IMG/VR virus record: IMGVR_UViG_3300032117_000040 | Coordinates: 1 to 51,757 of that record | Length of the DNA stretch: 51,757 nucleotides | DNA from: a virus | Taxonomy: Duplodnaviria; Caudoviricetes | Strand: one strand, 5' to 3' | In this document: positions 1 through 51,757 of the stretch, one piece after another | How the letters are laid out: every line of letters starts with the position of its first letter | How positions within the stretch are numbered: position 1 is the stretch's first letter | The notes under the pieces: model-generated | Databases searched by the model: none | Seen by the model: the letters and a program-made list of their open reading frames with translations, nothing else | Told to the model about the DNA's origin: nothing | Translations under genes and position numbers: made by a program

Positions 1-18
1 TATCTCTGAAAATTTCAT
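1..18 (-). CDS. 5' fragment of an early gene running off the window edge
   Basis: ATG at 18 is preceded by the same AAGGGGCTAAAAA-ATG motif as the neighbouring early genes. Confidence 0.5.
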
Positions 19-119
19 TTTTTAGCCCCTTGTAAGTAGTTGATTTTTTTTAGCGATAGCCCTTGCGGATGCAAATAAGCCGAATTTTAAAAATAGCGCG
101 TGTTTTTCTTTTAGTTCAT

Positions 120-599
120 TTAGCATACAATCACCCCATTTTCGGTAAATTCGTACTCATTCAAGGCTATGTTTTCATCGACACTATCATTTTCATATTG
201 AGAATCGATATCATTGCGCACGCATTGCAAAAAGTTTTCTAGCGCTAGATTAAACGAATAAAACGCATCGCCCGTTTTTTGAAACTCGTCGAAAAACGTA
301 TAACGCAAATCACAATCGAAACAAAACCCCGTAGGCATTGTTTCACGATCGAAACTTTTTAGTTTAACCCCGCGAAAATTCGCGGGCGTCGCGTCGGTTT
401 TGACAAAATCGCGGCGGGCGTCCCCCATGCAATAGTCAACCACTTTTACGCCGAATTCACTGCAAAAACTTTTAAGACAATCAAGGCATTCAGAAAACCA
501 AGGGTATTCAATATGCTCCCGATACCATGCGCGGGCGTTTTCTTTTGCATCGTCGCCCAATTCGTCGAAAGTGTAAATTTTGGTTTCAATAATTCGCAT
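120..599 (-). CDS. early phage hypothetical protein (YTFDEL..AKE.AR.WYR / EYEFTENG type)
   Basis: 159-aa ORF with the shared RBS motif; acidic and aromatic; part of a tightly packed leftward operon. Confidence 0.8.
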   Translation of the reverse strand: MRIIETKIYTFDELGDDAKENARAWYREHIEYPWFSECLDCLKSFCSEFGVKVVDYCMGDARRDFVKTDATPANFRGVKLKSFDRETMPTGFCFDCDLRYTFFDEFQKTGDAFYSFNLALENFLQCVRNDIDSQYENDSVDENIALNEYEFTENGVIVC

Positions 600-610
600 T
601 TTGTGCCCCC

Positions 611-874
611 TTACGCTAGGTCAAGACTTACATTAAAAAGCGCGTTTTCGTCGTCGCCCCATTCAGACAAAAACGCGCACGTCGCGCCCGATTTGCTATC
701 AAATCGGATCGAGTCGCCATAATCGGCGACGCGGTGAAAACGTAAGCCGCTATGCTTATTCAATCGAGTAATTGCCCCGCGTGCGCTTTTTGCGCGCACC
801 TTATGGCGAGTTACCCATGAGTAGTTAGCCTCGCCCCCGAAGGTGTCGGTTATCTCAATTAGAAAATGCTTCAT
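611..874 (-). CDS. early phage hypothetical protein (TDTFGGEANYSWV motif)
   Basis: 87-aa ORF with the RBS motif, packed in the operon. Confidence 0.75.
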   Translation of the reverse strand: MKHFLIEITDTFGGEANYSWVTRHKVRAKSARGAITRLNKHSGLRFHRVADYGDSIRFDSKSGATCAFLSEWGDDENALFNVSLDLA

Positions 875-886
875 TTTGTGCCTTCA

Positions 887-1516
887 TTAAATGTAAAAAT
901 CGGGGCGTATTTCAACAAATCGCCCGTCGTTATAAATTGACAAAAAAGCCCCGCGTTTTTTGCTATAGAAGACGGGCGTTTTGTAGTTGTTTTTTAGATA
1001 GCCTTGCATTTCATAAAATGGATGCTTAGCGTATCCGATAGAAAATCGATCGTTTTCGGGTACTTCGCGCCCGTCGCTATAGTTGACGCTCCACCCCAAA
1101 ACCCAATTAAAAAAACCACTTTCCGCGACGTTATCAACGCGGAATATTTGCGGGCGCCCATAATTTCCGCGCACGTCGCCGCCCTGATGTATCTCAACTG
1201 CGACAAATACATCATCACAATAATAAAAGTCTGATTCTGACTCGGGATAAAAAATTTGATACTGAAAAACGCTAGAAAAGTCGTTTTCATGGTTGTATAC
1301 GTTATCAACTTCAGTGCATTTATAGCGCGTGCCCGTCTCATCGTGTAACGCGGCTTTTATGTCGTATTCGCATTGCATTAGCCATTTTTTAGATAAAATT
1401 TTCTCTAATTCGCCCCCGTCCAATACTTCGCGGCCTAAAGTTTGCTCTAAAAATTCTCCCGTATCAATTGAGCAATATTCGGGCGCGTTTTCGTCGATTT
1501 GGATTAAGTCACGCAT
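887..1516 (-). CDS. early acidic hypothetical protein
   Basis: 209-aa ORF with the RBS motif; HQGGDVRGNY motif. Confidence 0.75.
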   Translation of the reverse strand: MRDLIQIDENAPEYCSIDTGEFLEQTLGREVLDGGELEKILSKKWLMQCEYDIKAALHDETGTRYKCTEVDNVYNHENDFSSVFQYQIFYPESESDFYYCDDVFVAVEIHQGGDVRGNYGRPQIFRVDNVAESGFFNWVLGWSVNYSDGREVPENDRFSIGYAKHPFYEMQGYLKNNYKTPVFYSKKRGAFLSIYNDGRFVEIRPDFYI

Positions 1517-1790
1517 TTTTTGCCCCTTCGACTAATTTGTTTAAATGGCTACACAATTCGTCTAAAGAGTAGGATTGAAAAACAACGCCCCCGCCGAATT
1601 GCTTATTGTGAAACTTACGCCCCCCAGCTTTATTTGCTAACTTGCACGCCATAACATAACGCTCGGACAATCCGAAACCGATACCCTTATTCGCCCCGTG
1701 CACGTCAAGCGCCAAAAAGTGAGTGACATAGCGCGGGTTTCCGTTAACGTCATTTTTAACGCGCATAAAATCATTAGGTTTAATAGTCAT
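1509..1790 (-). CDS. early hypothetical protein (NDVNGNPRYV / GGGVVFQSY motifs)
   Basis: 93-aa ORF with the RBS motif; overlaps the start of the next gene. Confidence 0.75.
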   Translation of the reverse strand: MTIKPNDFMRVKNDVNGNPRYVTHFLALDVHGANKGIGFGLSERYVMACKLANKAGGRKFHNKQFGGGVVFQSYSLDELCSHLNKLVEGAKNA

Positions 1791-1804
1791 TTTTTGCCCC
1801 TTAT

Positions 1805-1894
1805 TTAGAATCCGATAGCCATTAGCACAATGGCGACAAGTAACACCACTGGCGCGGTAACGATTAAAATCTTGTCTACTATGTGAGAATTCAT
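1805..1894 (-). CDS. 29-aa single-TM peptide (MNSHIVDKILIVTAPVVLLVAIVLMAIGF)
   Basis: Translated by hand, below the ORF-track cut-off; AAGGGGCAAAAC-ATG RBS; fills the operon gap exactly. Confidence 0.65.
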   Translation of the reverse strand: MNSHIVDKILIVTAPVVLLVAIVLMAIGF

Positions 1895-1904
1895 GTTTTG
1901 CCCC

Positions 1905-1994
1905 TTACAGTTTAGAGATAACGTAAACACTAACAAAACCAATGAGTACCATGCCAAAGCATGAGACGTTAGCTAACAGTTGAATAGAAGTCAT
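1905..1994 (-). CDS. 29-aa single-TM peptide (MTSIQLLANVSCFGMVLIGFVSVYVISKL)
   Basis: Translated by hand; AAGGGGCTAAAAA-ATG RBS; first gene after the leftward promoter. Confidence 0.65.
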   Translation of the reverse strand: MTSIQLLANVSCFGMVLIGFVSVYVISKL

Positions 1995-2047
1995 TTTTTA
2001 GCCCCTTTTCGTTTTCGGCGTTGCACTATTGCCCCGCCATGTTTTGT

Positions 2048-2075
2048 ATTGTAAGGGAATTTTTTACAGTGTCAA
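2048..2075 (-). promoter_or_regulatory. sigma70-type early promoter
   Basis: Minus strand reads TTGACA (2075-2070), 16 nt, TACAAT (2053-2048); overlaps a TGTAA..TTACA dyad, with TTGTAAAG repeats upstream. Confidence 0.7.
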
Positions 2076-2111
2076 GGGGGCAAATTGTAAAGAATTGTAA
2101 AGGTATTTGTT

Positions 2112-2729
2112 GTGACAATATGGCCTATTTTTATGGGTCATAAGGGGCGTTTTATAGGTCATTATATGGGTCAAAATGCGCGTTTTGTAAAGAATAGTTT
2201 TTTGCTTTTTGCTAGGGGCTAACGGGTGACAATTTGGCCTATAGGTTAAAAAATGCGTTTTCTAGGTCATATGGGTTTAGGCATGGGTCAATTTTTTTGA
2301 GGGGTTATGACCCATGAACAAAGCCCCGAAAATGCTAGGTTTTCGGGTTTTCTGGTTTAAATTGTCAATAGTTATTATTTTGGATTTGCTTAATAAATAT
2401 ATATTTCATAATGTGAAATAGTGTATATATATAAAGAATTTTGGGTTTTGGGTGACAATTTAGCCTATAAACCCCCGCGACAAAATCGGGCGATTATGGC
2501 GGGGGGCTAAAAATTTGAGGCTATAGGCATGGGGCTATTAATTTGGGGCTAGGGGCTATAGGCATGAGGCTATAGGCATGAGGCTAGGGGCATGAGGCTA
2601 ATTTTTAGTAACGTGCGCCCCCCGCCCCATGCCCCCAAATTTTTAGCCCCTAGCCGATAGCCTTAAATTTATAACCCCTTGCATAGCGACAATTTGACCT
2701 ATAACCCACAATTTGACAATTTGACCTAA
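2112..2729. repeat. iteron-like 17-mer GTGACAATTTGRCCTAT around an AT-rich core (candidate origin)
   Basis: Imperfect copies at 2112, 2226, 2452, 2686 and 2713, an inverted copy at 2352-2368, and half-sites; AT-rich 2390-2432. Confidence 0.7.
2517..2600. repeat. degenerate tandem repeat, unit about GAGGCTATAGGCAT
   Basis: GGCTATAGGCATG occurs three times, plus GGCTAGGGG variants. Confidence 0.8.
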
Positions 2730-2972
2730 TAACTTAACATAATGGACATTGTATAAAATTACTTTACAATATAAGGGCGCGCGATCTTATGCCCTATGCC
2801 TTGCGGCTATCGGCACGGGGCTAGCGGGCACGCGACGGCGTGCATTTTCGCGCAAAAACCCCGCGCCGACGGGTAAAACTACTACTATTGTGCCAAATTT
2901 TACTTTGAAATTAGGAAAAAGGGACTCCATTAACAACCCCCTATCTAAAAGCGATCGGGCAAAACTTGGTAC

Positions 2973-2999
2973 TTGACAAAAGCTGTAAGCCCCTATAAT
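2973..2999 (+). promoter_or_regulatory. candidate promoter for the packaging/structural operon
   Basis: Perfect TTGACA and TATAAT, but only a 15-nt spacer. Confidence 0.45.
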
Positions 3000-3094
3000 C
3001 AGGCCATACCGAAAAAAGGTAGTCAAAAATCTAAAAGGGGACTCCTACCAGACGGGTACCCAAAAATTGAAATTTTGAAATCGGAGTCTGAGCC

Positions 3095-3514
3095 ATGAGC
3101 AATATGCGCTATTCTTTAGAACCTTTGTTTTACTCTTTCGCTTACGAGCCCAAGGAGATCAAAGCCACGCAAGCGCAGGTTGATCGCATCTACAAAGCTG
3201 CGTTCCTCGGGCTCAAAGATTCAAGCCTTGCGCTGGCAGCCGGACTGCTCCCCGCCGAATTCCGACAGCTCTTAGCCAACGACCCTTGGATCGAGATTGC
3301 GATCGAGAAGGCGCGCGCTGAGAGCGAATTGCACGCAGCACAAAAACTCTCTGAGAATGTCGAAGCTGGCGACACCAAGGCGATTGCTTTTAAGCTTACG
3401 CACATGCACGGCTACATGCCTGCACGACCCGAAGGCGGCGACGACAATACGCTCATCGTGAAGGTGGTAAACTCATTGCCATCACCCGACGAGAAGAAAT
3501 CAGAAGATGCCTGA
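3095..3514 (+). CDS. terS: terminase small subunit
   Basis: 139-aa helical protein directly upstream of and overlapping terL. Confidence 0.7.
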   Translation: MSNMRYSLEPLFYSFAYEPKEIKATQAQVDRIYKAAFLGLKDSSLALAAGLLPAEFRQLLANDPWIEIAIEKARAESELHAAQKLSENVEAGDTKAIAFKLTHMHGYMPARPEGGDDNTLIVKVVNSLPSPDEKKSEDA

Positions 3515-4790
3515 GATCACCGTCAACTTGCCTAGGCTACACAGTGGGCAAGAAAGACTGTTTCACCAACAAACGCGATTGAACTCTGTGCGCTGTGGAC
3601 GGCGCTGGGGGAAGACGCGCTTTCTCGAATACCTTGCAGCCCAAGGCGCGTGCAATGGGCTGAGTGTCGGAGTGTTCGCACCTGAGTACAAGCAGTTGGC
3701 CGAGCCGTGGGATCACTTGATTGATACGCTGGATCCCGTCAAGAAAACGGCCAACAAAAATGACGGCACGATCAAGACGGTCACGGGCGGCAAGGTGGAC
3801 TTTTGGACGCTCAACGACAACGACCTAGCGGGTCGGGGGCGCGAATACAACTTGGTGCTCATTGACGAGGCGGGGTTTACGAAGTCGCCGCAGATGAAAG
3901 ATATTTGGTTCAAGTCCATCAAACCGACGATGCTGACAACCAAAGGTATTGCGTGGGTGTTCTCGACACCCAATGGCGTAGACCCTGACAATTTCTTTTA
4001 CGCCGCGTGCAACGACGAAGAGCTCAACTTCACAAACTTTCACGCGCCGACGATCACCAATCCGTATGTGCCGCCAGAAGAGCTCGAACGCGAACGCGAA
4101 CGCAACCACCCGCTAGTTTTCAAGCAAGAGTACTTGGCCGAATTCATTGATTGGTCGGGCGTAGCGTTTTTCTCGTTGGACAAAATGTTGGTCAACGGCG
4201 AGGCGGTGCCCTACCCCACCACATGTGATGGGGTATACGCGGTGCTGGACACTGCGGTCAAGGGCGGCAAAGAAAACGACGGAACGGCAATCGTTTACAT
4301 CAGCGTCAACTCGCAGTCGCAACACCCGCTGACGATTCTCGATTGGGACATCATCCAAGTGGACGGCGCGATGCTGGAGCGCTGGATGCCCAGCGTGTTC
4401 ATGCGGCTGGATGACTTGGCCGCACTCACGGGCGCGCGCAAGGGCTCGGTGGGCGTGTTCATCGAAGACGCCGCCGCTGGCGCGATTCTTTTACAACAAG
4501 GCAAAGCTCGCGGCTGGCCTACTTACGCGATTGACAGTAAATTGACAAATTCAGGAAAAGATGAGCGCGCCATCTCGGTGTCTGGCTATTTTCACCAAGA
4601 GAAGCTTAAAATCAGCTCATTCGCGCTGAACAAGACGGTAAGTTTTAAAGGCGCCACGCGCAACCATCTTGTGACACAATTGGCCAGCTTCAGGCTCGGG
4701 GACAAAGAAGCATTCCGCAGGGCGGATGACTTACTCGATGCCGTCGTGTACGCGCTGGCCGTGGGCGTAGGCAACAAATACGGGTATTAA
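3507..4790 (+). CDS. terL: terminase large subunit
   Basis: Walker A GRRWGKT, Walker B LVLIDEA, STPNG coupling motif, nuclease DTA..DDLLDA. Confidence 0.95.
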   Translation: MPEITVNLPRLHSGQERLFHQQTRLNSVRCGRRWGKTRFLEYLAAQGACNGLSVGVFAPEYKQLAEPWDHLIDTLDPVKKTANKNDGTIKTVTGGKVDFWTLNDNDLAGRGREYNLVLIDEAGFTKSPQMKDIWFKSIKPTMLTTKGIAWVFSTPNGVDPDNFFYAACNDEELNFTNFHAPTITNPYVPPEELERERERNHPLVFKQEYLAEFIDWSGVAFFSLDKMLVNGEAVPYPTTCDGVYAVLDTAVKGGKENDGTAIVYISVNSQSQHPLTILDWDIIQVDGAMLERWMPSVFMRLDDLAALTGARKGSVGVFIEDAAAGAILLQQGKARGWPTYAIDSKLTNSGKDERAISVSGYFHQEKLKISSFALNKTVSFKGATRNHLVTQLASFRLGDKEAFRRADDLLDAVVYALAVGVGNKYGY

Positions 4791-4800
4791 GGGGTGCTGA

Positions 4801-6216
4801 ATGTCTGATGTCGTAGTAAACCAATCGTCACTCAACTCACAGTTGATTGAATTGCTCAATGCTGACAGCATTCAGCCGGGTACCGATGCGAGTTACGCAA
4901 TTTGTAAAGCAATTTGGGAATACCACCCACTTGGCGGTAAGCTCGTAGAAAAACCAATTCGCATGGCGCTGTCCAAGCCCCGACGCATCACCGTGGACGT
5001 TGAGCCCAAGGAGATGTTGGTAGAAGCATTTTGGCGCGAGTGGGAAAGCCTCGGCGCGACCAACCACATCCGCGACACCATGTTCATCAACCGCGCATAC
5101 GGCGCGGCGGCGATTGTGTTTGGTGCACCCAACATTCCCACCGATCAACCCATCAACCCTTGGGAGTTGTGGAAGCTCGATCTGTATTTCAACCAGCTCG
5201 ACCCGCTGAACTTGGCTGGCTCCATCGTGACCAACCAAAACCCCAATGCACCGGACTTTCAAAAGCCTCTGCCCTACACGACAGCCGCAGGCCAACCCTA
5301 TCACCCAAGCCGAAGCACCGTGGTGTTCAACGGCACGCCGATTTATCTGAGCTTTCAAGCTTCGGGCTTTGGCTACACAGGTCGCAGCGTATTCCAGCGC
5401 GCGCTGTATCCACTTAAGTCGTTCATTCAGTCGATGGTGACGGACGACATGGTGACGTACAAGGCGGGATTGCTGATTGCAAAACAAAAACCAGCAGGCT
5501 CGATCGTCAACCGACTCATGCAGACCGCCGCTGGCATCAAACGCACGTACTTGCAGCAAGGCACCACGGGCAACGTGCTGTCGATCGACATCGATGAGGA
5601 CATCGAGGCGATCAATTTGACCAACACCGACACGGCCATGACCACCGCGCGCGATAACATCATCGCCAACATTGCGTCAGCATCGGACGTGCCATCGATC
5701 TTGCTAAAAGACGAAGCATTCACGCAAGGGTTTGGCGAAGGCACCGAGGACACCAAGGCCATCGTGCAATACATCGACGGCATCCGCGAAGACATGGCAA
5801 CGCTGTTCATGTTTTTTGACAACATCGTCATGCACCGCGCATGGAACCCCGAGTTTTTTGAGGCGGTGAAAAACGAATACCCCGACGTCTACGGCAAGCT
5901 GTCATATGAACAAGCGTTCTACAAATGGCAAAAAGCTTTCAAACCATCTTGGCACAGCCTGATGGAAGAGTCTCCATCTGAAAAAGTCAAGGTCGATGAG
6001 ATCAAACTCAAAGGCATGACCGAATTGCTGCGCACCATCCTGCCGATCATGGATCCGCAAAACCGCGCGCGTGCAATTCAGTGGGCACAAGACAATTTGA
6101 ACGAAATGCCTGATATGTTTTCCAGCACGCTCACGCTCGATCCCGAGCTCATCACCGAGTACGAGCCGCCAGCCGAAGCTATCCCCACCGAGCGCTTGCC
6201 TGCGGCTAGGGGCTAA
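4801..6216 (+). CDS. portal protein (DUF1073-like)
   Basis: 471 aa, follows terL; HPSR and GRSVF motifs typical of this portal class. Confidence 0.85.
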   Translation: MSDVVVNQSSLNSQLIELLNADSIQPGTDASYAICKAIWEYHPLGGKLVEKPIRMALSKPRRITVDVEPKEMLVEAFWREWESLGATNHIRDTMFINRAYGAAAIVFGAPNIPTDQPINPWELWKLDLYFNQLDPLNLAGSIVTNQNPNAPDFQKPLPYTTAAGQPYHPSRSTVVFNGTPIYLSFQASGFGYTGRSVFQRALYPLKSFIQSMVTDDMVTYKAGLLIAKQKPAGSIVNRLMQTAAGIKRTYLQQGTTGNVLSIDIDEDIEAINLTNTDTAMTTARDNIIANIASASDVPSILLKDEAFTQGFGEGTEDTKAIVQYIDGIREDMATLFMFFDNIVMHRAWNPEFFEAVKNEYPDVYGKLSYEQAFYKWQKAFKPSWHSLMEESPSEKVKVDEIKLKGMTELLRTILPIMDPQNRARAIQWAQDNLNEMPDMFSSTLTLDPELITEYEPPAEAIPTERLPAARG

Positions 6217-6218
6217 AA

Positions 6219-7025
6219 ATGACGTTTCACGAGGTGCTTACCGAAGCCATCAACGACATCATGTTGCATGGCTTCGACACCAAACGTCGCATCGACTATT
6301 GGGTTGAGCGTTTGCGCACCGCCGCGCGCGCATCCCTCATACCCGAGCACCGCATCAATATGGAGATGGAAAAGTCCTTACAGGCCGCTTACAGTCGGCT
6401 AGTCACAAAAGGTGGTCTAGTCAATGCCAACGTAAGTAAATTTACAGTGGACAGGCTCAAGCCAAAACTGCGTGCCGAACTAGACCGCCGCATCATGGCG
6501 TCATCGGATTTGATCAAATATCGCCGCGAAGAATCCATTAACGAGACACTGCGCCGCTTTGAAGGGTGGTCTACATCCATTCCTAAAGGCGGTACGAAAG
6601 TTCTTGACAAGATTGAAGAGAAAAAAGAAATCCGCAAAGCTCTAAGCAAACTGCCGTTTGAAGAGCGCCGCGTGATCATTGACCAAACGCACAAGCTCAT
6701 TGCCAACATCAATGAGATCACAGCTGTGGACAGCGGCGCGATTGCTGCGCGTTGGCACTCCAACTGGAAGCAGATGGGCTACAACTACCGCGAAGATCAC
6801 AAGAAACTTGACGGAGATGTATATCTCATACGTGACAGCTGGGCTGTAAAAAAAGGTTTTGTGAAGCCAGATAAGGGCTACACAGATGAGATTATTTCCC
6901 CTAGCCAAGCGCCTTTTTGCCGTTGTCGCTATGTGTACCTATATAATTTACGTCAAGTAGAAGAATTGTTGACGCAAAAAGGTAAAGCTGCTCTACAATC
7001 CGCAAAATCTAAGCTAGGTACTTAA
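6219..7025 (+). CDS. head morphogenesis protein (Mu gpF/SPP1 gp7-like)
   Basis: Follows the portal; R.DH..LDG and PFCRC motifs. Confidence 0.8.
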   Translation: MTFHEVLTEAINDIMLHGFDTKRRIDYWVERLRTAARASLIPEHRINMEMEKSLQAAYSRLVTKGGLVNANVSKFTVDRLKPKLRAELDRRIMASSDLIKYRREESINETLRRFEGWSTSIPKGGTKVLDKIEEKKEIRKALSKLPFEERRVIIDQTHKLIANINEITAVDSGAIAARWHSNWKQMGYNYREDHKKLDGDVYLIRDSWAVKKGFVKPDKGYTDEIISPSQAPFCRCRYVYLYNLRQVEELLTQKGKAALQSAKSKLGT

Positions 7026-7028
7026 TCT

Positions 7029-9041
7029 ATGCCCTTTGAATCGGAACAACAACGCAAAGCAATGTACGCTGCCGCCGCTGGCCACAGCAACATTGGCATT
7101 CCACAAAGCGTTGGAGAAAAATTCGTGCGTCACGGAAGTGACAGCGATATTCCTGAAGAAGCAACTGTGTTGAGTACGCCTGATGAAGACCCTTGTTGGG
7201 AAGGCTATCAACAAGTGGGCATGAAGGAAAAAGGCGGTAAAGAGGTGCCAAATTGCGTTCCTGATGCAGTTGTGCCACGCTTGGGTGAAGAGCCCCATGC
7301 AACCGTACCTGTTGACAAAGATGCAGGTGCAGCTGGCCGCGCGTCAGGCATTATGTTTTTGACCGACACAGGCGAAGCTTTAATGATCCGCCGTGGCAAC
7401 GGTGGTGACTATCCCGGCACATGGGCTGTGCCCGGTGGCCATCAAAATTCTGGCGAGACTCTTGAAGAGTGCGCGCGCCGTGAATGTTTTGAAGAGACAG
7501 GCATCAAATACGAAGGCGCGCTTGAGGTTTTGTACGATGACGGCCAGTTTTGCACGTACATTGCGCGCCATGCTGAAAAAGTGCCTGTCAAACTCAACGA
7601 TGAATCAACAGGTTACGATTGGTGTTCTATTGACACCCCTCCTCAGCCTTTGCATCCCGGTCAAGCGATCTGTATGCGCATCGCTTCAGCCAATACCGAA
7701 TATCAAGTAGCCGAGCTCATTCGAGACGGTTTGTTGCCCAGCCCACAGATGTACGCCAACGTGATGTTGTTGGCCATTCGCATTACAGGCACAGGGCTTG
7801 CATATCGTTCAAGCATTGGTGAACACGTTTGGCGCGACCCATCGTTGTATTTAAACCAAGACTTTTTGAACCGTTGCAACGGTCTAATCGTGCTGATGGA
7901 TCACCCCGACACATCGGTATTGACTTCAAAAGAATTCAACGACCGTGCCGTGGGCAGCGTGATTTTGCCTTACATCAAAGGCGACGAAGTTTGGGGTATC
8001 GCAAAGATTTACGATCAACCTTCGATTAACGAAATTTTGGAAGGGGACATTAGTACCTCTCCCGCCGTAGTGTTTGACAACACTGCGGGAAACACTACAC
8101 TTACAACTGAAAACGGCGAGCCGCTTTTAATTGAAGGTGTACCATTCCTCTTAGACCACATTGCCATCGTTACGAAGGCGCGTGGATCAAAAGGGGTTTG
8201 GGACAAGGGCGGTGAACCCGCTGGCGTTTTATTAACCAACCCTGAGGTGTCTGATATGACAGAAAAAGTGAATGAGCCGAAGGCAGATGCCCAAGGCGAC
8301 AAACTCGATGCCATTTTGAACGCTGTGGGCGCACTTGCTGCCCGCGTCGATTCGATGGAAAAAAACCTTCCGGCTCCCCCTTTAGTCACTGCGGCTGACA
8401 AAAAAGCCAAAAAAGACGAAGAAGCCAAAATGGACGACGACGATCGTATGGACGACGACGAAGCCAAAATGGATGATGACGACTCTAAAAAAGACGACGA
8501 CTCCAAAGCCAAAAAACATCGTAAAGATGCTAAAGGCTCTGACCCCAAAGAGCACGACGAAGGCGAAATCAAGCCTGACGACGATTGCAGAATGGACGAT
8601 GACGAAGAAGAAGAAATGGCCAAAAAAGCTGATGAAGAAGCTGCAAAGTACGCCGACGCGCAAGCGAAAGCCGACAGTGTTCTCGCTGGATTTGGCAAGT
8701 CTGCTTCACGCCCATTGCAAGGTGAAAGCGTGATGTCTTATCGCAAACGTCTGTTGCGCGGTATGCAAGCCTACTCTGATAGCTTCAAAGGTATTGATTT
8801 GAACAGCATCCGCGACGCCAAGTTGTTGGATTTGGCTGAGAAACAAATTTTTGCTGATGCAGCTATGGCTTCACGTCATTCAGCTGGTGTCCCCGCTGGT
8901 CAACTGGTGGAAATCCACGAACGTGACCGCGCTGGCCGCATCATCACCAAGTTCAAAGGTTCTATGTCTGCATGGCTCGACGACTTCAAGTTGCCAGCTC
9001 ATCGCGTGACTAGCTTCCACACAGCCAACAACGCACGCTAA
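7029..9041 (+). CDS. prohead protease/scaffold (DUF2213-like) with an N-terminal NUDIX domain
   Basis: Nudix box GGHQNSGETLEECARRECFEETG; DHP, STSP and DHIAIV motifs; acidic C-terminal scaffold. Confidence 0.8.
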   Translation: MPFESEQQRKAMYAAAAGHSNIGIPQSVGEKFVRHGSDSDIPEEATVLSTPDEDPCWEGYQQVGMKEKGGKEVPNCVPDAVVPRLGEEPHATVPVDKDAGAAGRASGIMFLTDTGEALMIRRGNGGDYPGTWAVPGGHQNSGETLEECARRECFEETGIKYEGALEVLYDDGQFCTYIARHAEKVPVKLNDESTGYDWCSIDTPPQPLHPGQAICMRIASANTEYQVAELIRDGLLPSPQMYANVMLLAIRITGTGLAYRSSIGEHVWRDPSLYLNQDFLNRCNGLIVLMDHPDTSVLTSKEFNDRAVGSVILPYIKGDEVWGIAKIYDQPSINEILEGDISTSPAVVFDNTAGNTTLTTENGEPLLIEGVPFLLDHIAIVTKARGSKGVWDKGGEPAGVLLTNPEVSDMTEKVNEPKADAQGDKLDAILNAVGALAARVDSMEKNLPAPPLVTAADKKAKKDEEAKMDDDDRMDDDEAKMDDDDSKKDDDSKAKKHRKDAKGSDPKEHDEGEIKPDDDCRMDDDEEEEMAKKADEEAAKYADAQAKADSVLAGFGKSASRPLQGESVMSYRKRLLRGMQAYSDSFKGIDLNSIRDAKLLDLAEKQIFADAAMASRHSAGVPAGQLVEIHERDRAGRIITKFKGSMSAWLDDFKLPAHRVTSFHTANNAR

Positions 9042-9054
9042 GAGGTAAATAGCC

Positions 9055-9675
9055 ATGACAGCACAAATCTCTCTCAACCCGATGGCAACCACCAACGCGG
9101 CAAACCTTTTTAATGTCAATTCTCAAGGTTTTACGCAAGGTGATGCACAAGACGATCCCGCAGTCAAATTCGCTTTGGCTGGTGGTGTTTTGTCTACCTC
9201 TGCTACTACTCCTTTGTGGGGCGGTGTGCCAATCATCGAACAGATCCCCGGCGCTCCCTCACAGCCCGGCACTGACACTTTGGGTGCAACCGTGGTTCAA
9301 GCAACCACCAACGCAGTGCCTACAGGTATCTGCGTGTACAACCAAGCTTTCGGTGGCATTACAACTCCTCAGTCCAACGCGCCTTTGTTCTCGCCCGGCA
9401 TGTCTGTGAACTTCTACCGTTTCGGTAGCGGCGCACGCATTCCTATGGCTTGCGACTCTAGCGTGGTGGCTTTGGACGGCAGCAGCATTGTTGAGACTGT
9501 GTACTACAACTACAGCACCAACTTGTTGACCACAACTCAGCCCTCTGGCCAAGCAGCTTTGCCAGTGAAGATTTTGCGCACTAGCACCACTGGCAACAAA
9601 CTTGTCTCGTACAGCTCGGGAACAGGCAACGCCAACTGGACGTCTACTGGCAACATCGCTCTCGTCTTAATCTAA
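9055..9675 (+). CDS. capsid decoration/minor head protein
   Basis: 206 aa, beta-rich, between scaffold and major capsid genes. Confidence 0.7.
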   Translation: MTAQISLNPMATTNAANLFNVNSQGFTQGDAQDDPAVKFALAGGVLSTSATTPLWGGVPIIEQIPGAPSQPGTDTLGATVVQATTNAVPTGICVYNQAFGGITTPQSNAPLFSPGMSVNFYRFGSGARIPMACDSSVVALDGSSIVETVYYNYSTNLLTTTQPSGQAALPVKILRTSTTGNKLVSYSSGTGNANWTSTGNIALVLI

Positions 9676-9690
9676 TAAAGGAGCCTCACC

Positions 9691-10716
9691 ATGTCCGGCT
9701 TTGCACCGTCATTTGTTACCGTCAATCCGCACTACATGATGCCTGAGCTCATCATGCAGTATTCTTTGGCTTCCGGCGCGTTCACCACGCTGGCCACAGA
9801 AAATCCAATGGCTCGTTTGGGCGAAGCTGACCTGTATGTCTACGCGAAGAAAATTCAGTTGACATCACAAGTTAGCGCCAATCAATCGACTGTGAACCAG
9901 TTGCCCAGCGCATCTGTGATCCCTTCGATGATCAGCACCGCTACTTACCGCCTGCAAACCCGCGCTCAGTACGACAACTTCGACGAAGCTGCTACTGGCC
10001 AATGGGGTTACGCTTTGCCCGAAGCAATGCGTCTGGCTGCTCGTCAAGGTATTGCTCAACAACTGCGTAACGCTCTGTTGTATGGTTTCAACCCATCCAA
10101 CGGCGAAGGCTTGTTGAACACCGCTGGCGCCACCACCCTGAACCTCGGTTCTGACACCAATGGCAACACTGGTTACAGCACATGGGATTCTGGTCAATTG
10201 GCTCAGTTCTTGTTGAACATGATTGGCGCTTTGAAAGTTCGCACTTTGCAAATCGGCCAACCTCTGCGTTTGGTGTTCTTGGCACCTCAGCGTTTCATCA
10301 GCCAAATCAGCTACTCTGGCGTTGTGTCTCTGACTCAATTCCAACGTATCGGTGCTGGTGTTGAAACCGCCGCAGGCTTGGTTGAAACCGTTGCTCAATG
10401 GGCGGGCGGCGACGACGTTAGCTTCGCTGCTGATGACACCTTGATCGGTCAAGGTTCTGGCGGCACCGACGCTATCCTGTTGATCGCTCCTGAGTTGAAG
10501 ATCCCTAAAGCAAATACCCGCATCAACACCAACGTGTTTGCAAGTTTGACTCCAAACCAAACTGCTACATCTTTGATGTTGACAGACGTGTCTGCTCCTA
10601 CAGAGATCCCCACTCCGATCGCTGACGGTGGTATCACCACTCTGTACACAATGCGCTCAACTTCTGGTTGGGGCTTGCGTCCTGAAGCATTGACCATTTT
10701 GTCTGCTGCTTACTAA
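9691..10716 (+). CDS. major capsid protein
   Basis: 341 aa; strong AAGGAG RBS; high-expression codon bias; LLYG..GEGLLN motif; followed by a terminator. Confidence 0.85.
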   Translation: MSGFAPSFVTVNPHYMMPELIMQYSLASGAFTTLATENPMARLGEADLYVYAKKIQLTSQVSANQSTVNQLPSASVIPSMISTATYRLQTRAQYDNFDEAATGQWGYALPEAMRLAARQGIAQQLRNALLYGFNPSNGEGLLNTAGATTLNLGSDTNGNTGYSTWDSGQLAQFLLNMIGALKVRTLQIGQPLRLVFLAPQRFISQISYSGVVSLTQFQRIGAGVETAAGLVETVAQWAGGDDVSFAADDTLIGQGSGGTDAILLIAPELKIPKANTRINTNVFASLTPNQTATSLMLTDVSAPTEIPTPIADGGITTLYTMRSTSGWGLRPEALTILSAAY

Positions 10717-10737
10717 GCACAGATTTGGTTAGCAAGG

Positions 10738-10761
10738 AACCCCACTACGGTGGGGTTTTTT
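10738..10761 (+). terminator. intrinsic terminator
   Basis: AACCCCAC-TACG-GTGGGGTT followed by a T run. Confidence 0.85.
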
Positions 10762-10775
10762 GTTATGATTGCGAT

Positions 10776-10872
10776 GAACTTGTGTGATGCCAAGTAAAAG
10801 GTTTTGGGCGGGTAGGGTTTGGTTTCTGTTGTGAGCCCTCGGAAATCTGACCGCATCATCTACCCGCCCACC
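10776..10872 (+). ncRNA. candidate pseudoknotted RNA or structured leader
   Basis: Extended -10 TGTTATGAT at 10761-10769; hairpin loop GTGATGC is complementary to bulge GCATCAT in a hairpin closed by an 11-bp perfect stem. Confidence 0.55.
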
Positions 10873-10886
10873 CCATAAAGGAAGAA

Positions 10887-11399
10887 ATGATGGAACTTTA
10901 TGTAGCTAATTGCAGCAAGCAAGATTTTGATTTCACTTACATGCTGCCTGAAAATCCCCGCCCTTTCTTGCACCGCATCCGCGCGGGTTCGCAAGTGAAG
11001 ATCCAAGGTACATCCACTGAAGTTGATCAGATTGTCAAACAACACACCGTCTACGGCATGATGAATGTCGATGAAGTGAAAAAAGGTTTTGGCAGCTTGG
11101 CTTATCGAATTGGCAAACCAATCAGCGTAGACGCGATTGAAAATGGTTTTACCCAATCCGAACAAGAAGCCATTGACCGCGCGCTGGAAGCGCGTAAGAT
11201 TCAGGCTGCGGCATCGGATCAGATCATCCAACAAAAAGCGCAAGAGATGGGTTTGCGTCAAACTGAAGGTCTGGAAATTGAAGTGATTGAAGAAAAACGC
11301 AACGCTGCGGATACTGATCCTAAATTTCAACAGACAATCGAAGTTTCACGTGAAACAGCCGCGCCCAAACGTGGTCGTGGTCGCCCATCAAAAGGCTGA
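10887..11399 (+). CDS. conserved head/neck-region hypothetical protein
   Basis: 170 aa; LYVANCSKQ N-terminus; basic KRGRGRP tail. Confidence 0.7.
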   Translation: MMELYVANCSKQDFDFTYMLPENPRPFLHRIRAGSQVKIQGTSTEVDQIVKQHTVYGMMNVDEVKKGFGSLAYRIGKPISVDAIENGFTQSEQEAIDRALEARKIQAAASDQIIQQKAQEMGLRQTEGLEIEVIEEKRNAADTDPKFQQTIEVSRETAAPKRGRGRPSKG

Positions 11400-11429
11400 C
11401 TTTTTTAACTAACTGGGTACAATATAGCC

Positions 11430-11888
11430 ATGAGCGACCCCATCATTTCCCCACCAACGCTGACAGGTTTCATTGCTTGGACACGGGCAGTGATGGGCGT
11501 ACCCACAATGGCAATCGCTGATAACGATCCCGGCTATGCGTATGCGTTTCAGATAGCGCTTGACGTAGTGCCACAAGATTATTCTGCGGCTTCTCCAGAT
11601 ATTTACACTTTGACGGTGTACAACTGGGGAGGAAGTCAACTGATTCAATTCCAGCAAGATATTTCCGGCCAAACTTATTTTTCAGACCTACGCGCAGCGT
11701 TTGGTGTAAATAACTTTGTGGCAGGTGTTGTCAGTTCTGCATCAGATGTCTCCACCAGCGAGAGTTTGGCAATCGGCAAAGGTTTACAAAACCTTGACAT
11801 GATGAGCTTGCAGCGCATCAAAGACCCCTACGGTCGTCAAGCCGTTTCCTTTATGCAATCCCTTGGAACCCTTTGGGGATTGACATGA
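11430..11888 (+). CDS. head-tail adaptor (DUF4054-like)
   Basis: GVVSSASD..S and PYGRQ motifs; genomic position. Confidence 0.7.
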   Translation: MSDPIISPPTLTGFIAWTRAVMGVPTMAIADNDPGYAYAFQIALDVVPQDYSAASPDIYTLTVYNWGGSQLIQFQQDISGQTYFSDLRAAFGVNNFVAGVVSSASDVSTSESLAIGKGLQNLDMMSLQRIKDPYGRQAVSFMQSLGTLWGLT

Positions 11889-12340
11889 AATTAAAGCTCG
11901 GGGTCATCGATGTACCCGAGCCAGAAGGCGGCACGAGCTATACCGTCGGTAAAGAGCTCGAAGAAAATTATCAGCTGTTTTCCAAATTTGCCGAGTACGA
12001 CATGAATAACATTGTGAAAATGTTGTCGGAGTCAGCGGCAGGTGCTCTGGAAACTATGCAGATGACAGGCCAACTGCCTACTGATCCATTTGCAGCGGCA
12101 GGCGAAGAGATCACCGATAGCTTTAAAAAGTTCATTCAGAACGAGACTTTAGCGACTATGGGTGTTCCCGGCGTGCCAACAAAAGCCGCTTTGGAAGGCC
12201 GCACTTTGCGCACAAAAGGTGGTAAAACCGTCAGCAGAGTTAAAAAAGGTCAACAATTTAAAGAAATTGTTGGGGCACGTCGCCCTTCTTTTATATACTC
12301 AGGGGTCTTGCAATCGTCCTTGAAAGTGTGGGTTGACTGA
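11885..12340 (+). CDS. neck/tail completion protein
   Basis: ATG at 11885 forms an ATGA overlap; RPSFI.SG.LQ.S motif. Confidence 0.6.
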   Translation: MKLKLGVIDVPEPEGGTSYTVGKELEENYQLFSKFAEYDMNNIVKMLSESAAGALETMQMTGQLPTDPFAAAGEEITDSFKKFIQNETLATMGVPGVPTKAALEGRTLRTKGGKTVSRVKKGQQFKEIVGARRPSFIYSGVLQSSLKVWVD

Positions 12341-13329
12341 TGGCCACCGCTACTGAAGCCGCAACCGCTAAATCACAGCTTGCCTCCGGTTTGGCCGAGG
12401 GTACGAACACGCTTTCTGGCAATGAGACAGTCACTTTCACACTTTATGTGAAATTAATTTTGCCTTTGGATGGATATGTGTATTGGGTAAACGCCACGTT
12501 GCTAAACGACTCGGCGATTTACAACGCATTGACATACGGATTTGGCGAATACAACAAGCCGGGCGACACTTTGCCTGCACGCCAAGTGACGCATAAAGGG
12601 TCGTTCCATTTCAATTCTGAGTTGCATCAACTGGAAGACCGCACTACGGCATATAACCACACTCTGTTTACCTCATTAGATCTGATTCAGGATTTCAATC
12701 TGACCAATCCGAATCTTATCTACGTGGCGACGTATGAGGGTATGCGTTTTGCGTTCAGCCGCAGAGAAAATTTTTACAAACAAGCGGATCTGTATCATTA
12801 CCGAGGCGACGCGCTGTATTCAATCATGGATACGCAGCTGATCGACTCGATGACAGGTTTTGATACTGAGAGCGTTGTTGTATCAAACAGTCTTCCAATT
12901 TGGCTTAGTTTAAATCAGTATTTTCCCTTGTATCCATCATATCTGGTGGGGCAAAACTTGGCGCCGCCTTATGCGAGTGTTGATATAGACCCGCGTCAGA
13001 CCACAGCCTTACAGCAGTTCCCTTTGCTTGACAGCGAATCTAATCCCTACCAACTTGTGCACGACACAGTTCGCATCACTATCTTTGGAACACGCAATAA
13101 CGAAGCTTTAAACTTCGCCAATTATGTGTTCCAATACAGCATGAATACGGATAACATTGGCATGATGAATATGCCTGTTATTCAAGATGAAAAAGTAACC
13201 CAGCCGGAGCTGGGTATCATCGCTATGAAAAAGTCAATCACGTTCGAGGTTTCGTATTACCAAACCACAGTCAACAACGTAGCCAGAAAACTGATTGAAG
13301 AAGCGTTCATCACACTCAATCCCATCTAA
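12340..13329 (+). CDS. neck/tail terminator-like structural protein
   Basis: 329 aa, coupled to the upstream gene, lies before the sheath. Confidence 0.55.
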   Translation: MATATEAATAKSQLASGLAEGTNTLSGNETVTFTLYVKLILPLDGYVYWVNATLLNDSAIYNALTYGFGEYNKPGDTLPARQVTHKGSFHFNSELHQLEDRTTAYNHTLFTSLDLIQDFNLTNPNLIYVATYEGMRFAFSRRENFYKQADLYHYRGDALYSIMDTQLIDSMTGFDTESVVVSNSLPIWLSLNQYFPLYPSYLVGQNLAPPYASVDIDPRQTTALQQFPLLDSESNPYQLVHDTVRITIFGTRNNEALNFANYVFQYSMNTDNIGMMNMPVIQDEKVTQPELGIIAMKKSITFEVSYYQTTVNNVARKLIEEAFITLNPI

Positions 13330-13341
13330 AGGAGTTCCATT

Positions 13342-13659
13342 ATGGCAGTCGGTCAAAATCAACCTCAAGTCCTCAACGGTGCAACCATCGTTGGTAAGGG
13401 TAGCAAAACAGCATTGAACATTTCTGCTGCAACAGCTGTGAAAGCCGTTGCTGGCCGTATTGTTAAAGTTAGCGTTATTGTTGCTGGCAGCGCTGCTGGC
13501 ACAATCAATGACGCCGCCACAACTGGCGCAGCTGCAAGCGCAAACGAAGTCGCTGTCATTCCCAACACAGTTGGCGTGTATGACATCGATATGCCTACCT
13601 CGAACGGTATCGTTATCGTTCCCGGTACAGGTCAAACTGTTGCTGTCAGCTATAACTAA
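13342..13659 (+). CDS. small beta-rich virion (decoration-like) protein
   Basis: 105 aa, Ala/Val/Gly rich, strong RBS. Confidence 0.6.
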   Translation: MAVGQNQPQVLNGATIVGKGSKTALNISAATAVKAVAGRIVKVSVIVAGSAAGTINDAATTGAAASANEVAVIPNTVGVYDIDMPTSNGIVIVPGTGQTVAVSYN

Positions 13660-13672
13660 TTAAGGGGGCGTC

Positions 13673-14977
13673 ATGCCAAATATTGTCAACGTAGTTGTCA
13701 AGCAGCAGGTCGCAGCCGCGCCCTCGCAGCTTCAACAAAGGGGCGCATTTGTTTCTCAAGGCGCCACCACTCTTGCCACTGGCACTTCTGCGCTGCTCAC
13801 TCAACTGTCAGATTTGACAGCTTTGTTAGCCGCGTCGAGCACCATTGCATCTATCACATGGAATACTGGCACAGTGACTGTAACAACAAGTTCTGCGCAC
13901 GGCATTCCTTCTGGCGATATTATTCAAGGCGTAATTTCTGGCGTGACTCCTACTGCATATAACGGGACTTTTTCCGTTACTTCGACAGGAACTACGACAC
14001 TTACTTACGCTTTGGCATCTAACCCCGGTTCAGCCACGGTTACAGCAGCTAGTCAATTCACGCTGGAAGACTCTATTCAGCTGTTGGCGATGGGCACCAC
14101 ATTCTTTGCTCAGAATGCTACAACACCCGTGTATGTGTTGGAGCTTGGTGTGGGCACTACTGCTCAAGGCGTTACTGCTTTGAACAACTACATCACCAAC
14201 ACAAACTTCTCTTTCTACAGCTATCTGTTGCCTAGCAATTGGGATACTGAATCGACAGCTCCTGCAATGATGAGAGCGTATGACGGCACAACCGCCAAAA
14301 CGTATTTCTACATTACCACCACTACTTCGTCATACACTAGCTGGACAGGCATCAAGTCTGTGTTTGCTACTGTACAAAGCCCTTCAGCTCCTGTCACTGA
14401 ATTTAGCGCCGCAGCTATTTTCAATGCCACACTGAGCTACGATCCCAACGCAAGCAATCTGGCATCCCCATTGGAATACACATTTGTGTATGACGTGACT
14501 GCCTATAGCACTCTGTCGAATGCTACACAGACCACTTTATTGGCTGCTGGCGTTAACTGGATCGGTACTGGTGCTCAAGGCGGTATCAGCAATACGTTGA
14601 TTGAAGGTGGAACCTTCATGGATCTAAACCCATTCAACTATTGGTATTCAGTGGATTGGCTGGCGATCAATGTTGCATTGTCTTTGGCCAATGCAATCAT
14701 CAATGGCAGCAACAGCTCTACAAATCCGCTGTATTACAACCAAGCTGGTATCAACACTTTGCAAAAAGTTGCACAAGCTACGACCAATAACGGCATTGCC
14801 TTCGGTCTTATCTTGTCTCCCGCAACAGTCAATGCAGTGCCTTTTGTGACTTACACTTCTCAGAACCCCGGCGATTATGCCGCAGGTATCTACAAAGGTT
14901 TGAGTTTGACATTTGTGCCGCAACGTGGATTCTCGTCAATCACGATTTACTTGACAGCAAGTAATATTCCGACTTAA
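13673..14977 (+). CDS. tail sheath protein (DUF3383-like)
   Basis: YWYSVDW and PLYYNQAGI motifs; precedes the tube gene. Confidence 0.8.
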   Translation: MPNIVNVVVKQQVAAAPSQLQQRGAFVSQGATTLATGTSALLTQLSDLTALLAASSTIASITWNTGTVTVTTSSAHGIPSGDIIQGVISGVTPTAYNGTFSVTSTGTTTLTYALASNPGSATVTAASQFTLEDSIQLLAMGTTFFAQNATTPVYVLELGVGTTAQGVTALNNYITNTNFSFYSYLLPSNWDTESTAPAMMRAYDGTTAKTYFYITTTTSSYTSWTGIKSVFATVQSPSAPVTEFSAAAIFNATLSYDPNASNLASPLEYTFVYDVTAYSTLSNATQTTLLAAGVNWIGTGAQGGISNTLIEGGTFMDLNPFNYWYSVDWLAINVALSLANAIINGSNSSTNPLYYNQAGINTLQKVAQATTNNGIAFGLILSPATVNAVPFVTYTSQNPGDYAAGIYKGLSLTFVPQRGFSSITIYLTASNIPT

Positions 14978-14989
14978 GGAGCAAAATAA

Positions 14990-15433
14990 ATGTCAAACCC
15001 ACAAGTCGTACAAGGTACATTGAATCGGCTGCTTGCAAGCGTCGTGTACGCCAATTTCACCAACCTCAATGTGACATCGCCATACCTGTCAAAAGAAGCA
15101 ATCAGTATTTCTTTTGACGGTGATACAGCAATGTTGATTAACACTTTGACGGGCGCTGTTACAAGTCCTGAACCATATCAGTTTGCGACTGTTACGATTC
15201 ACTTATTGCGCACTCAAGCATTGGCCAATGCGTACAAAACGCAAATCGAGACAAACACCACGATGGGTTCCGTTACGGTATACCCTGACACGGTTACTTT
15301 GGCTCCCTATGAATTGAACAACTGCGTTTTGCAGAGCGTTCAAGAAATTGCATTTGATGGTACACAAGCTGGCCTAGTGGTTCGCTTGCGCGGCGTCTAC
15401 GCAATCAACTCTTCACTGTTTGCTGCTTCTTAA
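14990..15433 (+). CDS. tail tube protein
   Basis: 147 aa, follows the sheath; QGTLNR and GAVTSPEPY motifs. Confidence 0.75.
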   Translation: MSNPQVVQGTLNRLLASVVYANFTNLNVTSPYLSKEAISISFDGDTAMLINTLTGAVTSPEPYQFATVTIHLLRTQALANAYKTQIETNTTMGSVTVYPDTVTLAPYELNNCVLQSVQEIAFDGTQAGLVVRLRGVYAINSSLFAAS

Positions 15434-15442
15434 AGGAACTAA

Positions 15443-16027
15443 ATGAAAATCGACCGCGCTCTGAATCTCGTGATGCAAATTCAGACCGCTAAAAATGGTT
15501 TAGTGTATGTTCACTCAACCCCTATTAGCAGGTCTATTTTTGAACAGTTCTACCTTGAGATTGGCAAAGTGTTTAGTCAATGCTTTGACAGTGTTAATCA
15601 AGCCCATCTTGCACTTTCTGCACCACAACTAGCTTATCCCGCCTTGAAGTCGATTTCGATAAAAGCAGGTAACTGGGAAGGTGCAGGCGGTGTCAAGTTT
15701 GGGCTTGTCAACGAGATAGTTCGTTTGACCAACGTGATTCTCAATGGAGATCAAGGCTGGTATTCTTTACCTTTTGATACTGCTGTAAAACGCGGAATTA
15801 TTGATGAAGATGAAGAAGCAGAGGTTTTGAGCTCTTTGGTTTTTTTTACTGCAATCTCCAAGGTTGCGCCCAAGGATCTGAAGGATTCTTTCTTGGAGAT
15901 GGCGGGGTCGTTAAGAAATTGGGAGCTTACATCCTTGGACTCTACGGCATACCAGAATGGTTTGCCGATCTTGACCAAGGAAGACAGTACTGGAGAGACA
16001 ACCCCAGTATCATCGCTGATCTCCTAG
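15443..16027 (+). CDS. tail assembly chaperone
   Basis: Lies between tube and tape measure; contains a T8 slippery run. Confidence 0.7.
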   Translation: MKIDRALNLVMQIQTAKNGLVYVHSTPISRSIFEQFYLEIGKVFSQCFDSVNQAHLALSAPQLAYPALKSISIKAGNWEGAGGVKFGLVNEIVRLTNVILNGDQGWYSLPFDTAVKRGIIDEDEEAEVLSSLVFFTAISKVAPKDLKDSFLEMAGSLRNWELTSLDSTAYQNGLPILTKEDSTGETTPVSSLIS

Positions 16028-16149
16028 ATTATCTTAGCGGCGCGGCTTTTGGCACACTTGTAAGAGAATTTGACGGACAATGGATCGACGCTGAACAGTA
16101 TCGTCAACGACATCTGATCAAAGCGATTGAAAGTAAGTCATTTTTTTAA
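15841..16149 (+). CDS. -1 frameshift extension of the tail assembly chaperone (gpGT-like)
   Basis: T TTT TTT at 15841-15847; the -1 frame is open from 15814 to the stop at 16149. Confidence 0.55.
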   Translation, partial: FFYCNLQGCAQGSEGFFLGDGGVVKKLGAYILGLYGIPEWFADLDQGRQYWRDNPSIIADLLDYLSGAAFGTLVREFDGQWIDAEQYRQRHLIKAIESKSFF

Positions 16150-16167
16150 TCTAACAGAGATCAGAAA

Positions 16168-17811
16168 ATGGTAGCAAAGTCAGTCATTGAAATTGATGTT
16201 CTCGACGCAAGGTTTAAAACCTTTGTGGCTGAGTTTGAAAAGGTACAAAAAGCCGTCAAAGCCATGACTATTGAGTGGCAAAAAATTGGTGCGGCCAGCA
16301 CCAAAGCCACGCAAACAAACAACAAAGAACTTGACAAAACTGTCAAGGCTCAAAAACAGATCAGCGCAGAAGTAGAAAAAGCTGATAAGAATCAAAAATC
16401 GCTTAACAAATCAATCCGCGACGGCAACCGAGAGTTATCTACTGCCGCCAGAACCGCCGCATCGATAGCGGGTAGTCTGGCAAACGCGGCGCTCTCTGTA
16501 GCTAAATGGACAGCCTATGGCGCAATAGGTGGTGGATTTGGATTCGGCAGTCTTGCATCCAGTGCAAGCGACTATCGTAGACAAGCGCAAGGTTATGGAG
16601 TTTCAACTGGTCAACTTCGAGCCGCGAACACCAATTTTGGTAAATATATTTCACCTGAATCGGCTCTTGGAAATATCGCCAACATTAAAAATGATTTAAG
16701 CAAACAGTGGATTTTGACAGGCATGGGAGTTGGTGCAAATCAAAACCCAGCGGAAGCTTTACCCAGTGCTATACGTAATGCAGTGAACATATTTAAACAA
16801 GGTGGTCAGAGTCAACAGTACGCGCAAGCGCGCGGATTAACTGAAGTGTTCAGCCTTGAAGAGCTACGCCGTTTGTCCTCTCTTTCTGAACAAGAGCTTT
16901 CAGATACGATCGATGCGTATAAACGCGATCAAGAAAAAATGGAAGTTTCTGATTCAGATAGCAAAGCATGGCAAGATTTTTGGGTTCAATTGAAGCGATC
17001 AGGAGAGTTAATAGAAACAGCTCTAATAGGAAAATTAGTTGCATTAGCCCCCTTATTAGATAAATTCTCGCAAAACATCACGAATATCTTGCTTAAATTT
17101 GTAGATTCTCTTGGCCAATATCTTGCCAGCGATAGATTCCCTCAAGACGTAAGGAAGTTTTCTGACGCGCTTGTTGCGCTATTTGAGATTGTAAAGAAAG
17201 TAGCCAGATTTATGGGTGTCTTACCAGACTCAAAAAATTCGGCAAGAGAATTCAATCCACAACAAGCTGAAGAAGCAAGAACACTTAGAGAGTCGTCCAG
17301 CACTCCTAAGACACTACAGGGGAAGCAACAGGCTGCATATAAGTTCTATCGTCAGATGGGTTTAAATCACTATGCTGCTCTAGGCATGGTTGCAAATTTA
17401 ATGCAAGAAAGCTCGATGGATGAAAACGCATTGAATTTTAATCCTGATACTAAGGAAGAACATAGAGGTTTAATGCAATGGGATAAAGGTAGATACGCAA
17501 ACTATTTGAAGCTCTATGGAGATCCTAGAAAAGATAAGGATGCTTTCTACCATCAATTGCAATTTTCTATGCAAGAATTCAGCACGACTGAGAGCAGAGC
17601 CTACGATAAATTAAAAAAGGCAATTGATATTAAAGGTGGTGTAGAAGGTGGATTGGCAGCAGAACGTCCAGCTGCTCCCGGTACATTTGCCTATTCAAGA
17701 GAAGTTGAACGCCGAATGCACATTGCCAACACGATAACCATCAACGACAATACGGGCGGTAGTGTGACCACAACCACGAACACATTGCCCGGCGCAGGAT
17801 CAGCACAATGA
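16168..17811 (+). CDS. tape measure protein with a C-terminal phage tail lysozyme domain
   Basis: Helical N-terminal part; AALGMVANLMQESS..GLMQW motif (Phage_lysozyme2-like). Confidence 0.8.
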   Translation: MVAKSVIEIDVLDARFKTFVAEFEKVQKAVKAMTIEWQKIGAASTKATQTNNKELDKTVKAQKQISAEVEKADKNQKSLNKSIRDGNRELSTAARTAASIAGSLANAALSVAKWTAYGAIGGGFGFGSLASSASDYRRQAQGYGVSTGQLRAANTNFGKYISPESALGNIANIKNDLSKQWILTGMGVGANQNPAEALPSAIRNAVNIFKQGGQSQQYAQARGLTEVFSLEELRRLSSLSEQELSDTIDAYKRDQEKMEVSDSDSKAWQDFWVQLKRSGELIETALIGKLVALAPLLDKFSQNITNILLKFVDSLGQYLASDRFPQDVRKFSDALVALFEIVKKVARFMGVLPDSKNSAREFNPQQAEEARTLRESSSTPKTLQGKQQAAYKFYRQMGLNHYAALGMVANLMQESSMDENALNFNPDTKEEHRGLMQWDKGRYANYLKLYGDPRKDKDAFYHQLQFSMQEFSTTESRAYDKLKKAIDIKGGVEGGLAAERPAAPGTFAYSREVERRMHIANTITINDNTGGSVTTTTNTLPGAGSAQ

Positions 17812-18419
17812 CCTCAATTGCAAAAACAGCTTTTAGCTATTCTTTTGAGACATCCCCGCTTCTATTAGAAAACGGGATTGCGCAATATTCTGTTGACGCT
17901 ACTTTGCCTATCATTGGTCTGCTTGAGACTTTCTTTGGCGAATATTTTGCCCAATTCAGAGTGTTGCCCGGCAGTACGCTCGAAGAATGGCAAGTAGCAG
18001 AATACCCTTTTGTCAACCTTCAGATGGCGGCTAACGCAACAGTTCAGATGCCGTTAAAGGTGAGCATGTTGATGATTTGTCCAGCACAAAACCCCGGCGG
18101 GTATTTGCTCAAACAGCCGATCATCACCGCGCTGAAAGCGCTATTTGACTCTCATGTATCGCAGGGCGGCACATTCACTGTGCTCACCCCAGCATATACG
18201 TACATAAACTGCATATTGACAAGTATGCGCGACGTCAGCAGCGCTTCAGACAAACAAGTGCAATATATGTACCAGCTCGACTTTGTTCAGCCATTGGTGA
18301 CAACGCAAGCTGCTGAAAGAGTACTTGGTGCTTTGATGAATAAGGTTGCGAACGGTCTTCCAACTCTGTTGTCTAATTTCAATTCTGCGCCAGCCGCAGT
18401 CCCACCATTACCTGAATAA
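17808..18419 (+). CDS. baseplate/tail tube initiator protein
   Basis: Follows the tape measure with an ATGA overlap; AEYPF and GGTFTV.TP motifs. Confidence 0.6.
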   Translation: MTSIAKTAFSYSFETSPLLLENGIAQYSVDATLPIIGLLETFFGEYFAQFRVLPGSTLEEWQVAEYPFVNLQMAANATVQMPLKVSMLMICPAQNPGGYLLKQPIITALKALFDSHVSQGGTFTVLTPAYTYINCILTSMRDVSSASDKQVQYMYQLDFVQPLVTTQAAERVLGALMNKVANGLPTLLSNFNSAPAAVPPLPE

Positions 18420-18421
18420 TC

Positions 18422-18691
18422 ATGGCAACAGTCGTACCTTTCCAACCTTCATCAACGTCCAATTTTCAATTCAACTTGACTTTGGATGGCGGGTCATACG
18501 TTGCTATTTGCACGTGGTATGCGTATGGTGCTCGGTATTACGTATCCATTTACGACACTTTTAAAAATCTTATCGTGATTCGGCCAATCGTAGGGTCGCC
18601 CGACAATTACGACATAAATTTGGTGTTTGGCTATTTCACGACATCTACTCTGGTTTATCGAGTCAGCACTCAAAGTTTTGAGGTGACTTGA
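18422..18691 (+). CDS. small baseplate protein
   Basis: 89 aa; F.LTLDG..Y motif; genomic position. Confidence 0.6.
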   Translation: MATVVPFQPSSTSNFQFNLTLDGGSYVAICTWYAYGARYYVSIYDTFKNLIVIRPIVGSPDNYDINLVFGYFTTSTLVYRVSTQSFEVT

Positions 18692-19713
18692 TGCGGTATT
18701 ACGAGATAACGATAACTCAAAGCCAAGCCAACCTTTCGGCGGGGAATAAAGCTTTTTCGCCGATCACGTTTTCCACGCTCAACTCTAGCGGATTGAACAA
18801 TCCATCTGCGTTAAAGGTTGAGATAGATGCTTTTCAGACTTACTATCATCAGCCATCACAACACAGTTTTTTAAGGATTTCTGGCGTGTCGTATGACATA
18901 TTGAAGCAAGGCAACAACTTCAATAACGCTAATATCAGCATCAAAGTAGGCATGAGCAAAGGTTTACCTTTTGCCACCCCTTCACAGCAGGGCGAAATCA
19001 TCAACGGGTCTATTTTTCAAGCCTTTGGAAATTGGCAAGGAAATATGGTAACGCTTGATCTGGTGATTTTGTCGTTCAACACAAACATACTTACACCAAC
19101 AAACTTAAGCTTCACATGGGATAAAGGCGTAAGTTTGGAGACAGCTATACGTACAACTTTGCAAAATGGATTTGGCACTTTCGATGCGAATGGTAAAAGA
19201 AGTGCTGCAAACGTGTTTGGAAACTTAGATGCTCGATTGATATACACAGAAACTCAGCCATATACGTATAACAGTTTGCAATCTTTTTCTTACGCAATGT
19301 GGAACATAAGTAAACAGATAATACCTGACCCTACTTATGCTGGCGTGGGTATATCCGCTATTTCAAGCGGATTTTTACTCGATGATGGCACAGCGCCAAT
19401 TGCAAAAACTGTTCAACTTCAATATCAAGATTTGATTGGCAACGTCACTTGGATAAACACTGCAACGATCCAAACAAAATTGGTGATGCGCGGCGATATA
19501 ACGATCGGCGACTACATCAAATTTCCAACCTACACACCTGTTAACGAAGTGGCGGGGAATAATTCGCAAGCCAGAAACAACCCTTCTTTTAGTGGCGTGT
19601 TCAGGGTCAACAAGATTCGCCACGTAGGTAATAGCCGACAAGCCGATGCAAACAGTTGGGTAACGATACTCGATTGCACGGTACAAAACACGCCAATGGA
19701 ATGGTACGATTAA
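18691..19713 (+). CDS. baseplate hub protein
   Basis: About 340 aa, beta-rich; HVGNSR..W.T motif; precedes the spike. Confidence 0.65.
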   Translation: MRYYEITITQSQANLSAGNKAFSPITFSTLNSSGLNNPSALKVEIDAFQTYYHQPSQHSFLRISGVSYDILKQGNNFNNANISIKVGMSKGLPFATPSQQGEIINGSIFQAFGNWQGNMVTLDLVILSFNTNILTPTNLSFTWDKGVSLETAIRTTLQNGFGTFDANGKRSAANVFGNLDARLIYTETQPYTYNSLQSFSYAMWNISKQIIPDPTYAGVGISAISSGFLLDDGTAPIAKTVQLQYQDLIGNVTWINTATIQTKLVMRGDITIGDYIKFPTYTPVNEVAGNNSQARNNPSFSGVFRVNKIRHVGNSRQADANSWVTILDCTVQNTPMEWYD

Positions 19714-19716
19714 ACC

Positions 19717-20355
19717 ATGCAAGCACAAAAGACCCCCTTTGCAATTGCAATAAACAATTTTACACAGGCCAAGATTGAGTCTTTTCAAGACGTGCTTGGC
19801 TATGTATTGCCGTGCTCTGTTGCAGCGGTAAACGGGTCTATGGTGACGGTGAACTTTGAGGTCTTGCCAAATGCAGACATCACTTTCCCTCAAGTCACGT
19901 GCCCTATAGCTGAAAGTCAATATGTGCGCCTTCCAGTACAAGTCGGCGACTTTGGAATTTGTTTGCAAGCAAGCACGCGCTTGGGTGGCATATCGGGGCT
20001 TGGCACAGGTAAAGCGCCTTTAGGTCTTCCCACTAATTTGGGTGGATTAGTGTTTCTACCTATAGGCAATACGAATTGGCAAACTGTTGATCCCAATGCA
20101 GTCAACATCAACGCGCCGAATGGCGTGGTGATCCGGGATACTAACAGCAACACGGTCATTACGCTGACACCTTCTGGTGTCGTTGTAAATGCAAAAACTT
20201 CTGTGATATTAGAAGTTGGCAGCAATTCAGTGGTGGTCAATTCGAGTGGCGTAACCATAACAGGCACGCTGACAATCAATGGTAAAGCTTACTTGTCCCA
20301 CGAACACAGTGGCGTTGCGACAGGCAGCAGTAACACAGGAACGGTCGTGCCATGA
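19717..20355 (+). CDS. baseplate central spike
   Basis: OB-fold-like PVQVGD.G, beta-helix repeats, terminal H.HSGV metal-binding motif. Confidence 0.8.
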   Translation: MQAQKTPFAIAINNFTQAKIESFQDVLGYVLPCSVAAVNGSMVTVNFEVLPNADITFPQVTCPIAESQYVRLPVQVGDFGICLQASTRLGGISGLGTGKAPLGLPTNLGGLVFLPIGNTNWQTVDPNAVNINAPNGVVIRDTNSNTVITLTPSGVVVNAKTSVILEVGSNSVVVNSSGVTITGTLTINGKAYLSHEHSGVATGSSNTGTVVP

Positions 20356-20672
20356 GAAACTACGGCGTAGACGCAAATAAAAATTGGGTTGAGATAACCG
20401 ACCCGAACTATGTATATTTGTCCGCAACAGCACAAGCTTTGCGGCTAAATTTAAACGAAAGTCCGATATATGGAAATTACGGTATTCCCGCACAACAATC
20501 TGTTGCAACACAAATTGCACCTAACGCGGCGATCGTTCGGACGCAGAATCAATATGCACCTTACTTCTCCAGTTTGGTGATAACAAATCAACAAAATACA
20601 CCTCAGCCAACCTATAATATCTCTGCAATTTTCCAGAATGGAGTGGTTGTGTCTTCGGTGGTCGCAAGTTAA
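20352..20672 (+). CDS. baseplate wedge (gp25-like) protein
   Basis: L.L..NESP.Y..YGIP motif; genomic position. Confidence 0.6.
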   Translation: MRNYGVDANKNWVEITDPNYVYLSATAQALRLNLNESPIYGNYGIPAQQSVATQIAPNAAIVRTQNQYAPYFSSLVITNQQNTPQPTYNISAIFQNGVVVSSVVAS

Positions 20673-20684
20673 ACAAAGGGCTTT

Positions 20685-22085
20685 ATGGCAACGATTACTT
20701 CCGCTGGTGCAATACCAGCCAATCCAACAGATCTATTGAATGCGGAACTTGCCGCTGCGCAAGCTCTTTCACCCGGTTTGACTGCTAATCTGCCCGGTTC
20801 TTTAGTGGAAGATATGGCCAGTACAGCGACAGGCGCTTTGGTCGTTCAAGATCAGGCTTATGTTGATTTGGTCAATTCTATTAGCCCTTATACGGCCAAC
20901 CCATTCGTCTTGTATCAACTTGGCGCTGTATATGGCGTGCAGCAAGGCGTAGGCTCAAACACTTCTGTTTATGTGACTTTTACAGGTTCTGCCGGATTTG
21001 TGATTCCGGTAGGTTTCACCGTATCTGACGGTACTCATCAATATACGGTTCAAGACGGAGGAATCATCAGCGCAAATGGACAAAGCACCGCGCTGTATTG
21101 TTTGGCGACAGTTGCGGGTTCTTGGTCTGTGCCTGCGGGTACTGTGACTCAGATCATTAGCTCCTTGCCTTCGGGCTATTCTTTAACTTGTACCAATTTG
21201 AGCGCAGGACTGCCCGGCGCCACAGCTCAAGCCGTATCCGACTACCGCGCGCAAGTTATTCAAGCTGGGTTGGCAACGGCACAAGGCGTGCCTCAGTTTT
21301 TAAAAACGCTGTTGTTAGAAGTTAATGGAGTCCAGCCAAATTTGGTGTCTGTTCGCAATATCGGAACGGCACAGTGGGAAGTAATTTGCGGAGGAGGAGA
21401 CCCATATCAAATAGCAAACGCTATTTTTGAAGGGGCTCCTGACATATCAATGTTGGTGGGGTCTACATTGTCAGTAACCGGAATCACGCAAGCTAACCCC
21501 GGCGTCGTGACGACTAATTTGAATCACGGGTATACGACAGGCCAAGTCGTCACGATTGCTGGTGTTACACCCAGCGCATATAACGCGAGTTATACGATCA
21601 CAGTGCTGTCGAATAAAACTTTCAGTATAGGTGTTAACACTACTGGATATTCGGCATACTCATCCGGCGGCGTGGTAACACCTAATTTGCGCAATGTCAC
21701 TGTGTCGGTGAATGACTACCCAGATACTTACAACATCACATTTGTAAACCCTCCCGTCCAGACTGTTCAAGTTGCCTTGACTTGGAACACAACGTATGCG
21801 AACTATGTGTCGCCGTCTACGATTGCTTCTTTGGGGGCTCCTGCGATTGTCAGCTACATTAACAGCATTGCTGTTGGCCAACCCATCAATGGATTTGAAC
21901 TTCAGGCTGTATTTCAGAATGCCATCGCTGCGGTAATTCCTCCCGCATATCTGTCGCGGATGTTGTTTACCATCACAATTGCAGGCGTGGTGACTTCTCC
22001 TACGTCTGGAACTGCACTGTATTATGGCGATCCTGAAAGTTACTTCTCTACTTCAGCAGCCTTGGTAGCGATCACACAAGGGTAA
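20685..22085 (+). CDS. baseplate J-like wedge protein
   Basis: VTFTG.AG..IP.G, VPAGT and DYRA motifs. Confidence 0.85.
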   Translation: MATITSAGAIPANPTDLLNAELAAAQALSPGLTANLPGSLVEDMASTATGALVVQDQAYVDLVNSISPYTANPFVLYQLGAVYGVQQGVGSNTSVYVTFTGSAGFVIPVGFTVSDGTHQYTVQDGGIISANGQSTALYCLATVAGSWSVPAGTVTQIISSLPSGYSLTCTNLSAGLPGATAQAVSDYRAQVIQAGLATAQGVPQFLKTLLLEVNGVQPNLVSVRNIGTAQWEVICGGGDPYQIANAIFEGAPDISMLVGSTLSVTGITQANPGVVTTNLNHGYTTGQVVTIAGVTPSAYNASYTITVLSNKTFSIGVNTTGYSAYSSGGVVTPNLRNVTVSVNDYPDTYNITFVNPPVQTVQVALTWNTTYANYVSPSTIASLGAPAIVSYINSIAVGQPINGFELQAVFQNAIAAVIPPAYLSRMLFTITIAGVVTSPTSGTALYYGDPESYFSTSAALVAITQG

Positions 22086-22088
22086 AAC

Positions 22089-22718
22089 ATGATTACCCAA
22101 ACATTGCCTGCATATCTGTACCAACAATGGCAAGACCCAGATAGGGTTTCTCAAGCATCGATTGATAGCTTGAATGCGCTGTTCACTGCGTACAACCAGC
22201 TATCGCAGGCCAATCTGAACACCATCAACGCATTGAATTTGCCAATCTATACGAACTCAGTGATTTCTGGCGTATTGTTAGATTGGGTAGGCACAAATTT
22301 GTATGGTCTACCTAGACCATCGGTATCTTCGCCGATAGTGTTTTCAAATCAAGGCGTATACAACACAGAAGCATACAACACTGACGCCTTTAATGAAAAC
22401 GGCATAGCTTCGCCCAGTTCATCTTATGTAGTTACGGACGACTATTACAAAAGAATATTGACGTGGGATTTCTATAAAGGCGATGGTTTTCAATACAACA
22501 CAAATTGGCTAAAAAGGCGTGTAGTAAGATTTTTGAATGGGGTGAATGGCGTTGCGCCTAATATCGACAACACTTACGGTGTTAGCGTTACGTACACATC
22601 ACTTAGCCAGATCACAATCACAATTTCCACAGCGTCAGCAGCTAAAACTTTTTTGGCTGCGGCTATACAGGATGGCATTTTGAATGTACCATTCCAATAC
22701 ACCTACACCGTCGCTTAA
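22089..22718 (+). CDS. baseplate wedge protein (DUF2612-like)
   Basis: G..LDWVG..LYG..R and DDYYKRIL motifs. Confidence 0.75.
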   Translation: MITQTLPAYLYQQWQDPDRVSQASIDSLNALFTAYNQLSQANLNTINALNLPIYTNSVISGVLLDWVGTNLYGLPRPSVSSPIVFSNQGVYNTEAYNTDAFNENGIASPSSSYVVTDDYYKRILTWDFYKGDGFQYNTNWLKRRVVRFLNGVNGVAPNIDNTYGVSVTYTSLSQITITISTASAAKTFLAAAIQDGILNVPFQYTYTVA

Positions 22719-22727
22719 GGTATTGAC

Positions 22728-23858
22728 ATGATCACACTTTTTGCCAACAACGCAAAAACTACACTGGCGTCATCCATCACCAGTACTGCTACGTCAATTA
22801 CCGTGGCTTCTGGAACAGGCACGCTTTTTCCGAGTCCTTCTACTGGCCAAGGTTTCAGAATAACGCTCAATAGCGTATCTACTCCAACACTATACGAAAT
22901 TTGTATTTGTACAGCTCGTTCAGGAGATACTTTGACGGTTATCCGAGGCCAAGAAGGAACTACGGCATCTCCGTTTTCTCTGAACGACATTGTTGGAAAT
23001 TATGATACTGCCGCAACAATGGCAGATTTAGTTCAGTCTGAACAATTGCAAGCTCAAACATATCTGTACGCTGTTGCTACAGGAACAGGGAACGCGCTAT
23101 CTGCCACCATACCTTCAAATCTGACAGCTATCCCCGATGGCATGTCTATTGTTGTCAAATCTACCGCAGCAAATACGGGCGCAGCGACTCTGAATTTGAC
23201 TTTAGGTTCTACAGTGACAGGTGCTATACCTATTGTTTTAAGTAACGATGCGGCTCTGGTAGGTGGAGAAATACCCGGCGCCGGATACCCCATCACTTTG
23301 TCTTACAGTTCTACGTATGGTGCGTGGGTTATCACAGACGGCAGCGTAAACTTCTCTTTGTATGCGCCAATTAATAGCCCTACATTCACTGGAGTTCCGG
23401 CAGCGCCTACACCCAGCAACTCAGATAGCAGTACAAAATTGGCGACAACTGCGTATGTGCAAAATAATTTAGCAAACTATGCGCCCATATACAGTCCAAC
23501 TTTGACAGGCACGCCAGCTGCACCAACCGCATCAACAGGCACTAATTCAACCCAGCTTGCGACAACAGCTTTTGCAAATAATGCGGGAATTGGAAGTACA
23601 GTTCAATCTTATCAGGATGTCACTTCTAGTAGAAGTCAAAACACTGTTTATTACAACACCACAGGTAAGCCAATACAAGTTTACATTTATGAAACTTATG
23701 TTAACAGCGTAGGAGTGTTAGTTAACGGCTCTTATGCCATACCTGTTGGCGATAATACGAGCAATTCAGTTATTTCTTTTCTTGTACCTGTTAATGGAAG
23801 CTATGAGTTAGTTGTTAACACTAGCATCTCCATTAGCGCATGGATAGAACTTCGTTAA
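22728..23858 (+). CDS. tail fibre protein (shorter)
   Basis: Two SPT(F/L)TG.PAAPT...LATTA(Y/F) repeats; N-terminal RGQEGT domain; YYNTTGKPI tip domain. Confidence 0.85.
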   Translation: MITLFANNAKTTLASSITSTATSITVASGTGTLFPSPSTGQGFRITLNSVSTPTLYEICICTARSGDTLTVIRGQEGTTASPFSLNDIVGNYDTAATMADLVQSEQLQAQTYLYAVATGTGNALSATIPSNLTAIPDGMSIVVKSTAANTGAATLNLTLGSTVTGAIPIVLSNDAALVGGEIPGAGYPITLSYSSTYGAWVITDGSVNFSLYAPINSPTFTGVPAAPTPSNSDSSTKLATTAYVQNNLANYAPIYSPTLTGTPAAPTASTGTNSTQLATTAFANNAGIGSTVQSYQDVTSSRSQNTVYYNTTGKPIQVYIYETYVNSVGVLVNGSYAIPVGDNTSNSVISFLVPVNGSYELVVNTSISISAWIELR

Positions 23859-23867
23859 GGATTAAAA

Positions 23868-24158
23868 ATGAAATTTTATAGATCACAAGATGGAAAAATT
23901 CATGCCTTTGAAAGTGACGGTTCTCAAGACCATCTTATTCCCGACAACGCTACTTTGATTGATAAAAATCAAATTGAAGCTATAAATGACGCGCGACAGA
24001 AAGCTGCCATAGATTCATTGTCATACGCACAAAAAAGAGCTCTTGAATACCCTGATTTTCACGATTATCTTGACGGAATCGTAAAAGATGATCAAACACA
24101 AATCCAAGCTTACATTGCAGCTTGTCAGGCTGTAAAAGCGAAACATCCTAAACAGTGA
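23868..24158 (+). CDS. tail fibre assembly chaperone
   Basis: Follows the fibre; KR..EYP...LD..VKAKHPK motif. Confidence 0.6.
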   Translation: MKFYRSQDGKIHAFESDGSQDHLIPDNATLIDKNQIEAINDARQKAAIDSLSYAQKRALEYPDFHDYLDGIVKDDQTQIQAYIAACQAVKAKHPKQ

Positions 24159-24168
24159 GGAGAAATAC

Positions 24169-24441
24169 ATGAATTACGGAAGCCCAATCACAGGAACTTT
24201 GACAACAACAACAGCTGTTGTCGCTTTGCCAAACCCCGGCATTCAATACCCCGCAACGCTAATTCTTAACTCATCGAACGGAAGCCGAGCAATCCAACTT
24301 TCTTTTGACAATGGTACGACTTACTATTCAGCTGTCACACCAACTTTGACTGAAACAGGTCAACTGGTTTATGCGCTGACGTATCCTGCTACCACTGTCA
24401 AATTTACTGGTGCGGCTAACGACACTTACACAATTTTGTAA
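24169..24441 (+). CDS. small beta-rich structural protein
   Basis: 90 aa, Thr-rich, GAGGAG RBS. Confidence 0.55.
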   Translation: MNYGSPITGTLTTTTAVVALPNPGIQYPATLILNSSNGSRAIQLSFDNGTTYYSAVTPTLTETGQLVYALTYPATTVKFTGAANDTYTIL

Positions 24442-24465
24442 AAACAAGTTTCGCTTGAGGACTGT

Positions 24466-27400
24466 ATGACCACTTTATTATTTGCAAATCAAGCGCAAAC
24501 TGCTCTTGCTCTTCCGATTGCAAGCACCGACACAACCATCACTGTTGCGGCGGGAACTGGGTCATACTTTCCAGCACCTTCTACAAATCAAGCAATTAAA
24601 TTGACGCTTGTTAGTACGCAAAGTCAACTCATTAATGAAATTGTCCTTTGCACTAACATAGCTGACGACGTATTGACTGTACAGCGAGGACAAGAAGGTA
24701 CAGTTGCTAAAGCTTGGGCTGTTGGCAGTTATGTTATTAACTTGATGACTGCTGGAACTGGTAACGCTTTTGCACAAATATATGGTTTGGAAAATGGTCT
24801 TTATTCAGCATCATTTTCAAACATGCTTACCCAAACAGGGCAGGTAATTTCCGCGCCAACACAAGCCACTGATTTGGTAAACAAGGCTTATGCAGATTCA
24901 ATTTCGCAAGGAACTTCAAAAGGCGAATGTCAATGCGCGACAACTACTGCAATTACTTTGTCAGGATTGCAAGTCATTGACGGATACACCACTTTGGCGG
25001 GCGACAGGGTTCTTGTAAAAAATCAATCAAATCAAGCTGATAACGGTATTTATGTTGCGAGCACTACGGCTTGGGCTAGATCAAACGATATGTCGGCATG
25101 GTCACAAGTACCCGGCGCTTCGACATTTGTTCAAAACGGCACTCTCTATACCAACACTGGCTGGAATGTGATCGCGCCCGAGTCGGGGACAATTGGAGTC
25201 ACTCCTATTGTTTGGACTCAGTTCTCAGGTATGGGCACTTATACCGCTGGTACGGGTTTGACATTAACTGGAACACAGTTCAGCATCACAAATACAGGTG
25301 TGGCCGCTGGTTCTTATGGTGTTGCGGCATCAGTGCCAACACTGGTTTTGAATGCACAAGGTCAAGTAACCAGTGCATCAAATACACCAATCAGCATTGC
25401 TCCAAGTCAAATCAATGCGCCGATTCCAAATTCAAGTTTGCAAAATTCATCAGTGACTATTGGTTCGACCAATTTGGCGCTTGGTGGAACTTTGACGACT
25501 CTTGCAGGCGTCAATATTAGCGGTTCGACGAACACGCTGACAAATATTCCAAACTCTGCGTTGAGTAACAACTCAGTTACTTATAACGGTGTGACTGTTG
25601 CATTAGGTGGAAGCGGGACAATTACTGCCGCTACAGTACATCCTTTGACTTTTGGAACTGGATTAAACAGCGGAAGTTTTGACGGTTCGGCTTCTCAAAC
25701 AGTTTCTATTGCGAACACGGCTGTGACTGCTGGGTCTTATGGCTCGGCTGGCTCGGTTGGCACTTTTACGGTAAATGCCCAAGGCCAACTGACCGCCGCT
25801 TCAACTGTCTCTATCGCAATCAGCAATACCCAAGTCTCAGGCTTGGGAACAATGTCCACCCAAAATGCAAATTCTGTTGCAATTACAGGCGGGACGATTT
25901 CGGGAGTTTCTTTAACTCTTGACAGTTTGGACAATACGCCAATCGGAGCAACAACTCCTAGCACTGGTAAATTCACAACATTGAGCGCCTCGGGTGTGGT
26001 CACTCTTGGAAATTACACAGGTTATGTATATGCCAATGGCGGCAGTCAAATCAGTGTTCAAACCACCATTCCAAATTCAGGATTGACTTATTCGTCAATC
26101 ACAATCAATGGAAATGCGGTTTCTTTGGGCGGCTCAACAACTGTGACCGCTGACACACCCAATGCTTTGACATTCAACAACAGCGGGTCAGGTGCGGCAT
26201 CAGGTTCAACTTTTAATGGCAGTTCACCTGTCACCATTTCCTATAACTCTGTTGGTGCATCGCCCTTGGCTGGTTCTACCAGCTTGGTCACGCTCGGCAC
26301 TGTTACAACAGGAACTTGGAATGCAACAACAATTACACCTTCTAATGGTGGAACAGGTGCAACAACATTAACTGGTTATGTGTACGGCAATGGTACAGGC
26401 ACGATGACAGCATCGACCACCATTCCTACAACAGCCCTTTCAGGAACTATTACAAACGCTCAATTAGCCAACAGCACCATTTCAAGTGTTTCGCTTGGGT
26501 CTAATTTGTACAGCTTGACATTTGGAACTCATTTGACAGGCAGTTCCTACAATGGTTCATCGGCTGTGACAATCGCCACTGATGCAACAAATGCAAACAC
26601 AGCATCAACCATTGTGGCTCGAGATGCTTCAGGCAACTTTAGTGCTGGAACAATCACAGCCAATTTGACAGGAACTGCGACCCAAGTTTCCAATTCCTTG
26701 ACCATTGGAACAGGATTGACAGGAACATCCTACAACGGAGGTTCAGCGGTCACTATTGCACTTGGTAATGTGGGAACAGCGGGTACTTACGGTTCATCGT
26801 ATCAAGTTCCTGTTATCACCACTAATGCACAAGGTCAAATTACTGCGGTAACAAATACAACCATCAATGCGGTCACTTTGACCACTGGTTCTATTTCTTC
26901 AGCCCCTGTAAATACGACCGACATTGCAAACAAGTTGTATGTTGACACAGTAGCTCAAGGTCTTGCTCCTAAATCCCCAGTTTTGGTTGCAACAACTGCA
27001 AACATTACATTGTCAGGCGAACAAACTATTGATGGTGTGACAACATCTTCAAGCCGAGTTTTGGTTAAAAACCAATCGCTGTCTCAAAACAATGGTATTT
27101 ATGTTTCTTCCTCGGGCGCATGGACTCGCTCATCGGATGCAAATACATGGAGTCAGTTGGTTTCTGCGTTTGTGTTTGTGGAAGAAGGTACAACACAAGC
27201 TGACACTGGGTGGACTTGTACAGTTGACCCGGGCGGCACTCTGGGCACTACCCCCGTCACTTGGGTTCAATTTAGTGGCGCTGGCACTTATTTGGCTGGC
27301 ACAGGACTGACGCTGACAGGTAACACATTCAGCATCACCAACACTACTGTGAGTTCTGGTTCTTATGGCTCTGCCACTCAGGTCGGCACTTTCACTGTCA

Positions 27401-29592
27401 ATGCTCAAGGTCAGCTGACAGCGGCTAGTAATACAACAGTGACACCAGCTGTGACTTCAATCACAGGATTGGGAACAGGCGTTGCAACTGCTCTTGCTTT
27501 AAATACTGGCAGTGTTGGCGCTTTTGTGGTCAATGGCGGCGCATTGGGTACACCTTCTTCGGGTACTTTGACCAATGCTACTGGATTGCCTTTGACAACT
27601 GGGGTGACAGGAGTTTTGGCTGTTGCCAATGGTGGAACTGGAGTCACGGCATCCAGCGGTGCAAATTCAGTTGTTTTGCGTGATGCCAATGCAAACATCA
27701 ATGCAAATTGTGTTTTTGAAGGTTTTACTTCACAAGCCGCAAGTGGGACAGCAATTGTTTTGACAGTTGCATCGGTTCAAAATTGGTTGATTACAGGTTC
27801 AGGCGGTCAAACAATTCAATTGCCTGATGCAACAACATTGCCAAATGGTGCATTGTTTACTTTTAACAATAACCAATCGTCAGGCACGATTGTTATTAAA
27901 AACAATTCGGGAACAACAGTTTGCACTACCCAATCGGGCGCATATATTCAAGTTGTTTTGATAAGCAATTCGATTGCGGCTGGCTCTTGGGATTACCATA
28001 ATGTTGCGCCATCAAATGCAAGTTGGTCTACCAATACACTTTCTTGGGCTGGTTCATATACTAATGGCACTTGGAATGGCAATGCGATTGGTGCGGCTTA
28101 TGGTGGAACTGGCGCAACATCATTGACGGGGTATGTGTATGGAAATGGAACAGGTGCAATGACTGCATCGACAACCATACCAACAACAGCATTATCAGGA
28201 ACTATTAGTAATAGTCAATTAGCTAACAGTACCATTTCGGGTGTTTCTCTTGGCTCAAACTTGAATGCCTTGACAATTGGCACTGGCTTGACAGGAACAA
28301 GTTACAACGGTTCTTCGGCTGTCACGATTGCTCTTGGCACTACAGCTGTCACAGCTGGCTCATATACAACAGCAAACATTACTGTTGATGCTTACGGTCG
28401 AATCACAGCCGCATCAAATGGCGCTGGTGGTGTGACTTCTTTCAACACTAGAACAGGCGCTGTAACGCTTACTTCTAGCGATGTCACTACTGCTTTGACT
28501 TATACGCCTGTCCAATCGGTCAGCGGCACGACAGGTCAAATTTCATCTACTGGTGGAACAACTCCAGTATTGGCTTTGTCAACAACGGCTGTGACCGCAG
28601 GTTCTTATACAGCAGCGAACATTACCGTTGATGCTTACGGTCGAATCACAGCCGCATCTAACGGTTCAGGTAGTTCGGGCACTGTGACAAGTGTTTCTGT
28701 TGTTTCCGCAAACGGTTTTGCTGGAACTGTTGCAACCGCAACAACTACACCCGCAATTACTTTAAGCACAAGTATCACTGGCGTTTTATACGGCAATGGA
28801 ACTGCGCTTTCTGCGGCTACTGGCTCTCAAATTGCAACAGCAATTGGAACAACAGCTGTAACAAACTCAACCAATACAACCAATATTTTGGGTGGTGCGG
28901 CTGGCTCTTTGGCATACAACACAGGTTCGGGAGCGACTTCATTCCTTGCTCTTGGCACTTCAGGTTATGTTCTAACAGCTGGCGCAAGCGCGCCTACTTA
29001 TGTTGCGCCAAGTACTTTAACTGTTGGTACAGCAACTAACGCTACCCAGTTGAATGGACAATCCGCAAGCTACTACACCAATGCTTCCAATCTTGCATCA
29101 GGAACTGTGCCAACTGCAAGACTTGGTTCAGGCACTGCTTCCAGTTCTACATATTTGCGTGGCGACCAAACCTATGCAACTCCTGTAACTTCAATTTCTG
29201 CTGGCACTGGCATTTCTGTTAGTGCATCCACTGGTGGTGTGACCATTACAAATAGTTCTCCTATGAGTGGCGGCGTTTGTCAATTGTGGGTTAACTTTAA
29301 TGGAACTATAAGCGGCACAAACTCACCAAGGGCTTCTTTAAATGTAAGTTCAGTTACTTACAATGGAACAGGTGATTACACGGTAAACTTTTCAATAACG
29401 CTTGCTGATACAAACTATGCGTATGTTACGGGCGTGAACAACGGGGTTGACGGTTCTGGCTCGGGATATGCTGGTATTCAAGGAAGCAGAAAAACAGCGC
29501 CAGCAACGACATCTTTGCGTTTGACAGGTTTTGGAACTGATACTGGTTCGGCGCAAAACCAACTCACTGTTAATGTGGCAATTTTTAGATAA
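24466..29592 (+). CDS. long tail fibre protein
   Basis: 1708 aa, Thr/Gly/Ser rich; two RVLVKNQ..NGIYV modules; repeated V.A.G..T.AS units; WVNFNG C-terminal domain. Confidence 0.85.
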   Translation: MTTLLFANQAQTALALPIASTDTTITVAAGTGSYFPAPSTNQAIKLTLVSTQSQLINEIVLCTNIADDVLTVQRGQEGTVAKAWAVGSYVINLMTAGTGNAFAQIYGLENGLYSASFSNMLTQTGQVISAPTQATDLVNKAYADSISQGTSKGECQCATTTAITLSGLQVIDGYTTLAGDRVLVKNQSNQADNGIYVASTTAWARSNDMSAWSQVPGASTFVQNGTLYTNTGWNVIAPESGTIGVTPIVWTQFSGMGTYTAGTGLTLTGTQFSITNTGVAAGSYGVAASVPTLVLNAQGQVTSASNTPISIAPSQINAPIPNSSLQNSSVTIGSTNLALGGTLTTLAGVNISGSTNTLTNIPNSALSNNSVTYNGVTVALGGSGTITAATVHPLTFGTGLNSGSFDGSASQTVSIANTAVTAGSYGSAGSVGTFTVNAQGQLTAASTVSIAISNTQVSGLGTMSTQNANSVAITGGTISGVSLTLDSLDNTPIGATTPSTGKFTTLSASGVVTLGNYTGYVYANGGSQISVQTTIPNSGLTYSSITINGNAVSLGGSTTVTADTPNALTFNNSGSGAASGSTFNGSSPVTISYNSVGASPLAGSTSLVTLGTVTTGTWNATTITPSNGGTGATTLTGYVYGNGTGTMTASTTIPTTALSGTITNAQLANSTISSVSLGSNLYSLTFGTHLTGSSYNGSSAVTIATDATNANTASTIVARDASGNFSAGTITANLTGTATQVSNSLTIGTGLTGTSYNGGSAVTIALGNVGTAGTYGSSYQVPVITTNAQGQITAVTNTTINAVTLTTGSISSAPVNTTDIANKLYVDTVAQGLAPKSPVLVATTANITLSGEQTIDGVTTSSSRVLVKNQSLSQNNGIYVSSSGAWTRSSDANTWSQLVSAFVFVEEGTTQADTGWTCTVDPGGTLGTTPVTWVQFSGAGTYLAGTGLTLTGNTFSITNTTVSSGSYGSATQVGTFTVNAQGQLTAASNTTVTPAVTSITGLGTGVATALALNTGSVGAFVVNGGALGTPSSGTLTNATGLPLTTGVTGVLAVANGGTGVTASSGANSVVLRDANANINANCVFEGFTSQAASGTAIVLTVASVQNWLITGSGGQTIQLPDATTLPNGALFTFNNNQSSGTIVIKNNSGTTVCTTQSGAYIQVVLISNSIAAGSWDYHNVAPSNASWSTNTLSWAGSYTNGTWNGNAIGAAYGGTGATSLTGYVYGNGTGAMTASTTIPTTALSGTISNSQLANSTISGVSLGSNLNALTIGTGLTGTSYNGSSAVTIALGTTAVTAGSYTTANITVDAYGRITAASNGAGGVTSFNTRTGAVTLTSSDVTTALTYTPVQSVSGTTGQISSTGGTTPVLALSTTAVTAGSYTAANITVDAYGRITAASNGSGSSGTVTSVSVVSANGFAGTVATATTTPAITLSTSITGVLYGNGTALSAATGSQIATAIGTTAVTNSTNTTNILGGAAGSLAYNTGSGATSFLALGTSGYVLTAGASAPTYVAPSTLTVGTATNATQLNGQSASYYTNASNLASGTVPTARLGSGTASSSTYLRGDQTYATPVTSISAGTGISVSASTGGVTITNSSPMSGGVCQLWVNFNGTISGTNSPRASLNVSSVTYNGTGDYTVNFSITLADTNYAYVTGVNNGVDGSGSGYAGIQGSRKTAPATTSLRLTGFGTDTGSAQNQLTVNVAIFR

Positions 29593-29601
29593 GGAAAAAT
29601 A

Positions 29602-30027
29602 ATGGCTCAAGTAATTGTTTTCACAAATGAAGATGGCGGTGTTTCTGTTTGTGTCCCTACAGGTGAAATTCATATTGATGATGTAAAAACAAAAGACACT
29701 CCTGACCATTCAATAATTGTTGATGATTCTATTTTGCCTATTTCAGACAATGATTTTTTTAATTCATGGGAATTAAATGGTTCAACAATATCTGTCAATA
29801 TTACAAAAGCTATTGCTCAACAACAATCAAAATTAAATTCTATTGCAAAAATAGAAGTAAATCATAGAGCAACAAATACAGGCGCTGGCATAGAAAATAA
29901 ACTTTCAGACACTGATTGGCTTTCTTTGTTGTCTACTGCAAGAACGACTATTGCTTCATGTACGACAACCCAACAATTGCGGGATGCTATTGCGCCTGTA
30001 GAAAGCGCAATTTCTGATAATGCGTGA
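29602..30027 (+). CDS. tail fibre assembly protein
   Basis: Follows the fibre; GGVSV..P and FFNSWE motifs. Confidence 0.6.
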   Translation: MAQVIVFTNEDGGVSVCVPTGEIHIDDVKTKDTPDHSIIVDDSILPISDNDFFNSWELNGSTISVNITKAIAQQQSKLNSIAKIEVNHRATNTGAGIENKLSDTDWLSLLSTARTTIASCTTTQQLRDAIAPVESAISDNA

Positions 30028-30078
30028 TACACTTTCAAAGGGAAGCCAACACCCTTTTGTTGGTAAAAATGGAGTTTA

Positions 30079-30330
30079 ATGATGCAACCTCAACAAATTT
30101 TTACTACGCAACCTGTCACTGTGCCTGCTGGCTTGGTCAAGGCAATTTTTGACTACATCGGTAGCCGCCCATCGGTCGAGACAGCGCTGTTGACCATTCA
30201 GTTCCAGCAAGTCGTCGGCGCTCAGATGCAAGCCATTGAAGATGCTGTTAAAGCTGCTGCACCAGCTGAAACACCAGTTGAAACACAAACCGAAGCCGCA
30301 CCATCTTCAAGCGAACCAGCACAGGCTTGA
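30079..30330 (+). CDS. hypothetical protein
   Basis: 83 aa; GGAG RBS; Pro/Ala/Glu-rich tail. Confidence 0.6.
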   Translation: MMQPQQIFTTQPVTVPAGLVKAIFDYIGSRPSVETALLTIQFQQVVGAQMQAIEDAVKAAAPAETPVETQTEAAPSSSEPAQA

Positions 30331-30333
30331 TAT

Positions 30334-30513
30334 ATGGCGACCATTGACCAAACTGATGCCCGATTAAGTACGCACGAAGAAGTTTGTGCGTTGCGCTATG
30401 AAGTCATCAACGCGCGTCTAAAGCGCATCGAACAAATTATGATCACCTCTGCGGGGCTTATGATTTGTTCGATGGCAGGTATAGTCTTTACATTCTTGTC
30501 GCATGTAAAGTGA
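30334..30513 (+). CDS. 59-aa coiled-coil plus C-terminal TM protein (XhlA/holin-like); cassette A gene 1
   Basis: Translated by hand: MATIDQTDARLSTHEEVCALRYEVINARLKRIEQIMITSAGLMICSMAGIVFTFLSHVK. Confidence 0.7.
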   Translation: MATIDQTDARLSTHEEVCALRYEVINARLKRIEQIMITSAGLMICSMAGIVFTFLSHVK

Positions 30514-30514
30514 T

Positions 30515-31093
30515 GTGGATCCGATAACCGCCTTTGCAGCATGTAAGGCCGCGTATTCGGGTATCCAAGGTGCCATCGGCATCTACCAAGATTTAAAGAA
30601 AACAGGCCATGATCTGTCTGGCATCACCCACGAAGTTGGGGGGATGCTTTCTTCGTTTTTCCAAGGCCAACAGCATCTAGAAGACGAGCACGAAAAACAA
30701 AAAGAGCAGGCCAAAAAGGACATGGCCGCTGGCAAACCGCGCAATGTCACGATGGAAGCTATCGATAACGTGATGCGCTTGCGAGAGATACGGCGCTACT
30801 ACGCCGAACTAGAGCACATGGTGCGCTATGAGCTGGGTATGCCAGACCTGTGGCGAGAAATTGTGGATGAGCGTCAACGCCTGATCAACGAGCGTGAGGC
30901 GGCAAAACGAGCCAAAGAACTGGCCGAGCAGCAAGCTGAGGCCAAAAGACAGTACCGTTTGGCACGAATTCGTCAAAATATTTCCTTGGTATTGGCTATC
31001 ATCCTAGGAGTTGTAACCATCGTAGGCACCGTATGCGCGATAGAACTGCTGATTCAGGAAGATATGACGCGACGATACGAAATCTACGGATAA
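30515..31093 (+). CDS. 'MDPIT' helical protein with C-terminal TM; cassette A gene 2
   Basis: GTG start; 192 aa; homologous to 47947-48669. Confidence 0.8.
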   Translation: MDPITAFAACKAAYSGIQGAIGIYQDLKKTGHDLSGITHEVGGMLSSFFQGQQHLEDEHEKQKEQAKKDMAAGKPRNVTMEAIDNVMRLREIRRYYAELEHMVRYELGMPDLWREIVDERQRLINEREAAKRAKELAEQQAEAKRQYRLARIRQNISLVLAIILGVVTIVGTVCAIELLIQEDMTRRYEIYG

Positions 31094-31236
31094 CGGCTAT
31101 CGCGCTGACGGTCGCGCTTGTGATGCTGATTGCGTCAGGCGCATATTGGTGGACAATGGAAGAACGTAAATTGGGCTTGCGCAAAATCAAAGAATTGAAA
31201 CAGGAGCTGGAAATATGCAAAAAAGCATCGCAATAG
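31033..31236 (+). CDS. TM plus coiled-coil protein overlapping gene 2 in the -1 frame; cassette A gene 3
   Basis: 67 aa; TM segment IALTVALVMLIASGAYWW; positional equivalent of 47798-48082. Confidence 0.65.
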   Translation: MRDRTADSGRYDATIRNLRITAIALTVALVMLIASGAYWWTMEERKLGLRKIKELKQELEICKKASQ

Positions 31237-31391
31237 CTTTGCTGATATTGTTATCAGGTTGCGAAGATCATTTTAGGTATCCATGCCAAGACCCAACCAA
31301 CTGGGACAAAAAAGAATGCAAGCCGCCAATCTGTTCAGTCACTGCAACTTGCCCTGAGCAGCTAGTAAAGATTAATAAGGACAAACCATGA
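31215..31391 (+). CDS. 58-aa Cys-rich lipoprotein; cassette A gene 4
   Basis: Translated by hand; lipobox LSGC; 21/37 ungapped identities to 47568-47801. Confidence 0.8.
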   Translation: MQKSIAIALLILLSGCEDHFRYPCQDPTNWDKKECKPPICSVTATCPEQLVKINKDKP

Positions 31392-31663
31392 AAAATTGGA
31401 CGCCTGAACAATGGGGTGATTTCTTTGAATCGCTCTCGCTGATGCTGTTGGAAGCGTCATTGTCTATCGCTTTCGTAGGGGGCATCTTCGCTATACTTTA
31501 TGGGCTGATCCATGTGTCGCAGCCAATGGAAGGCCAAAGTCTGAACGACAAAGCGATGTTTGCCATTCTGACGCCTTTGATGATTTTCTTGCCAACGATT
31601 ATTGACAAGATAATTGCCAAGAAAACAGAATCTCGTGTAAAAGAAAAGGGCGACAATGTTTAA
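31388..31663 (+). CDS. 2-TM membrane protein (holin candidate); cassette A gene 5
   Basis: Two hydrophobic segments; FAILYGLIHVSQP matches FALLYSVTFVTQP in cassette B. Confidence 0.7.
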   Translation: MKNWTPEQWGDFFESLSLMLLEASLSIAFVGGIFAILYGLIHVSQPMEGQSLNDKAMFAILTPLMIFLPTIIDKIIAKKTESRVKEKGDNV

Positions 31664-32090
31664 TCCCTATATGATTCTTGGCGCGCTGGCGCTGTGCGTG
31701 GCTGCTTTCTTTGAAGGTATCCACTATCAACGCTTGGAAGACGTGGCGCAGATTGCGCAACTGAATGAGCAAACCCGACAAGTCGAACAACAGCGCGTGC
31801 AAGAGGCCAACGATCACGCAATCAAATTGAGAGATGCAAATGCAAAAGCTGACCAACAAATTATTAAACTTAAGTCTGACGTTGCTTCTGGCGAGTTGCG
31901 CCTCTCGCTCCGTGCCGTACAACCCGCCAGCGATCCCGCCTCTGCCGCCAGAGCTGGGGTCGAAGCAAGATGCGACATTGACCCAACGGCTGCTCAATCT
32001 CTTGTCACCATCGCAGCAGACGGGGACAAAGCGATCCGACAGCTCAACGAATTGATTGATTTTTACAACCAAGTAAGGAGTGCTAAATGA
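31656..32090 (+). CDS. Rz: i-spanin
   Basis: N-terminal TM, coiled coil, GELRL and I..DGD.AI.QL motifs. Confidence 0.85.
   Translation: MFNPYMILGALALCVAAFFEGIHYQRLEDVAQIAQLNEQTRQVEQQRVQEANDHAIKLRDANAKADQQIIKLKSDVASGELRLSLRAVQPASDPASAARAGVEARCDIDPTAAQSLVTIAADGDKAIRQLNELIDFYNQVRSAK
31834..32055 (+). CDS. Rz1: o-spanin embedded in Rz
   Basis: +1 frame; lipobox LASC; Pro-rich; start at 31834 or 31840. Confidence 0.8.
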   Translation: MQMQKLTNKLLNLSLTLLLASCASRSVPYNPPAIPPLPPELGSKQDATLTQRLLNLLSPSQQTGTKRSDSSTN

Positions 32091-32536
32091 ATGAGAATTT
32101 GAATTACGACCAAGCTGGTCTTGACGTTACCGAGGACTCTGAGGGCTGTCGCCTGACGGCCTATCCTGATCCCGGTACAGGCGGCGATCCTTGGACTATC
32201 GGCTATGGACATACAGGTGCGGATGTGCACCCCGGCATGACCATTGATCACGCGCAAGCCGAAGAATTTTTGCGCCATGACGTGCGCAGCGCTGAAGCAG
32301 CTGTCAAACGTCTCGTCAAAGTCGAGCTGACTCAGCACCAATTTGACGCTTTGGTTGACTTTGCATTCAACTGCGGCGCTGGCAATTTGCAACACAGCAC
32401 TTTGTTGAAGCTGGTCAATGAAGGTGACTTTGCCACCGCGTCTACGCACTTTGGCGATTGGGTCAAAGGCGGCGGCCATGTGTTGCCCGGATTGGTGAAA
32501 CGCCGCCACGCCGAAACCGTGCTGTTTAATTCTTGA
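32087..32536 (+). CDS. endolysin, GH24 lysozyme
   Basis: EG.RL.AY.D...WTIGYGHT, QFDALV.F.FN.G and GLV.RR..E motifs. Confidence 0.95.
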   Translation: MNENLNYDQAGLDVTEDSEGCRLTAYPDPGTGGDPWTIGYGHTGADVHPGMTIDHAQAEEFLRHDVRSAEAAVKRLVKVELTQHQFDALVDFAFNCGAGNLQHSTLLKLVNEGDFATASTHFGDWVKGGGHVLPGLVKRRHAETVLFNS

Positions 32537-32550
32537 TACGTGGTAACGCG

Positions 32551-32769
32551 ATGACTGACATGTTCGACAAAGCTACGGAAACCGAAGAGCAATTTCGCAA
32601 TCAAGCTATAGACAATATCCGTAAGAATGCCGGACAGTCCAGACATTTAGGCCGTTGTCTCTGTTGCAATGCGCAAGTCGAGAACAACGGCCTATTTTGT
32701 AACATCGATTGCCGCGAAGACTATGAGCTAACGCAACGCATTCGACGTATCACTGGGCGCCCTACTTGA
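32551..32769 (+). CDS. TraR/DksA-like C4 zinc-finger protein
   Basis: N-terminal DxxDxA (DMFDKA); CxxC and CxxxC. Confidence 0.6.
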   Translation: MTDMFDKATETEEQFRNQAIDNIRKNAGQSRHLGRCLCCNAQVENNGLFCNIDCREDYELTQRIRRITGRPT

Positions 32770-32986
32770 TGCGCGCCACCTTTGCCTTTTTGAGCACAAG
32801 TTCGTACTGCTTTTTGGCTTCATCATCGAGCTTGCGCAAAGGCAAGTTCTGATAGTAGCTCCACTTGTCTTGGTACTGTTTGATCTCAGAAGGTGGCACC
32901 CAACCTAGCGCGCGCCATCTCTCTTGAATATCAGTGCCCGAAGGCGTCCAAATGTGCTCGTTAGCTGGGGATGATGGTAAAGCCAT
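32762..32986 (-). CDS. hypothetical protein
   Basis: 74 aa, coupled to the upstream HNH gene; WR.LGWVPPSE motif. Confidence 0.6.
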   Translation of the reverse strand: MALPSSPANEHIWTPSGTDIQERWRALGWVPPSEIKQYQDKWSYYQNLPLRKLDDEAKKQYELVLKKAKVARIK

Positions 32987-33534
32987 TATTTTTCCTTTCT
33001 TTTACGGGCAGCTCGTTGAGCCCTGTGTCTTGCATTATTGCTTTCTGTACAAAGAGTGCATCTGCACTTATGTGACTCGTATCCGGCTCTTGTGCCGTGA
33101 ACCCAAGTTCTCAATTTTCCACTTACCAAAGCCTTTTCTATCGGCATACGTTGTAAACGCTTAAATAAAGTATCAGTGCGCAATGTAAGCTTCTTAGCCC
33201 ATTGAGAAACAGTCAACGTCATACCGTTGTGAGTCAGTCTCACGTTACGTCGCTGATTATTCAATTGCTCTTCTTTTGTAGCCCATCGACAATTGTTAGG
33301 GCTATAACCTTTATTTGTGTCTAACCTATCCAAAGATTTGCCGTCAGGGACTTCACCCATATCAGCAAAAAAATTGTCGTAACTTTTCAACCATCTGGCG
33401 CATACAGTTATTCCTCTTCCGCCATAGTTAACCCACGCAATGTCTTTTTTATCTTGACAACGTCTGCACATGTTGCGCCAAGCAAAATAAGTCTTGGTGC
33501 CCGAAGGATTTTTCCATTTTGATCTATTGGTCAT
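32986..33534 (-). CDS. HNH-type homing endonuclease-like protein
   Basis: W..M..RC, YGGRGI.VC.RW and SLDR.D..GY.P.NCRWAT motifs; C-terminal HGT..CRC..C. Confidence 0.75.
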   Translation of the reverse strand: MTNRSKWKNPSGTKTYFAWRNMCRRCQDKKDIAWVNYGGRGITVCARWLKSYDNFFADMGEVPDGKSLDRLDTNKGYSPNNCRWATKEEQLNNQRRNVRLTHNGMTLTVSQWAKKLTLRTDTLFKRLQRMPIEKALVSGKLRTWVHGTRAGYESHKCRCTLCTESNNARHRAQRAARKRKEK

Positions 33535-33553
33535 AACCTATAATATCATAAAG

Positions 33554-33883
33554 CTACTTTGCGTCAACCAACTCACCATTCTTTACAATCTGACGAGTGA
33601 CTTTGACATCTGTAGCACCTTCAAAATTTGTCAATTTATTGACAACTAATTGAGAATAGCCGCAAACGTCTCGCCAGCTATCAATGAAACATGGGTCGCC
33701 ATTCAAGATACGAGCTATCTTGTGCGCAATCATCTCAAGTGCCTCGCAGTGCTCATACGGTAAGTCTTGCCAGCCCTCAGACTCGTACATGACGGCTTTT
33801 AGCTTTTGACTTATTTCAGCATGGGTAGCGAAATTGCCGTGGGTCTTTTGGCGTTGGGCTAGGGTTTGTGCAATCTTGCTCAT
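33554..33883 (-). CDS. DUF6378-like protein
   Basis: R..THG.F, KIARILNGDP and DSW.D..GY motifs. Confidence 0.7.
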   Translation of the reverse strand: MSKIAQTLAQRQKTHGNFATHAEISQKLKAVMYESEGWQDLPYEHCEALEMIAHKIARILNGDPCFIDSWRDVCGYSQLVVNKLTNFEGATDVKVTRQIVKNGELVDAK

Positions 33884-34074
33884 TTGTTCCTCGCTTCTTT
33901 TAAAAGTTCAATGCGTTCACGTGCTACGCGCAGGGTGTTATAGCGTTGGTGCAAACGTTCCAAGACAGATAGGCGTTTAGCGCCCACTCGTTCGGCGTTG
34001 AGCATCTCCAACACCTCATCTTCCGTCTTTGACGTCAGCACGCTGTTAAGTTCGCGCCAATTTAAGTTTTCCAA
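33880..34074 (-). CDS. hypothetical protein
   Basis: 64 aa; TTG start with GGAGG RBS; RLHQRY motif. Confidence 0.65.
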   Translation of the reverse strand: MENLNWRELNSVLTSKTEDEVLEMLNAERVGAKRLSVLERLHQRYNTLRVARERIELLKEARNK

Positions 34075-34210
34075 TTTTTTCCTCCAGTGCGGTTAATTTT
34101 TTTACAGTGCTGTTGTGGCTGCGCTGCGCTGAGTTGAGCGTCCTTGCGCGGATGCGCAATTCAGCTTTGAGTGCCTTAAGTTTTATCTCATAGGCTTTGA
34201 GTCGTGTCAT
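34046..34210 (-). CDS. 54-aa basic coiled-coil protein
   Basis: Translated by hand (MTRLKAYEIKLKALK...); ATGA-coupled to the helicase. Confidence 0.55.
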   Translation of the reverse strand: MTRLKAYEIKLKALKAELRIRARTLNSAQRSHNSTVKKLTALEEKIGKLKLART

Positions 34211-35565
34211 CTAAGTTCCTCCATTGCAATGTCACTAATGGCGCGTTTATCGTGGAGCGCCGCCCAAATCTTTTCATCTACTGTCTTGTTAGTGAGCAGA
34301 ATGTAGACCCACACCGCGAACCGTTGACCGCTGCGATGTAGTCTTCCCACAGTTTGTTCGTACAGCTCCAACGACCAAGGCAAGGACAAAAATACCATTC
34401 GGCACCCCCCATGCTGTAGATTGAGTCCGTGTCCTGCTGACTTAGGATGTATAAGTAGTAGCTCAACTCGCCCAGCGTTCCAACGTCCAATTGCGTCGTT
34501 GTCGTCGATGGTGACGGCATGGGAATAGCGCCGTAAAAGCTCGGCCAATTCTTCTTGATAGTTATAGACGACAATTGTGTTGGCTCTTTGGTTCTCTTCC
34601 AAAAGGTCTTCAAGAAGATCAAACCTGTGCGAACTAAACCAAACAGGTTTTTGAGTGACGATGAACTTACCGGGCTTTTCTGGGTTTGGTTTTTTGGTTG
34701 TCTCATAAACGAATCCACTGGCCATCTGTTGCAATTTGCCTGTCACCACCGCAGCGTTTGCAGCCACGGCGCGCGCGTCGGGAAATTCCACAACGAAATC
34801 AGCTTTCATTTTCTCGTAGTGTTGGCGCTCCATGTCGCAGCGCATCTCCACCGTATGACAGGGTGGCAGTTTGTCTTTGTAGTCGCCAGCATCGAGCACA
34901 TAGGTGGCAGGCTTGATCTTAGCCATGACGCCTTCCAGCGCGCCGGGACGGGGCGCCCAATCGCCGTAGTCGCGGTTGATACACACGAAGAATTGCTGAA
35001 GAAACGCGCCCTTGCTTCGGCCTAAGAGCTTGGTGTCAACGATTTTGCATTGACCGAACACATCTTCAAGGCCATTGCTGGTAAACGAGCCTGTCAGACC
35101 CCAGCGAATCTTGAAGTGATCGATGACTTTGTGCAACGCCTTAAAGCGTTTGCCTGACGCATTTTTCAATCGTGTGAGCTCGTCAAACACAATGCCGTCA
35201 AAACTAGATAAGTCTTGTTCGGCCAACCATTGCAAATTGTCGTAATTGATCACGACCACATGGGCGTCAGACGCCACCGCAGCTTGACGTTGTTTGGGCG
35301 TGCCTACGGCTAAAGCCATAGACAGTTTGGGTGCCCACTTGGGCAACTCCACAGGCCATACATCCGTACACACACGCTTTGGGGCTAAGACCAACCAACC
35401 GTTGACGTGGCCGCTGTTGATCATGTCTTGCATGGCCGTAAGCGTGATAGCAGTCTTGCCCGCGCCAACAGGCGCCAGCACCATTGCTCTGTCGTGCTCG
35501 AAGATGAAGTCGGCGGCTACCTCTTGGTAGTCACGCAATTTCAAACTGTTTTGCCCACTCATCAA
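34207..35565 (-). CDS. SNF2-family DNA helicase
   Basis: LRDYQ, GAGKT, FDE, LTGS, GHGLNLQ and GRLHRSGQ motifs; exact start uncertain. Confidence 0.9.
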   Translation of the reverse strand: MMSGQNSLKLRDYQEVAADFIFEHDRAMVLAPVGAGKTAITLTAMQDMINSGHVNGWLVLAPKRVCTDVWPVELPKWAPKLSMALAVGTPKQRQAAVASDAHVVVINYDNLQWLAEQDLSSFDGIVFDELTRLKNASGKRFKALHKVIDHFKIRWGLTGSFTSNGLEDVFGQCKIVDTKLLGRSKGAFLQQFFVCINRDYGDWAPRPGALEGVMAKIKPATYVLDAGDYKDKLPPCHTVEMRCDMERQHYEKMKADFVVEFPDARAVAANAAVVTGKLQQMASGFVYETTKKPNPEKPGKFIVTQKPVWFSSHRFDLLEDLLEENQRANTIVVYNYQEELAELLRRYSHAVTIDDNDAIGRWNAGRVELLLIHPKSAGHGLNLQHGGCRMVFLSLPWSLELYEQTVGRLHRSGQRFAVWVYILLTNKTVDEKIWAALHDKRAISDIAMEELR

Positions 35566-35815
35566 TTTGTTCCTTGGTATTCAACAGCGCATACTTCTGA
35601 TTCAACCCCAGCATGTTTCTTGCAAACAGCTTTTGTAATTCAGACAGCTTGCCGCCTTTGGGTCGTTTAAGTTCGACAAACCACGTATGGCCGTTTACCA
35701 TGCAGGCAACCTGATCAGACACGCCGCGCTGGTTGGGTGATTTAAATTTGTAGGACTTACCGCCTAACATGGCGACTTTCCAAACAAAATAATTTTCGAC
35801 TTCTTTTTCAATCAT
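35531..35815 (-). CDS. VRR-NUC nuclease
   Basis: EK.VE, GV.D and FVELKRP.G.LS.LQ motifs. Confidence 0.85.
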   Translation of the reverse strand: MIEKEVENYFVWKVAMLGGKSYKFKSPNQRGVSDQVACMVNGHTWFVELKRPKGGKLSELQKLFARNMLGLNQKYALLNTKEQIDEWAKQFEIA

Positions 35816-35819
35816 GTCA

Positions 35820-35856
35820 GAAAGTTTAGCACAAATAAATTTTTGTGCTATAGTGA
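35820..35856. promoter_or_regulatory. divergent promoter pair on a palindrome
   Basis: TAGCACAAA / TTTGTGCTA inverted repeat; extended -10 TGCTATAGT (+) and TGCTAAACT (-). Confidence 0.6.
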
Positions 35857-35887
35857 GGGTTCAAACATTCAAGTAAAGGACTCTCAA

Positions 35888-36133
35888 ATGAAATCAGCTC
35901 TTCTCATTGCCCTGCTCTCAGGGCTGTCTGGATGCGCAATGTTGGCCAACGCGCCCGTGCCGTTATCCAGCGTCAAAAAGATCGAAGGTATGTCCCGCGA
36001 TCAAGTCATCGAGGCATCCAAGCAATGCACCGATGCCAAACTCAAGCCTGTTGTGCGGTATGTGTTTCAGCCCAGCGATTTTGGGCGTATCCAAACGCCT
36101 ATCGACGTTCAATGCGAAACCTACAGATATTGA
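35888..36133 (+). CDS. small lipoprotein
   Basis: ATG at 35888 after AAGGA; signal peptide with LSGC lipobox. Confidence 0.7.
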   Translation: MKSALLIALLSGLSGCAMLANAPVPLSSVKKIEGMSRDQVIEASKQCTDAKLKPVVRYVFQPSDFGRIQTPIDVQCETYRY

Positions 36134-36141
36134 GGTGCAAC

Positions 36142-36378
36142 ATGCTTGACTTCATCAAAAACGTCTGCGCCAGCATTGTTTGTTTCTTTTTGTTTGTGGT
36201 TTATGTCACATCGGCAACGCCTGCACCGAAAGAACAACCGCGCGAAGAAATCATCATCGAAGAAAAACCGCCTGTCGATGAACACAAACAATTGTTTATG
36301 GAAGACTGCATGAGCATGGTGATGAACACCGAAAAAGATTGCAACCGTCTTTATGCTGAATTAACAGGGAAAAACTAA
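36142..36378 (+). CDS. small membrane-anchored protein
   Basis: GAGGTG RBS before ATG at 36142; N-terminal TM; Cys pair. Confidence 0.6.
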   Translation: MLDFIKNVCASIVCFFLFVVYVTSATPAPKEQPREEIIIEEKPPVDEHKQLFMEDCMSMVMNTEKDCNRLYAELTGKN

Positions 36379-37517
36379 TGGCCTCACTTCACTCATCCAT
36401 CGTCGGCGGTTCAACCGCTAAACGAGTCATCAACTGTCCCGGCTCTGTGGCGTTGTGCGCCAAGATGCCGCCCAAGCCCTCAAGCGAACATGCAGATCGT
36501 GGCACCCTGCTGCATGATGCCATCGCTGACATTTTGGGCAAGGACTTAGAACCACGTTCAGTCATTGGGCGCAAGCACGAAGGCATTGAGCTGACAGAAG
36601 AGCTTTTTGAAGAAAAACTTGTGCCTGCGCTCAAAGCCTTGGACGAGATCGATCCAGATTGCCAGATGGATTTGGTCGTTGAGAACTACGTGAACTTCGG
36701 CGACTTCATTCCCGGCGCGTTTGGTTCAGCTGACGTTATCGGCAAACTGGGTCGCAAGGCTGTCATTCTCGATTGGAAATTTGGCGACGGCGTTGTCGTT
36801 GAGGCTGAAGAAAACGACCAAGGTTTGTTCTACGCAGGCGCTGCCATGCGCACGCCAGCTGTGCAATGGGCGTTTGAAGACATCGATGAGGTAGAGATCA
36901 TCATCGTTCAACCGCCAGAAGTTAAGCGCTGGACAACAAGTGTAGAGCGCATCAAACAATTTGAGGTCGAATTGGCGCGCGCTGTGAAGCTGGCGCAAAC
37001 GCCTGATGCGCCCATAAAAGATGGATCGCACTGCCGTTGGTGCGCGGCCAAACCCACTTGCCCTTTGAAGACAGGCGAAGTCGAGCGCGTGCAAAAGATT
37101 GCCATTCAAGCAATCGACAAGACCAAGTTATCTGAGTACCTTGTTGTGGCAGACGCGCTAGAAGATTGGATCAAGGACGTGCGCGCGCTGGCGCATCAGA
37201 TCCTTGACTCAGGTGCACCTGTGCCCGGATTCAAGCTCGTTTCCAAACGCGCTACGCGCCAATGGAAGTTGAACAAAGATGAAACCATGCAAGCCTTGTT
37301 CAAGATGGAGTTAAACTTTGACGACATCTTCAGCAAACCAGAATTACTAAGCCCTGCTCAAGTTGAGAAGGTGCTTAAAAAGCGCAAGTTGGAGTTGCCA
37401 GACGATCTCGTCATGGCGATTTCATCAGGCACTACGATGGCGTCGGAGAGCGATCCCCGCCCCGCCGTATTGAAAATCGGACAGCAAATGACTGCTGCCC
37501 TCTCTAAACTTAACTAA
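36378..37517 (+). CDS. Cas4-like PD-(D/E)xK exonuclease (DUF2800-like)
   Basis: CPGS, GT..H, G.AD, DWKFG and CRWC.....CP motifs. Confidence 0.85.
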   Translation: MASLHSSIVGGSTAKRVINCPGSVALCAKMPPKPSSEHADRGTLLHDAIADILGKDLEPRSVIGRKHEGIELTEELFEEKLVPALKALDEIDPDCQMDLVVENYVNFGDFIPGAFGSADVIGKLGRKAVILDWKFGDGVVVEAEENDQGLFYAGAAMRTPAVQWAFEDIDEVEIIIVQPPEVKRWTTSVERIKQFEVELARAVKLAQTPDAPIKDGSHCRWCAAKPTCPLKTGEVERVQKIAIQAIDKTKLSEYLVVADALEDWIKDVRALAHQILDSGAPVPGFKLVSKRATRQWKLNKDETMQALFKMELNFDDIFSKPELLSPAQVEKVLKKRKLELPDDLVMAISSGTTMASESDPRPAVLKIGQQMTAALSKLN

Positions 37518-37526
37518 GGAAAAAAA

Positions 37527-38204
37527 ATGTCAAATCAACTCTCAGTTTTTAAATCTGCTGGTCTTCCCGCTGTTGCGAATGTTGCCAACGCTTTGCGTAC
37601 CATGAAAGTGGAAAACGCAGGTCACGTCATCATCAAAATGGACAAGACAGGCCACTGGGTTTTTGGCGCTGATCAAACCGAAATCGAATCTGATTCACAA
37701 TGGGCTATCAACCCATTCAGCTTCATCCACGGCTTTATTGCTTGGGGTGACGGCGACGTTTTGGGCGAGAAGATGGTTGCCATCAATGAGCCATTGCCTG
37801 ATCTGGATGAAGCACCTAAAGGCGCTAAAAAGGGTTGGGAATCACAAGTCGGTTTGTCGATGAAATGCACCAACGGCGAAGACGCTGGTATGGAAGCACG
37901 CTACACCACCACTTCTGTGGGCGGCAAACGCGCTGTTCAAACTTTGGGCGCAGCCATTGCTGATCAGATCGAAAAAGACCCAAGCAAGCCTGTGGCCATT
38001 GTGTCTTTGAAAAAGGATCACTACAGTCACAAGTCTTATGGCCGTATCTACACACCCGTGTTTGAAATCGTGGGCTGGATGGGTATGACCGAAGAAGCTG
38101 CGCCAGCTGCTGAGGCCGAAGGTGGTGATGCGCCTGAACCTGCAACTGAAGCTGAAGCACCTGCTGAGACTGCGCCAACACGCCGCCGTCGTGCTGCTGT
38201 TTAA
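37527..38204 (+). CDS. ssDNA-binding/annealing protein (putative)
   Basis: Between nuclease and polymerase; aromatic OB-like core; acidic tail. Confidence 0.6.
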   Translation: MSNQLSVFKSAGLPAVANVANALRTMKVENAGHVIIKMDKTGHWVFGADQTEIESDSQWAINPFSFIHGFIAWGDGDVLGEKMVAINEPLPDLDEAPKGAKKGWESQVGLSMKCTNGEDAGMEARYTTTSVGGKRAVQTLGAAIADQIEKDPSKPVAIVSLKKDHYSHKSYGRIYTPVFEIVGWMGMTEEAAPAAEAEGGDAPEPATEAEAPAETAPTRRRRAAV

Positions 38205-38208
38205 TTGA

Positions 38209-38290
38209 TCGGGGAAAGCTATTCAGGAATTCGGCTTGTATAAGCGTTAGCACCTGCCACTCTCCTGAATAGCCGTACCTTATTTTCCGA
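38209..38290 (+). ncRNA. structured intergenic RNA upstream of the polymerase
   Basis: 11-bp perfect inverted repeat GCTATTCAGGA/TCCTGAATAGC, an inner hairpin, and a GAAA/CGUA internal loop. Confidence 0.45.
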
Positions 38291-38302
38291 GGGCTCACAC
38301 TC

Positions 38303-40273
38303 ATGTCTGTTTTATGGCTTGACTTTGAAACACGAAGTCGTTGCAATCTACTCATCCACGGCGCATACAACTATGCCCAAGACCTTAGCACTGAGGTGCT
38401 TTGCATGTCCTACGCCTTTGACGACGAAGATGTCGTCACATGGGTGCCCGGCCAACCTTTTCCAAAAGAGGTCAAAGAATTCAAAGGTCAGATCCGCGCG
38501 CACAACGCTGCGTTCGAGCGACTGATCTTCTGGTATGTTTTACAAATCAATTTCAAGCTGGAGCAGTTCTATTGCACAGCTGCTCAAGCGCGCGCCAACT
38601 GCGCCCCCGGCTCACTGGATGACGTAGGGCGATTTATTGGCGCTGGGATGCGCAAAGACTTTCGCGGTTCGCAATTGATCCGGTTGCTGTCCATCCCCAA
38701 TCAAGATGGCGAGTTCAACGAAGACCCCAAGCTCATGCAAGAGATGGTTGATTATTGTGAACAAGACGTTCGTGCCATGCGCGAGAACAGTCAAATGCAG
38801 CGCCAGCTTACAGACTTGGAGCTGTTGGACTACCACATCAACGAGCGCATCAACGACCGTGGCGTGCGCGTGGATGTGGACTTGGCGCAAGCCGCCATGT
38901 ATTACGCCACCATCGAGCTCGAAGACATCGAAACGCTGGTGCAAGACATTACCGAAGGCGAGATCACCAGCGTGCGAAGCCCCAGAATGCGTCAATGGGT
39001 GTTGGAGCGCGTGGGCGATGAAGCCAAGAAAATGATGGAGAGCTACAAAGACGGCGAACGCAAATACTCCATTGATAAGTCAGTACGCGCTAACTTACTT
39101 GTGTTTGCGGATGAAAATCCCGATGAGATTCCACCTCACGTGGCTGACGTGATTCAATGCGCCGACGATCTGTGGGCGTCGTCTGTGGCCAAGTTCCGAC
39201 GCATGGCATCGTTGGCTGACTTTGAGGATCAGCGCGTGCGCGGAGCGTTCATGTTCAATGGCGGCAGCGCCACGGGTAGGGCTTCGAGCATGGGCTTACA
39301 GGTGCACAACTTCACGCGCAAATGCGCCAAAGAGCCTCAGCGCGTGCGTGACGTCATGGTGGCCAAGGGCAAAATCGTGCCGCAGTTTGGCAACCGTGTG
39401 ACCGATGTGCTCAAAGGCATGTTGCGTCCGGCGATGGTTCCGGCCAAGGGCAAAGTGTTTGTCGTGGCCGATTGGTCTGCCATTGAAGCGCGCATGAATC
39501 CTTGGTGCTCCAACCATGACCGCGCTGAAGAAGTGCTGAATGTGTTTCGCTCAGGTCGGGACATTTATATCCGCGAGGCCGCAGGTATTTTCCATTGCCC
39601 TGAAAGTGAGATCGAAGATGAAATTGAGCAAACTGGTGGTTCTGAACGCCGTCAAATTGGTAAGGTTGCTATTCTTAGTTGCGGGTATGGCGGTGGTGTT
39701 GGCGCTTTTACCGCTATGGGTCGTAATTACGGAATCATTCTTCCTGAGTCTGATTCTCGTCGCACTGTTGATGCGTGGCGCCGCGCGAATCCTTGGGCGG
39801 TGAGATTCTGGCAACAGCTGGAAGAAGCTTACACCAGAGCCATGCGTAATCCAAATGCTGAGTTCTCAGCAGGGCGAGTAACCTATATGTTTGATGGGGT
39901 TCACCTATGGTACGCATTGCCTTCTGGTCGAGTACTATGTTATCCCTTCGCACGTTTGGAAGATGATGCCGTTACCTATGCAAAAGCTGCTTGGAAGCCT
40001 GCCGCTGAAGCAAAAGAATGGCCACGTGCAAGATTGTGGAAAGGGCTTGCATGTGAAAATATCACACAAGCCGCAGCGAATGACATCCTGCGGCATTCTC
40101 TTCGCAACATCGATGACGTCGTGCTGCACGTGCACGATGAAATCGTTGTCGAAACCAATCAACCTGATGCTGTTGTCGCCGAAATGAAACGAGTGATGTG
40201 TACGCCGCCCGAATGGGCACAGGGCTTGCCATTGAACGCCGATATTAAGGTGATGGAGCGTTACGGCAAGTAA
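38303..40273 (+). CDS. family A DNA polymerase with 3'-5' exonuclease
   Basis: DFET, AHNAAFER and YC..DV; motif A DWSAIEAR; motif B R..GKVAIL..GYG; motif C VHDEI. Confidence 0.95.
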   Translation: MSVLWLDFETRSRCNLLIHGAYNYAQDLSTEVLCMSYAFDDEDVVTWVPGQPFPKEVKEFKGQIRAHNAAFERLIFWYVLQINFKLEQFYCTAAQARANCAPGSLDDVGRFIGAGMRKDFRGSQLIRLLSIPNQDGEFNEDPKLMQEMVDYCEQDVRAMRENSQMQRQLTDLELLDYHINERINDRGVRVDVDLAQAAMYYATIELEDIETLVQDITEGEITSVRSPRMRQWVLERVGDEAKKMMESYKDGERKYSIDKSVRANLLVFADENPDEIPPHVADVIQCADDLWASSVAKFRRMASLADFEDQRVRGAFMFNGGSATGRASSMGLQVHNFTRKCAKEPQRVRDVMVAKGKIVPQFGNRVTDVLKGMLRPAMVPAKGKVFVVADWSAIEARMNPWCSNHDRAEEVLNVFRSGRDIYIREAAGIFHCPESEIEDEIEQTGGSERRQIGKVAILSCGYGGGVGAFTAMGRNYGIILPESDSRRTVDAWRRANPWAVRFWQQLEEAYTRAMRNPNAEFSAGRVTYMFDGVHLWYALPSGRVLCYPFARLEDDAVTYAKAAWKPAAEAKEWPRARLWKGLACENITQAAANDILRHSLRNIDDVVLHVHDEIVVETNQPDAVVAEMKRVMCTPPEWAQGLPLNADIKVMERYGK

Positions 40274-40318
40274 AGAAAACGCCCGTTGGTAGACGGGCGC
40301 AAACAAAGGAGAAATGAC

Positions 40319-42637
40319 TTGGAGTTCATCGATTATATCGCGGGTCTTGCCCCAGAGGGCGAGACGGTTTTGCTCGTTCAACAAAAACCAGTACGCAAGG
40401 ACGGAGAGCCTGTACTGCACAACGACGGCACGCCAAAATACGTTTGGCCAGCCTTCCCGCCAGATCACATCGTCAAGCCCGGTTCGGCGTTTTACGCCAA
40501 CACGGGCTGTTTTATTTTGGATCGCTTTGCGGGCAACAAGCCCTCGGCCAGCGCCGCCAACTGCGAATATGTGTTGGTCATGGTGCTTGACGACGTGGGC
40601 ACCAAATCCAAGACGCCGCCCATTGAGCCGACTTGGATCATGGAGACTTCGCCCGGCAACTATCAATGGGGCTACACATTTTCCGAGCAGCCCACTAAAG
40701 GCGAATTTGCCGCAGCCATCAAAGCCGTCGCCGAAGCTGGGTTCACCGACAAGGGCGCGATCAACGCCGTGCGCAACTTCCGCATCCCCGGCTCGGTCAA
40801 CCTGAAAGCGGGCAAAGATTTCTTTGAATCCAAGTTGGTGGAGTTCCACCCCGAGCGCGAGTTCACGCTTGACCAAATCTGCAACGCTTTGGGCGTGGTG
40901 CCCGGCGACGCAGACAGCGCCACCATGCGCGGTGTCAAGCTTGAAGACGACGGCGACGATGAAATCCTCAATTTCGTGGCCGACAACGCCATGTTGTTTG
41001 AGCGCCCCAATATGTCCGGCTGGGCTGGCGTGCTCTGCCCACAAGCCGACAAGCACAGTGACGGCAATCCAATGGCGCGGTACAACCCGATCCATCGGTC
41101 GTTTTGCTGTTACCACAGCTCCTGCGAAGGGCTGAATTCACGGGCATATCTTGAATGGCTGACGACATTGGGTGCACCTAAGCATGAGCCCGGCATACGC
41201 TCAGAGTTGTTGAGCGAGAAAATGGGCGAGGCGCTGGCGAAGATCCAGCCCTCGGACATGTTTCAGGCGACTGCCGATGAAGCGATCGCTGAGATAGAGC
41301 AAAAAGAACTTGGCCGGATGCAAAAAGATGATTGGTATGGGCGCTTCGCCTATATCCAAGATGATGATGCGTACTTCGACCAAGTGGAGCGCCGCGAAAT
41401 TTCTCGCAGCACCTTCAACGCCCTGTACCGCCATATAAGCTGCAAGTCTATCCACACGGGCAGGCGCATCGAGGCGTCGGTGTGTTTTGATGAGAACCGC
41501 GACCGCCGCAACGCGCAGGCGCTGGTGGGCATCACTTACGCCCCCGGCGACGGCGTGCTGCTCAAACGCGACGGCCAGCTCTACGGCAACCGCTGGCGCG
41601 ACGCGCGGCCAGATTTGTCAGGCGTGACGCCTTCGGACATCGAGCCTTGGCTGGCGCATTGCCGTGAGCTTATCCCTAACGACACGGAGCTTGAGCACAT
41701 CTTCAACGTCATGGCGTTTAAGCTGCAAAACCCACACATCAAGATCAACCACGCTATTTTGCACGGCGGCGATGAGGGTTCGGGCAAAGATACGATGTGG
41801 GCACCGTTTATTTGGTCGGTCTGCGGCGCCAACCTGCGCAACCGTGGGATCATGGACAGCGACAGCGTGAATTCGCAGTGGGGCTATCAGCTTGAATCTG
41901 AAATCCTTTTGATCAACGAATTGAAAGAACCCGACGCGGCCACCCGCAGGGCATTGGCCAATAAGCTCAAGCCCATCATTGCGGCGCCGCCCGACATGCT
42001 ACCCATCAACCGCAAGGGGCTGCACCCTTACATGATGGTCAACCGCACGTTTGTGTTGGCATTTTCCAATGACCCTGTGCCAATTTCCTTGCCTTCACAA
42101 GATCGTCGCTGGTTCTGCGTTTGGTCGCAAGCCCCGCGCATGGCCGCAGACCGCGCCAAGGCAATGTGGGATTGGTACCACGCTGGGGGCTTTCAGGCTG
42201 TGGCCTTGTGGCTCAAAAACCGCGATGTGTCCAAGTTCAACCCATCCGAAACACCGATGATGACCGAGTTCAAGATGAACTTGGTGGAGCACGGCATGAG
42301 CATGGCCGAGTCGTTCATTGTGGAGATGTTGCGCAACCGTTTGGGCGAGTTCCAGCGCGGCATGATCGGCAGCCCATTCCACAGCGTATGCGATCGGCTC
42401 ACGGGCGTGGCGCCCAGCGGCACAAAGATCCCTCAAGCCGCGCTGCTGCACGCGCTCAAAGAAGCTGGTTGGAAGGACATGGGGCGCATCGCTTCTACCG
42501 ATTTCCCCAACAAAAAACGCATCTTCTGTGCCCCAGAGATTGCCGAAACCCATAGCAAATCCGAGCTGCGCCGCATGATTGAAACGCCCATCGAGGCCAA
42601 AAACGTCGTGGTCAATATGCAGAAAAAAGCTGCATAA
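40319..42637 (+). CDS. primase-helicase (RepB/AEP-like primase, Zn-binding domain, SF3/D5-like ATPase)
   Basis: LDDVG and ETSPGNYQW; CP..H..C.H..C; Walker A GDEGSGKD; TTG start 7 nt after AAGGAG. Confidence 0.85.
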   Translation: MEFIDYIAGLAPEGETVLLVQQKPVRKDGEPVLHNDGTPKYVWPAFPPDHIVKPGSAFYANTGCFILDRFAGNKPSASAANCEYVLVMVLDDVGTKSKTPPIEPTWIMETSPGNYQWGYTFSEQPTKGEFAAAIKAVAEAGFTDKGAINAVRNFRIPGSVNLKAGKDFFESKLVEFHPEREFTLDQICNALGVVPGDADSATMRGVKLEDDGDDEILNFVADNAMLFERPNMSGWAGVLCPQADKHSDGNPMARYNPIHRSFCCYHSSCEGLNSRAYLEWLTTLGAPKHEPGIRSELLSEKMGEALAKIQPSDMFQATADEAIAEIEQKELGRMQKDDWYGRFAYIQDDDAYFDQVERREISRSTFNALYRHISCKSIHTGRRIEASVCFDENRDRRNAQALVGITYAPGDGVLLKRDGQLYGNRWRDARPDLSGVTPSDIEPWLAHCRELIPNDTELEHIFNVMAFKLQNPHIKINHAILHGGDEGSGKDTMWAPFIWSVCGANLRNRGIMDSDSVNSQWGYQLESEILLINELKEPDAATRRALANKLKPIIAAPPDMLPINRKGLHPYMMVNRTFVLAFSNDPVPISLPSQDRRWFCVWSQAPRMAADRAKAMWDWYHAGGFQAVALWLKNRDVSKFNPSETPMMTEFKMNLVEHGMSMAESFIVEMLRNRLGEFQRGMIGSPFHSVCDRLTGVAPSGTKIPQAALLHALKEAGWKDMGRIASTDFPNKKRIFCAPEIAETHSKSELRRMIETPIEAKNVVVNMQKKAA

Positions 42638-42657
42638 AAATATCTGTCAAAAACTTC

Positions 42658-42694
42658 TTGACAGCCTGAATCATTGTGCTATATGATTCAGGCT
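42658..42694 (+). promoter_or_regulatory. sigma70 promoter with overlapping operator-like palindrome
   Basis: TTGACA, 18 nt, TATGAT; 12-bp perfect inverted repeat AGCCTGAATCAT/ATGATTCAGGCT. Confidence 0.7.
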
Positions 42695-42721
42695 CAATCA
42701 ACTTCAGTAAAGGACATTGCA

Positions 42722-42958
42722 ATGAATCCAGCACAAGCGCGGTGGGATCCAAAGACCGATGAATGGGTGTTTGAGAATCTGACGCCTGCCGAACTCAAGG
42801 CAATTGCCGTACACATTGGCGAGAGCAAAGCTGACCGCATGATGCAAAAGCTCAACGCTCCTATGCCGATCGACCACATCAAAAAGCACCACGGAGACCG
42901 CTGGGAAAGTTTGGAGCAAGTGGTGCGTTGGGCAGAAGACTACCACCAAATCAAATAA
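42722..42958 (+). CDS. hypothetical protein
   Basis: ATG at 42722 after AAGGA; 78 aa. Confidence 0.6.
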   Translation: MNPAQARWDPKTDEWVFENLTPAELKAIAVHIGESKADRMMQKLNAPMPIDHIKKHHGDRWESLEQVVRWAEDYHQIK

Positions 42959-42978
42959 CTTTTTACAAAGGGCTCAAC

Positions 42979-43092
42979 ATGGACGACTTGATAAACATTT
43001 TTGCGCTTGTGGCTGTAATGGCGCTGGGCATTGGCGCTTTCGTAGGCGCGTTGTATTGGATGCTTGACCTGCACAAAGGGGGCGACAAATGA
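42979..43092 (+). CDS. 37-aa TM peptide
   Basis: Translated by hand: MDDLINIFALVAVMALGIGAFVGALYWMLDLHKGGDK; ATGA-coupled. Confidence 0.55.
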   Translation: MDDLINIFALVAVMALGIGAFVGALYWMLDLHKGGDK

Positions 43093-43316
43093 CTGATGAC
43101 GCGCTTTTGATGTTATTGGCTGACTATTACTATGTGCGGTGGTTGGCTACAGCGGCTTTGATAGACGCTAAAAAAGCTTTTGCAGAAGGCGACGAACTGC
43201 TCGGCTATGACAATTTGTTTGCTTGGGTTGAATATTTGGAAGATAGCAACTTTTTGTTTGGCATGTTGTTGGGCAAAGAAATGAAAGCAATGAATATTTT
43301 GAGAGGTTGGGTATGA
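43089..43316 (+). CDS. hypothetical protein (paralogue of 43965-44195)
   Basis: 75 aa; translationally coupled. Confidence 0.6.
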   Translation: MTDDALLMLLADYYYVRWLATAALIDAKKAFAEGDELLGYDNLFAWVEYLEDSNFLFGMLLGKEMKAMNILRGWV

Positions 43317-43519
43317 CTAAACAAGAATTGATCAATACGTTGCGTATCACTGGATGCGACCCCAATACTGTGATGGCTATGACCAACGCCTATGAGCTTG
43401 GGGCTGAGGCTATGAAAGATGCGTGCGTTGCGGCATGCGAAGCCAAAGAAGGCAACGACCCGTATGCCAACGAAATTGTGTACGCCTGCACTTGGGCAGT
43501 CAAGAATGTGCAGGTGTGA
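43313..43519 (+). CDS. hypothetical protein
   Basis: ATGA-coupled start at 43313; AC...CE motif. Confidence 0.55.
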   Translation: MTKQELINTLRITGCDPNTVMAMTNAYELGAEAMKDACVAACEAKEGNDPYANEIVYACTWAVKNVQV

Positions 43520-43606
43520 TATGTGGCCTTTCCCGCAATTCCCAAACAACAAAGACAACAACAAACCACCGAAGTTCAATCCTGACAACTACGAAGATGC
43601 ACCGCT

Positions 43607-43840
43607 ATGACACAAGATGAAATCATTGAGATGTGGAAGAACTCAGGCGACTTAGAAATTATTGGTATGCCTTACAGCAAGATTGAAGCCTTTGCCAAAT
43701 TGGTGGAGGAACGTGCAACAGCTAAAGAGCGTGAGGCGTGTGCAAAGATATGTGATGGCATGGACAGCATAAGCGACTACTACACACTACGAGTTGAACT
43801 AATTTGCGCCAACGCAATCCGAGCAAGGGGGCAAGAATGA
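43607..43840 (+). CDS. hypothetical protein (FAKLV..EREACAKIC..CANAIRARG family)
   Basis: 77 aa; ends inside the junction repeat. Confidence 0.65.
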   Translation: MTQDEIIEMWKNSGDLEIIGMPYSKIEAFAKLVEERATAKEREACAKICDGMDSISDYYTLRVELICANAIRARGQE

Positions 43841-43968
43841 AATTTACACCACAACCATTCAAGAGTGACATCGTTGAATTTACATGGTTTGACTTGTTGC
43901 GTTTAGCATTTGGCAAAGAATTGCGTGACAGCGCATTGATTGCACGTCGAGCAAGGGGACAAGAATGA
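43837..43968 (+). CDS. 43-aa hypothetical protein
   Basis: Starts and ends within junction repeats. Confidence 0.55.
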   Translation: MKFTPQPFKSDIVEFTWFDLLRLAFGKELRDSALIARRARGQE

Positions 43969-44195
43969 CAGACAAAGAACTTTTACAAAAATACAAAGAT
44001 TACTGTATTTACAGACATATTGCATCAAGTAATTTGTTTGAATCTTATGAATTTTTGGAACAAGACGATGAATTTAATTCATGGCAAGCATTAATGGAAT
44101 GGGGATATTACAAAACACAATGCAACCACATTTTGGATAACTTGCATTACAGAGATTACGACAGACTTTGTGACTTAGCGGGGTCAATCGTATGA
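43965..44195 (+). CDS. hypothetical protein (paralogue of 43089-43316)
   Basis: 76 aa; AT-rich. Confidence 0.6.
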   Translation: MTDKELLQKYKDYCIYRHIASSNLFESYEFLEQDDEFNSWQALMEWGYYKTQCNHILDNLHYRDYDRLCDLAGSIV

Positions 44196-44228
44196 AGTTG
44201 ATGAATCAATCCGAGTAAGGGGACAAGA

Positions 44229-44426
44229 ATGAAACGCTACTTTTCAACCATTGGGTATTGCATGACACCATTCATCATAAGCTATGCGTTTTGGTACGTG
44301 ATAGGCGCTGGCATCTCAGCAAGTTGGGATTTGGCTAACTGGACAACTGGTTTAAAAGTTACGTTGACCGTATGGGCGTGTGTCTTTGCAATCATGTTGC
44401 TTTTCAAACTTGAGCACAAAAAATGA
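44229..44426 (+). CDS. 2-TM small membrane protein
   Basis: 65 aa, hydrophobic. Confidence 0.6.
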   Translation: MKRYFSTIGYCMTPFIISYAFWYVIGAGISASWDLANWTTGLKVTLTVWACVFAIMLLFKLEHKK

Positions 44427-44580
44427 TTTACCTTAAAGAAAAACACAAGGACGGCAAACCTACGATTTGGGCAAGGTTTTCAAACGAAGAGTTGGCGCAA
44501 GCCACCAAAGCATTGATCCGACTGCGCCGCACCTACAAGCACAATTTTTTGTATCTTAGCAAAGAACGTGGAGGCAAATG

Positions 44581-44694
44581 ATGGACTGGATTGACATTGT
44601 TGTTGGCGGCATTGTTGCTATTTTTATCGTAGGCGGTTGCTTGGCGTTGTACGCTGATGCAACGAGCCACCCTTGGGAGGATAGTGATGATTGA
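44581..44694 (+). CDS. 37-aa TM peptide
   Basis: Translated by hand: MDWIDIVVGGIVAIFIVGGCLALYADATSHPWEDSDD; GGAGG RBS. Confidence 0.55.
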   Translation: MDWIDIVVGGIVAIFIVGGCLALYADATSHPWEDSDD

Positions 44695-45235
44695 AGCAAT
44701 GAAACAAACGCTTAAGGCGTTGGAACGTAGTGTCGCAACTTGTTTTGACCAATATTCACATCAACAAGTAATGAGCCAACCAGACCACTTCATCAATCAA
44801 GCCATCACATCCCTACGCAAAGCCATTGCAGAGGCAGAGAAGCAAGAGCAGGGTGAGCCTGATGATGAGGTGCTTGGTTTTAATGGTTGGGGGTTTCCTA
44901 TTGAGCCTCCACCAAATCCAAAGCAACAGCAGGGTGAGCCAGTTACTCTTGAGGAAATACGAAAAGCAATGATTTTTGGAATCCCTCTCTACACCCACCC
45001 ACAACCCAAAGCAGAGAAGCAAGAGCCTGTTGGATGGATAGATAGTAAAGGCAACATGCTTTGTGTAAAGATAAATGAATCTTGCAGACCCCTTTACACC
45101 CACCCACAACCCCGCAAGCCGCTGACGGATGAGCAGATTGACGACCTTGCTAGAACAATGGTCAAAGGTAACAAGTCTGTCAATTGGCTTGCCAGAGCAA
45201 TCGAAGCCGCCCACGGCATAGGAGTTGACAAATGA
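44687..45235 (+). CDS. mosaic hypothetical protein with repeated EPV...LYTHPQP modules
   Basis: Probable start at 44687; ends ARAIEAAHGI. Confidence 0.65.
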   Translation: MIEAMKQTLKALERSVATCFDQYSHQQVMSQPDHFINQAITSLRKAIAEAEKQEQGEPDDEVLGFNGWGFPIEPPPNPKQQQGEPVTLEEIRKAMIFGIPLYTHPQPKAEKQEPVGWIDSKGNMLCVKINESCRPLYTHPQPRKPLTDEQIDDLARTMVKGNKSVNWLARAIEAAHGIGVDK

Positions 45236-45699
45236 ATCAAAAAATGACTAAAAAATTGCTGTTTGAAAAAGTTGATTACAACGCGGAAACAGGTGTCTTT
45301 ACATGGAAACGAAATGGCGATGTTGCTGGTTATCCAAAATCAAATGGTTACATGCAAGTAAGAATTGATGGCAAATATTATTTGCTTCATAGGCTTGCTT
45401 GGTTGTATGTGTATGGAGAATTTCCATTAATGGATTTAGACCATATAAACCGTGTACGTTCAGACAATAGATTGTCAAATTTAAGATTGGCAACTAAATC
45501 CACAAATCAACAAAACAGGTCGTTGCAAATCAATAACCAATCTGGTGTCTCAGGCGTTGTTTTTAACAAACAATGCAAAACATGGAACGCAAGAATAAAA
45601 GCAAATAAAAAATTAATTCATCTTGGTTCTTTCAAATCATTTGATGATGCTGTTATTGCTAGAAAAAAAGCCGAAGAATTATTATGGAGTAAGACATGA
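45232..45699 (+). CDS. HNH endonuclease with AP2-like domain
   Basis: HRLAW, DHIN..R.DNR..NLR, SGV.GV and HLG.F...A..AR motifs. Confidence 0.9.
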   Translation: MNQKMTKKLLFEKVDYNAETGVFTWKRNGDVAGYPKSNGYMQVRIDGKYYLLHRLAWLYVYGEFPLMDLDHINRVRSDNRLSNLRLATKSTNQQNRSLQINNQSGVSGVVFNKQCKTWNARIKANKKLIHLGSFKSFDDAVIARKKAEELLWSKT

Positions 45700-45863
45700 A
45701 TCTAAACCAAGGCAAGGTGGCTGGCGGTCTGGTCGATGAAATGCTAGAGCTGGTTCACAAGTATGACGAATCGCTATACATGGCCACCGTAATTGGGTGC
45801 TTGGAGCTGGTTAAGCAACAGTTGATTAATGAAAGTTTGGAGAATCAAAATGACATTGATTGA
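45696..45863 (+). CDS. hypothetical protein
   Basis: Translated by hand (MNLNQGKVAGGLVDEMLELVHKYDE...); ATGA-coupled. Confidence 0.5.
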   Translation: MNLNQGKVAGGLVDEMLELVHKYDESLYMATVIGCLELVKQQLINESLENQNDID

Positions 45864-46059
45864 TCTTGGATTGTTGTGTTTGTTCCCTGTGATTTTTATT
45901 TTGGCAAAAGCGTTTGATCGCTACGCCCACCCACAACCCCGTACATGGGTAGACCTGACTGGAGAAGAATTGGAAACACTTTTGCGTGAAAACCGTTCGC
46001 TAACTTTAGGCGCAATATGGACAGTTGCCGACAAACTCAAGGAGAAAAACAATGGATGA
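45850..46059 (+). CDS. hypothetical protein (TM followed by WVDLT..E..KLKEKN module)
   Basis: Probable start at 45850 after GGAG. Confidence 0.55.
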   Translation: MTLIDLGLLCLFPVIFILAKAFDRYAHPQPRTWVDLTGEELETLLRENRSLTLGAIWTVADKLKEKNNG

Positions 46060-46168
46060 CGATATTTATAACATCCTCATGCTTTGCACAATCCTGTTTT
46101 TTGGAGCAGGATTCTTTACCGCTTTGCTAATTGCCAGTTGGGTGATGATTGAAGCCTTGTCAGACTAA
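46052..46168 (+). CDS. 38-aa TM peptide
   Basis: Translated by hand (MDDDIYNILMLCTILFFGAGFF...); AAGGAG RBS; convergently overlaps the lysin end. Confidence 0.55.
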   Translation: MDDDIYNILMLCTILFFGAGFFTALLIASWVMIEALSD

Positions 46169-46756
46169 AACCTGATAAGCCTTTTGAGTCAATGCAATTC
46201 GTTCAGCAAGGCCAAAGATGCCGCCATTGATCTTGCGAGTTACAGCTTCGTAGTTCATGGCATCTGCCAAAGCATTGAGGTTATGTGTTGACCAAAACCA
46301 ACCAGCACTTAACGCAGCGTATTTAGGTGTGGACACCAAATCGGGCGAGGCCACAAGATCGGCATTGACGGCCTGACCAAAGTGCCAATACGAGTCATGC
46401 CCCGTGAGTTGGATACAACCCCTGCCTCTGAACTTGAACCCATCACCAGACGCTTCGTCACGATTGCCCATGCGTGAGGCGTAAACCTTGTTGGCGATGC
46501 GTTGCGGCTGGTGCGAGTAGGCATTAGCAATTTCCAAAGTAGGGAATCGGCTAGGCCACAGTTTAACCAAGGTTTCGGCTTTGTAATTCAAGCCTTCCTC
46601 AAGCGTTTTGAAGTTGTTGCACTCATGGCTTGCTTGACCGATAAACGCTGCTTGCTGGCGAGGTGTTGCAATGTTGAACTTTGCAAACGTATCGTTAAGA
46701 GCAGGTGTCCATTCGATACCAATACCAAGTTGTTGGAGTTGTTCAGCGCTTACCAT
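46160..46756 (-). CDS. endolysin, GH19 (chitinase-like)
   Basis: AAFIGQ..HE, EE.LNY, FRGRG.IQLTG, SAGWFW and T..INGG..GL..R motifs. Confidence 0.95.
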   Translation of the reverse strand: MVSAEQLQQLGIGIEWTPALNDTFAKFNIATPRQQAAFIGQASHECNNFKTLEEGLNYKAETLVKLWPSRFPTLEIANAYSHQPQRIANKVYASRMGNRDEASGDGFKFRGRGCIQLTGHDSYWHFGQAVNADLVASPDLVSTPKYAALSAGWFWSTHNLNALADAMNYEAVTRKINGGIFGLAERIALTQKAYQVLV

Positions 46757-47177
46757 GAATGATCTCCCTCATTTTTGCGTATTGGTCGATGCAGGCGTTA
46801 AGTTCGACAATGGCTTGGTCTCCGTCCCCTGTGATGGTGACAAGAGCTTCACTAACCGATCTGTCAAGTTCGGCTCTCGTTTCTGTATCGCTAGAGGCGG
46901 CACATCCAGCTTGGGGGGTGACGTTGACGAACAACCGCTGCTCACCAGTATGGATAGCATTAACAAGCTGAGAGTTTTTAGCTGCCAAAGATTTTTTTGT
47001 TTGTGCGAGTTGGGCATCTGCTTGCTCCTTTGCGTCAGACATTTCCTGATTTTTTTTACCAATGACGATAGCATCTTCTGCCTCTTTCTCTTTGTAGCCT
47101 TGATGGTGTCCATAACCATAAACACCTGCCAAGGCCATTAAAACGCTCAAGATAACCCAAGGGTTAAACATCGTCAT
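46743..47177 (-). CDS. Rz: i-spanin
   Basis: FNPW N-terminal TM; G..RL and I..DGD.AI..L motifs; homologous to 31656-32090. Confidence 0.85.
   Translation of the reverse strand: MTMFNPWVILSVLMALAGVYGYGHHQGYKEKEAEDAIVIGKKNQEMSDAKEQADAQLAQTKKSLAAKNSQLVNAIHTGEQRLFVNVTPQAGCAASSDTETRAELDRSVSEALVTITGDGDQAIVELNACIDQYAKMREIIHGKR
46769..47017 (-). CDS. Rz1: o-spanin embedded in Rz
   Basis: ATG at 47017 after AAGGAG; lipobox SSGC; LT.RL..LLSPSQ shared with the cassette A Rz1. Confidence 0.8.
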   Translation of the reverse strand: MPNSHKQKNLWQLKTLSLLMLSILVSSGCSSTSPPKLDVPPLAIQKREPNLTDRLVKLLSPSQGTETKPLSNLTPASTNTQK

Positions 47178-47626
47178 TCCTTAACCGATTGACGAGCCGC
47201 AGCCATAGCTTCACGCTCATGGTCTGGCTCAAGATGATTGGCAGGCGTTGAAGGCGCTGAAGGTGCAGACCATTCGGCTACTTGAATAGACTGCACAGGA
47301 GGCGCAACATAAGCCGCTGTATTTGATTTGGCAGCGTTCATCATGTCCTTGGCCTCATTGCTCACACCTTTGGTCAAGATGCCACCAATGCCGCCCACAA
47401 TCAATAAAACAATGTCGTTCAACATCTTTGTGTAGGCTTGGTCAATCGGGGCCATTTGCTTAATCGGCTGAGTCACAAACGTCACCGAATACAACAAAGC
47501 AAACGTAATAAACGCAAATATCAACGTCACCATAATGACGACAAACGCTCTGACGCGAACGTCTATCTCATCGGCAGTTAGCCTGGCATTGTTGGGCGCT
47601 AAGAGTTGTAACAGGATTTCCTTCAA
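47174..47626 (-). CDS. 2-TM membrane protein (holin candidate); cassette B gene 5
   Basis: 150 aa; homologous to 31388-31663. Confidence 0.75.
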   Translation of the reverse strand: MKEILLQLLAPNNARLTADEIDVRVRAFVVIMVTLIFAFITFALLYSVTFVTQPIKQMAPIDQAYTKMLNDIVLLIVGGIGGILTKGVSNEAKDMMNAAKSNTAAYVAPPVQSIQVAEWSAPSAPSTPANHLEPDHEREAMAAARQSVKE

Positions 47627-47801
47627 TTTTTTTCTCCAAGATAGGGGCTACAAGATACTCAGGGCAGGTTTGGGTGAACTCACAAATAGGTTTTTGACAT
47701 TGTGCATCACCAAAATGGTTGGGGTCTTGGCAGATATATCGATAACGATCTTCACAGCCAATAAGTATCCAACTGAAAAAAATAAGTATACAAAGCCTCA
47801 T
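47568..47801 (-). CDS. Cys-rich lipoprotein; cassette B gene 4
   Basis: Lipobox LIGC; CED..RY.CQDP motif. Confidence 0.8.
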   Translation of the reverse strand: MRLCILIFFSWILIGCEDRYRYICQDPNHFGDAQCQKPICEFTQTCPEYLVAPILEKKIEGNPVTTLSAQQCQANCR

Positions 47802-48082
47802 TGCTTTTCCTTTTGCTCTTGCATTTCTTTCTGAGCCTGTTGCAGTTTTCGCAAAGTATGCTCCATTGCCATTTCAGCCACATACGCCCGATACCAAACA
47901 TATCCAGCCGCAGGCACTAACAAAGCAAACAACAACACCAACAAGATTAGTATTGCATGAAATCCTGAGTCGTCAGCCGCAGAGTAATCATCAAGCCCCA
48001 CACCCACGCCGCCAGAAGCCCGAGCGTTACCGCCAAGGCGACCCGCATTTGTCGGCGCTTGCTGATTTCCTCGCGTAGCCAT
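47798..48082 (-). CDS. TM plus coiled-coil protein overlapping gene 2 in the -1 frame; cassette B gene 3
   Basis: 94 aa; AAGGA/GAGG RBS; TM segment ILILLVLLFALLVPAAGYVWY. Confidence 0.7.
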   Translation of the reverse strand: MATRGNQQAPTNAGRLGGNARASGGVGVGLDDYSAADDSGFHAILILLVLLFALLVPAAGYVWYRAYVAEMAMEHTLRKLQQAQKEMQEQKEKQ

Positions 48083-48669
48083 CTTGCCTCATTCCTTTTC
48101 CTGATTTGCTCACGCCTTGCGAATTCCTGTTCTTCAACAATCCGACTGTGCATCTTAAGAAACCTCGTGTATATGTCCTTTAACTCAGGGGGCGCATACA
48201 CCATTGCCTCTCGTATCTCTATGCTCAAGTTCTCCAGTTGAAGTTCTACGAGCGCCCTATCCATTGCGTTCTTGGCGAGGTTTGCGTTTGGGTCGTAGAC
48301 CGTGTTTGATGTTTCCTCAAGGTCTTTGTAATAATTTGTGAGCTTCTGATGCAAATCAAAGAAGTCTCCCATTTTTTGACCAACATCCACGATAAGCTGT
48401 GCTTGGAGTTCTTCAGGGTCTTGGTGACGTTTAACTTTTTTAACAGGCTCTGCAACGGCGACAACAGCTTTTTTAGCGCCAAATAAACCTTTGAGCCAAA
48501 CCCAAATCCCTGAAACTTCTTTTGCAATGGCTTTAACGTCACCAATTGCTCGCTCAGTCCCCTTCTTGAACTCCTCAATCGCCATGCGTCCTTCATGGAG
48601 TTGATCGCAACCCGCTTTGATCTGTTTGACCAAAGTGACTGCGCCAAGAAGAAGGGTGATCGGGTCAAT
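47947..48669 (-). CDS. 'MDPIT' helical protein with C-terminal TM; cassette B gene 2 (probable ATT start)
   Basis: The ORF-track frame extends to ATT-GAC-CCG-ATC-ACC at 48669, with an in-frame TAG two codons upstream. Confidence 0.75.
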   Translation of the reverse strand: MDPITLLLGAVTLVKQIKAGCDQLHEGRMAIEEFKKGTERAIGDVKAIAKEVSGIWVWLKGLFGAKKAVVAVAEPVKKVKRHQDPEELQAQLIVDVGQKMGDFFDLHQKLTNYYKDLEETSNTVYDPNANLAKNAMDRALVELQLENLSIEIREAMVYAPPELKDIYTRFLKMHSRIVEEQEFARREQIRKRNEARWLREEISKRRQMRVALAVTLGLLAAWVWGLMITLRLTTQDFMQY

Positions 48670-48676
48670 GGGCTAC

Positions 48677-48907
48677 TCACTTTTTGCCAAGTTGCGACCA
48701 GAACACAGTTGCCGCACCAAACGCGCCAGTTATCCAAAGAATAGGCTTGGCAGCAGAAGCAATCCAGCCTAAGACCTTAAAAGCGCCTTGCAACGATTGG
48801 AAAGCATCGACCAAACCTTTGGTGTTTGTATCAATCGAATCAATCTTTGTTTCCACCAAAACAAGGCGGTCATAGATTTCTTTGTGAGTAATGGTCTGCT
48901 CTTCCAT
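48677..48907 (-). CDS. coiled-coil plus C-terminal TM protein; cassette B gene 1
   Basis: 76 aa; THKEIYDRL motif; same architecture as 30334-30513. Confidence 0.7.
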   Translation of the reverse strand: MEEQTITHKEIYDRLVLVETKIDSIDTNTKGLVDAFQSLQGAFKVLGWIASAAKPILWITGAFGAATVFWSQLGKK

Positions 48908-48916
48908 CTCAACACC

Positions 48917-49657
48917 TTATGATTTCATGATGTATGCGAGAGCATAGTAAGGAGGCAGGTTTGCATTTGTTCCGCTGACACCAGTTGATGCGTTGGTAGT
49001 CGCAACAGAAATACCAGTAGTGGCAGTTCCTGTTGAGTTTGTTGTTGAATTTTGGTTAATGACGCTGTATCCACCTCCAGCGTTAACATTAATTACTGAA
49101 CCTGTAACGCCACCACTATGAAAGTGTCCAGGGTCTGTAACAACAGAACTTGCCGTGTGTGTATGTGAAACAACAATAGCGTCTTTAGAACCACCAGTTC
49201 CACCAACAGAGTACAAGTTACCAGCGCCAACAATAAATGAATCTTTTAAGTTTGGCGTTCCATTAGTACCATCACAAATTAACCAGCCCGAGGGAATAGA
49301 CCCAATTGAACCAGACCACAAAGAAATCAATCCGCTAGGAATTGTTGCGCCAGTAGATGATTGAACACCAATAATTCCATACAAGTTATCGTAAGTTTGG
49401 ATAGTGTTGCCAACAGCATCTTGCAACACAAACTTGTAGTTGTAACCGTAGGTCAACCAAATCTCAGTCTGTGGGCGACCATCCGAACCCAAGACGATAG
49501 GATTGGTGTTGGAATACACACCACCGTTATCAGAGTAAGTAGCAAGCGGTGTGCTTGAACCTGCTTGATAGGTGTAGATTTGACCACCAGCTAAAGGCAA
49601 GCCTGTGCTAGTGAAGAATTGGAAACCGTTACCGATGGGTGCAAGATTAACGCTCAT
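48917..49657 (-). CDS. short tail fibre/spike with a podovirus-type N-terminal attachment domain and a collar-like domain
   Basis: G.PL.GG..YTY.AG..TPL.TY..NTNPI.L...GR; IPSGWLICDG.NGTPNL; NLPPYYALAYIMK. Confidence 0.75.
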   Translation of the reverse strand: MSVNLAPIGNGFQFFTSTGLPLAGGQIYTYQAGSSTPLATYSDNGGVYSNTNPIVLGSDGRPQTEIWLTYGYNYKFVLQDAVGNTIQTYDNLYGIIGVQSSTGATIPSGLISLWSGSIGSIPSGWLICDGTNGTPNLKDSFIVGAGNLYSVGGTGGSKDAIVVSHTHTASSVVTDPGHFHSGGVTGSVINVNAGGGYSVINQNSTTNSTGTATTGISVATTNASTGVSGTNANLPPYYALAYIMKS

Positions 49658-51221
49658 TTTTGTTCCTTACCAAATCATTTAAATATGAATAACCACTAGC
49701 AGGAGGCGCAGCTATCAACGATTGTGTGGGGTCATAGATAGGTGAAAGTTTTGGTTTAGCACCTAAACGCATTTGAGCGCCAAGATTCTCAACTGAATTT
49801 TGACGCATAGCCGTTGCCGCAGCACGAGAACCAACAGCACCCGCTGTAAATGGCACACCAATCAAAGGCTCGTAAACAGTTGCACCACCGCTAAAAATAC
49901 TACTAACAGGGCCTGTTGGCGCAAATCTGCCATAGAACTTCAGCATATTTTGAACTGTTCCGCCTTTAGCAGCGTCTTTAATTGCGTCTTGTTCTTCAGG
50001 CGTGAAAGTACGCATTTTTTTTTCATTTTTAGCCAATTGACGCAATTGTTGCGCCATTGAATTTTCTGCGCCAGATTGCGTAAATTTGCTTTTATCCAAC
50101 TCAGCGTTTTGCAACATATCGTCAAAAATCTCAGATTTTTTCAAACGACTGTATGAGTTGCGAGCCTCAGCCCAATGTTGCATACCTTCTGGGTTGCCAG
50201 TAGTAATGTGATCTTGGGGGGCGTTTAACAAATAATTGTCAAAATCGTCTTTGAGAATGGAAGCCAATCTGCGTGTATCTGGGTCTGCGCTTTTTTGTTG
50301 ACCTTGAATCATTTTGCGAATTGCTTGTAACTCACGAAAATCTTTAGGTCTTTCAACATTGGTCATTTCCTCCAAAACATTGGCAATCCCAACTTGGGTT
50401 TTTGGATGGAATCCTTCGTCTCTCAATTCCTGAGAAACATGAAACATTTGATCTGCAAATTTATTTGTGTCAAATCTAATGCCAGCTTGGTTAGCTTTGT
50501 CATATAAATTTTTTGATTCACTTATCAACTGTTCAGTACTTGGTGCGCCCGTTGCTTTTCTAAGTGGATTCAAACCAGAAGTCGCGCCAACTCCTAAAGA
50601 TGTAGCCAAACCAGCGGCGGGGCTTCCTGTTTCTTCTGCAACGTATTGACCAGCGCCAGCAGCCACAGGCGCAGTTGCAAGTTGTCTACCGGCATTTTTG
50701 GTAAACATATCTGCAATTTGTTTTACGACAGGGCTGGCTGTTGTTTTAGCCATGTTGTACATTGAACTAAGTTCAGATGCCGCTCCACCTAAACCACTAC
50801 CAGCGGCTTCCATTACCCGACCTGCTTGCGTAGTTGGCGCTTTTAAACCAGCCTTCTCAAGATTAGTGGAAATAATCTCGCTTGGCATACGCAAGTTAGA
50901 ACCTGACACACGATTGATAATGCTGTTTAACGTATCACCAAAAGGGACGGCAACGCCACCTAGCAATGCTCCAGGTACACCACCAGCTTCAAATCCTGCA
51001 ATTGTTGTAGGAATTGTTTGAGCAGCACCACGAGCCAAAAGTTGAGCACCTCGACCAACTTTAGCCAAGCCTTGTTTAGCAGCAGTTTTGTACTCGCCAA
51101 GCAAACTTGTATCTTCTTCTGGTTGAGCAGAAAGATTAGAAATAATAGAGGAAACATCTTGCTCGCCAGAGCCACCAGCATCCATGCTTTTAACAAGATC
51201 GTCAATGCTAATTTCAGCCAT
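49647..51221 (-). CDS. probable DNA ejection/internal virion protein
   Basis: 524 aa, Ala/Gly-rich and helical; lies upstream of the spike as in podovirus gene order. Confidence 0.55.
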   Translation of the reverse strand: MAEISIDDLVKSMDAGGSGEQDVSSIISNLSAQPEEDTSLLGEYKTAAKQGLAKVGRGAQLLARGAAQTIPTTIAGFEAGGVPGALLGGVAVPFGDTLNSIINRVSGSNLRMPSEIISTNLEKAGLKAPTTQAGRVMEAAGSGLGGAASELSSMYNMAKTTASPVVKQIADMFTKNAGRQLATAPVAAGAGQYVAEETGSPAAGLATSLGVGATSGLNPLRKATGAPSTEQLISESKNLYDKANQAGIRFDTNKFADQMFHVSQELRDEGFHPKTQVGIANVLEEMTNVERPKDFRELQAIRKMIQGQQKSADPDTRRLASILKDDFDNYLLNAPQDHITTGNPEGMQHWAEARNSYSRLKKSEIFDDMLQNAELDKSKFTQSGAENSMAQQLRQLAKNEKKMRTFTPEEQDAIKDAAKGGTVQNMLKFYGRFAPTGPVSSIFSGGATVYEPLIGVPFTAGAVGSRAAATAMRQNSVENLGAQMRLGAKPKLSPIYDPTQSLIAAPPASGYSYLNDLVRNKNER

Positions 51222-51757
51222 TATTTGACTCCTGATAATTCAACTAGTTGCTTGCGCTTTTGTTCCAAATCAGAAAGATTTTGCAGACCATTATCTTTCA
51301 TAAGTTTTTTCAATGCGTTCTTATCATGGTCGTCAATGCTAGCGGTTTGACCAGTGCCAACAATACCAATATATTGCATTAATGCAGGATTCTTTGAAAA
51401 ATTACTAAATTGATTTTGAAAAGCATTAACGGCTGGCAAATTGGGATTTTTAGGATCACCCGCTGCGTTCATCATGCCAGTTGCCATAAGTTTTTGATTT
51501 TGGATGTTTCCAAGGTCTTGGCGAACCAAATCAGCCAAAGCATCTTTCTTAAGGCGGAAACTACCGTAAGCATCTTTTTTGCTTTGTGCATCCGCATCTG
51601 TGCGAGGGTTTAAATTTTGAATACGTTGTTGAATCAACTTCAAAACTTCTTGTTCCTTAGAACTCAAACTAGCTTGATTAGTTTTTCCTGCCAACACATC
51701 AGCAATAGGCCCTGTTTCCACTTGTGGGTCCTTCAAATACGTCAACAATTTTTTAGC
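51221..51757 (-). CDS. probable ejection protein, 5'-truncated by the window edge
   Basis: Frame is open to the window edge; its stop overlaps the next start. Confidence 0.5.
   Translation of the reverse strand, partial: AKKLLTYLKDPQVETGPIADVLAGKTNQASLSSKEQEVLKLIQQRIQNLNPRTDADAQSKKDAYGSFRLKKDALADLVRQDLGNIQNQKLMATGMMNAAGDPKNPNLPAVNAFQNQFSNFSKNPALMQYIGIVGTGQTASIDDHDKNALKKLMKDNGLQNLSDLEQKRKQLVELSGVK

Follow-up and report, generated by a model that had tools for sequence, protein, structure and literature searches.

A pseudoknotted RNA leader behind the capsid gene of uncultured lake phages, a candidate regulator of the following gene

The window, that is, the whole stretch of DNA analysed here (51,757 bases), is a complete virus record that includes a tail sheath gene and a portal gene. 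Its structural block occupies the + strand from 3095 to 30330 and is tightly packed, with nearly all gaps shorter than 15 nt. The block contains a terminase-like gene (weak Pfam match, below the cut-off), the portal gene and a weak Mu-F-like match, followed by the gene for a 670-aa NUDIX/DUF2213 protein, the capsid gene, five genes without functional annotation and the tail sheath gene. The largest gap, 170 nt, lies directly 3' of the capsid gene, at the head of what is, from this point on, an operon of roughly 20 kb. No tRNA or tmRNA genes were found in the window.

A sequence-only reading of this gap had proposed a promoter-driven RNA in which the loop of one hairpin pairs with a bulge in the next, acting either as a pseudoknotted cis-regulator or as a free noncoding RNA, the latter with the speculative possibility of oligomers such as those of phi29 pRNA. 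We analysed the gap in the window and in the relatives of this phage.

Organization of the locus

The leader extends over positions 10778-10874 of the + strand, about 97 nt, compared with about 75-95 nt in the relatives (Table 1). The main elements of the sequence-only reading are all found at the positions given there, namely the extended -10 TGTTATGAT behind the capsid terminator, the hairpin ACTTG/TGTGATGC/CAAGT, and the perfect 11-bp base of the second hairpin, formed by TGGGCGGGTAG and CTACCCGCCCA. RNAfold recovers both hairpins, with the 7-nt bulge single-stranded (-38.9 kcal/mol). The two upper stems described for the second hairpin are also present, except that in the MFE fold the lower one has 4 bp rather than 3 and ends in a U-G pair. 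As had been noticed, the bulge GCATCAT is complementary to the loop GTGATGC, through 6 Watson-Crick pairs and 1 G-U pair.

Table 1. Features at the boundary between the capsid gene and the next gene of the window
Feature	Coordinates	Strand	Description
Major capsid protein gene, 341 aa	9691..10716	+	phrog_6671 at 8.7e-139; phrog_264 'major head protein' at 3e-08; weak PF09950 match
Intrinsic terminator of the capsid gene	10738..10761	+	Stem 10740-10745/10750-10755, loop TACG, six T 10756-10761
Extended -10 promoter-like element TGTTATGAT	10761-10769	+	Consensus match TGnTAnnnT; predicted start near 10776-10777
P1 hairpin	10778..10795	+	ACTTG (10778-10782), 8-nt loop TGTGATGC (10783-10790), CAAGT (10791-10795)
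Pseudoknot 5' half, P1 loop bases GTGATGC	10784..10790	+	Pairs with 10853-10859
J1/2 linker	10796..10804	+	Structural parse of distinct sequences
P2 5' strand TGGGCGGGTAG	10805..10815	+	Perfect 11 bp with 10860-10870
P3	10816..10852	+	Base 10816-10819/10849-10852; window-specific extension 10821-10828/10840-10847
Pseudoknot 3' half, 7-nt bulge GCATCAT between P3 and P2	10853..10859	+	Unpaired in MFE fold
P2 3' strand CTACCCGCCCA	10860..10870	+	Pairs with 10805-10815
C-run adjoining P2	10871..10874	+	Pairs with Shine-Dalgarno G-run (P4) in most relatives
Shine-Dalgarno (SD) GGAAG	10880..10884	+	Sequence
Downstream gene, phrog_6737 family, 169 aa	10890..11399	+	phrog_6737 at 1.4e-33; in-frame ATG also at 10887

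Taken by itself, the sequence of the window is suggestive, not significant. The folding energy has a z-score of -2.31 against 200 shuffles (mean -31.5, sd 3.2), 2 of which fold equally well, and the reverse strand folds more weakly (z = -1.91). By a rough estimate, a given loop finds a 7-nt complement by chance, G-U pairs allowed, in an RNA of ~100 nt about 1 time in 10. Matches to the loop sequence GTGATGC number 15 in the window, where 9.7 +/- 3.1 would be expected; this is no enrichment, and nothing indicates repeated target sites. The matter is settled by the comparative data.

The hairpin that precedes the leader has the make-up of an intrinsic terminator, with a 6-bp stem (CCCCAC/GTGGGG) that contains 5 G-C pairs and is followed by a T-run. 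It was missed by the promoter/terminator scanner and was picked up by our own scan for hairpins followed by T-runs, in which it is the sole strong candidate on the + strand between 3000 and 31000; weak terminator-type Rfam matches overlie the same region. The stem sequences vary among the relatives and the pairing is kept, and a T-run of at least 5 is found upstream of the motif in 52 of the 65 distinct contexts. Further downstream on the + strand (10900-31000), the scan gave a single, weak terminator-like candidate, at 19355-19376. No hairpin with a T-run was detected between the motif and the open reading frame, so that there is no 3' end signal at that place. The capsid gene itself is the upstream neighbour of the leader and lies outside the RNA.

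The consensus TGnTAnnnT, ending 12-14 nt 5' of the loop 7-mer, is present in 40 of the 65 distinct contexts; the other 25 comprise 14 with TAnnnT only and 11 with neither. It is plausible that this element serves as a sigma-70 promoter of the extended -10 type, in which case transcription would start ~7 nt downstream, 0-2 nt before P1.

Conservation and covariation of the fold

IMG/VR contains 145 relatives of the capsid protein, of which the best 80 (89-100% identical) were analysed. Their post-capsid regions share the architecture found in the window and differ in the sequences of the stems. A covariance model, built from 47 distinct copies with the pseudoknot left out, has a single hit in the window (74.2 bits, E 1.4e-20; the runner-up scores 9.4 bits) and one in each of 80 of 81 sources, the exception being a contig that ends too early (L018). 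The model also matches all 21 metagenome loci, both MAG contigs (2/2) and 36 of 48 further loci. A pattern scan gave 80 loci, of which the model matches 47; the remaining 33 are chance matches to the pattern. The source sets overlap, with many contigs present twice; the total is 65 distinct full-length sequences. Attempts to extend the family led back to the same group of phages: the protein of a divergent MAG copy (L083), compared with viral contigs and with metagenome contigs, recovered the same clade without widening it, and a pattern independent of the kissing helix, that is, of the loop-bulge pairing, added 4 new distinct full-length sequences and two truncated ones, with no new kissing-helix variant. 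Among 151 genomes of the family to which a copy-bearing Oxalobacteraceae MAG belongs, that MAG matches the model and the other 150 do not.

In a sequence-only MAFFT alignment of the 47 distinct sequences, the four core pairs of P1 are paired in 100% of the sequences and all four have changed on both sides. The seven pairs of the kissing helix are likewise 100% paired; two of them are double-changed and one alternates between G-U and G-C. Changes on both sides affect 18 of 27 pairs. The covariation score (0.329) exceeds that of shuffled alignments (0.163), with 0 of 500 shuffles reaching an equal value, and also that of all slid registers. Applied to the same alignment, RNAalifold unaided predicts P1, the outer part of P2 and the base of P3, with double changes in 12 of the 15 predicted pairs.

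P2 and P3 were counted by a junction-anchored parse because both MAFFT and the covariance model mis-register P2 stems of unequal length; the covariance-model alignment, in which the outer P2 pairs of 10-bp stems are displaced, was not used. The core pairs of P1 are formed in all sequences of both sets (47/47 and 58/58 distinct sequences), with 3-4 pair types each. Among the 58 distinct sequences parsed, positions 1-10 of P2 are canonical in 97-100%, with as many as five pair types and 34 different 5' strands, and P3 is canonical in 100% at positions 1-4, 95% at position 5 and 90% at position 6. The P2 and P3 pairs are contiguous over at least 13 pairs (median 17), whereas the longest run among 1160 shuffles is 10.

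The loop-bulge pairing, whose conservation and covariation in related phages had been proposed as the test of the pseudoknot, is both conserved and covarying, with all 7 positions canonical in 100% of the 58 distinct sequences. The combination GTGATGC/GCATCAT occurs in 51 and GTGATGC/GCATCAC in 4; the rare versions GTCAAGC/GCTTGAT, GTCATGC/GCATGAT and GTGAAGC/GCTTCAT are each found once and are exactly compensated. Another 7 distinct sequences carry the commonest pair, and one loop/bulge pair is common to 57 of the 65 distinct full-length sequences, every one of which has a bulge complementary to its P1 loop. Because the pairing is conserved and its changes are compensated, the pseudoknot is real; by the same comparative evidence, so is the fold as a whole. 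G-U pairs are frequent (54/58 at kissing position 1, 31/58 at P2 position 4) and would be mismatches on the other strand, which fixes the element to the + strand.

The conserved anatomy can be outlined as follows. P1 has 4-7 bp and an 8-nt loop, 7 bases of which are paired with the bulge. The linker J1/2 (7-12 nt) is U-rich and variable in sequence. P2 has 10-12 bp and closes with a U-A pair, which accounts for the conserved A in CCCACCC. P3 has 4-12 bp, with a variable apical part and loop and with insertions in the window and in L021; the loop is A-rich in most relatives but not in the window. The near-invariant columns are those of the kissing helix, the junction G-C pairs and the C-run, as against J1/2, the first loop base and the P3 loop, which vary. 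On the 5' side, P2 passes into P3 with zero unpaired bases. The kissing helix would therefore be unable to stack between P2 and P3, which suggests a closed three-helix junction of P2, P3 and the kissing helix, the latter stacked on P1. P1 and the kissing helix together span 11-14 bp, close to the length of P2, and the linker is long enough to connect the ends of the two, so pairing within one molecule appears feasible. A hairpin loop that kisses the bulge of the neighbouring hairpin and thereby closes a three-helix junction is an uncommon topology.

Several further features were considered and rejected. An ATG just 5' of P2, a candidate leader-peptide start, is missing in 8 of 47 sequences, and its U is the partner of the A closing P2. 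Pairing between a U-rich J1/2 and an A-rich P3 loop is contradicted by several J1/2 sequences without a U-run and by the P3 loops of the window, L021 and L136, which are not A-rich; the same three loops argue against docking of an A-rich P3 loop as a core feature.

The downstream gene and its ribosome-binding site

Every motif copy examined is followed directly by an open reading frame homologous to that of the window, starting with M-E/K-L-Y/F-I-A-N-C, and each phage has one copy. An extra open reading frame separates the capsid gene from the motif in about a dozen loci (including L017, L019-L021, L023, L024, L035, L062, L069, L101, L135, L146 and L148). The motif stays in front of the phrog_6737 gene despite this insertion, so the element belongs to that gene and not to the capsid gene. 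This context fits the cis-regulator that had been proposed: all copies sit immediately 5' of the SD of one gene family, on one strand.

The start codon is most likely the second ATG, at 10890, rather than the one at 10887 that was named in the sequence-only reading, which had otherwise placed the end of the structure correctly, directly 5' of the SD. The GGAAG lies 5 nt from 10890 and only 2 nt from 10887; the downstream proteins of the relatives open with M-E/K-L-Y, and the protein atlas sequence runs from residue 2. Pairing of the bulge with the ATGATG start region would be possible in the window, but was dismissed since most relatives have a single ATG.

Across the family, 15-23 nt separate the end of P2 from the ATG, and 3-8 nt separate the C-run from the G-run of the SD. 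The two runs can form a hairpin of at least 3 bp, starting no more than 2 nt from P2, in 56 of 61 distinct sequences, with pairs such as TCC/GGA and CCT/AGG; in the other 5, which include the window and the divergent MAG copy L083, the hairpin has just 2 bp. In partition-function folds, the mean unpaired probability of the SD is 0.36 for the family and 0.79 for the window. Pairing of the SD is thus predicted to be common, yet weak and not universal. Because the hairpin is so weak (3 bp, or 2 bp in 5/61), occlusion of the SD cannot be the whole mechanism.

The product of the downstream gene has no Pfam family and no sequence relative in the PDB, and the protein atlas places it in clusters named 'hypothetical protein' only. 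Its AlphaFold2 model (mean pLDDT 78) gave no Foldseek match at E <= 0.001, and the best VIA-align hit (Z 4.8) covers a long helix only, with no match of the fold. A tblastn search with this protein detected distant homologues (33-38% identity) in 12 cultured-phage records. The leader was not found in the 4 cultured relatives examined, Pantoea phage PdC23, Escherichia phage Rac-SA53, Klebsiella phage Chronis and Yersinia phage vB_YenM_29.18, in which the covariance model, run with filters off, gave no match (best E 0.77). The capsid gene and the phrog_6737 homologue of PdC23 are separated by a decoration-protein gene; in Rac-SA53, Chronis and vB_YenM_29.18, the annotated gap before the homologue is 29-107 nt, and the gap sequences of Chronis and vB_YenM_29.18 consist of a terminator hairpin and an SD, with no leader. 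Since these cultured relatives carry the homologous gene without the leader, the gene is not dependent on it. Within the searches made, the element is found only in a clade of uncultured lake phages.

Candidate function and relation to known RNAs

We consider it rather likely, from the position and structure of the element, that it is a cis-acting mRNA leader that sets translation initiation, 5' stability or both for the post-capsid genes. Its target would be the first gene past the capsid terminator, the phrog_6737 gene, on whose mRNA the leader would act in cis, adjusting the frequency of ribosome initiation on the post-capsid (neck/tail) genes and the lifetime of the 5' end. In most relatives, pairing of the C-run with the SD would enclose the ribosome site within a short hairpin that stacks on P2. 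As in autogenous operators, the structured leader adjoins the ribosome site of the downstream gene. The kissing helix is near-invariant while P1, P2 and P3 drift, and it is therefore likely to be a surface for a specific trans-acting partner; a phage protein acting in a feedback loop would be the favoured candidate.

Leader pseudoknots with such roles are known. In the rpsO/S15 operator and the ColIb-P9 repZ activator pseudoknot, initiation is set by pairing between a hairpin loop and a remote segment near the SD. In those two systems, the pseudoknot includes or touches the SD or the AUG, whereas here it is one helix (P2) away from the SD. Gene 32 of phage T4 has an autoregulatory pseudoknot in its 5' leader, which serves as a translational operator (PMC3014915, PMC535899), and offers a precedent, by analogy, for protein feedback through a leader. 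As far as these sources describe it, it shares with the present motif a pseudoknot that lies close to the 5' end of a phage mRNA leader and precedes the ribosome site of the gene under control. It differs in that there is no similarity in sequence or model, in that the present motif forms a loop-bulge three-helix junction directly followed by the SD, and in the gene concerned, which encodes a DNA-binding protein in T4 and belongs to the virion module here. The motif is thus functionally like the phage and bacterial leader pseudoknots, yet is a member of none of those families.

Some of the same observations can be read in other ways. The element might solely protect or process the transcript, as a shield against 5' decay or a site for a double-strand RNase, without control of initiation. 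If the extended -10 is a promoter, the transcript would begin 1-2 nt 5' of P1, P2 and P3 form a near-continuous helix of 14-20 bp with a 3' bulge, and the locus lies just past a terminator, where a very highly expressed gene gives way to lower-copy ones, all of which would suit such an element. We nevertheless regard this explanation as unlikely, because a simple hairpin would suffice for 5' protection, leaving the conserved kissing helix unexplained along with the fixed spacing to the SD and the paired C-run, and because in the contexts without the full promoter-like element (25/65) the fold would be internal to a longer RNA. A small-molecule riboswitch, with an aptamer at the junction and a ligand that alters access to the ribosome site, would be consistent with a compact pseudoknotted fold directly 5' of an SD that can pair with the adjacent C-run, and also with the unusual invariance of the kissing helix: invariant pseudoknots occur where ligands bind in pseudoknot grooves. 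The near-invariant bases, however, lie inside helices, whose grooves can also bind ligands, while the unpaired J1/2, first loop base and P3 loop vary; the motif precedes a single gene family of the virion module and never metabolic or transport genes; known riboswitch models do not match; and no conserved alternative pairing that could act as a switch was seen. We consider a riboswitch quite improbable. The related idea of the leader as a sensor rather than a fixed tuner, a new aptamer class in which the invariant kissing helix and the junction bind a signal, has a similarly small chance of being right. The signal would be free head protein, or else a small molecule or a nucleotide messenger present in the host cell during infection. 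If it were correct, the leader would be a translation gate for the whole neck/tail block, that is, an RNA-encoded checkpoint in morphogenesis. Bolder still would be a new self-cleaving fold or swapping of loop and bulge between molecules.

The last of these touches on the free noncoding RNA that had been offered as the alternative to a cis-regulator. The phi29 pRNA is a separate transcript of small phi29-like phages, with loops that join one molecule to the next through 4-nt pairings, and it also has a contact between a hairpin loop and a bulge loop. The 7-nt loop/bulge complementarity of the present motif could in principle be swapped between molecules in the same manner. However, the motif is part of an mRNA leader, with no 3' end of an independent short transcript before the open reading frame and with the SD within about 10 nt; the 7-12 nt linker and the lengths of the helices would permit pairing within one molecule; no Rfam family matches; and the 51.8-kb genome, with its sheath, its portal and its weak, below-cut-off terminase-like match, is not phi29-like. 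Pairing in trans is physically possible, but nothing points to it, and the notion of a free RNA that forms pRNA-like oligomers, which these findings do not support, seems to us vanishingly unlikely. An RNA acting on the transcribing polymerase, to give resistance to pausing and termination across the structural operon, has a model in the put sites of phage HK022: putL is an RNA of ~70 nt with two stem-loops, located just downstream of PL, that needs no protein factor (PMC9378689). The motif is likewise a phage RNA with two hairpins directly past a promoter-like element, recognized here by its consensus match, at the head of a long operon, and would likewise act in cis. Nonetheless, there is little to read through, given the one weak terminator-like site downstream, and an RNA that binds polymerase would not need the fixed SD spacing. 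As put RNA is described in PMC9378689, it has no pseudoknot, and there is neither coupling to a ribosome site nor similarity in sequence to the motif; we therefore consider this explanation very improbable.

The comparison with Rfam suggested by the sequence-only reading was carried out with Rfam 15 and returned 0 matches for the whole window at gathering thresholds. For 10700-10920, with E up to 10, there were 13 weak matches, all far under the gathering scores, of which several fall on 10700-10771 and three overlap the motif (E 1.5-7.8). A literature search found no description of the motif in the texts it covered. The nearest work is the DNAVirus_N set, which consists of 8495 candidate structured RNAs from intergenic regions of IMG/VR, with 879 candidates located within 25 bp upstream of genes (PMC10690425). 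The data source is the same as ours and so is the kind of object, a covarying intergenic RNA of uncultured phages, and the motif may be one of these 8495 candidates. The motif is not described in the main-text passages of PMC10690425 on these candidates, and any entry would be unnamed, with neither a pseudoknot nor a mechanism assigned.

With the fold so well supported by covariation, the motif would constitute a new family of phage RNAs. It is located at the step from capsid-level down to neck/tail-level expression, and if control of translation proves correct, it would be an RNA-level device for virion stoichiometry in abundant uncultured lake phages. The natural compensated variants of the kissing helix are ready designs for mutational testing.

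The protein encoded downstream of the leader ends in a basic tail (…KRGRGRPSKG), whereas its leaderless homologues in cultured phages have short Lys-rich C-terminal tails without this motif. The contrast in tail and leader follows phylogeny and is only a lead.

Start and end of the protein encoded downstream of the RNA leader

Two ATG codons lie in frame at the beginning of the gene for the phrog_6737 protein that follows the pseudoknotted RNA leader. We favour the second of these, at position 10890, as the true start, given the Shine-Dalgarno (SD) spacing, the N-termini of the relatives (M-E/K-L-Y) and the protein atlas record. The C-terminus of this protein is basic and disordered, as it is in the homologues among the IMG/VR capsid relatives (L001-L080), and contains a motif of the R-G-R-P type (...KRGRGRPSKG in the window; RGRPRK in the family consensus). 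Cultured homologues whose genes are not preceded by the RNA leader instead end in short Lys-rich tails.

The region between the capsid gene and the leader

The clear terminator in this region was missed by one promoter and terminator scan, and was picked up by a simple scan of our own. In some of the relatives' loci (L017, L019-L021, L023, L024, L035, L062, L069, L101, L135, L146 and L148), an extra ORF with a Pro-, Ala- and Thr-rich tail occurs 3' of the capsid terminator and before the leader, in a position matching that of the annotated decoration (Dec) protein of Pantoea phage PdC23. The stop codon of this ORF precedes P1, a helix of the leader, by only about 9 nt in L017, L019, L020 and L024, so that ribosomes terminating there could unfold P1.

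Copies of the leader in metagenome-assembled genomes

Only two matches, the MAG contigs L082 and L083, were found among 185,579 species genomes. Their MAG labels, Mucilaginibacter (Bacteroidota) and Oxalobacteraceae (Betaproteobacteria), provide conflicting host hints, and it is therefore probable that one contig at least is a phage fragment that was binned with the MAG. The leader is most reduced in L083, where helices P2 and P3 consist of 7 bp and 4 bp, respectively, and the hairpin between the C-run and the SD is missing.

Other features of the structural block

The head-module protein shows, in its DUF2213/phrog_6216 region, weak similarity to head maturation protease as well; its NUDIX domain spans residues 104-212 (PF00293, 8.6e-17). 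Fusion of a NUDIX domain to a head-assembly protein is unusual. The second-largest gap in the structural block separates a 194-aa ORF from a 547-aa protein with a tail-lysozyme domain; a position between such genes is the usual site of the frameshifted tail-chaperone extension.

Coordinates of the features discussed in this part
Feature	Window positions	Strand	Description
Head-module protein	7029-9041	+	670 aa; NUDIX hydrolase domain and DUF2213/phrog_6216 region
Terminator	10738-10761		
In-frame ATG pair	10887-10892		
C-terminus of the downstream protein	11370-11399		
Gap in the structural block	16028-16167		140 nt

Follow-up and report, generated by a model that had tools for sequence, protein, structure and literature searches.

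The 51,757-nt window analysed here (i.e., the whole of positions 1–51,757 of IMG/VR record IMGVR_UViG_3300032117_000040, from a Caudoviricetes virus) carries two lysis cassettes, copies A and B, in each of which five small genes (genes 1–5) precede an embedded Rz/Rz1 two-component spanin and a cytoplasmic endolysin, GH24 in A and GH19 in B, as recognised from their sequences. Our best overall explanation, to which we give about an even chance, is that each copy is one translationally coupled lysis cassette ending a phage late operon, in which gene 5 is the candidate holin and genes 1–4 would, by their sequence features and by analogy, encode holin partners or timing regulators. In this widely conserved cluster of lake-water phages, four small and uncharacterised membrane proteins would come ahead of the standard set of (candidate) holin, spanins and cell-wall enzyme and probably contribute to the timing of lysis, on which the burst size and fitness of a phage depend.

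In copy A, the five small coupled genes occupy 30334–31663 (+) and are followed by Rz/Rz1 and a GH24 endolysin, while in copy B the same slots lie at 47174–48907 (–), followed by Rz/Rz1 and a GH19 endolysin, the whole cassette spanning 46160–48907 (Table 1). All of these ORFs, proposed beforehand in a sequence-only reading of the same DNA, were found in the proposed order. Both copies sit directly after tail-fibre genes. Neighbouring genes from gene 1 to the endolysin of copy A are set apart by gaps or overlaps of 1–61 nt only, and neither promoter-like (3 vs. 4.5 expected) nor terminator-like sites (4 vs. 5.1 expected) inside the block rose above shuffled controls. In both copies, Rz1 lies out of frame inside Rz and specifies a lipobox and a Pro-rich mature part (the copy B Rz1 start at 47017 was chosen within the ORF at 46769–47125), and both endolysins score above the Pfam gathering cut-off (162.8 bits vs. 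22.3 for PF00959, and 44 bits vs. 25.5 for PF00182).

Table 1. Genes of the two lysis cassettes in the window.
Feature	Copy	Positions	Strand	Description
Gene 1	A	30334-30513	+	59 aa; N-terminal helix, conserved H-E-x-V-C-A-x-R-Y, predicted C-terminal TM (tail-anchored)
Gene 2	A	30515-31093	+	192 aa, all-helical, tail-anchored; DPIT N-terminus; GTG start 1 nt past gene 1 stop
Gene 3	A	31033-31236	+	67 aa; single TM, charged helical C-tail; W39 and C62 invariant; 61-nt overlap with gene 2
Gene 4	A	31215-31391	+	58-aa lipoprotein precursor; lipobox LLSGC and four more Cys
Gene 5	A	31388-31663	+	91 aa; two TM, charged C-terminus; holin candidate
Rz-type i-spanin	A	31656-32090	+	PF03245 E 4.7e-7; phrog_1327 E 3e-12
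Rz1-type o-spanin	A	31834-32055, embedded in Rz	+	Lipobox LLASC, Pro-rich; phrog_3198 E 3e-5
GH24 endolysin	A	32087-32536	+	PF00959 E 5.8e-48; without N-terminal hydrophobic (SAR) segment
Gene 1	B	48677-48907	-	76 aa; N-terminal helix, weakly hydrophobic Gly/Ala-rich C-terminal segment; phrog_5225 E 0.003
Gene 2	B	47947-48669	-	240 aa, helical, tail-anchored; ATT start 7 nt past gene 1 stop; profile match E 2.2e-58
Gene 3	B	47798-48082	-	94 aa; single TM, helical C-tail
Gene 4	B	47568-47801	-	77-aa lipoprotein precursor; lipobox ILIGC; gene 4 Cys pattern and two C-terminal Cys
Gene 5	B	47174-47626	-	150 aa; two TM, Pro-rich C-terminal extension; holin candidate; phrog_25359 E 3.4e-14
Rz-type i-spanin	B	46743-47177	-	phrog_1327 E 5.4e-16
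Rz1-type o-spanin	B	46769-47017, embedded in Rz	-	Long ORF 46769-47125 matches phrog_4306 E 2e-5
GH19 endolysin	B	46160-46756	-	PF00182 E 3e-11; phrog_181 E 1.8e-73; without SAR segment

The earlier reading had further held that copies A and B share homologous versions of genes 2, 4 and 5 and of the two spanin genes and that the endolysin is swapped (GH24 vs. GH19), and both points agree with the Pfam assignments in Table 1 and with blastp (gene 2, E 6e-5, 21% over 155 aa; gene 4, E 2e-17, 49% over 51 aa; gene 5, E 7e-6, 24% over 70 aa; Rz, E 1e-16; Rz1, E 3e-9). For genes 1 and 3 it had proposed a match in architecture only. Neither gene was matched to its counterpart by blastp, and in profile comparison the gene 1 pair stayed below 1% probability, the same as two control pairs, while the gene 3 pair reached 72.8% over 26 C-terminal columns. 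The gene 3 copies thus appear to be remote homologues, and gene 1, without detectable homology, appears to represent different families in A and B; the C-terminal segment of the copy B product is also only weakly hydrophobic by Kyte–Doolittle, unlike the TM of its copy A counterpart. The fibres beside the two cassettes are unrelated (1708 aa vs. 246 aa), and the presence of both cassettes in one contig is probably due to an assembly join or a recombinant of two phages rather than to duplication. Two virion types had indeed been called correctly, but the copies most likely stem from two different phages joined in the contig. None of the contigs from four runs spans 43759–44820 or connects cassette A to cassette B, a gap that by itself proves nothing.

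In IMG/VR, 272 stretches were found in viral contigs via gene 2 and at least 591 via gene 4; freshwater viral contigs commonly carry the block, which recurs in hundreds of independent ones, beyond chance. The gene-2-seeded set comprised 98 loci with gene 2, of which 70 were complete, i.e., reached the endolysin. Among these 70, gene 3 follows gene 2 in 69, every one encodes another small TM protein and an endolysin downstream, gene 3 occurs without gene 4 in 56, and genes 2 and 3 accompany other holin-like genes, without genes 4, 5 or spanins, in 49. In an independent gene-4-seeded set (the best 80 of at least 591 stretches), gene 2 lies upstream of gene 4 in 67/67 loci, gene 5, Rz and Rz1 lie downstream in 52/52 (with gene 5 directly upstream of Rz, as in copies A and B), gene 1 is optional (22/62) and the endolysin is a peptidase M15 in 46 and a GH19 enzyme in 6, although such synteny counts are inflated by shared ancestry, since the sampled loci come from related freshwater phages. 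Gene 4 was found only in cassettes that also carry Rz/Rz1, and genes 4 and 5 always occur together.

The block is modular, with a core of genes 2 and 3, an optional gene 1, and genes 4 and 5 as a separable pair in the holin slot. Block loci carry three unrelated endolysin families (GH24, GH19 and peptidase M15) and their virion modules differ too; in podovirus-like contigs, genes 1–3, a holin-like gene and the endolysin stay flanked by the gene for the tail fibre on one side and that for an SU10-type adaptor on the other, and the cassette moves as a unit. Of the conserved, selected unit that had been proposed, the recurring order across viral contigs and the conserved, selected arrangement with three endolysin families and different virion modules are borne out, but the five genes are not indivisible.

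A match to a characterised holin/antiholin set was looked for with Pfam, PHROG and homologue searches and none emerged for the block families; judged by these sequence comparisons, none of the four families formed by genes 1–4 is in Pfam or a named PHROG. Searching 50,697 phage records with the block DNA gave only short endolysin matches, and the protein search of these records returned one cultured phage with genes 1 and 2 (Limnohabitans phage DC31), the other records matched by genes 2, 4 and 5 being solely those of uncultured phages from spring water and one of an Actinomycetia phage. A narrower-alignment scan of genome contigs added two contigs of Candidatus Methylopumilus MAGs, which give only a hint of the host. 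No relatives of P0168 were found in viral contigs, phrog_1193 ('hemolysin') matched only the tape-measure gene within the window, and the articles found on phage lysis cassettes, holins, spanins, lipoproteins and tail-anchored lysis proteins did not describe the block.

Gene 5 has several traits of a class II-type holin. Its product has two TM segments by Kyte–Doolittle (residues 12–30 and 58–76 in copy A, 27–45 and 66–84 in copy B) and a charged C-terminus (5 K/R and 3 D/E in the 15 residues past the second TM segment of copy A; the copy B tail is longer and Pro-rich), it adjoins spanin and endolysin genes, and its most conserved stretch comprises the end of the first TM segment and the loop. 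Membership of a described family was not found: the copy A protein matches phrog_25359 (unknown function, E 2e-10), searches returned no annotated holin family, Pfam family or named Atlas cluster, none of its 28 homologues is named a holin, and no dual-start motif is visible. Cassettes without genes 4 and 5 have different holin-like proteins in this slot, and one of them matches the PHROG holin phrog_3427 (3.5e-13).

The mature gene 4 domain of ~42 aa carries acidic residues at +2/+3 and, behind the lipid Cys, four further Cys that are invariant; its Cys pattern and lipobox are unchanged in 33 aligned sequences. A-like gene 4 is paired with A-like gene 5, and B-like gene 4 with B-like gene 5. 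An AF2 model (pLDDT 71.9) matched nothing in the PDB at E<=10. The copy A protein weakly matched phrog_1119 ('Cor superinfection exclusion protein', E 0.0088) over residues 1–42, which include the signal peptide. Cor and T5 Llp are small disulfide-bearing phage lipoproteins whose genes adjoin tail-fibre or receptor-binding genes, and gene 4 resembles them as a small Cys-rich lipoprotein gene near tail fibres. Genes 1–4 might in turn have no part in lysis and be carried along at the end of the late operon to modify the envelope or exclude superinfecting phages, with gene 4 as a Cor/Llp-type receptor mask, genes 1–3 as Sie/Imm-like DNA-entry blockers, and only gene 5, Rz/Rz1 and the endolysin acting in lysis. 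The location of the block directly behind tail-fibre genes and the distant gene 2 relatives away from lysis genes (see below) would fit as well. Nevertheless, we hold this alternative unlikely, as the copy B protein matches neither phrog_1119 nor any other PHROG family, gene 4 is 49% identical between phages with unrelated fibres, and, unlike cor and llp, it co-varies with gene 5 rather than with fibre type and is followed by gene 5, Rz and Rz1 in 52/52 loci (from the best 80 of at least 591). The translational coupling inside a late lysis cluster, with promoter-like signals not above background, and the podovirus-like contigs, where genes 1–3 remain with the holin-like gene and endolysin, likewise speak against it.

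Gene 1 of copy A (TM at residues 37–55 of 59 by Kyte–Doolittle) has 43 unique homologues in related loci and a weak match to phrog_38642 (unknown function, E 2.5e-4), with no Pfam family. The gene 2 family comprises 201 representative clusters at E<=1e-3; it has no Pfam family, and 16/67 members match phrog_32327 (unknown function). Its TM lies at residues 149–167 of 192 in copy A and 210–228 of 240 in copy B (Kyte–Doolittle), and the copy A AF2 model (pLDDT 80.8) consists of helices at 3–30, 35–72, 78–106 and 110–191. With this model, Foldseek found no PDB match at E<=0.001 (best E-value 0.17), BFVD yielded nothing but uncharacterised proteins from uncultured phages, and VIA wide returned syntaxin and other helical bundles (Z about 9–10.7); for the syntaxin chains 2xhe_B, 1lvf_A, 2dnx, 5m4y_A, 7q83_B and 1s94_B, Z was 8.9–10.1, values below ~13 being common for helical bundles. 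The ESM Atlas gave only unnamed viral clusters for genes 2 and 5. In large contigs, distant gene 2 relatives have a DnaB-like helicase gene and what look like tRNA arrays, but no lysis gene, as neighbours, so the family is not strictly tied to lysis, and related jumbo-type contigs carry gene 2 alone, without gene 3 or a nearby lysin.

A new feature of the cassette is the start codon of gene 2, which is ATT in 142 of 169 cassette loci, GTG in 25, ATC in 2 and never ATG, and which adjoins the stop codon of the upstream ORF (within –5 to +24 nt in 163/164). In copy B, the start was corrected from TTG at 48633 to ATT at 48669, restoring the DPIT N-terminus seen in copy A. In E. coli reporters, AUU is reported to yield 6–8 times less product than AUG or GUG (PMC3592434). 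Since the ATT or GTG start directly follows the upstream stop, gene 2 synthesis probably depends on termination-reinitiation, and ATT would be a rare instance of a phage lysis gene whose dosage is controlled by its start codon.

This start codon also bears on a reversal of roles, in which genes 2 and 3 (with gene 1) would form a new two- or three-component holin as the primary permeabiliser, and gene 5 and its slot equivalents would be accessory or antiholin-like. Genes 2 and 3 are indeed the most constant part (69/70 complete loci) while the downstream TM protein switches family at least five times, and the single-TM XhlA is reported to be essential for PBSX lysis (PMC6834076). However, a pore former needs many copies, yet gene 2 starts with ATT or GTG; none of the 70 complete loci has genes 2 and 3 as the sole small TM proteins before the endolysin, and gene 2 stands alone in the jumbo-type contigs, making the reversal very unlikely. 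The co-occurrence of genes 2 and 3 with at least five different holin-like proteins also argues against a holin-specific antiholin. A complex prediction of gene 2 (residues 105–192) with gene 3 (ipSAE 0.01, mark 0.32) counts neither for nor against binding.

The invariance of W39 and C62 in gene 3 derives from an alignment of 29 sequences, and its topology is ambiguous, as in short variants the N-terminus is uncharged and the C-tail rich in K/R, which would leave this tail on the cytoplasmic side. In E. coli lipoproteins, acidic residues at positions +2/+3 behind the lipid Cys favour retention in the inner membrane. That genes 3 and 4 act as an additional, miniature pair resembling or assisting spanins (an inner-membrane periplasmic coil with a C-terminal Cys and a Cys-rich outer-membrane lipoprotein) is hardly credible, for although architecture and order recall i-spanin then o-spanin, an invariant Cys lies near the gene 3 C-terminus and gene 4 keeps to cassettes with Rz/Rz1, gene 3 lacks gene 4 in 56/70 complete loci, its tail has only ~25–30 residues and may be cytoplasmic by the positive-inside rule, gene 4 has the acidic +2/+3 residues and, unlike Rz1, is not Pro-rich, and neither matches a spanin PHROG.

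We therefore return to gene 5 as candidate holin with genes 1–4 as partners or regulators, a multi-component holin or lysis-timing reading drawn from position and architecture. The gene 5 product, the only small two-TM protein, would open the inner membrane, its N-terminus being short, its periplasmic loop highly conserved and its C-terminus charged. The gene 1 and 2 products would be tail-anchored in the inner membrane, their helical domains lying in the cytoplasm, and would act together with single-TM gene 3 on the holin or membrane from the cytoplasmic face, either as co-holins (like XhlA or SPP1 gp24.1 beside a two-TM holin) or as timing regulators (like T4 RIII or phiKZ gp143). The ATT (or GTG) start and termination-reinitiation would deliberately keep gene 2 at small amounts. 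Gene 4 would provide a lipid-anchored, disulfide-knotted periplasmic peptide specific to gene 5, probably acting on the conserved loop as an RI-like modulator, and genes 2 and 3 and genes 4 and 5 would be two separable sub-modules.

A bolder and quite improbable version is an undescribed trans-envelope lysis clock, common in freshwater phages that infect Gram-negative bacteria, in which syntaxin-shaped gene 2, gated by its ATT start and termination-reinitiation (and thereby sensitive to the state of the host initiation machinery), would with genes 1 and 3 nucleate or license gene 5 from the cytoplasmic side, while gene 4, a lipopeptide knotted by disulfides, would hold the conserved periplasmic loop of gene 5 until triggering; if true, four new protein families would together do what the lysis inhibition system does in T4. 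To our knowledge, what is understood of lysis mechanisms comes almost entirely from a few coliphages and Gram-positive phages. Here, the holin-endolysin-spanin scheme is extended by four uncharacterised families of membrane proteins in one conserved arrangement, a block of ~2.2 kb that makes a compact, testable system. Should genes 1–4 encode partners or regulators of the holin, then split holins, and lysis regulators in the periplasm or cytoplasm, would also be common among environmental phages of Gram-negative hosts.

Among known systems, releasin has an N-terminal TM anchor and serves SAR endolysins. This phage Mu protein (gp25, DUF2730) is described as a membrane-tethered cytoplasmic protein of the lysis cluster (PMC9239132), as is predicted for genes 1 and 2. 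Unlike releasin, however, the cassette anchors are C-terminal and both endolysins are without an N-terminal hydrophobic segment, and Pfam scans returned no DUF2730 match.

In T4, lysis inhibition involves the holin T, the periplasmic antiholin RI and the cytoplasmic RIII. In phiKZ, the fifth cassette gene, gp143, is reported as a cytoplasmic holin-binding timing regulator (PMC12894885). A holin flanked by cytoplasmic and periplasmic regulators is the logic that the cassette would share with both. The T/RI/RIII analogy drawn in the sequence-only reading holds for this logic only, as no sequence or fold link was found: genes 1–4 gave no RI or RIII match in PHROG or Pfam, and the gene 2 fold searches gave uncharacterised viral proteins or generic helical bundles. 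Moreover, gene 5 is a two-TM protein and not a class III holin like that of T4, whose periplasmic domain is large, gene 2 is membrane-anchored, gene 4 is a lipoprotein instead of SAR-anchored, and genes 2 and 3 are not bound to one holin family.

The block may, with the same even chance as its holin/partner reading, correspond in phages of Gram-negative hosts to XhlA/XhlB-type split holins and RI/RIII-type regulators. A single C-terminal TM is present in XhlA and gp24.1, and two TMs in XhlB and gp26, co-production being reported as lethal and each alone as harmless (PMC6316719); according to a preprint, D29 LysA2b/LysA2a are likewise harmless singly and lethal jointly, and an accessory lipoprotein also affects lysis. 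As in PBSX XhlA/XhlB, SPP1 gp24.1/gp26, mycobacteriophage LysF1b/LysF1a and D29, a cytoplasmic-helix protein with a single C-terminal TM (gene 1, and gene 2 in extended form; weakly hydrophobic in copy B gene 1) is encoded with a two-TM holin candidate (gene 5) and endolysin. A six-frame search of the window gave 0 matches to PF10779 (XhlA) at E<=10, and Pfam/PHROG scans gave none for gene 1. Unlike the XhlA systems, the cassette has two tail-anchored proteins plus gene 3, three genes lie between genes 1 and 5, and its hosts should be Gram-negative because spanins are present, which sets it apart from XhlA-type Gram-positive systems. Finally, like lambda S-R-Rz/Rz1, the cassette unites a holin candidate, a soluble endolysin and embedded Rz/Rz1 in one late cluster, but with four extra membrane/lipoprotein genes upstream and in the order holin-spanins-endolysin.

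The window (51,757 bp) is an IMG/VR-type virus record given as complete (CheckV completeness 100%); it is linear and contains neither a terminal repeat nor a tRNA. The plus-strand lysis cassette (copy A) lies in an unbroken run of tightly packed genes from a tail fibre gene to a DksA-like gene, the latter overlapping the endolysin stop by 4 nt and thereby closing the coupled series. The same gene series is found on the minus strand (copy B, from 48907 down to 46160), preceded by a tail-collar fibre gene of 246 aa, so that the gene layout of both copies bears out the sequence-only reading, in which a block of five slots (g1 to g5) preceding the spanins and endolysin was seen twice in the same order. 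Promoter-like and terminator-like sites within 29400–33200 showed no excess over shuffled controls. Adjoining the tail fibre gene of the B arm, a 524-aa gene (49647–51221) matches phrog_21712, a PHROG annotated as 'major head protein' (E 6e-25), with no match in Pfam.

Genes of the copy A cassette and its flanks
Feature	Position	Strand	Product and remarks
Tail fibre gene	24466–29592		1708 aa
g1	30334–30513	+	59 aa
g2	30515–31093	+	192 aa; GTG start 1 nt past g1 stop
g3	31033–31236	+	67 aa
g4	31215–31391	+	58 aa
g5	31388–31663	+	91 aa
Rz	31656–32090	+	144 aa
Rz1	31834–32055	+	73 aa; embedded in Rz
Endolysin	32087–32536	+	149 aa
DksA-like zinc-finger gene	32533–32769	+	phrog_54, E 5e-12

Pairwise blastp supported the suggested homology of g2 (E 6e-5, 21% identity over 155 aa), g4 (E 2e-17, 49% over 51 aa), g5 (E 7e-6, 24% over 70 aa), Rz (E 1e-16, 29% over 141 aa) and Rz1 (E 3e-9, 41% over 63 aa) between copies A and B, and g5 of both copies matched phrog_25359 (function unknown; 2e-10 for A and 3.4e-14 for B). 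Neither g1 nor g3 was matched to its counterpart by blastp. When profiles built from related loci were compared, type A and type B g1 remained below 1% probability, like two control pairs, whereas type A and type B g3 reached 72.8% probability over 26 C-terminal columns; between the copies, homology is remote for g3 and undetected for g1. The endolysins are unrelated, with PF00959 (GH24) in A and PF00182 (GH19) in B, in agreement with the proposed swap. In A-type phage relatives (L365, L396, L415), a GH19 endolysin 49–52% identical to the copy B enzyme is situated at the position of the copy A GH24 enzyme, which confirms endolysin swapping within one phage lineage.

The g2 family comprises 76 relatives in a 90%-clustered collection, 201 representative clusters in a set of 1.84 billion proteins (cut-off E ≤ 1e-3), and 272 confirmed stretches in IMG/VR; it has no member in Pfam, and 16 of 67 diverse members matched phrog_32327 (function unknown). 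Among 185,579 species genomes only two g2 matches were found, on short contigs (L116, L117) in Candidatus Methylopumilus MAGs, a weak hint that methylotrophic freshwater Betaproteobacteria are hosts for part of the family. Neighbours of g2 were scored in 98 loci (i.e., two GenBank records plus the loci retrieved with either copy of g2 as the seed), 70 of which extend to an endolysin. The most frequent arrangement (49/70) was (g1)-g2-g3 followed by a holin-like 153-aa protein and an M15 peptidase, without spanins and without g4/g5, while (g1)-g2-g3-g4-g5-Rz-Rz1 with a GH19 or GH24 endolysin was found in 13/70. The others were g2-g3-Rz-Rz1-74-aa TM protein-M15 (5/70), g1-g2-g3-84-aa TM protein-Rz-Rz1-M15 (2/70), and g1-g2-two-TM protein-Rz-Rz1-peptidase (1/70, in Limnohabitans phage DC31). 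In 69 of the 70, g2 is followed by g3. Around the 49 spanin-less cassettes (L012–L082, e.g., L012, L014, L016), neither Rz/Rz1 nor any other ORF with a lipobox could be recognised.

An independent scan seeded with g4 only yielded at least 591 stretches, the best 80 of which were used for neighbour counts. Among these best 80, g2 lay upstream of g4 in all 67 loci with enough flank, and g5, Rz and Rz1 lay downstream in 52/52, with M15 (46) or GH19 (6) as the endolysin; g1 was present in 22/62, and g3 was detected by profile in 54/76. Of four inspected loci without a g3 label, two had the slot occupied by a TM-plus-coil ORF that matched no profile, while in the remaining two the slot held no ORF of at least 30 aa. 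Moreover, natural mosaics in which A-like g2-g3 is joined to B-like g4-g5 (one contig, L005), or B-like g1-g3 is followed by A-like Rz (three contigs, L086–L088), reveal recombination inside the cassette. Together, the neighbour counts and mosaics indicate that the arrangement is conserved and clearly under selection, yet built from sub-modules: a g2+g3 core, an optional g1, and g4+g5, which are always paired and always accompanied by Rz/Rz1. The synteny counts (67/67, 52/52 and 69/70) strengthen the earlier claim of a conserved, selected block. Of the 'five-gene unit' proposed at the time, the conserved order stands, but the unit is not indivisible; a more fitting description is that of a modular lysis cassette of seven to eight genes, two accessory sub-modules included.

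The sampling also took in two distant g2 clades. In the first, g2 of some loci precedes a holin annotated in PHROG (phrog_3427, 3.5e-13) and an M15 peptidase; at one locus, the second gene downstream of g2 encodes a GTA_holin_3TM protein. In the second (L198–L277, e.g., L229, L201, L210; contigs up to 364 kb), the g2 relatives of ca. 260 aa adjoin a DnaB-like helicase and apparent tRNA arrays, with no lysis gene adjacent to g2 and a Peptidase_S11 gene ca. 1.2 kb downstream in 24 loci, so that the g2 family is not strictly limited to lysis clusters.

It is doubtful, and on balance improbable, that both cassettes reside on one molecule. Among 33 contigs of A-type phage relatives found through the A-type primase (70–75% identity), 32 have the small terminase gene within 4.3–6.4 kb of the primase, with no B-type gene in between, whereas the same interval of the window holds the whole B arm (46160–51757, cut by the contig end) and, on the minus strand, 3 kb of unrelated genes. 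What B-type relatives have in common with the window is limited to 44.2–49.7 kb, and each of the five B-type records examined has a single g2. Public lake metagenome contigs were also compared with window positions 30001–50000. In one run, depth was 34 over 30001–43759 and 45191–46040, 55–59 over the shared 43.3–45.3 kb, and 12–16 over 46.4–50 kb, dropping from ca. 34 to ca. 14 near 46.0–46.4 kb. Another run covered 45191–50000 at depth 11–16 and nothing over 30.7–43.3 kb, indicating that the B cassette exists in genomes without cassette A. The join sits in a segment common to both phage types, and the contig is probably composite (i.e., an assembly chimera or a rare recombinant). The two cassettes are then probably not a duplication but two natural alleles, each from a different phage of the same waters, and the comparison between them is not weakened by the composite contig. 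An HNH endonuclease gene at 45232–45699 (phrog_99, E 3e-64) is missing at that site in the B-type relatives L084 and L091, which otherwise align on both sides, and looks like a homing-endonuclease insertion; some A-type relatives carry homologues at other positions.

With regard to the encoded proteins, the N-terminal helix of A-type g1 spans 35 residues and bears a conserved H-E-x-V-C-A-x-R-Y motif, and a single TM segment lies at the C-terminus, while in copy B a different family with a weakly hydrophobic C-terminal segment fills the slot. The g2 protein is all-helical (AlphaFold2 model, pLDDT 80.8), with three helices ahead of a long one that continues into the C-terminal TM segment, which is preceded by K/R residues and followed by a short acidic tail; we read it as tail-anchored, with most of the protein cytoplasmic. 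Its model had no PDB match at E ≤ 0.001 (Foldseek), and in BFVD matched only uncharacterised proteins of uncultured phages. A wide VIA search returned several syntaxins (closed syntaxin 1, syntaxin 6 and 12, Sso2; Z 8.9–10.1), alike in overall plan (three-helix bundle, long helix, C-terminal anchor), next to helical bundles, some of them designed, with scores reaching Z 10.7. Since scores of this size (Z 8.9–10.7) are common for helical bundles according to the tool's own warning, the modelled likeness to syntaxins is treated as one of shape only. The g3 protein has one TM segment and a charged 25–30-residue tail, with one Trp and one Cys invariant (29 sequences); its membrane orientation is uncertain because short variants lack charge at the N-terminus while their tail is rich in K/R. 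A lipoprotein precursor is encoded by g4, with acidic residues and four invariant Cys in the strongly conserved domain of ca. 42 residues past the lipid Cys; its predicted model is irregular (pLDDT 71.9) and had no PDB match. Finally, two TM segments and a charged C-terminus characterise g5, and its conservation peaks at the end of TM1 and in the inter-TM loop (76 unique relatives).

The start codon of g2 was unusual. It was ATT in 69 and GTG in 8 loci seeded with copy A g2, ATT in 12 and GTG in 10 seeded with copy B g2, and ATT in 61, GTG in 7 and ATC in 2 seeded with g4, so that these cassette-embedded sets (n = 169; L003–L104, L279–L358) total 142 ATT, 25 GTG, 2 ATC and no ATG. The distant clades mostly use ATG (113/123, with 6 TTG and 4 GTG), i.e., 43/43 in the first and 70 ATG, 6 TTG and 4 GTG in the second. 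In the window, g2 starts at 30515 (A) and 48669 (B), and the conserved DPIT N-terminus starts right at this codon; for copy B, the start is the ATT at 48669, 7 nt past the g1 stop, and not a TTG at 48633, which restores the same N-terminus as in copy A. An upstream ORF ends between –5 and +24 nt from the g2 start in 163/164 loci. In E. coli reporters, product from an AUU start was six- to eightfold lower than from AUG or GUG, and the infC-type stop/AUU junction is in part served by reinitiation (PMC3592434). We infer that g2 is produced at low dosage and coupled to translation of whichever gene precedes it, which suits a regulatory or nucleating role better than that of a pore subunit needed in bulk.

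Within the cassette, functions are established for the endolysin and spanins only, and we infer those of g1–g5. Both endolysins lack a hydrophobic segment at the N-terminus and so depend on a holin that forms holes. This would be g5, which is the only small two-TM protein and whose place is taken by other holin-like genes in sister cassettes, while g1 and g2 (with g3) would be co-holins or regulators of timing that work from the cytoplasmic face, and g4 would act from the periplasm on the conserved g5 loop. Taken as a whole, we give this reading about even chances. At least five different proteins fill the holin slot beside g2+g3, which counts against a holin-specific antiholin role for this pair. 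A role of the block in superinfection exclusion instead is rather unlikely. That g2+g3 are themselves the primary hole former is less likely still, and a mini-spanin composed of g3+g4 is very improbable; the remaining probability goes to some other envelope function.

For the preferred assignment of g5 as holin with g1–g4 as partners or regulators, T4 RI/RIII provides one precedent. The closest others include the Gram-positive split holins XhlA/XhlB and SPP1 gp24.1/gp26, in which one partner (XhlA, gp24.1) has one C-terminal TM segment and the other (XhlB, gp26) two, the partners being harmless singly and lethal as a pair (PMC6316719; PMC6834076). Further parallels are the mycobacteriophage regulators, in which a two-TM and a one-TM protein are joined by an accessory lipoprotein (D29 preprint), and the cytoplasmic holin regulator gp143 of the phiKZ cassette (PMC12894885). 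None of these precedents is related in sequence, the PF10779 profile had no match in the window, and a description of the block was not encountered in the literature searched. The whole is best seen as a multigene lysis cassette with accessory genes for probable regulators or co-holins, and its four accessory families are all uncharacterised.

Follow-up and report, generated by a model that had tools for sequence, protein, structure and literature searches.

A GH19 lysis cassette at one end of a freshwater phage contig most likely belongs to a second phage

The window analysed here is the whole of a 51,757-nucleotide stretch from a virus of the Caudoviricetes (IMG/VR record IMGVR_UViG_3300032117_000040). 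A sequence-only reading had described a lysis cassette on the minus strand at 48907-46160 (cassette B), and the open reading frames lie where it placed them, in the order g1, g2, overlapping g3, lipoprotein gene g4, g5 encoding two transmembrane (TM) segments, embedded Rz/Rz1 and a GH19 endolysin (Table 1). That reading had also recognised the same gene order in another cassette (cassette A), which occupies the plus strand at 30334-32536 and carries a GH24 lysozyme (PF00959, E 5.8e-48) in place of the GH19 enzyme. Positions 1-46051 of the window make up a complete myovirus-type phage, here called phage A, with a full myovirus module at 3095-30027. The B side continues beyond the cassette as a P22-like late region, the operon being truncated by the contig end. 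The products encoded at 49647-51757 are probably ejection or internal virion proteins; in another contig (L083) the upstream neighbours of the podovirus-type late genes encode DNA-ejection (phrog_598) and head-closure (phrog_578) proteins and a tail fibre. Beyond position 51757 the sequence is extended by 502-750 letters in Logan contigs.

Table 1. Genes of cassette B, its late-operon neighbours and related segments of the window
Feature	Position	Strand	Description
g1B	48907-48677	-	76 aa; N-terminal helical part and Gly/Ala-rich C-terminal hydrophobic segment (hydropathy)
g2B	48669-47947	-	240 aa, all-helical, one C-terminal TM; (I)DPIT protein, ATT start
g3B	48082-47798	-	94 aa, single TM, charged C-terminal helix; other frame, overlaps g2 3' end
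g4B	47801-47568	-	77 aa lipoprotein; lipobox Cys and further Cys, conserved Cys motif
g5B	47626-47174	-	150 aa, 2 TM; phrog_25359; TTG start codon uncertain
Rz-type i-spanin	47177-46743	-	N-terminal TM and periplasmic coiled coil; phrog_1327
Rz1-type o-spanin lipoprotein	about 47017-46769	-	Within Rz, other frame; lipobox SSGC; Pro-rich mature part
GH19 endolysin	46756-46160	-	PF00182; soluble, without signal or SAR segment
Tail-collar fibre gene	48917-49657	-	phrog_1800 at 5.8e-24; moves with cassette B
Two podovirus-type late genes	49647-51757	-	524 aa and last 178 aa of a ~475-aa protein; cut by contig end
Early-gene segment	45686-46051	+	Common to A-type and B-type phages
Cassette A (g1A-g5A, Rz/Rz1, GH24 endolysin)	30334-32536	+	Canonical site of myovirus-type phage; converges on helicase side

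The endolysin and spanins of cassette B are readily assigned. The endolysin scores 44 bits against the Pfam GH19 profile (cutoff 25.5, E 3e-11), matches phrog_181 in PHROGs (E 1.8e-73) and is similar over its full length to the PDB entries 9eoi (E 9.3e-43) and 4ok7 (E 1.4e-27), so that a profile score above the curated threshold and alignment with solved members over the catalytic region agree on family membership. The 9eoi alignment spans residues 19-197 and includes the HE...E stretch, whose Glu residues we take to be catalytic. Set beside the GH19 phage endolysins 9eoi, 9ms6 and 4ok7, it is an ordinary single-domain member with nothing unusual about it. Hydropathy analysis found no TM segment in the protein, a soluble muramidase-type enzyme with no export signal. 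Rz (phrog_1327, E 5.4e-16) has an N-terminal TM and Rz1 (phrog_3198, E 1.8e-4) is a Pro-rich protein with a lipobox, encoded inside the Rz frame; the two form an embedded two-component spanin. Cassette B thus has the muralytic endolysin and the spanins of a Gram-negative phage lysis cassette. The products of g1, g3 and g5 are candidates for the holin, holin-like in form (hydropathy) and position but without a match to any holin family in Pfam, NCBIfam or PHROGs.

This arrangement is like the lambda-type cassette in that a soluble muralytic enzyme adjoins an i-spanin gene within which an o-spanin lipoprotein is encoded, and small membrane-protein genes precede them at the end of the late operon. 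Unlike lambda, cassette B has five membrane or lipoprotein genes rather than one dual-start holin gene, runs from membrane genes through spanins to the endolysin last, and contains no described holin family. Uncultured phages from Manatee Spring (MW202484 and MW202462/MW202544) have cassettes in the same post-fibre position, converging on early genes and ending in a 'chitinase A' (GH19), and their g2 versions are 40.6% and 31.9% identical, respectively, to g2B. They differ from cassette B in that all their small genes are annotated as hypothetical, and MW202484 is shorter, with fewer genes between g2 and the endolysin. A full-text literature search found no description of the g1-g5/spanin/endolysin gene set.

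Comparison of the two cassettes by BLASTP aligned g2 (22% identity, E 7e-5), g4 (49%, E 8e-18), g5 (24%, E 6e-5), Rz (30%, E 1e-16) and Rz1 (45%, E 1e-7), and the three cross-cassette peptide matches quoted in the sequence-only reading (gene 2, gene 5 and Rz) are present in these alignments. The g3 products aligned at E 0.096, the g1 products gave no BLASTP alignment and the endolysins no BLASTP match (E 13). Controls consisted of 1000 full shuffles and 1000 shuffles of 12-residue blocks, the block version preserving the TM and coiled-coil layout. The observed score was equalled or exceeded by none of the full or block shuffles for g4, g5, Rz and Rz1, by 0 and 9 for g2, 4 and 245 for g3, 160 and 213 for g1, and 620 and 629 for the endolysins. 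Genes 4 and 5 therefore clearly scored better than shuffled membrane or coiled-coil sequences, and gene 2 marginally so. Homology of gene 2 was settled by profile-profile comparison (probability 97.4%, E 1.2e-11, 159 columns), which supersedes an hhalign comparison of the B2-family profile with the single A2 sequence (31.8% only). For g3, hhalign gave a suggestive result (61.6%, E 7.8e-5), and for g1 a probability of 0.1%.

These comparisons support common ancestry of g2, g4, g5, Rz and Rz1 in the two cassettes. By the same sequence criteria g1 is a non-homologous replacement, and the GH24 and GH19 endolysins are unrelated folds. The homology proposed across the cassette genes accordingly holds for the first five, fails for g1 and the endolysins and is weak for g3. 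At the nucleotide level the cassettes share a single 74-nt stretch at 73% identity which, with 22-49% amino acid identity, bears out the view that the cassettes are too diverged for a recent duplication; synonymous sites are saturated, because protein identity is this low and no DNA can be aligned beyond those 74 nt.

The closest relatives of each cassette are found on other lake-water contigs and are about 91-99% identical, against only 22-49% between A and B. The block from 49673 to 45931 is 91-97% identical (blastn) to six contigs (L003-L005, L009, L010 and L012) whose genes outside the block differ from the window, and the match stops at 49673; cassette B and the tail-collar fibre gene are thus one 3.7 kb mosaic module. 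The g2 of cassette A is 99% identical to that of L255 and L256. Hybrid cassettes occur, in which B-type g1-g3 (91%) are found with an A-type Rz (84%) (L006-L008). One relative of phage A (L095), with backbone proteins 91-98% identical (one 75%), has a GH19 enzyme at the canonical lysis site, and among the backbone relatives L095, L144, L154, L156 and L159 this site carries A-like, B-like or mixed cassettes. As the two copies in the window are not mutually closest, and a single replicon is contradicted by the L175 contig and the one-g2 records described below, they do not have the character of an intragenomic segmental duplication. They are best read not as paralogues but as a pair of alleles of the same lysis module, which is widely shuffled among freshwater phages. 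Their suggested use as an internal replicate, showing which residues are conserved, has been overtaken by the hundreds of homologous cassettes now available (429 B-type and 239 A-type stretches in IMG/VR).

The proposal of a second copy inside one genome is probably wrong: near-identical relatives of the cassette exist elsewhere, the B side is a cut podovirus-type late operon, and phage A closes without it. Closure is seen in L175, an independent A-type contig which matches 45577-46051 at 99.2% and from 46051 runs via 2.65 kb to window positions 1-127 (100%) and 2568-8738 (99.5%), with no cassette B. In a further contig (L178, 39,990 b) no B-like sequence separates the primase gene, a TreK-like gene and terS. 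From the other side, the B-type contigs L004 and L011 match the window down to 45931 and 45686, respectively, and an X7 contig tracks the window over 45191-46051 and departs from it thereafter. The early-gene segment at 45686-46051, shared by both phage types, is likely to be the zone of crossover or mis-joining. None of 80 B2-type loci occurs with window replication or structural genes, bar repeat-domain matches to three tail genes (22728-29592), and all ten long related records (32-68 kb, four with terminal repeats) have a single g2, against two in the window. A megablast search of GenBank phages gave no match to 1-25000 and one 227-nt match in the second half. The most likely source of cassette B is a second lake phage whose lysis module was attached to the contig, and not an old duplication within the genome.

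One real phage genome with both cassettes would have arisen either by natural recombination or when a myovirus-type phage took up the terminal part of a podovirus late operon (ejection-like genes, fibre and cassette B) into the variable stretch that separates its early genes from terS; it would then have two functional lysis systems with different endolysins. The source record is indeed a single contig with a CheckV completeness of 100%. Logan depths of A-side and B-side contigs are similar in X4 (10.1 versus 9.3-10.5) and X7 (9.8 versus 6.7-7.9), which is compatible with one molecule. The region from 46051 to 2568 varies among near-identical genomes (L175 and the window), showing that insertions occur there, and the B block lies on the same strand as genes 120-1790, so that a single leftward operon is conceivable. 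In addition, the searches may miss records closely matching the window, among which another contig sharing this junction could lie. Against this, the record is already 51.7 kb long and is still cut within a gene, whereas related backbones close at about 40 kb (L178 at 39,990 b; an A2-type genome with terminal repeats, 40,349 b; the longest contig in the A g2 cluster, 41,040 b). A contractile-tail virion would have no obvious need of podovirus ejection proteins, and the closure of L175 without the B block, the single g2 of the long records and the absence of B2-type loci from the phage A backbone argue the same way. We consider such a genome unlikely. A single replicon, whether freshwater phage or recombination intermediate, bearing two complete, anciently diverged GH24 and GH19 lysis cassettes, each with its own version of an undescribed g2/g3 holin-regulator pair, is likewise improbable; were it real, the second cassette would have been captured along with fibre and ejection-protein genes from a podovirus.

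In X1, contigs spanning 45191-51757 abut at equal depth, and therefore the HNH and small-gene segment natively adjoins cassette B in at least one genome. X1 also has no Logan contig on 41000-43512 though 45191-51757 is covered, and a contig gap proves nothing. A depth difference in X3 (3.3-7 versus 12-13) is a hint only.

Neighbouring prophages in a piece of bacterial chromosome, each bringing a lysis cassette, would likewise place two virion modules and a pair of lysis cassettes on the same molecule. The contig, however, showed no bacterial gene, integrase or tRNA, phage A encodes its own DNA polymerase, primase and helicase and self-closes as a circle or permuted genome in independent contigs, and the A/B boundary falls within shared phage early genes rather than at an attachment site, all of which makes tandem prophages very improbable indeed.

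In g2B the first codon is ATT (IDPIT), a TAG lies two codons upstream and the next canonical start is a TTG at 48633; homologues begin MDPIT or VDPIT, and the first 28 codons show 10-13 synonymous and 2-5 non-synonymous differences from close relatives. The B-type g2 family comprises 207 proteins, occurs on 429 IMG/VR stretches and has 182 representatives at 50% identity; A-type g2 occurs on 239 stretches. There are 32 invariant columns among 17 g2 sequences. The AlphaFold2 model is all helices (pLDDT 69.8), and Foldseek found nothing in the PDB at E <= 0.001, generic helical bundles only; in the ESM Atlas only unnamed viral clusters were matched. A positional homologue of g3 was recovered from 73 of 81 B-type loci and 77 of 81 A-type loci, and the g3 type always co-varies with the g2 type. 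These counts, like those for g1, come from positional ORF extraction and clustering, single-sequence tblastn being too insensitive for g1, g3 and g5. Only the g2 and g3 products are membrane proteins shared by all cassettes, and this extends to minimal cassettes which lack g4 and g5 and consist of g1, g2, g3, a 130-176-aa protein and the endolysin. A weak g2 homologue, separated from the endolysin gene as its third upstream neighbour, is encoded by Limnohabitans phage DC31, for which part of the published account (PMC12195039) names an endolysin and no holin.

The g1 slot is more variable. The g1B product has no Pfam or NCBIfam match and reaches phrog_5225 only at E 0.0032. Its type occurs only with B2-type g2 (10 loci), and g1 types combine freely with g2 types. 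The g1A product was considered as a GTA head formation protein (RCAP_rcc01685 family) and rejected, since it scores 26.8 bits against NF048001 (cutoff 50; E 3.3e-6) over residues 4-36 only; g1B has no NF048001 match. Weak as it is, this resemblance of g1A points away from lysis.

The other two genes are not always present. The Cys motif of g4 is preserved in 14 distinct proteins from 23 loci, and g4, present in 30 of 80 B2-type loci and missing from minimal cassettes, is an optional accessory gene. It was considered as a Cor-type superinfection-exclusion lipoprotein and rejected; the phrog_1119 match of g4A is faint (E 0.0088) and no part of it passes, and g4B matches nothing. The g5 product matches phrog_25359 (E 3.4e-14 for B, 2.1e-10 for A), and g5, found in 23 of 80 B2-type loci, is a candidate for an optional accessory gene or second holin.

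The overlapping g2/g3 pair, found at more than 600 IMG/VR loci and belonging to no known family, is a candidate for an undescribed holin-plus-regulator system. It is also possible, if doubtful, that g1-g3 serve some other late membrane function between fibre and endolysin, for instance in superinfection exclusion or in maturing the virion or the tail fibre at the membrane, with the true holin being g5 or lying elsewhere. The NF048001 match of g1A and the faint Cor-like match of g4 would fit such a role, as would the lack of holin-family matches and a conservation of g2 far above the usual holin level. Against it, minimal cassettes have no other TM protein beside the soluble endolysin, g1-g3 accompany the spanin and endolysin genes in myo-, podo- and long-tailed backbones alike, and non-homologous replacement in the g1 slot is typical holin-gene behaviour.

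The explanation we favour, with reasonable but not high confidence, combines a shuffled-module allele of a second phage with lysis roles for g2 and g3. Cassette B would be the complete lysis module of a phage that infects a Gram-negative bacterium. It would form the 3' end of a late operon of podovirus type, with ejection-like proteins and a tail-collar fibre, and this operon is most likely the second phage's. It would have been joined to phage A (about 1-46051) via early genes common to both phage types, either by metagenome co-assembly or by very recent recombination. As the endolysin has no export signal, a membrane hole is needed for it to reach the wall, and one of the small membrane proteins would form this hole. 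The best candidate is g3, because it and g2 alone among the membrane proteins occur in every cassette. The g2 product is predicted to be a tail-anchored cytoplasmic helical protein; the TM-coding end of its gene overlaps the g3 start, its ATT start is weak, and it may regulate g3 with antiholin-like timing. In T4 the single-TM holin T is timed by separate partner proteins, the antiholins RI and RIII, one of them cytoplasmic. The likeness to g2/g3 lies only in the idea of a holin timed by partner proteins, as no sequence or fold similarity was found and g2, unlike the T4 proteins, is membrane-anchored by a C-terminal TM and overlaps g3. The g1 slot would hold interchangeable small TM proteins acting as second holin or modulator, and g4 (a disulfide-rich lipoprotein) and g5 (2 TM) would form an optional accessory pair.

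The in-genome 'duplicate' is probably an artefact of contig formation, which is relevant before within-genome paralogue statistics are drawn from this contig. What the window reveals is an exchangeable lysis module carried on hundreds of lake-phage contigs, in which the endolysin fold is freely swapped (GH19, GH24 and peptidases). The hybrids amount to natural swap experiments, g1 being found with either g2 type and an A-type Rz being tolerated behind B-type g1-g3. The g2/g3 pair is the constant, unnamed core of this module and a candidate holin-plus-regulator in phages of abundant freshwater bacteria.

The minus-strand lysis cassette at 48907-46160 (cassette B) comprises eight tightly packed ORFs, in agreement with the gene order proposed by the sequence-only reading. 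The product of its last gene matches PF00182 above cutoff, phrog_181 at 1.8e-73 and solved GH19 endolysins at 9.3e-43 to 1.4e-27, and its identification as a GH19 enzyme from these matches is solid. Rz and Rz1 match spanin PHROGs. The endolysin of cassette B is a soluble GH19 enzyme and its spanin is of the embedded, two-component kind, which together imply a Gram-negative host and the need for a holin.

Features of the two lysis cassettes, the junction and the phage A backbone
Feature	Position in window	Strand	Description
g1B		minus	Cassette B; 76 aa; N-terminus helical, C-terminus hydrophobic and Gly/Ala-rich
g2B		minus	Cassette B; 240 aa; single C-terminal TM
g3B		minus	Cassette B; 94 aa; single TM; starts 136 nt upstream of g2 end in another frame
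g4B		minus	Cassette B; 77 aa; lipobox Cys, then Cys-rich mature part
g5B		minus	Cassette B; 150 aa; two TM segments
Rz		minus	Cassette B; Rz1 lipoprotein embedded within
GH19 enzyme		minus	Cassette B; 198 aa; without signal or TM segment
Cassette A	30334-32536	plus	Gene order as in cassette B; last gene a GH24 lysozyme
g1A	30334-30513	plus	59 aa; residues 4-36 match NCBIfam NF048001 'GTA head formation protein, RCAP_rcc01685 family' (E 3.3e-6, 26.8 bits, under cutoff of 50)
TreK-like gene	1509-1790	minus	93 aa; Pfam Phage_TreK PF24229 at 1.3e-20
Repeat-rich region	2110-2703		Upstream of terS; 20-nt motif four times (2110, 2224, 2450, 2684)
Overlapping repeats	2498-2600		14-nt period; inverted repeat 2498-2534 / 2619-2655
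Contractile-tail virion module, full	3095-30027		Large terminase, portal, capsid, sheath, tape measure, baseplate, 1708-aa fibre
Head-module protein	7029-9041	plus	670 aa; NUDIX (PF00293, 8.6e-17) and DUF2213; weak head-maturation-protease match (phrog_6216 at 5.7e-154)
182-aa ORF	32986-33534	minus	Between two genes adjacent in L095
Replication genes	34-43 kb		Helicase, exonuclease, DNA polymerase, primase
21-nt repeat	43820-43840, 43948-43968, 44212-44232		At small early-gene boundaries; ribosome-binding-site-like stretch and start codon
24-nt repeat	44984-45007, 45089-45112, 45916-45939		Encodes ..Y(T/A)HPQP..; two in 192-aa protein (44657-45235), one in 76-aa protein (45829-46059)
HNH gene	45232-45699		True HNH gene by PHROG (phrog_99, 3.3e-64)

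Each gene of cassette A was compared with its counterpart in cassette B by pairwise BLASTP and 1000-fold shuffling, using both full shuffles and block shuffles that retained the TM and coiled-coil layout. The scores of g4 (49% identity, E 8e-18), Rz (30%, E 1e-16), Rz1 (45%, E 1e-7) and g5 (24%, E 6e-5) were reached by 0/1000 shuffles of either kind, and that of g2 (22%, E 7e-5) by 0/1000 full and 9/1000 block shuffles. For g3 (E 0.096) 245/1000 block shuffles reached the score. No BLASTP alignment was obtained for g1 (160/1000 full, 213/1000 block), and the endolysins are unrelated (620/1000 full, 629/1000 block). Families built around g2 (207 proteins of the B type, 76 of the A type) matched each other as profiles with a probability of 97.4% (E 1.2e-11, 159 columns), and the A-family profile matched the B-type gene of the window (E 3.3e-10) and of two other records. 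The cross-cassette homology claimed from the sequence therefore stands for g4, Rz, Rz1 and g5, and through profiles for g2; it is suggestive for g3 and fails for g1 and the endolysins.

For g1 and g3, positional ORFs were taken from 81 B-type and 81 A-type loci, the window included. g3 was found in 73/81 and 77/81 of these, respectively, and its type always agreed with the accompanying g2 type. Among 15 profile pairings, that of the two g3 families scored best (61.6%, E 7.8e-5; the other 14 at 0.1-21.8%), a level at which their homology is only suggestive. At least four unrelated kinds of small TM protein occupy the g1 slot. Of these, A1 accompanies either g2 type (28 and 15 loci), B1 is confined to loci with B-type g2 (10 loci), and the A1 versus B1 profile comparison gave 0.1%.

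The g2 gene starts with ATT, 8 nt beyond the g1 stop codon, in the window (48669, minus), in the related loci L003, L004, L009 and L011, and also in L036, a distant locus; other homologues have GTG or ATG at this residue. An in-frame stop immediately precedes the ATT in the window, L003, L004, L009 and L036; L011 has no in-frame stop within the 30 nt upstream. Changes in the first 28 codons are mostly synonymous (10/2, 11/2, 12/5, 13/5), a pattern of purifying selection, and the ATT start is therefore real. Its probable effect is to keep translation of g2 at a low level or to couple it to that of g1.

The holin would lie among g1, g3 and g5. Minimal cassettes (L036-L038, L044, L045, L076) hold only g1, g2, g3, one protein of 130-176 aa and the endolysin, so g4 and g5, present in 30/80 and 23/80 loci, appear accessory. 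g3 is nearly universal and combines 57-97 aa, a single TM and a Lys/Glu-rich C-terminal helix, which is the form of a classical holin and makes it the best candidate. The g1 slot shows non-homologous replacement, as genes for holins typically do. Conservation of g2 is unusually high, with 32 invariant columns among 17 sequences; the protein is predicted to be all-helical with a C-terminal anchor, and has no Pfam, NCBIfam, PHROG or PDB match. We propose that it may regulate g3. A different reading, that g1-g3 serve another late function instead of lysis, draws its main support from the sub-threshold GTA head-formation match seen for g1A.

Cassette B is preceded by the genes for a tail-collar fibre and a 524-aa protein and by the end of a third gene, cut by the contig end, that encodes the last 178 aa of a ~475-aa protein; Logan contigs of four lake runs extend 502-750 letters past position 51757. 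In L083 and L091 the genes ahead of those for the 524-aa and ~475-aa proteins encode a DNA-ejection protein, a head-closure/tail protein and fibres, the arrangement of a P22-like late region. The block 49673-45931, containing the fibre and the entire cassette B, recurs at 91-97% identity in six independent IMG/VR contigs, the other genes of which have no match to the window. The replication genes of the window occur in none of 80 loci with B-type g2, and the only matches of these loci to its virion genes are repeat-domain ones to three tail genes (22728-29592).

The remainder of the window, about 1-46051, represents a myovirus-type phage (phage A). Cassette A converges on the helicase side, and so does the lysis cassette among 80 helicase relatives; terS lies a few kb past the primase in L101, L141 and L165; the phage A backbone therefore closes on itself. 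L178, a related 39,990-b contig, has the order polymerase, primase, TreK-like gene, terS, its TreK-like gene being the homologue, in the same place, of the window's. The repeat-rich region upstream of terS may be a packaging or replication site, and L175, an independent contig, has another repeat array in the corresponding variable region. The canonical lysis site of relatives holds A-like, B-like or mixed cassettes, and L095 has GH19 there, yet its backbone proteins are 91-98% identical (one 75%). The 182-aa ORF is an apparent insertion, because its neighbours stand next to each other in L095 (backbone proteins 75-98% identical) and it has no match in 80 helicase loci and no Pfam family; our impression from its sequence is of a resemblance to a free-standing homing endonuclease.

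L175 is 99.2% identical to window 45577-46051, continues with 2.65 kb of small genes, none for lysis, and beyond these aligns with window 1-127 at 100%, with patches of 1787-2367, and with 2568-8738 at 99.5%. A near-identical phage A is thus closed between 46051 and position 1 and has no cassette B there. In B-type contigs the match to the window extends down to 45931 (L004) or 45686 (L011), so the two types of genome have no more than a few hundred bases of early genes in common, and it is within this stretch that the window changes from one to the other. In run X7 one contig tracks 45191-46051, followed by 229 letters unlike the window, and corresponding contigs in X1, X3 and X4 end at 46020-46026. 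Each of the ten long related records (32-68 kb, four of them with terminal repeats) has a single g2, and the window has two. An A-type genome with terminal repeats measures 40.3 kb, close in size to L178; the window, the entire 51,757-b record, is still cut. On the L175 closure, the switch within shared sequence, the single g2 and these sizes, it is probable that the record joins phage A to a piece of a second phage, and it reads as a product of co-assembly or very recent recombination. Similar depth of the two sides in X4 and X7 and the CheckV rating of 100% complete speak against this reading, and the searches behind it may have left out the records nearest the window. The 21-nt repeats could be linker sequences for module exchange. 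Logan contig depth is several-fold higher over 43.5-45.3 kb, as with segments common to many phages.

The stretch is contained in 24 runs, from lake or freshwater metagenomes, and clustering at 50% identity leaves 182 representatives of the g2 family in a set of 1.84 billion proteins. The nearest deposited genomes, the Manatee Spring uncultured phages, have the same layout with 'hypothetical' labels only. Among cultured phages the one lead is Limnohabitans phage DC31, in which a weak homologue of g2 lies three genes upstream of the endolysin; passages of its paper (PMC12195039) name no holin. Natural hybrids exist in L006, L007 and L008, where the fibre and g1-g3 (91% identical to cassette B) are followed by an Rz 84% identical to that of cassette A (31652-32099) and a different endolysin. 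The endolysin and spanins of cassette B are ordinary members of known families. The whole cassette is a variant of a known system type, and what had been called a second copy is best seen as a second allele from another phage.
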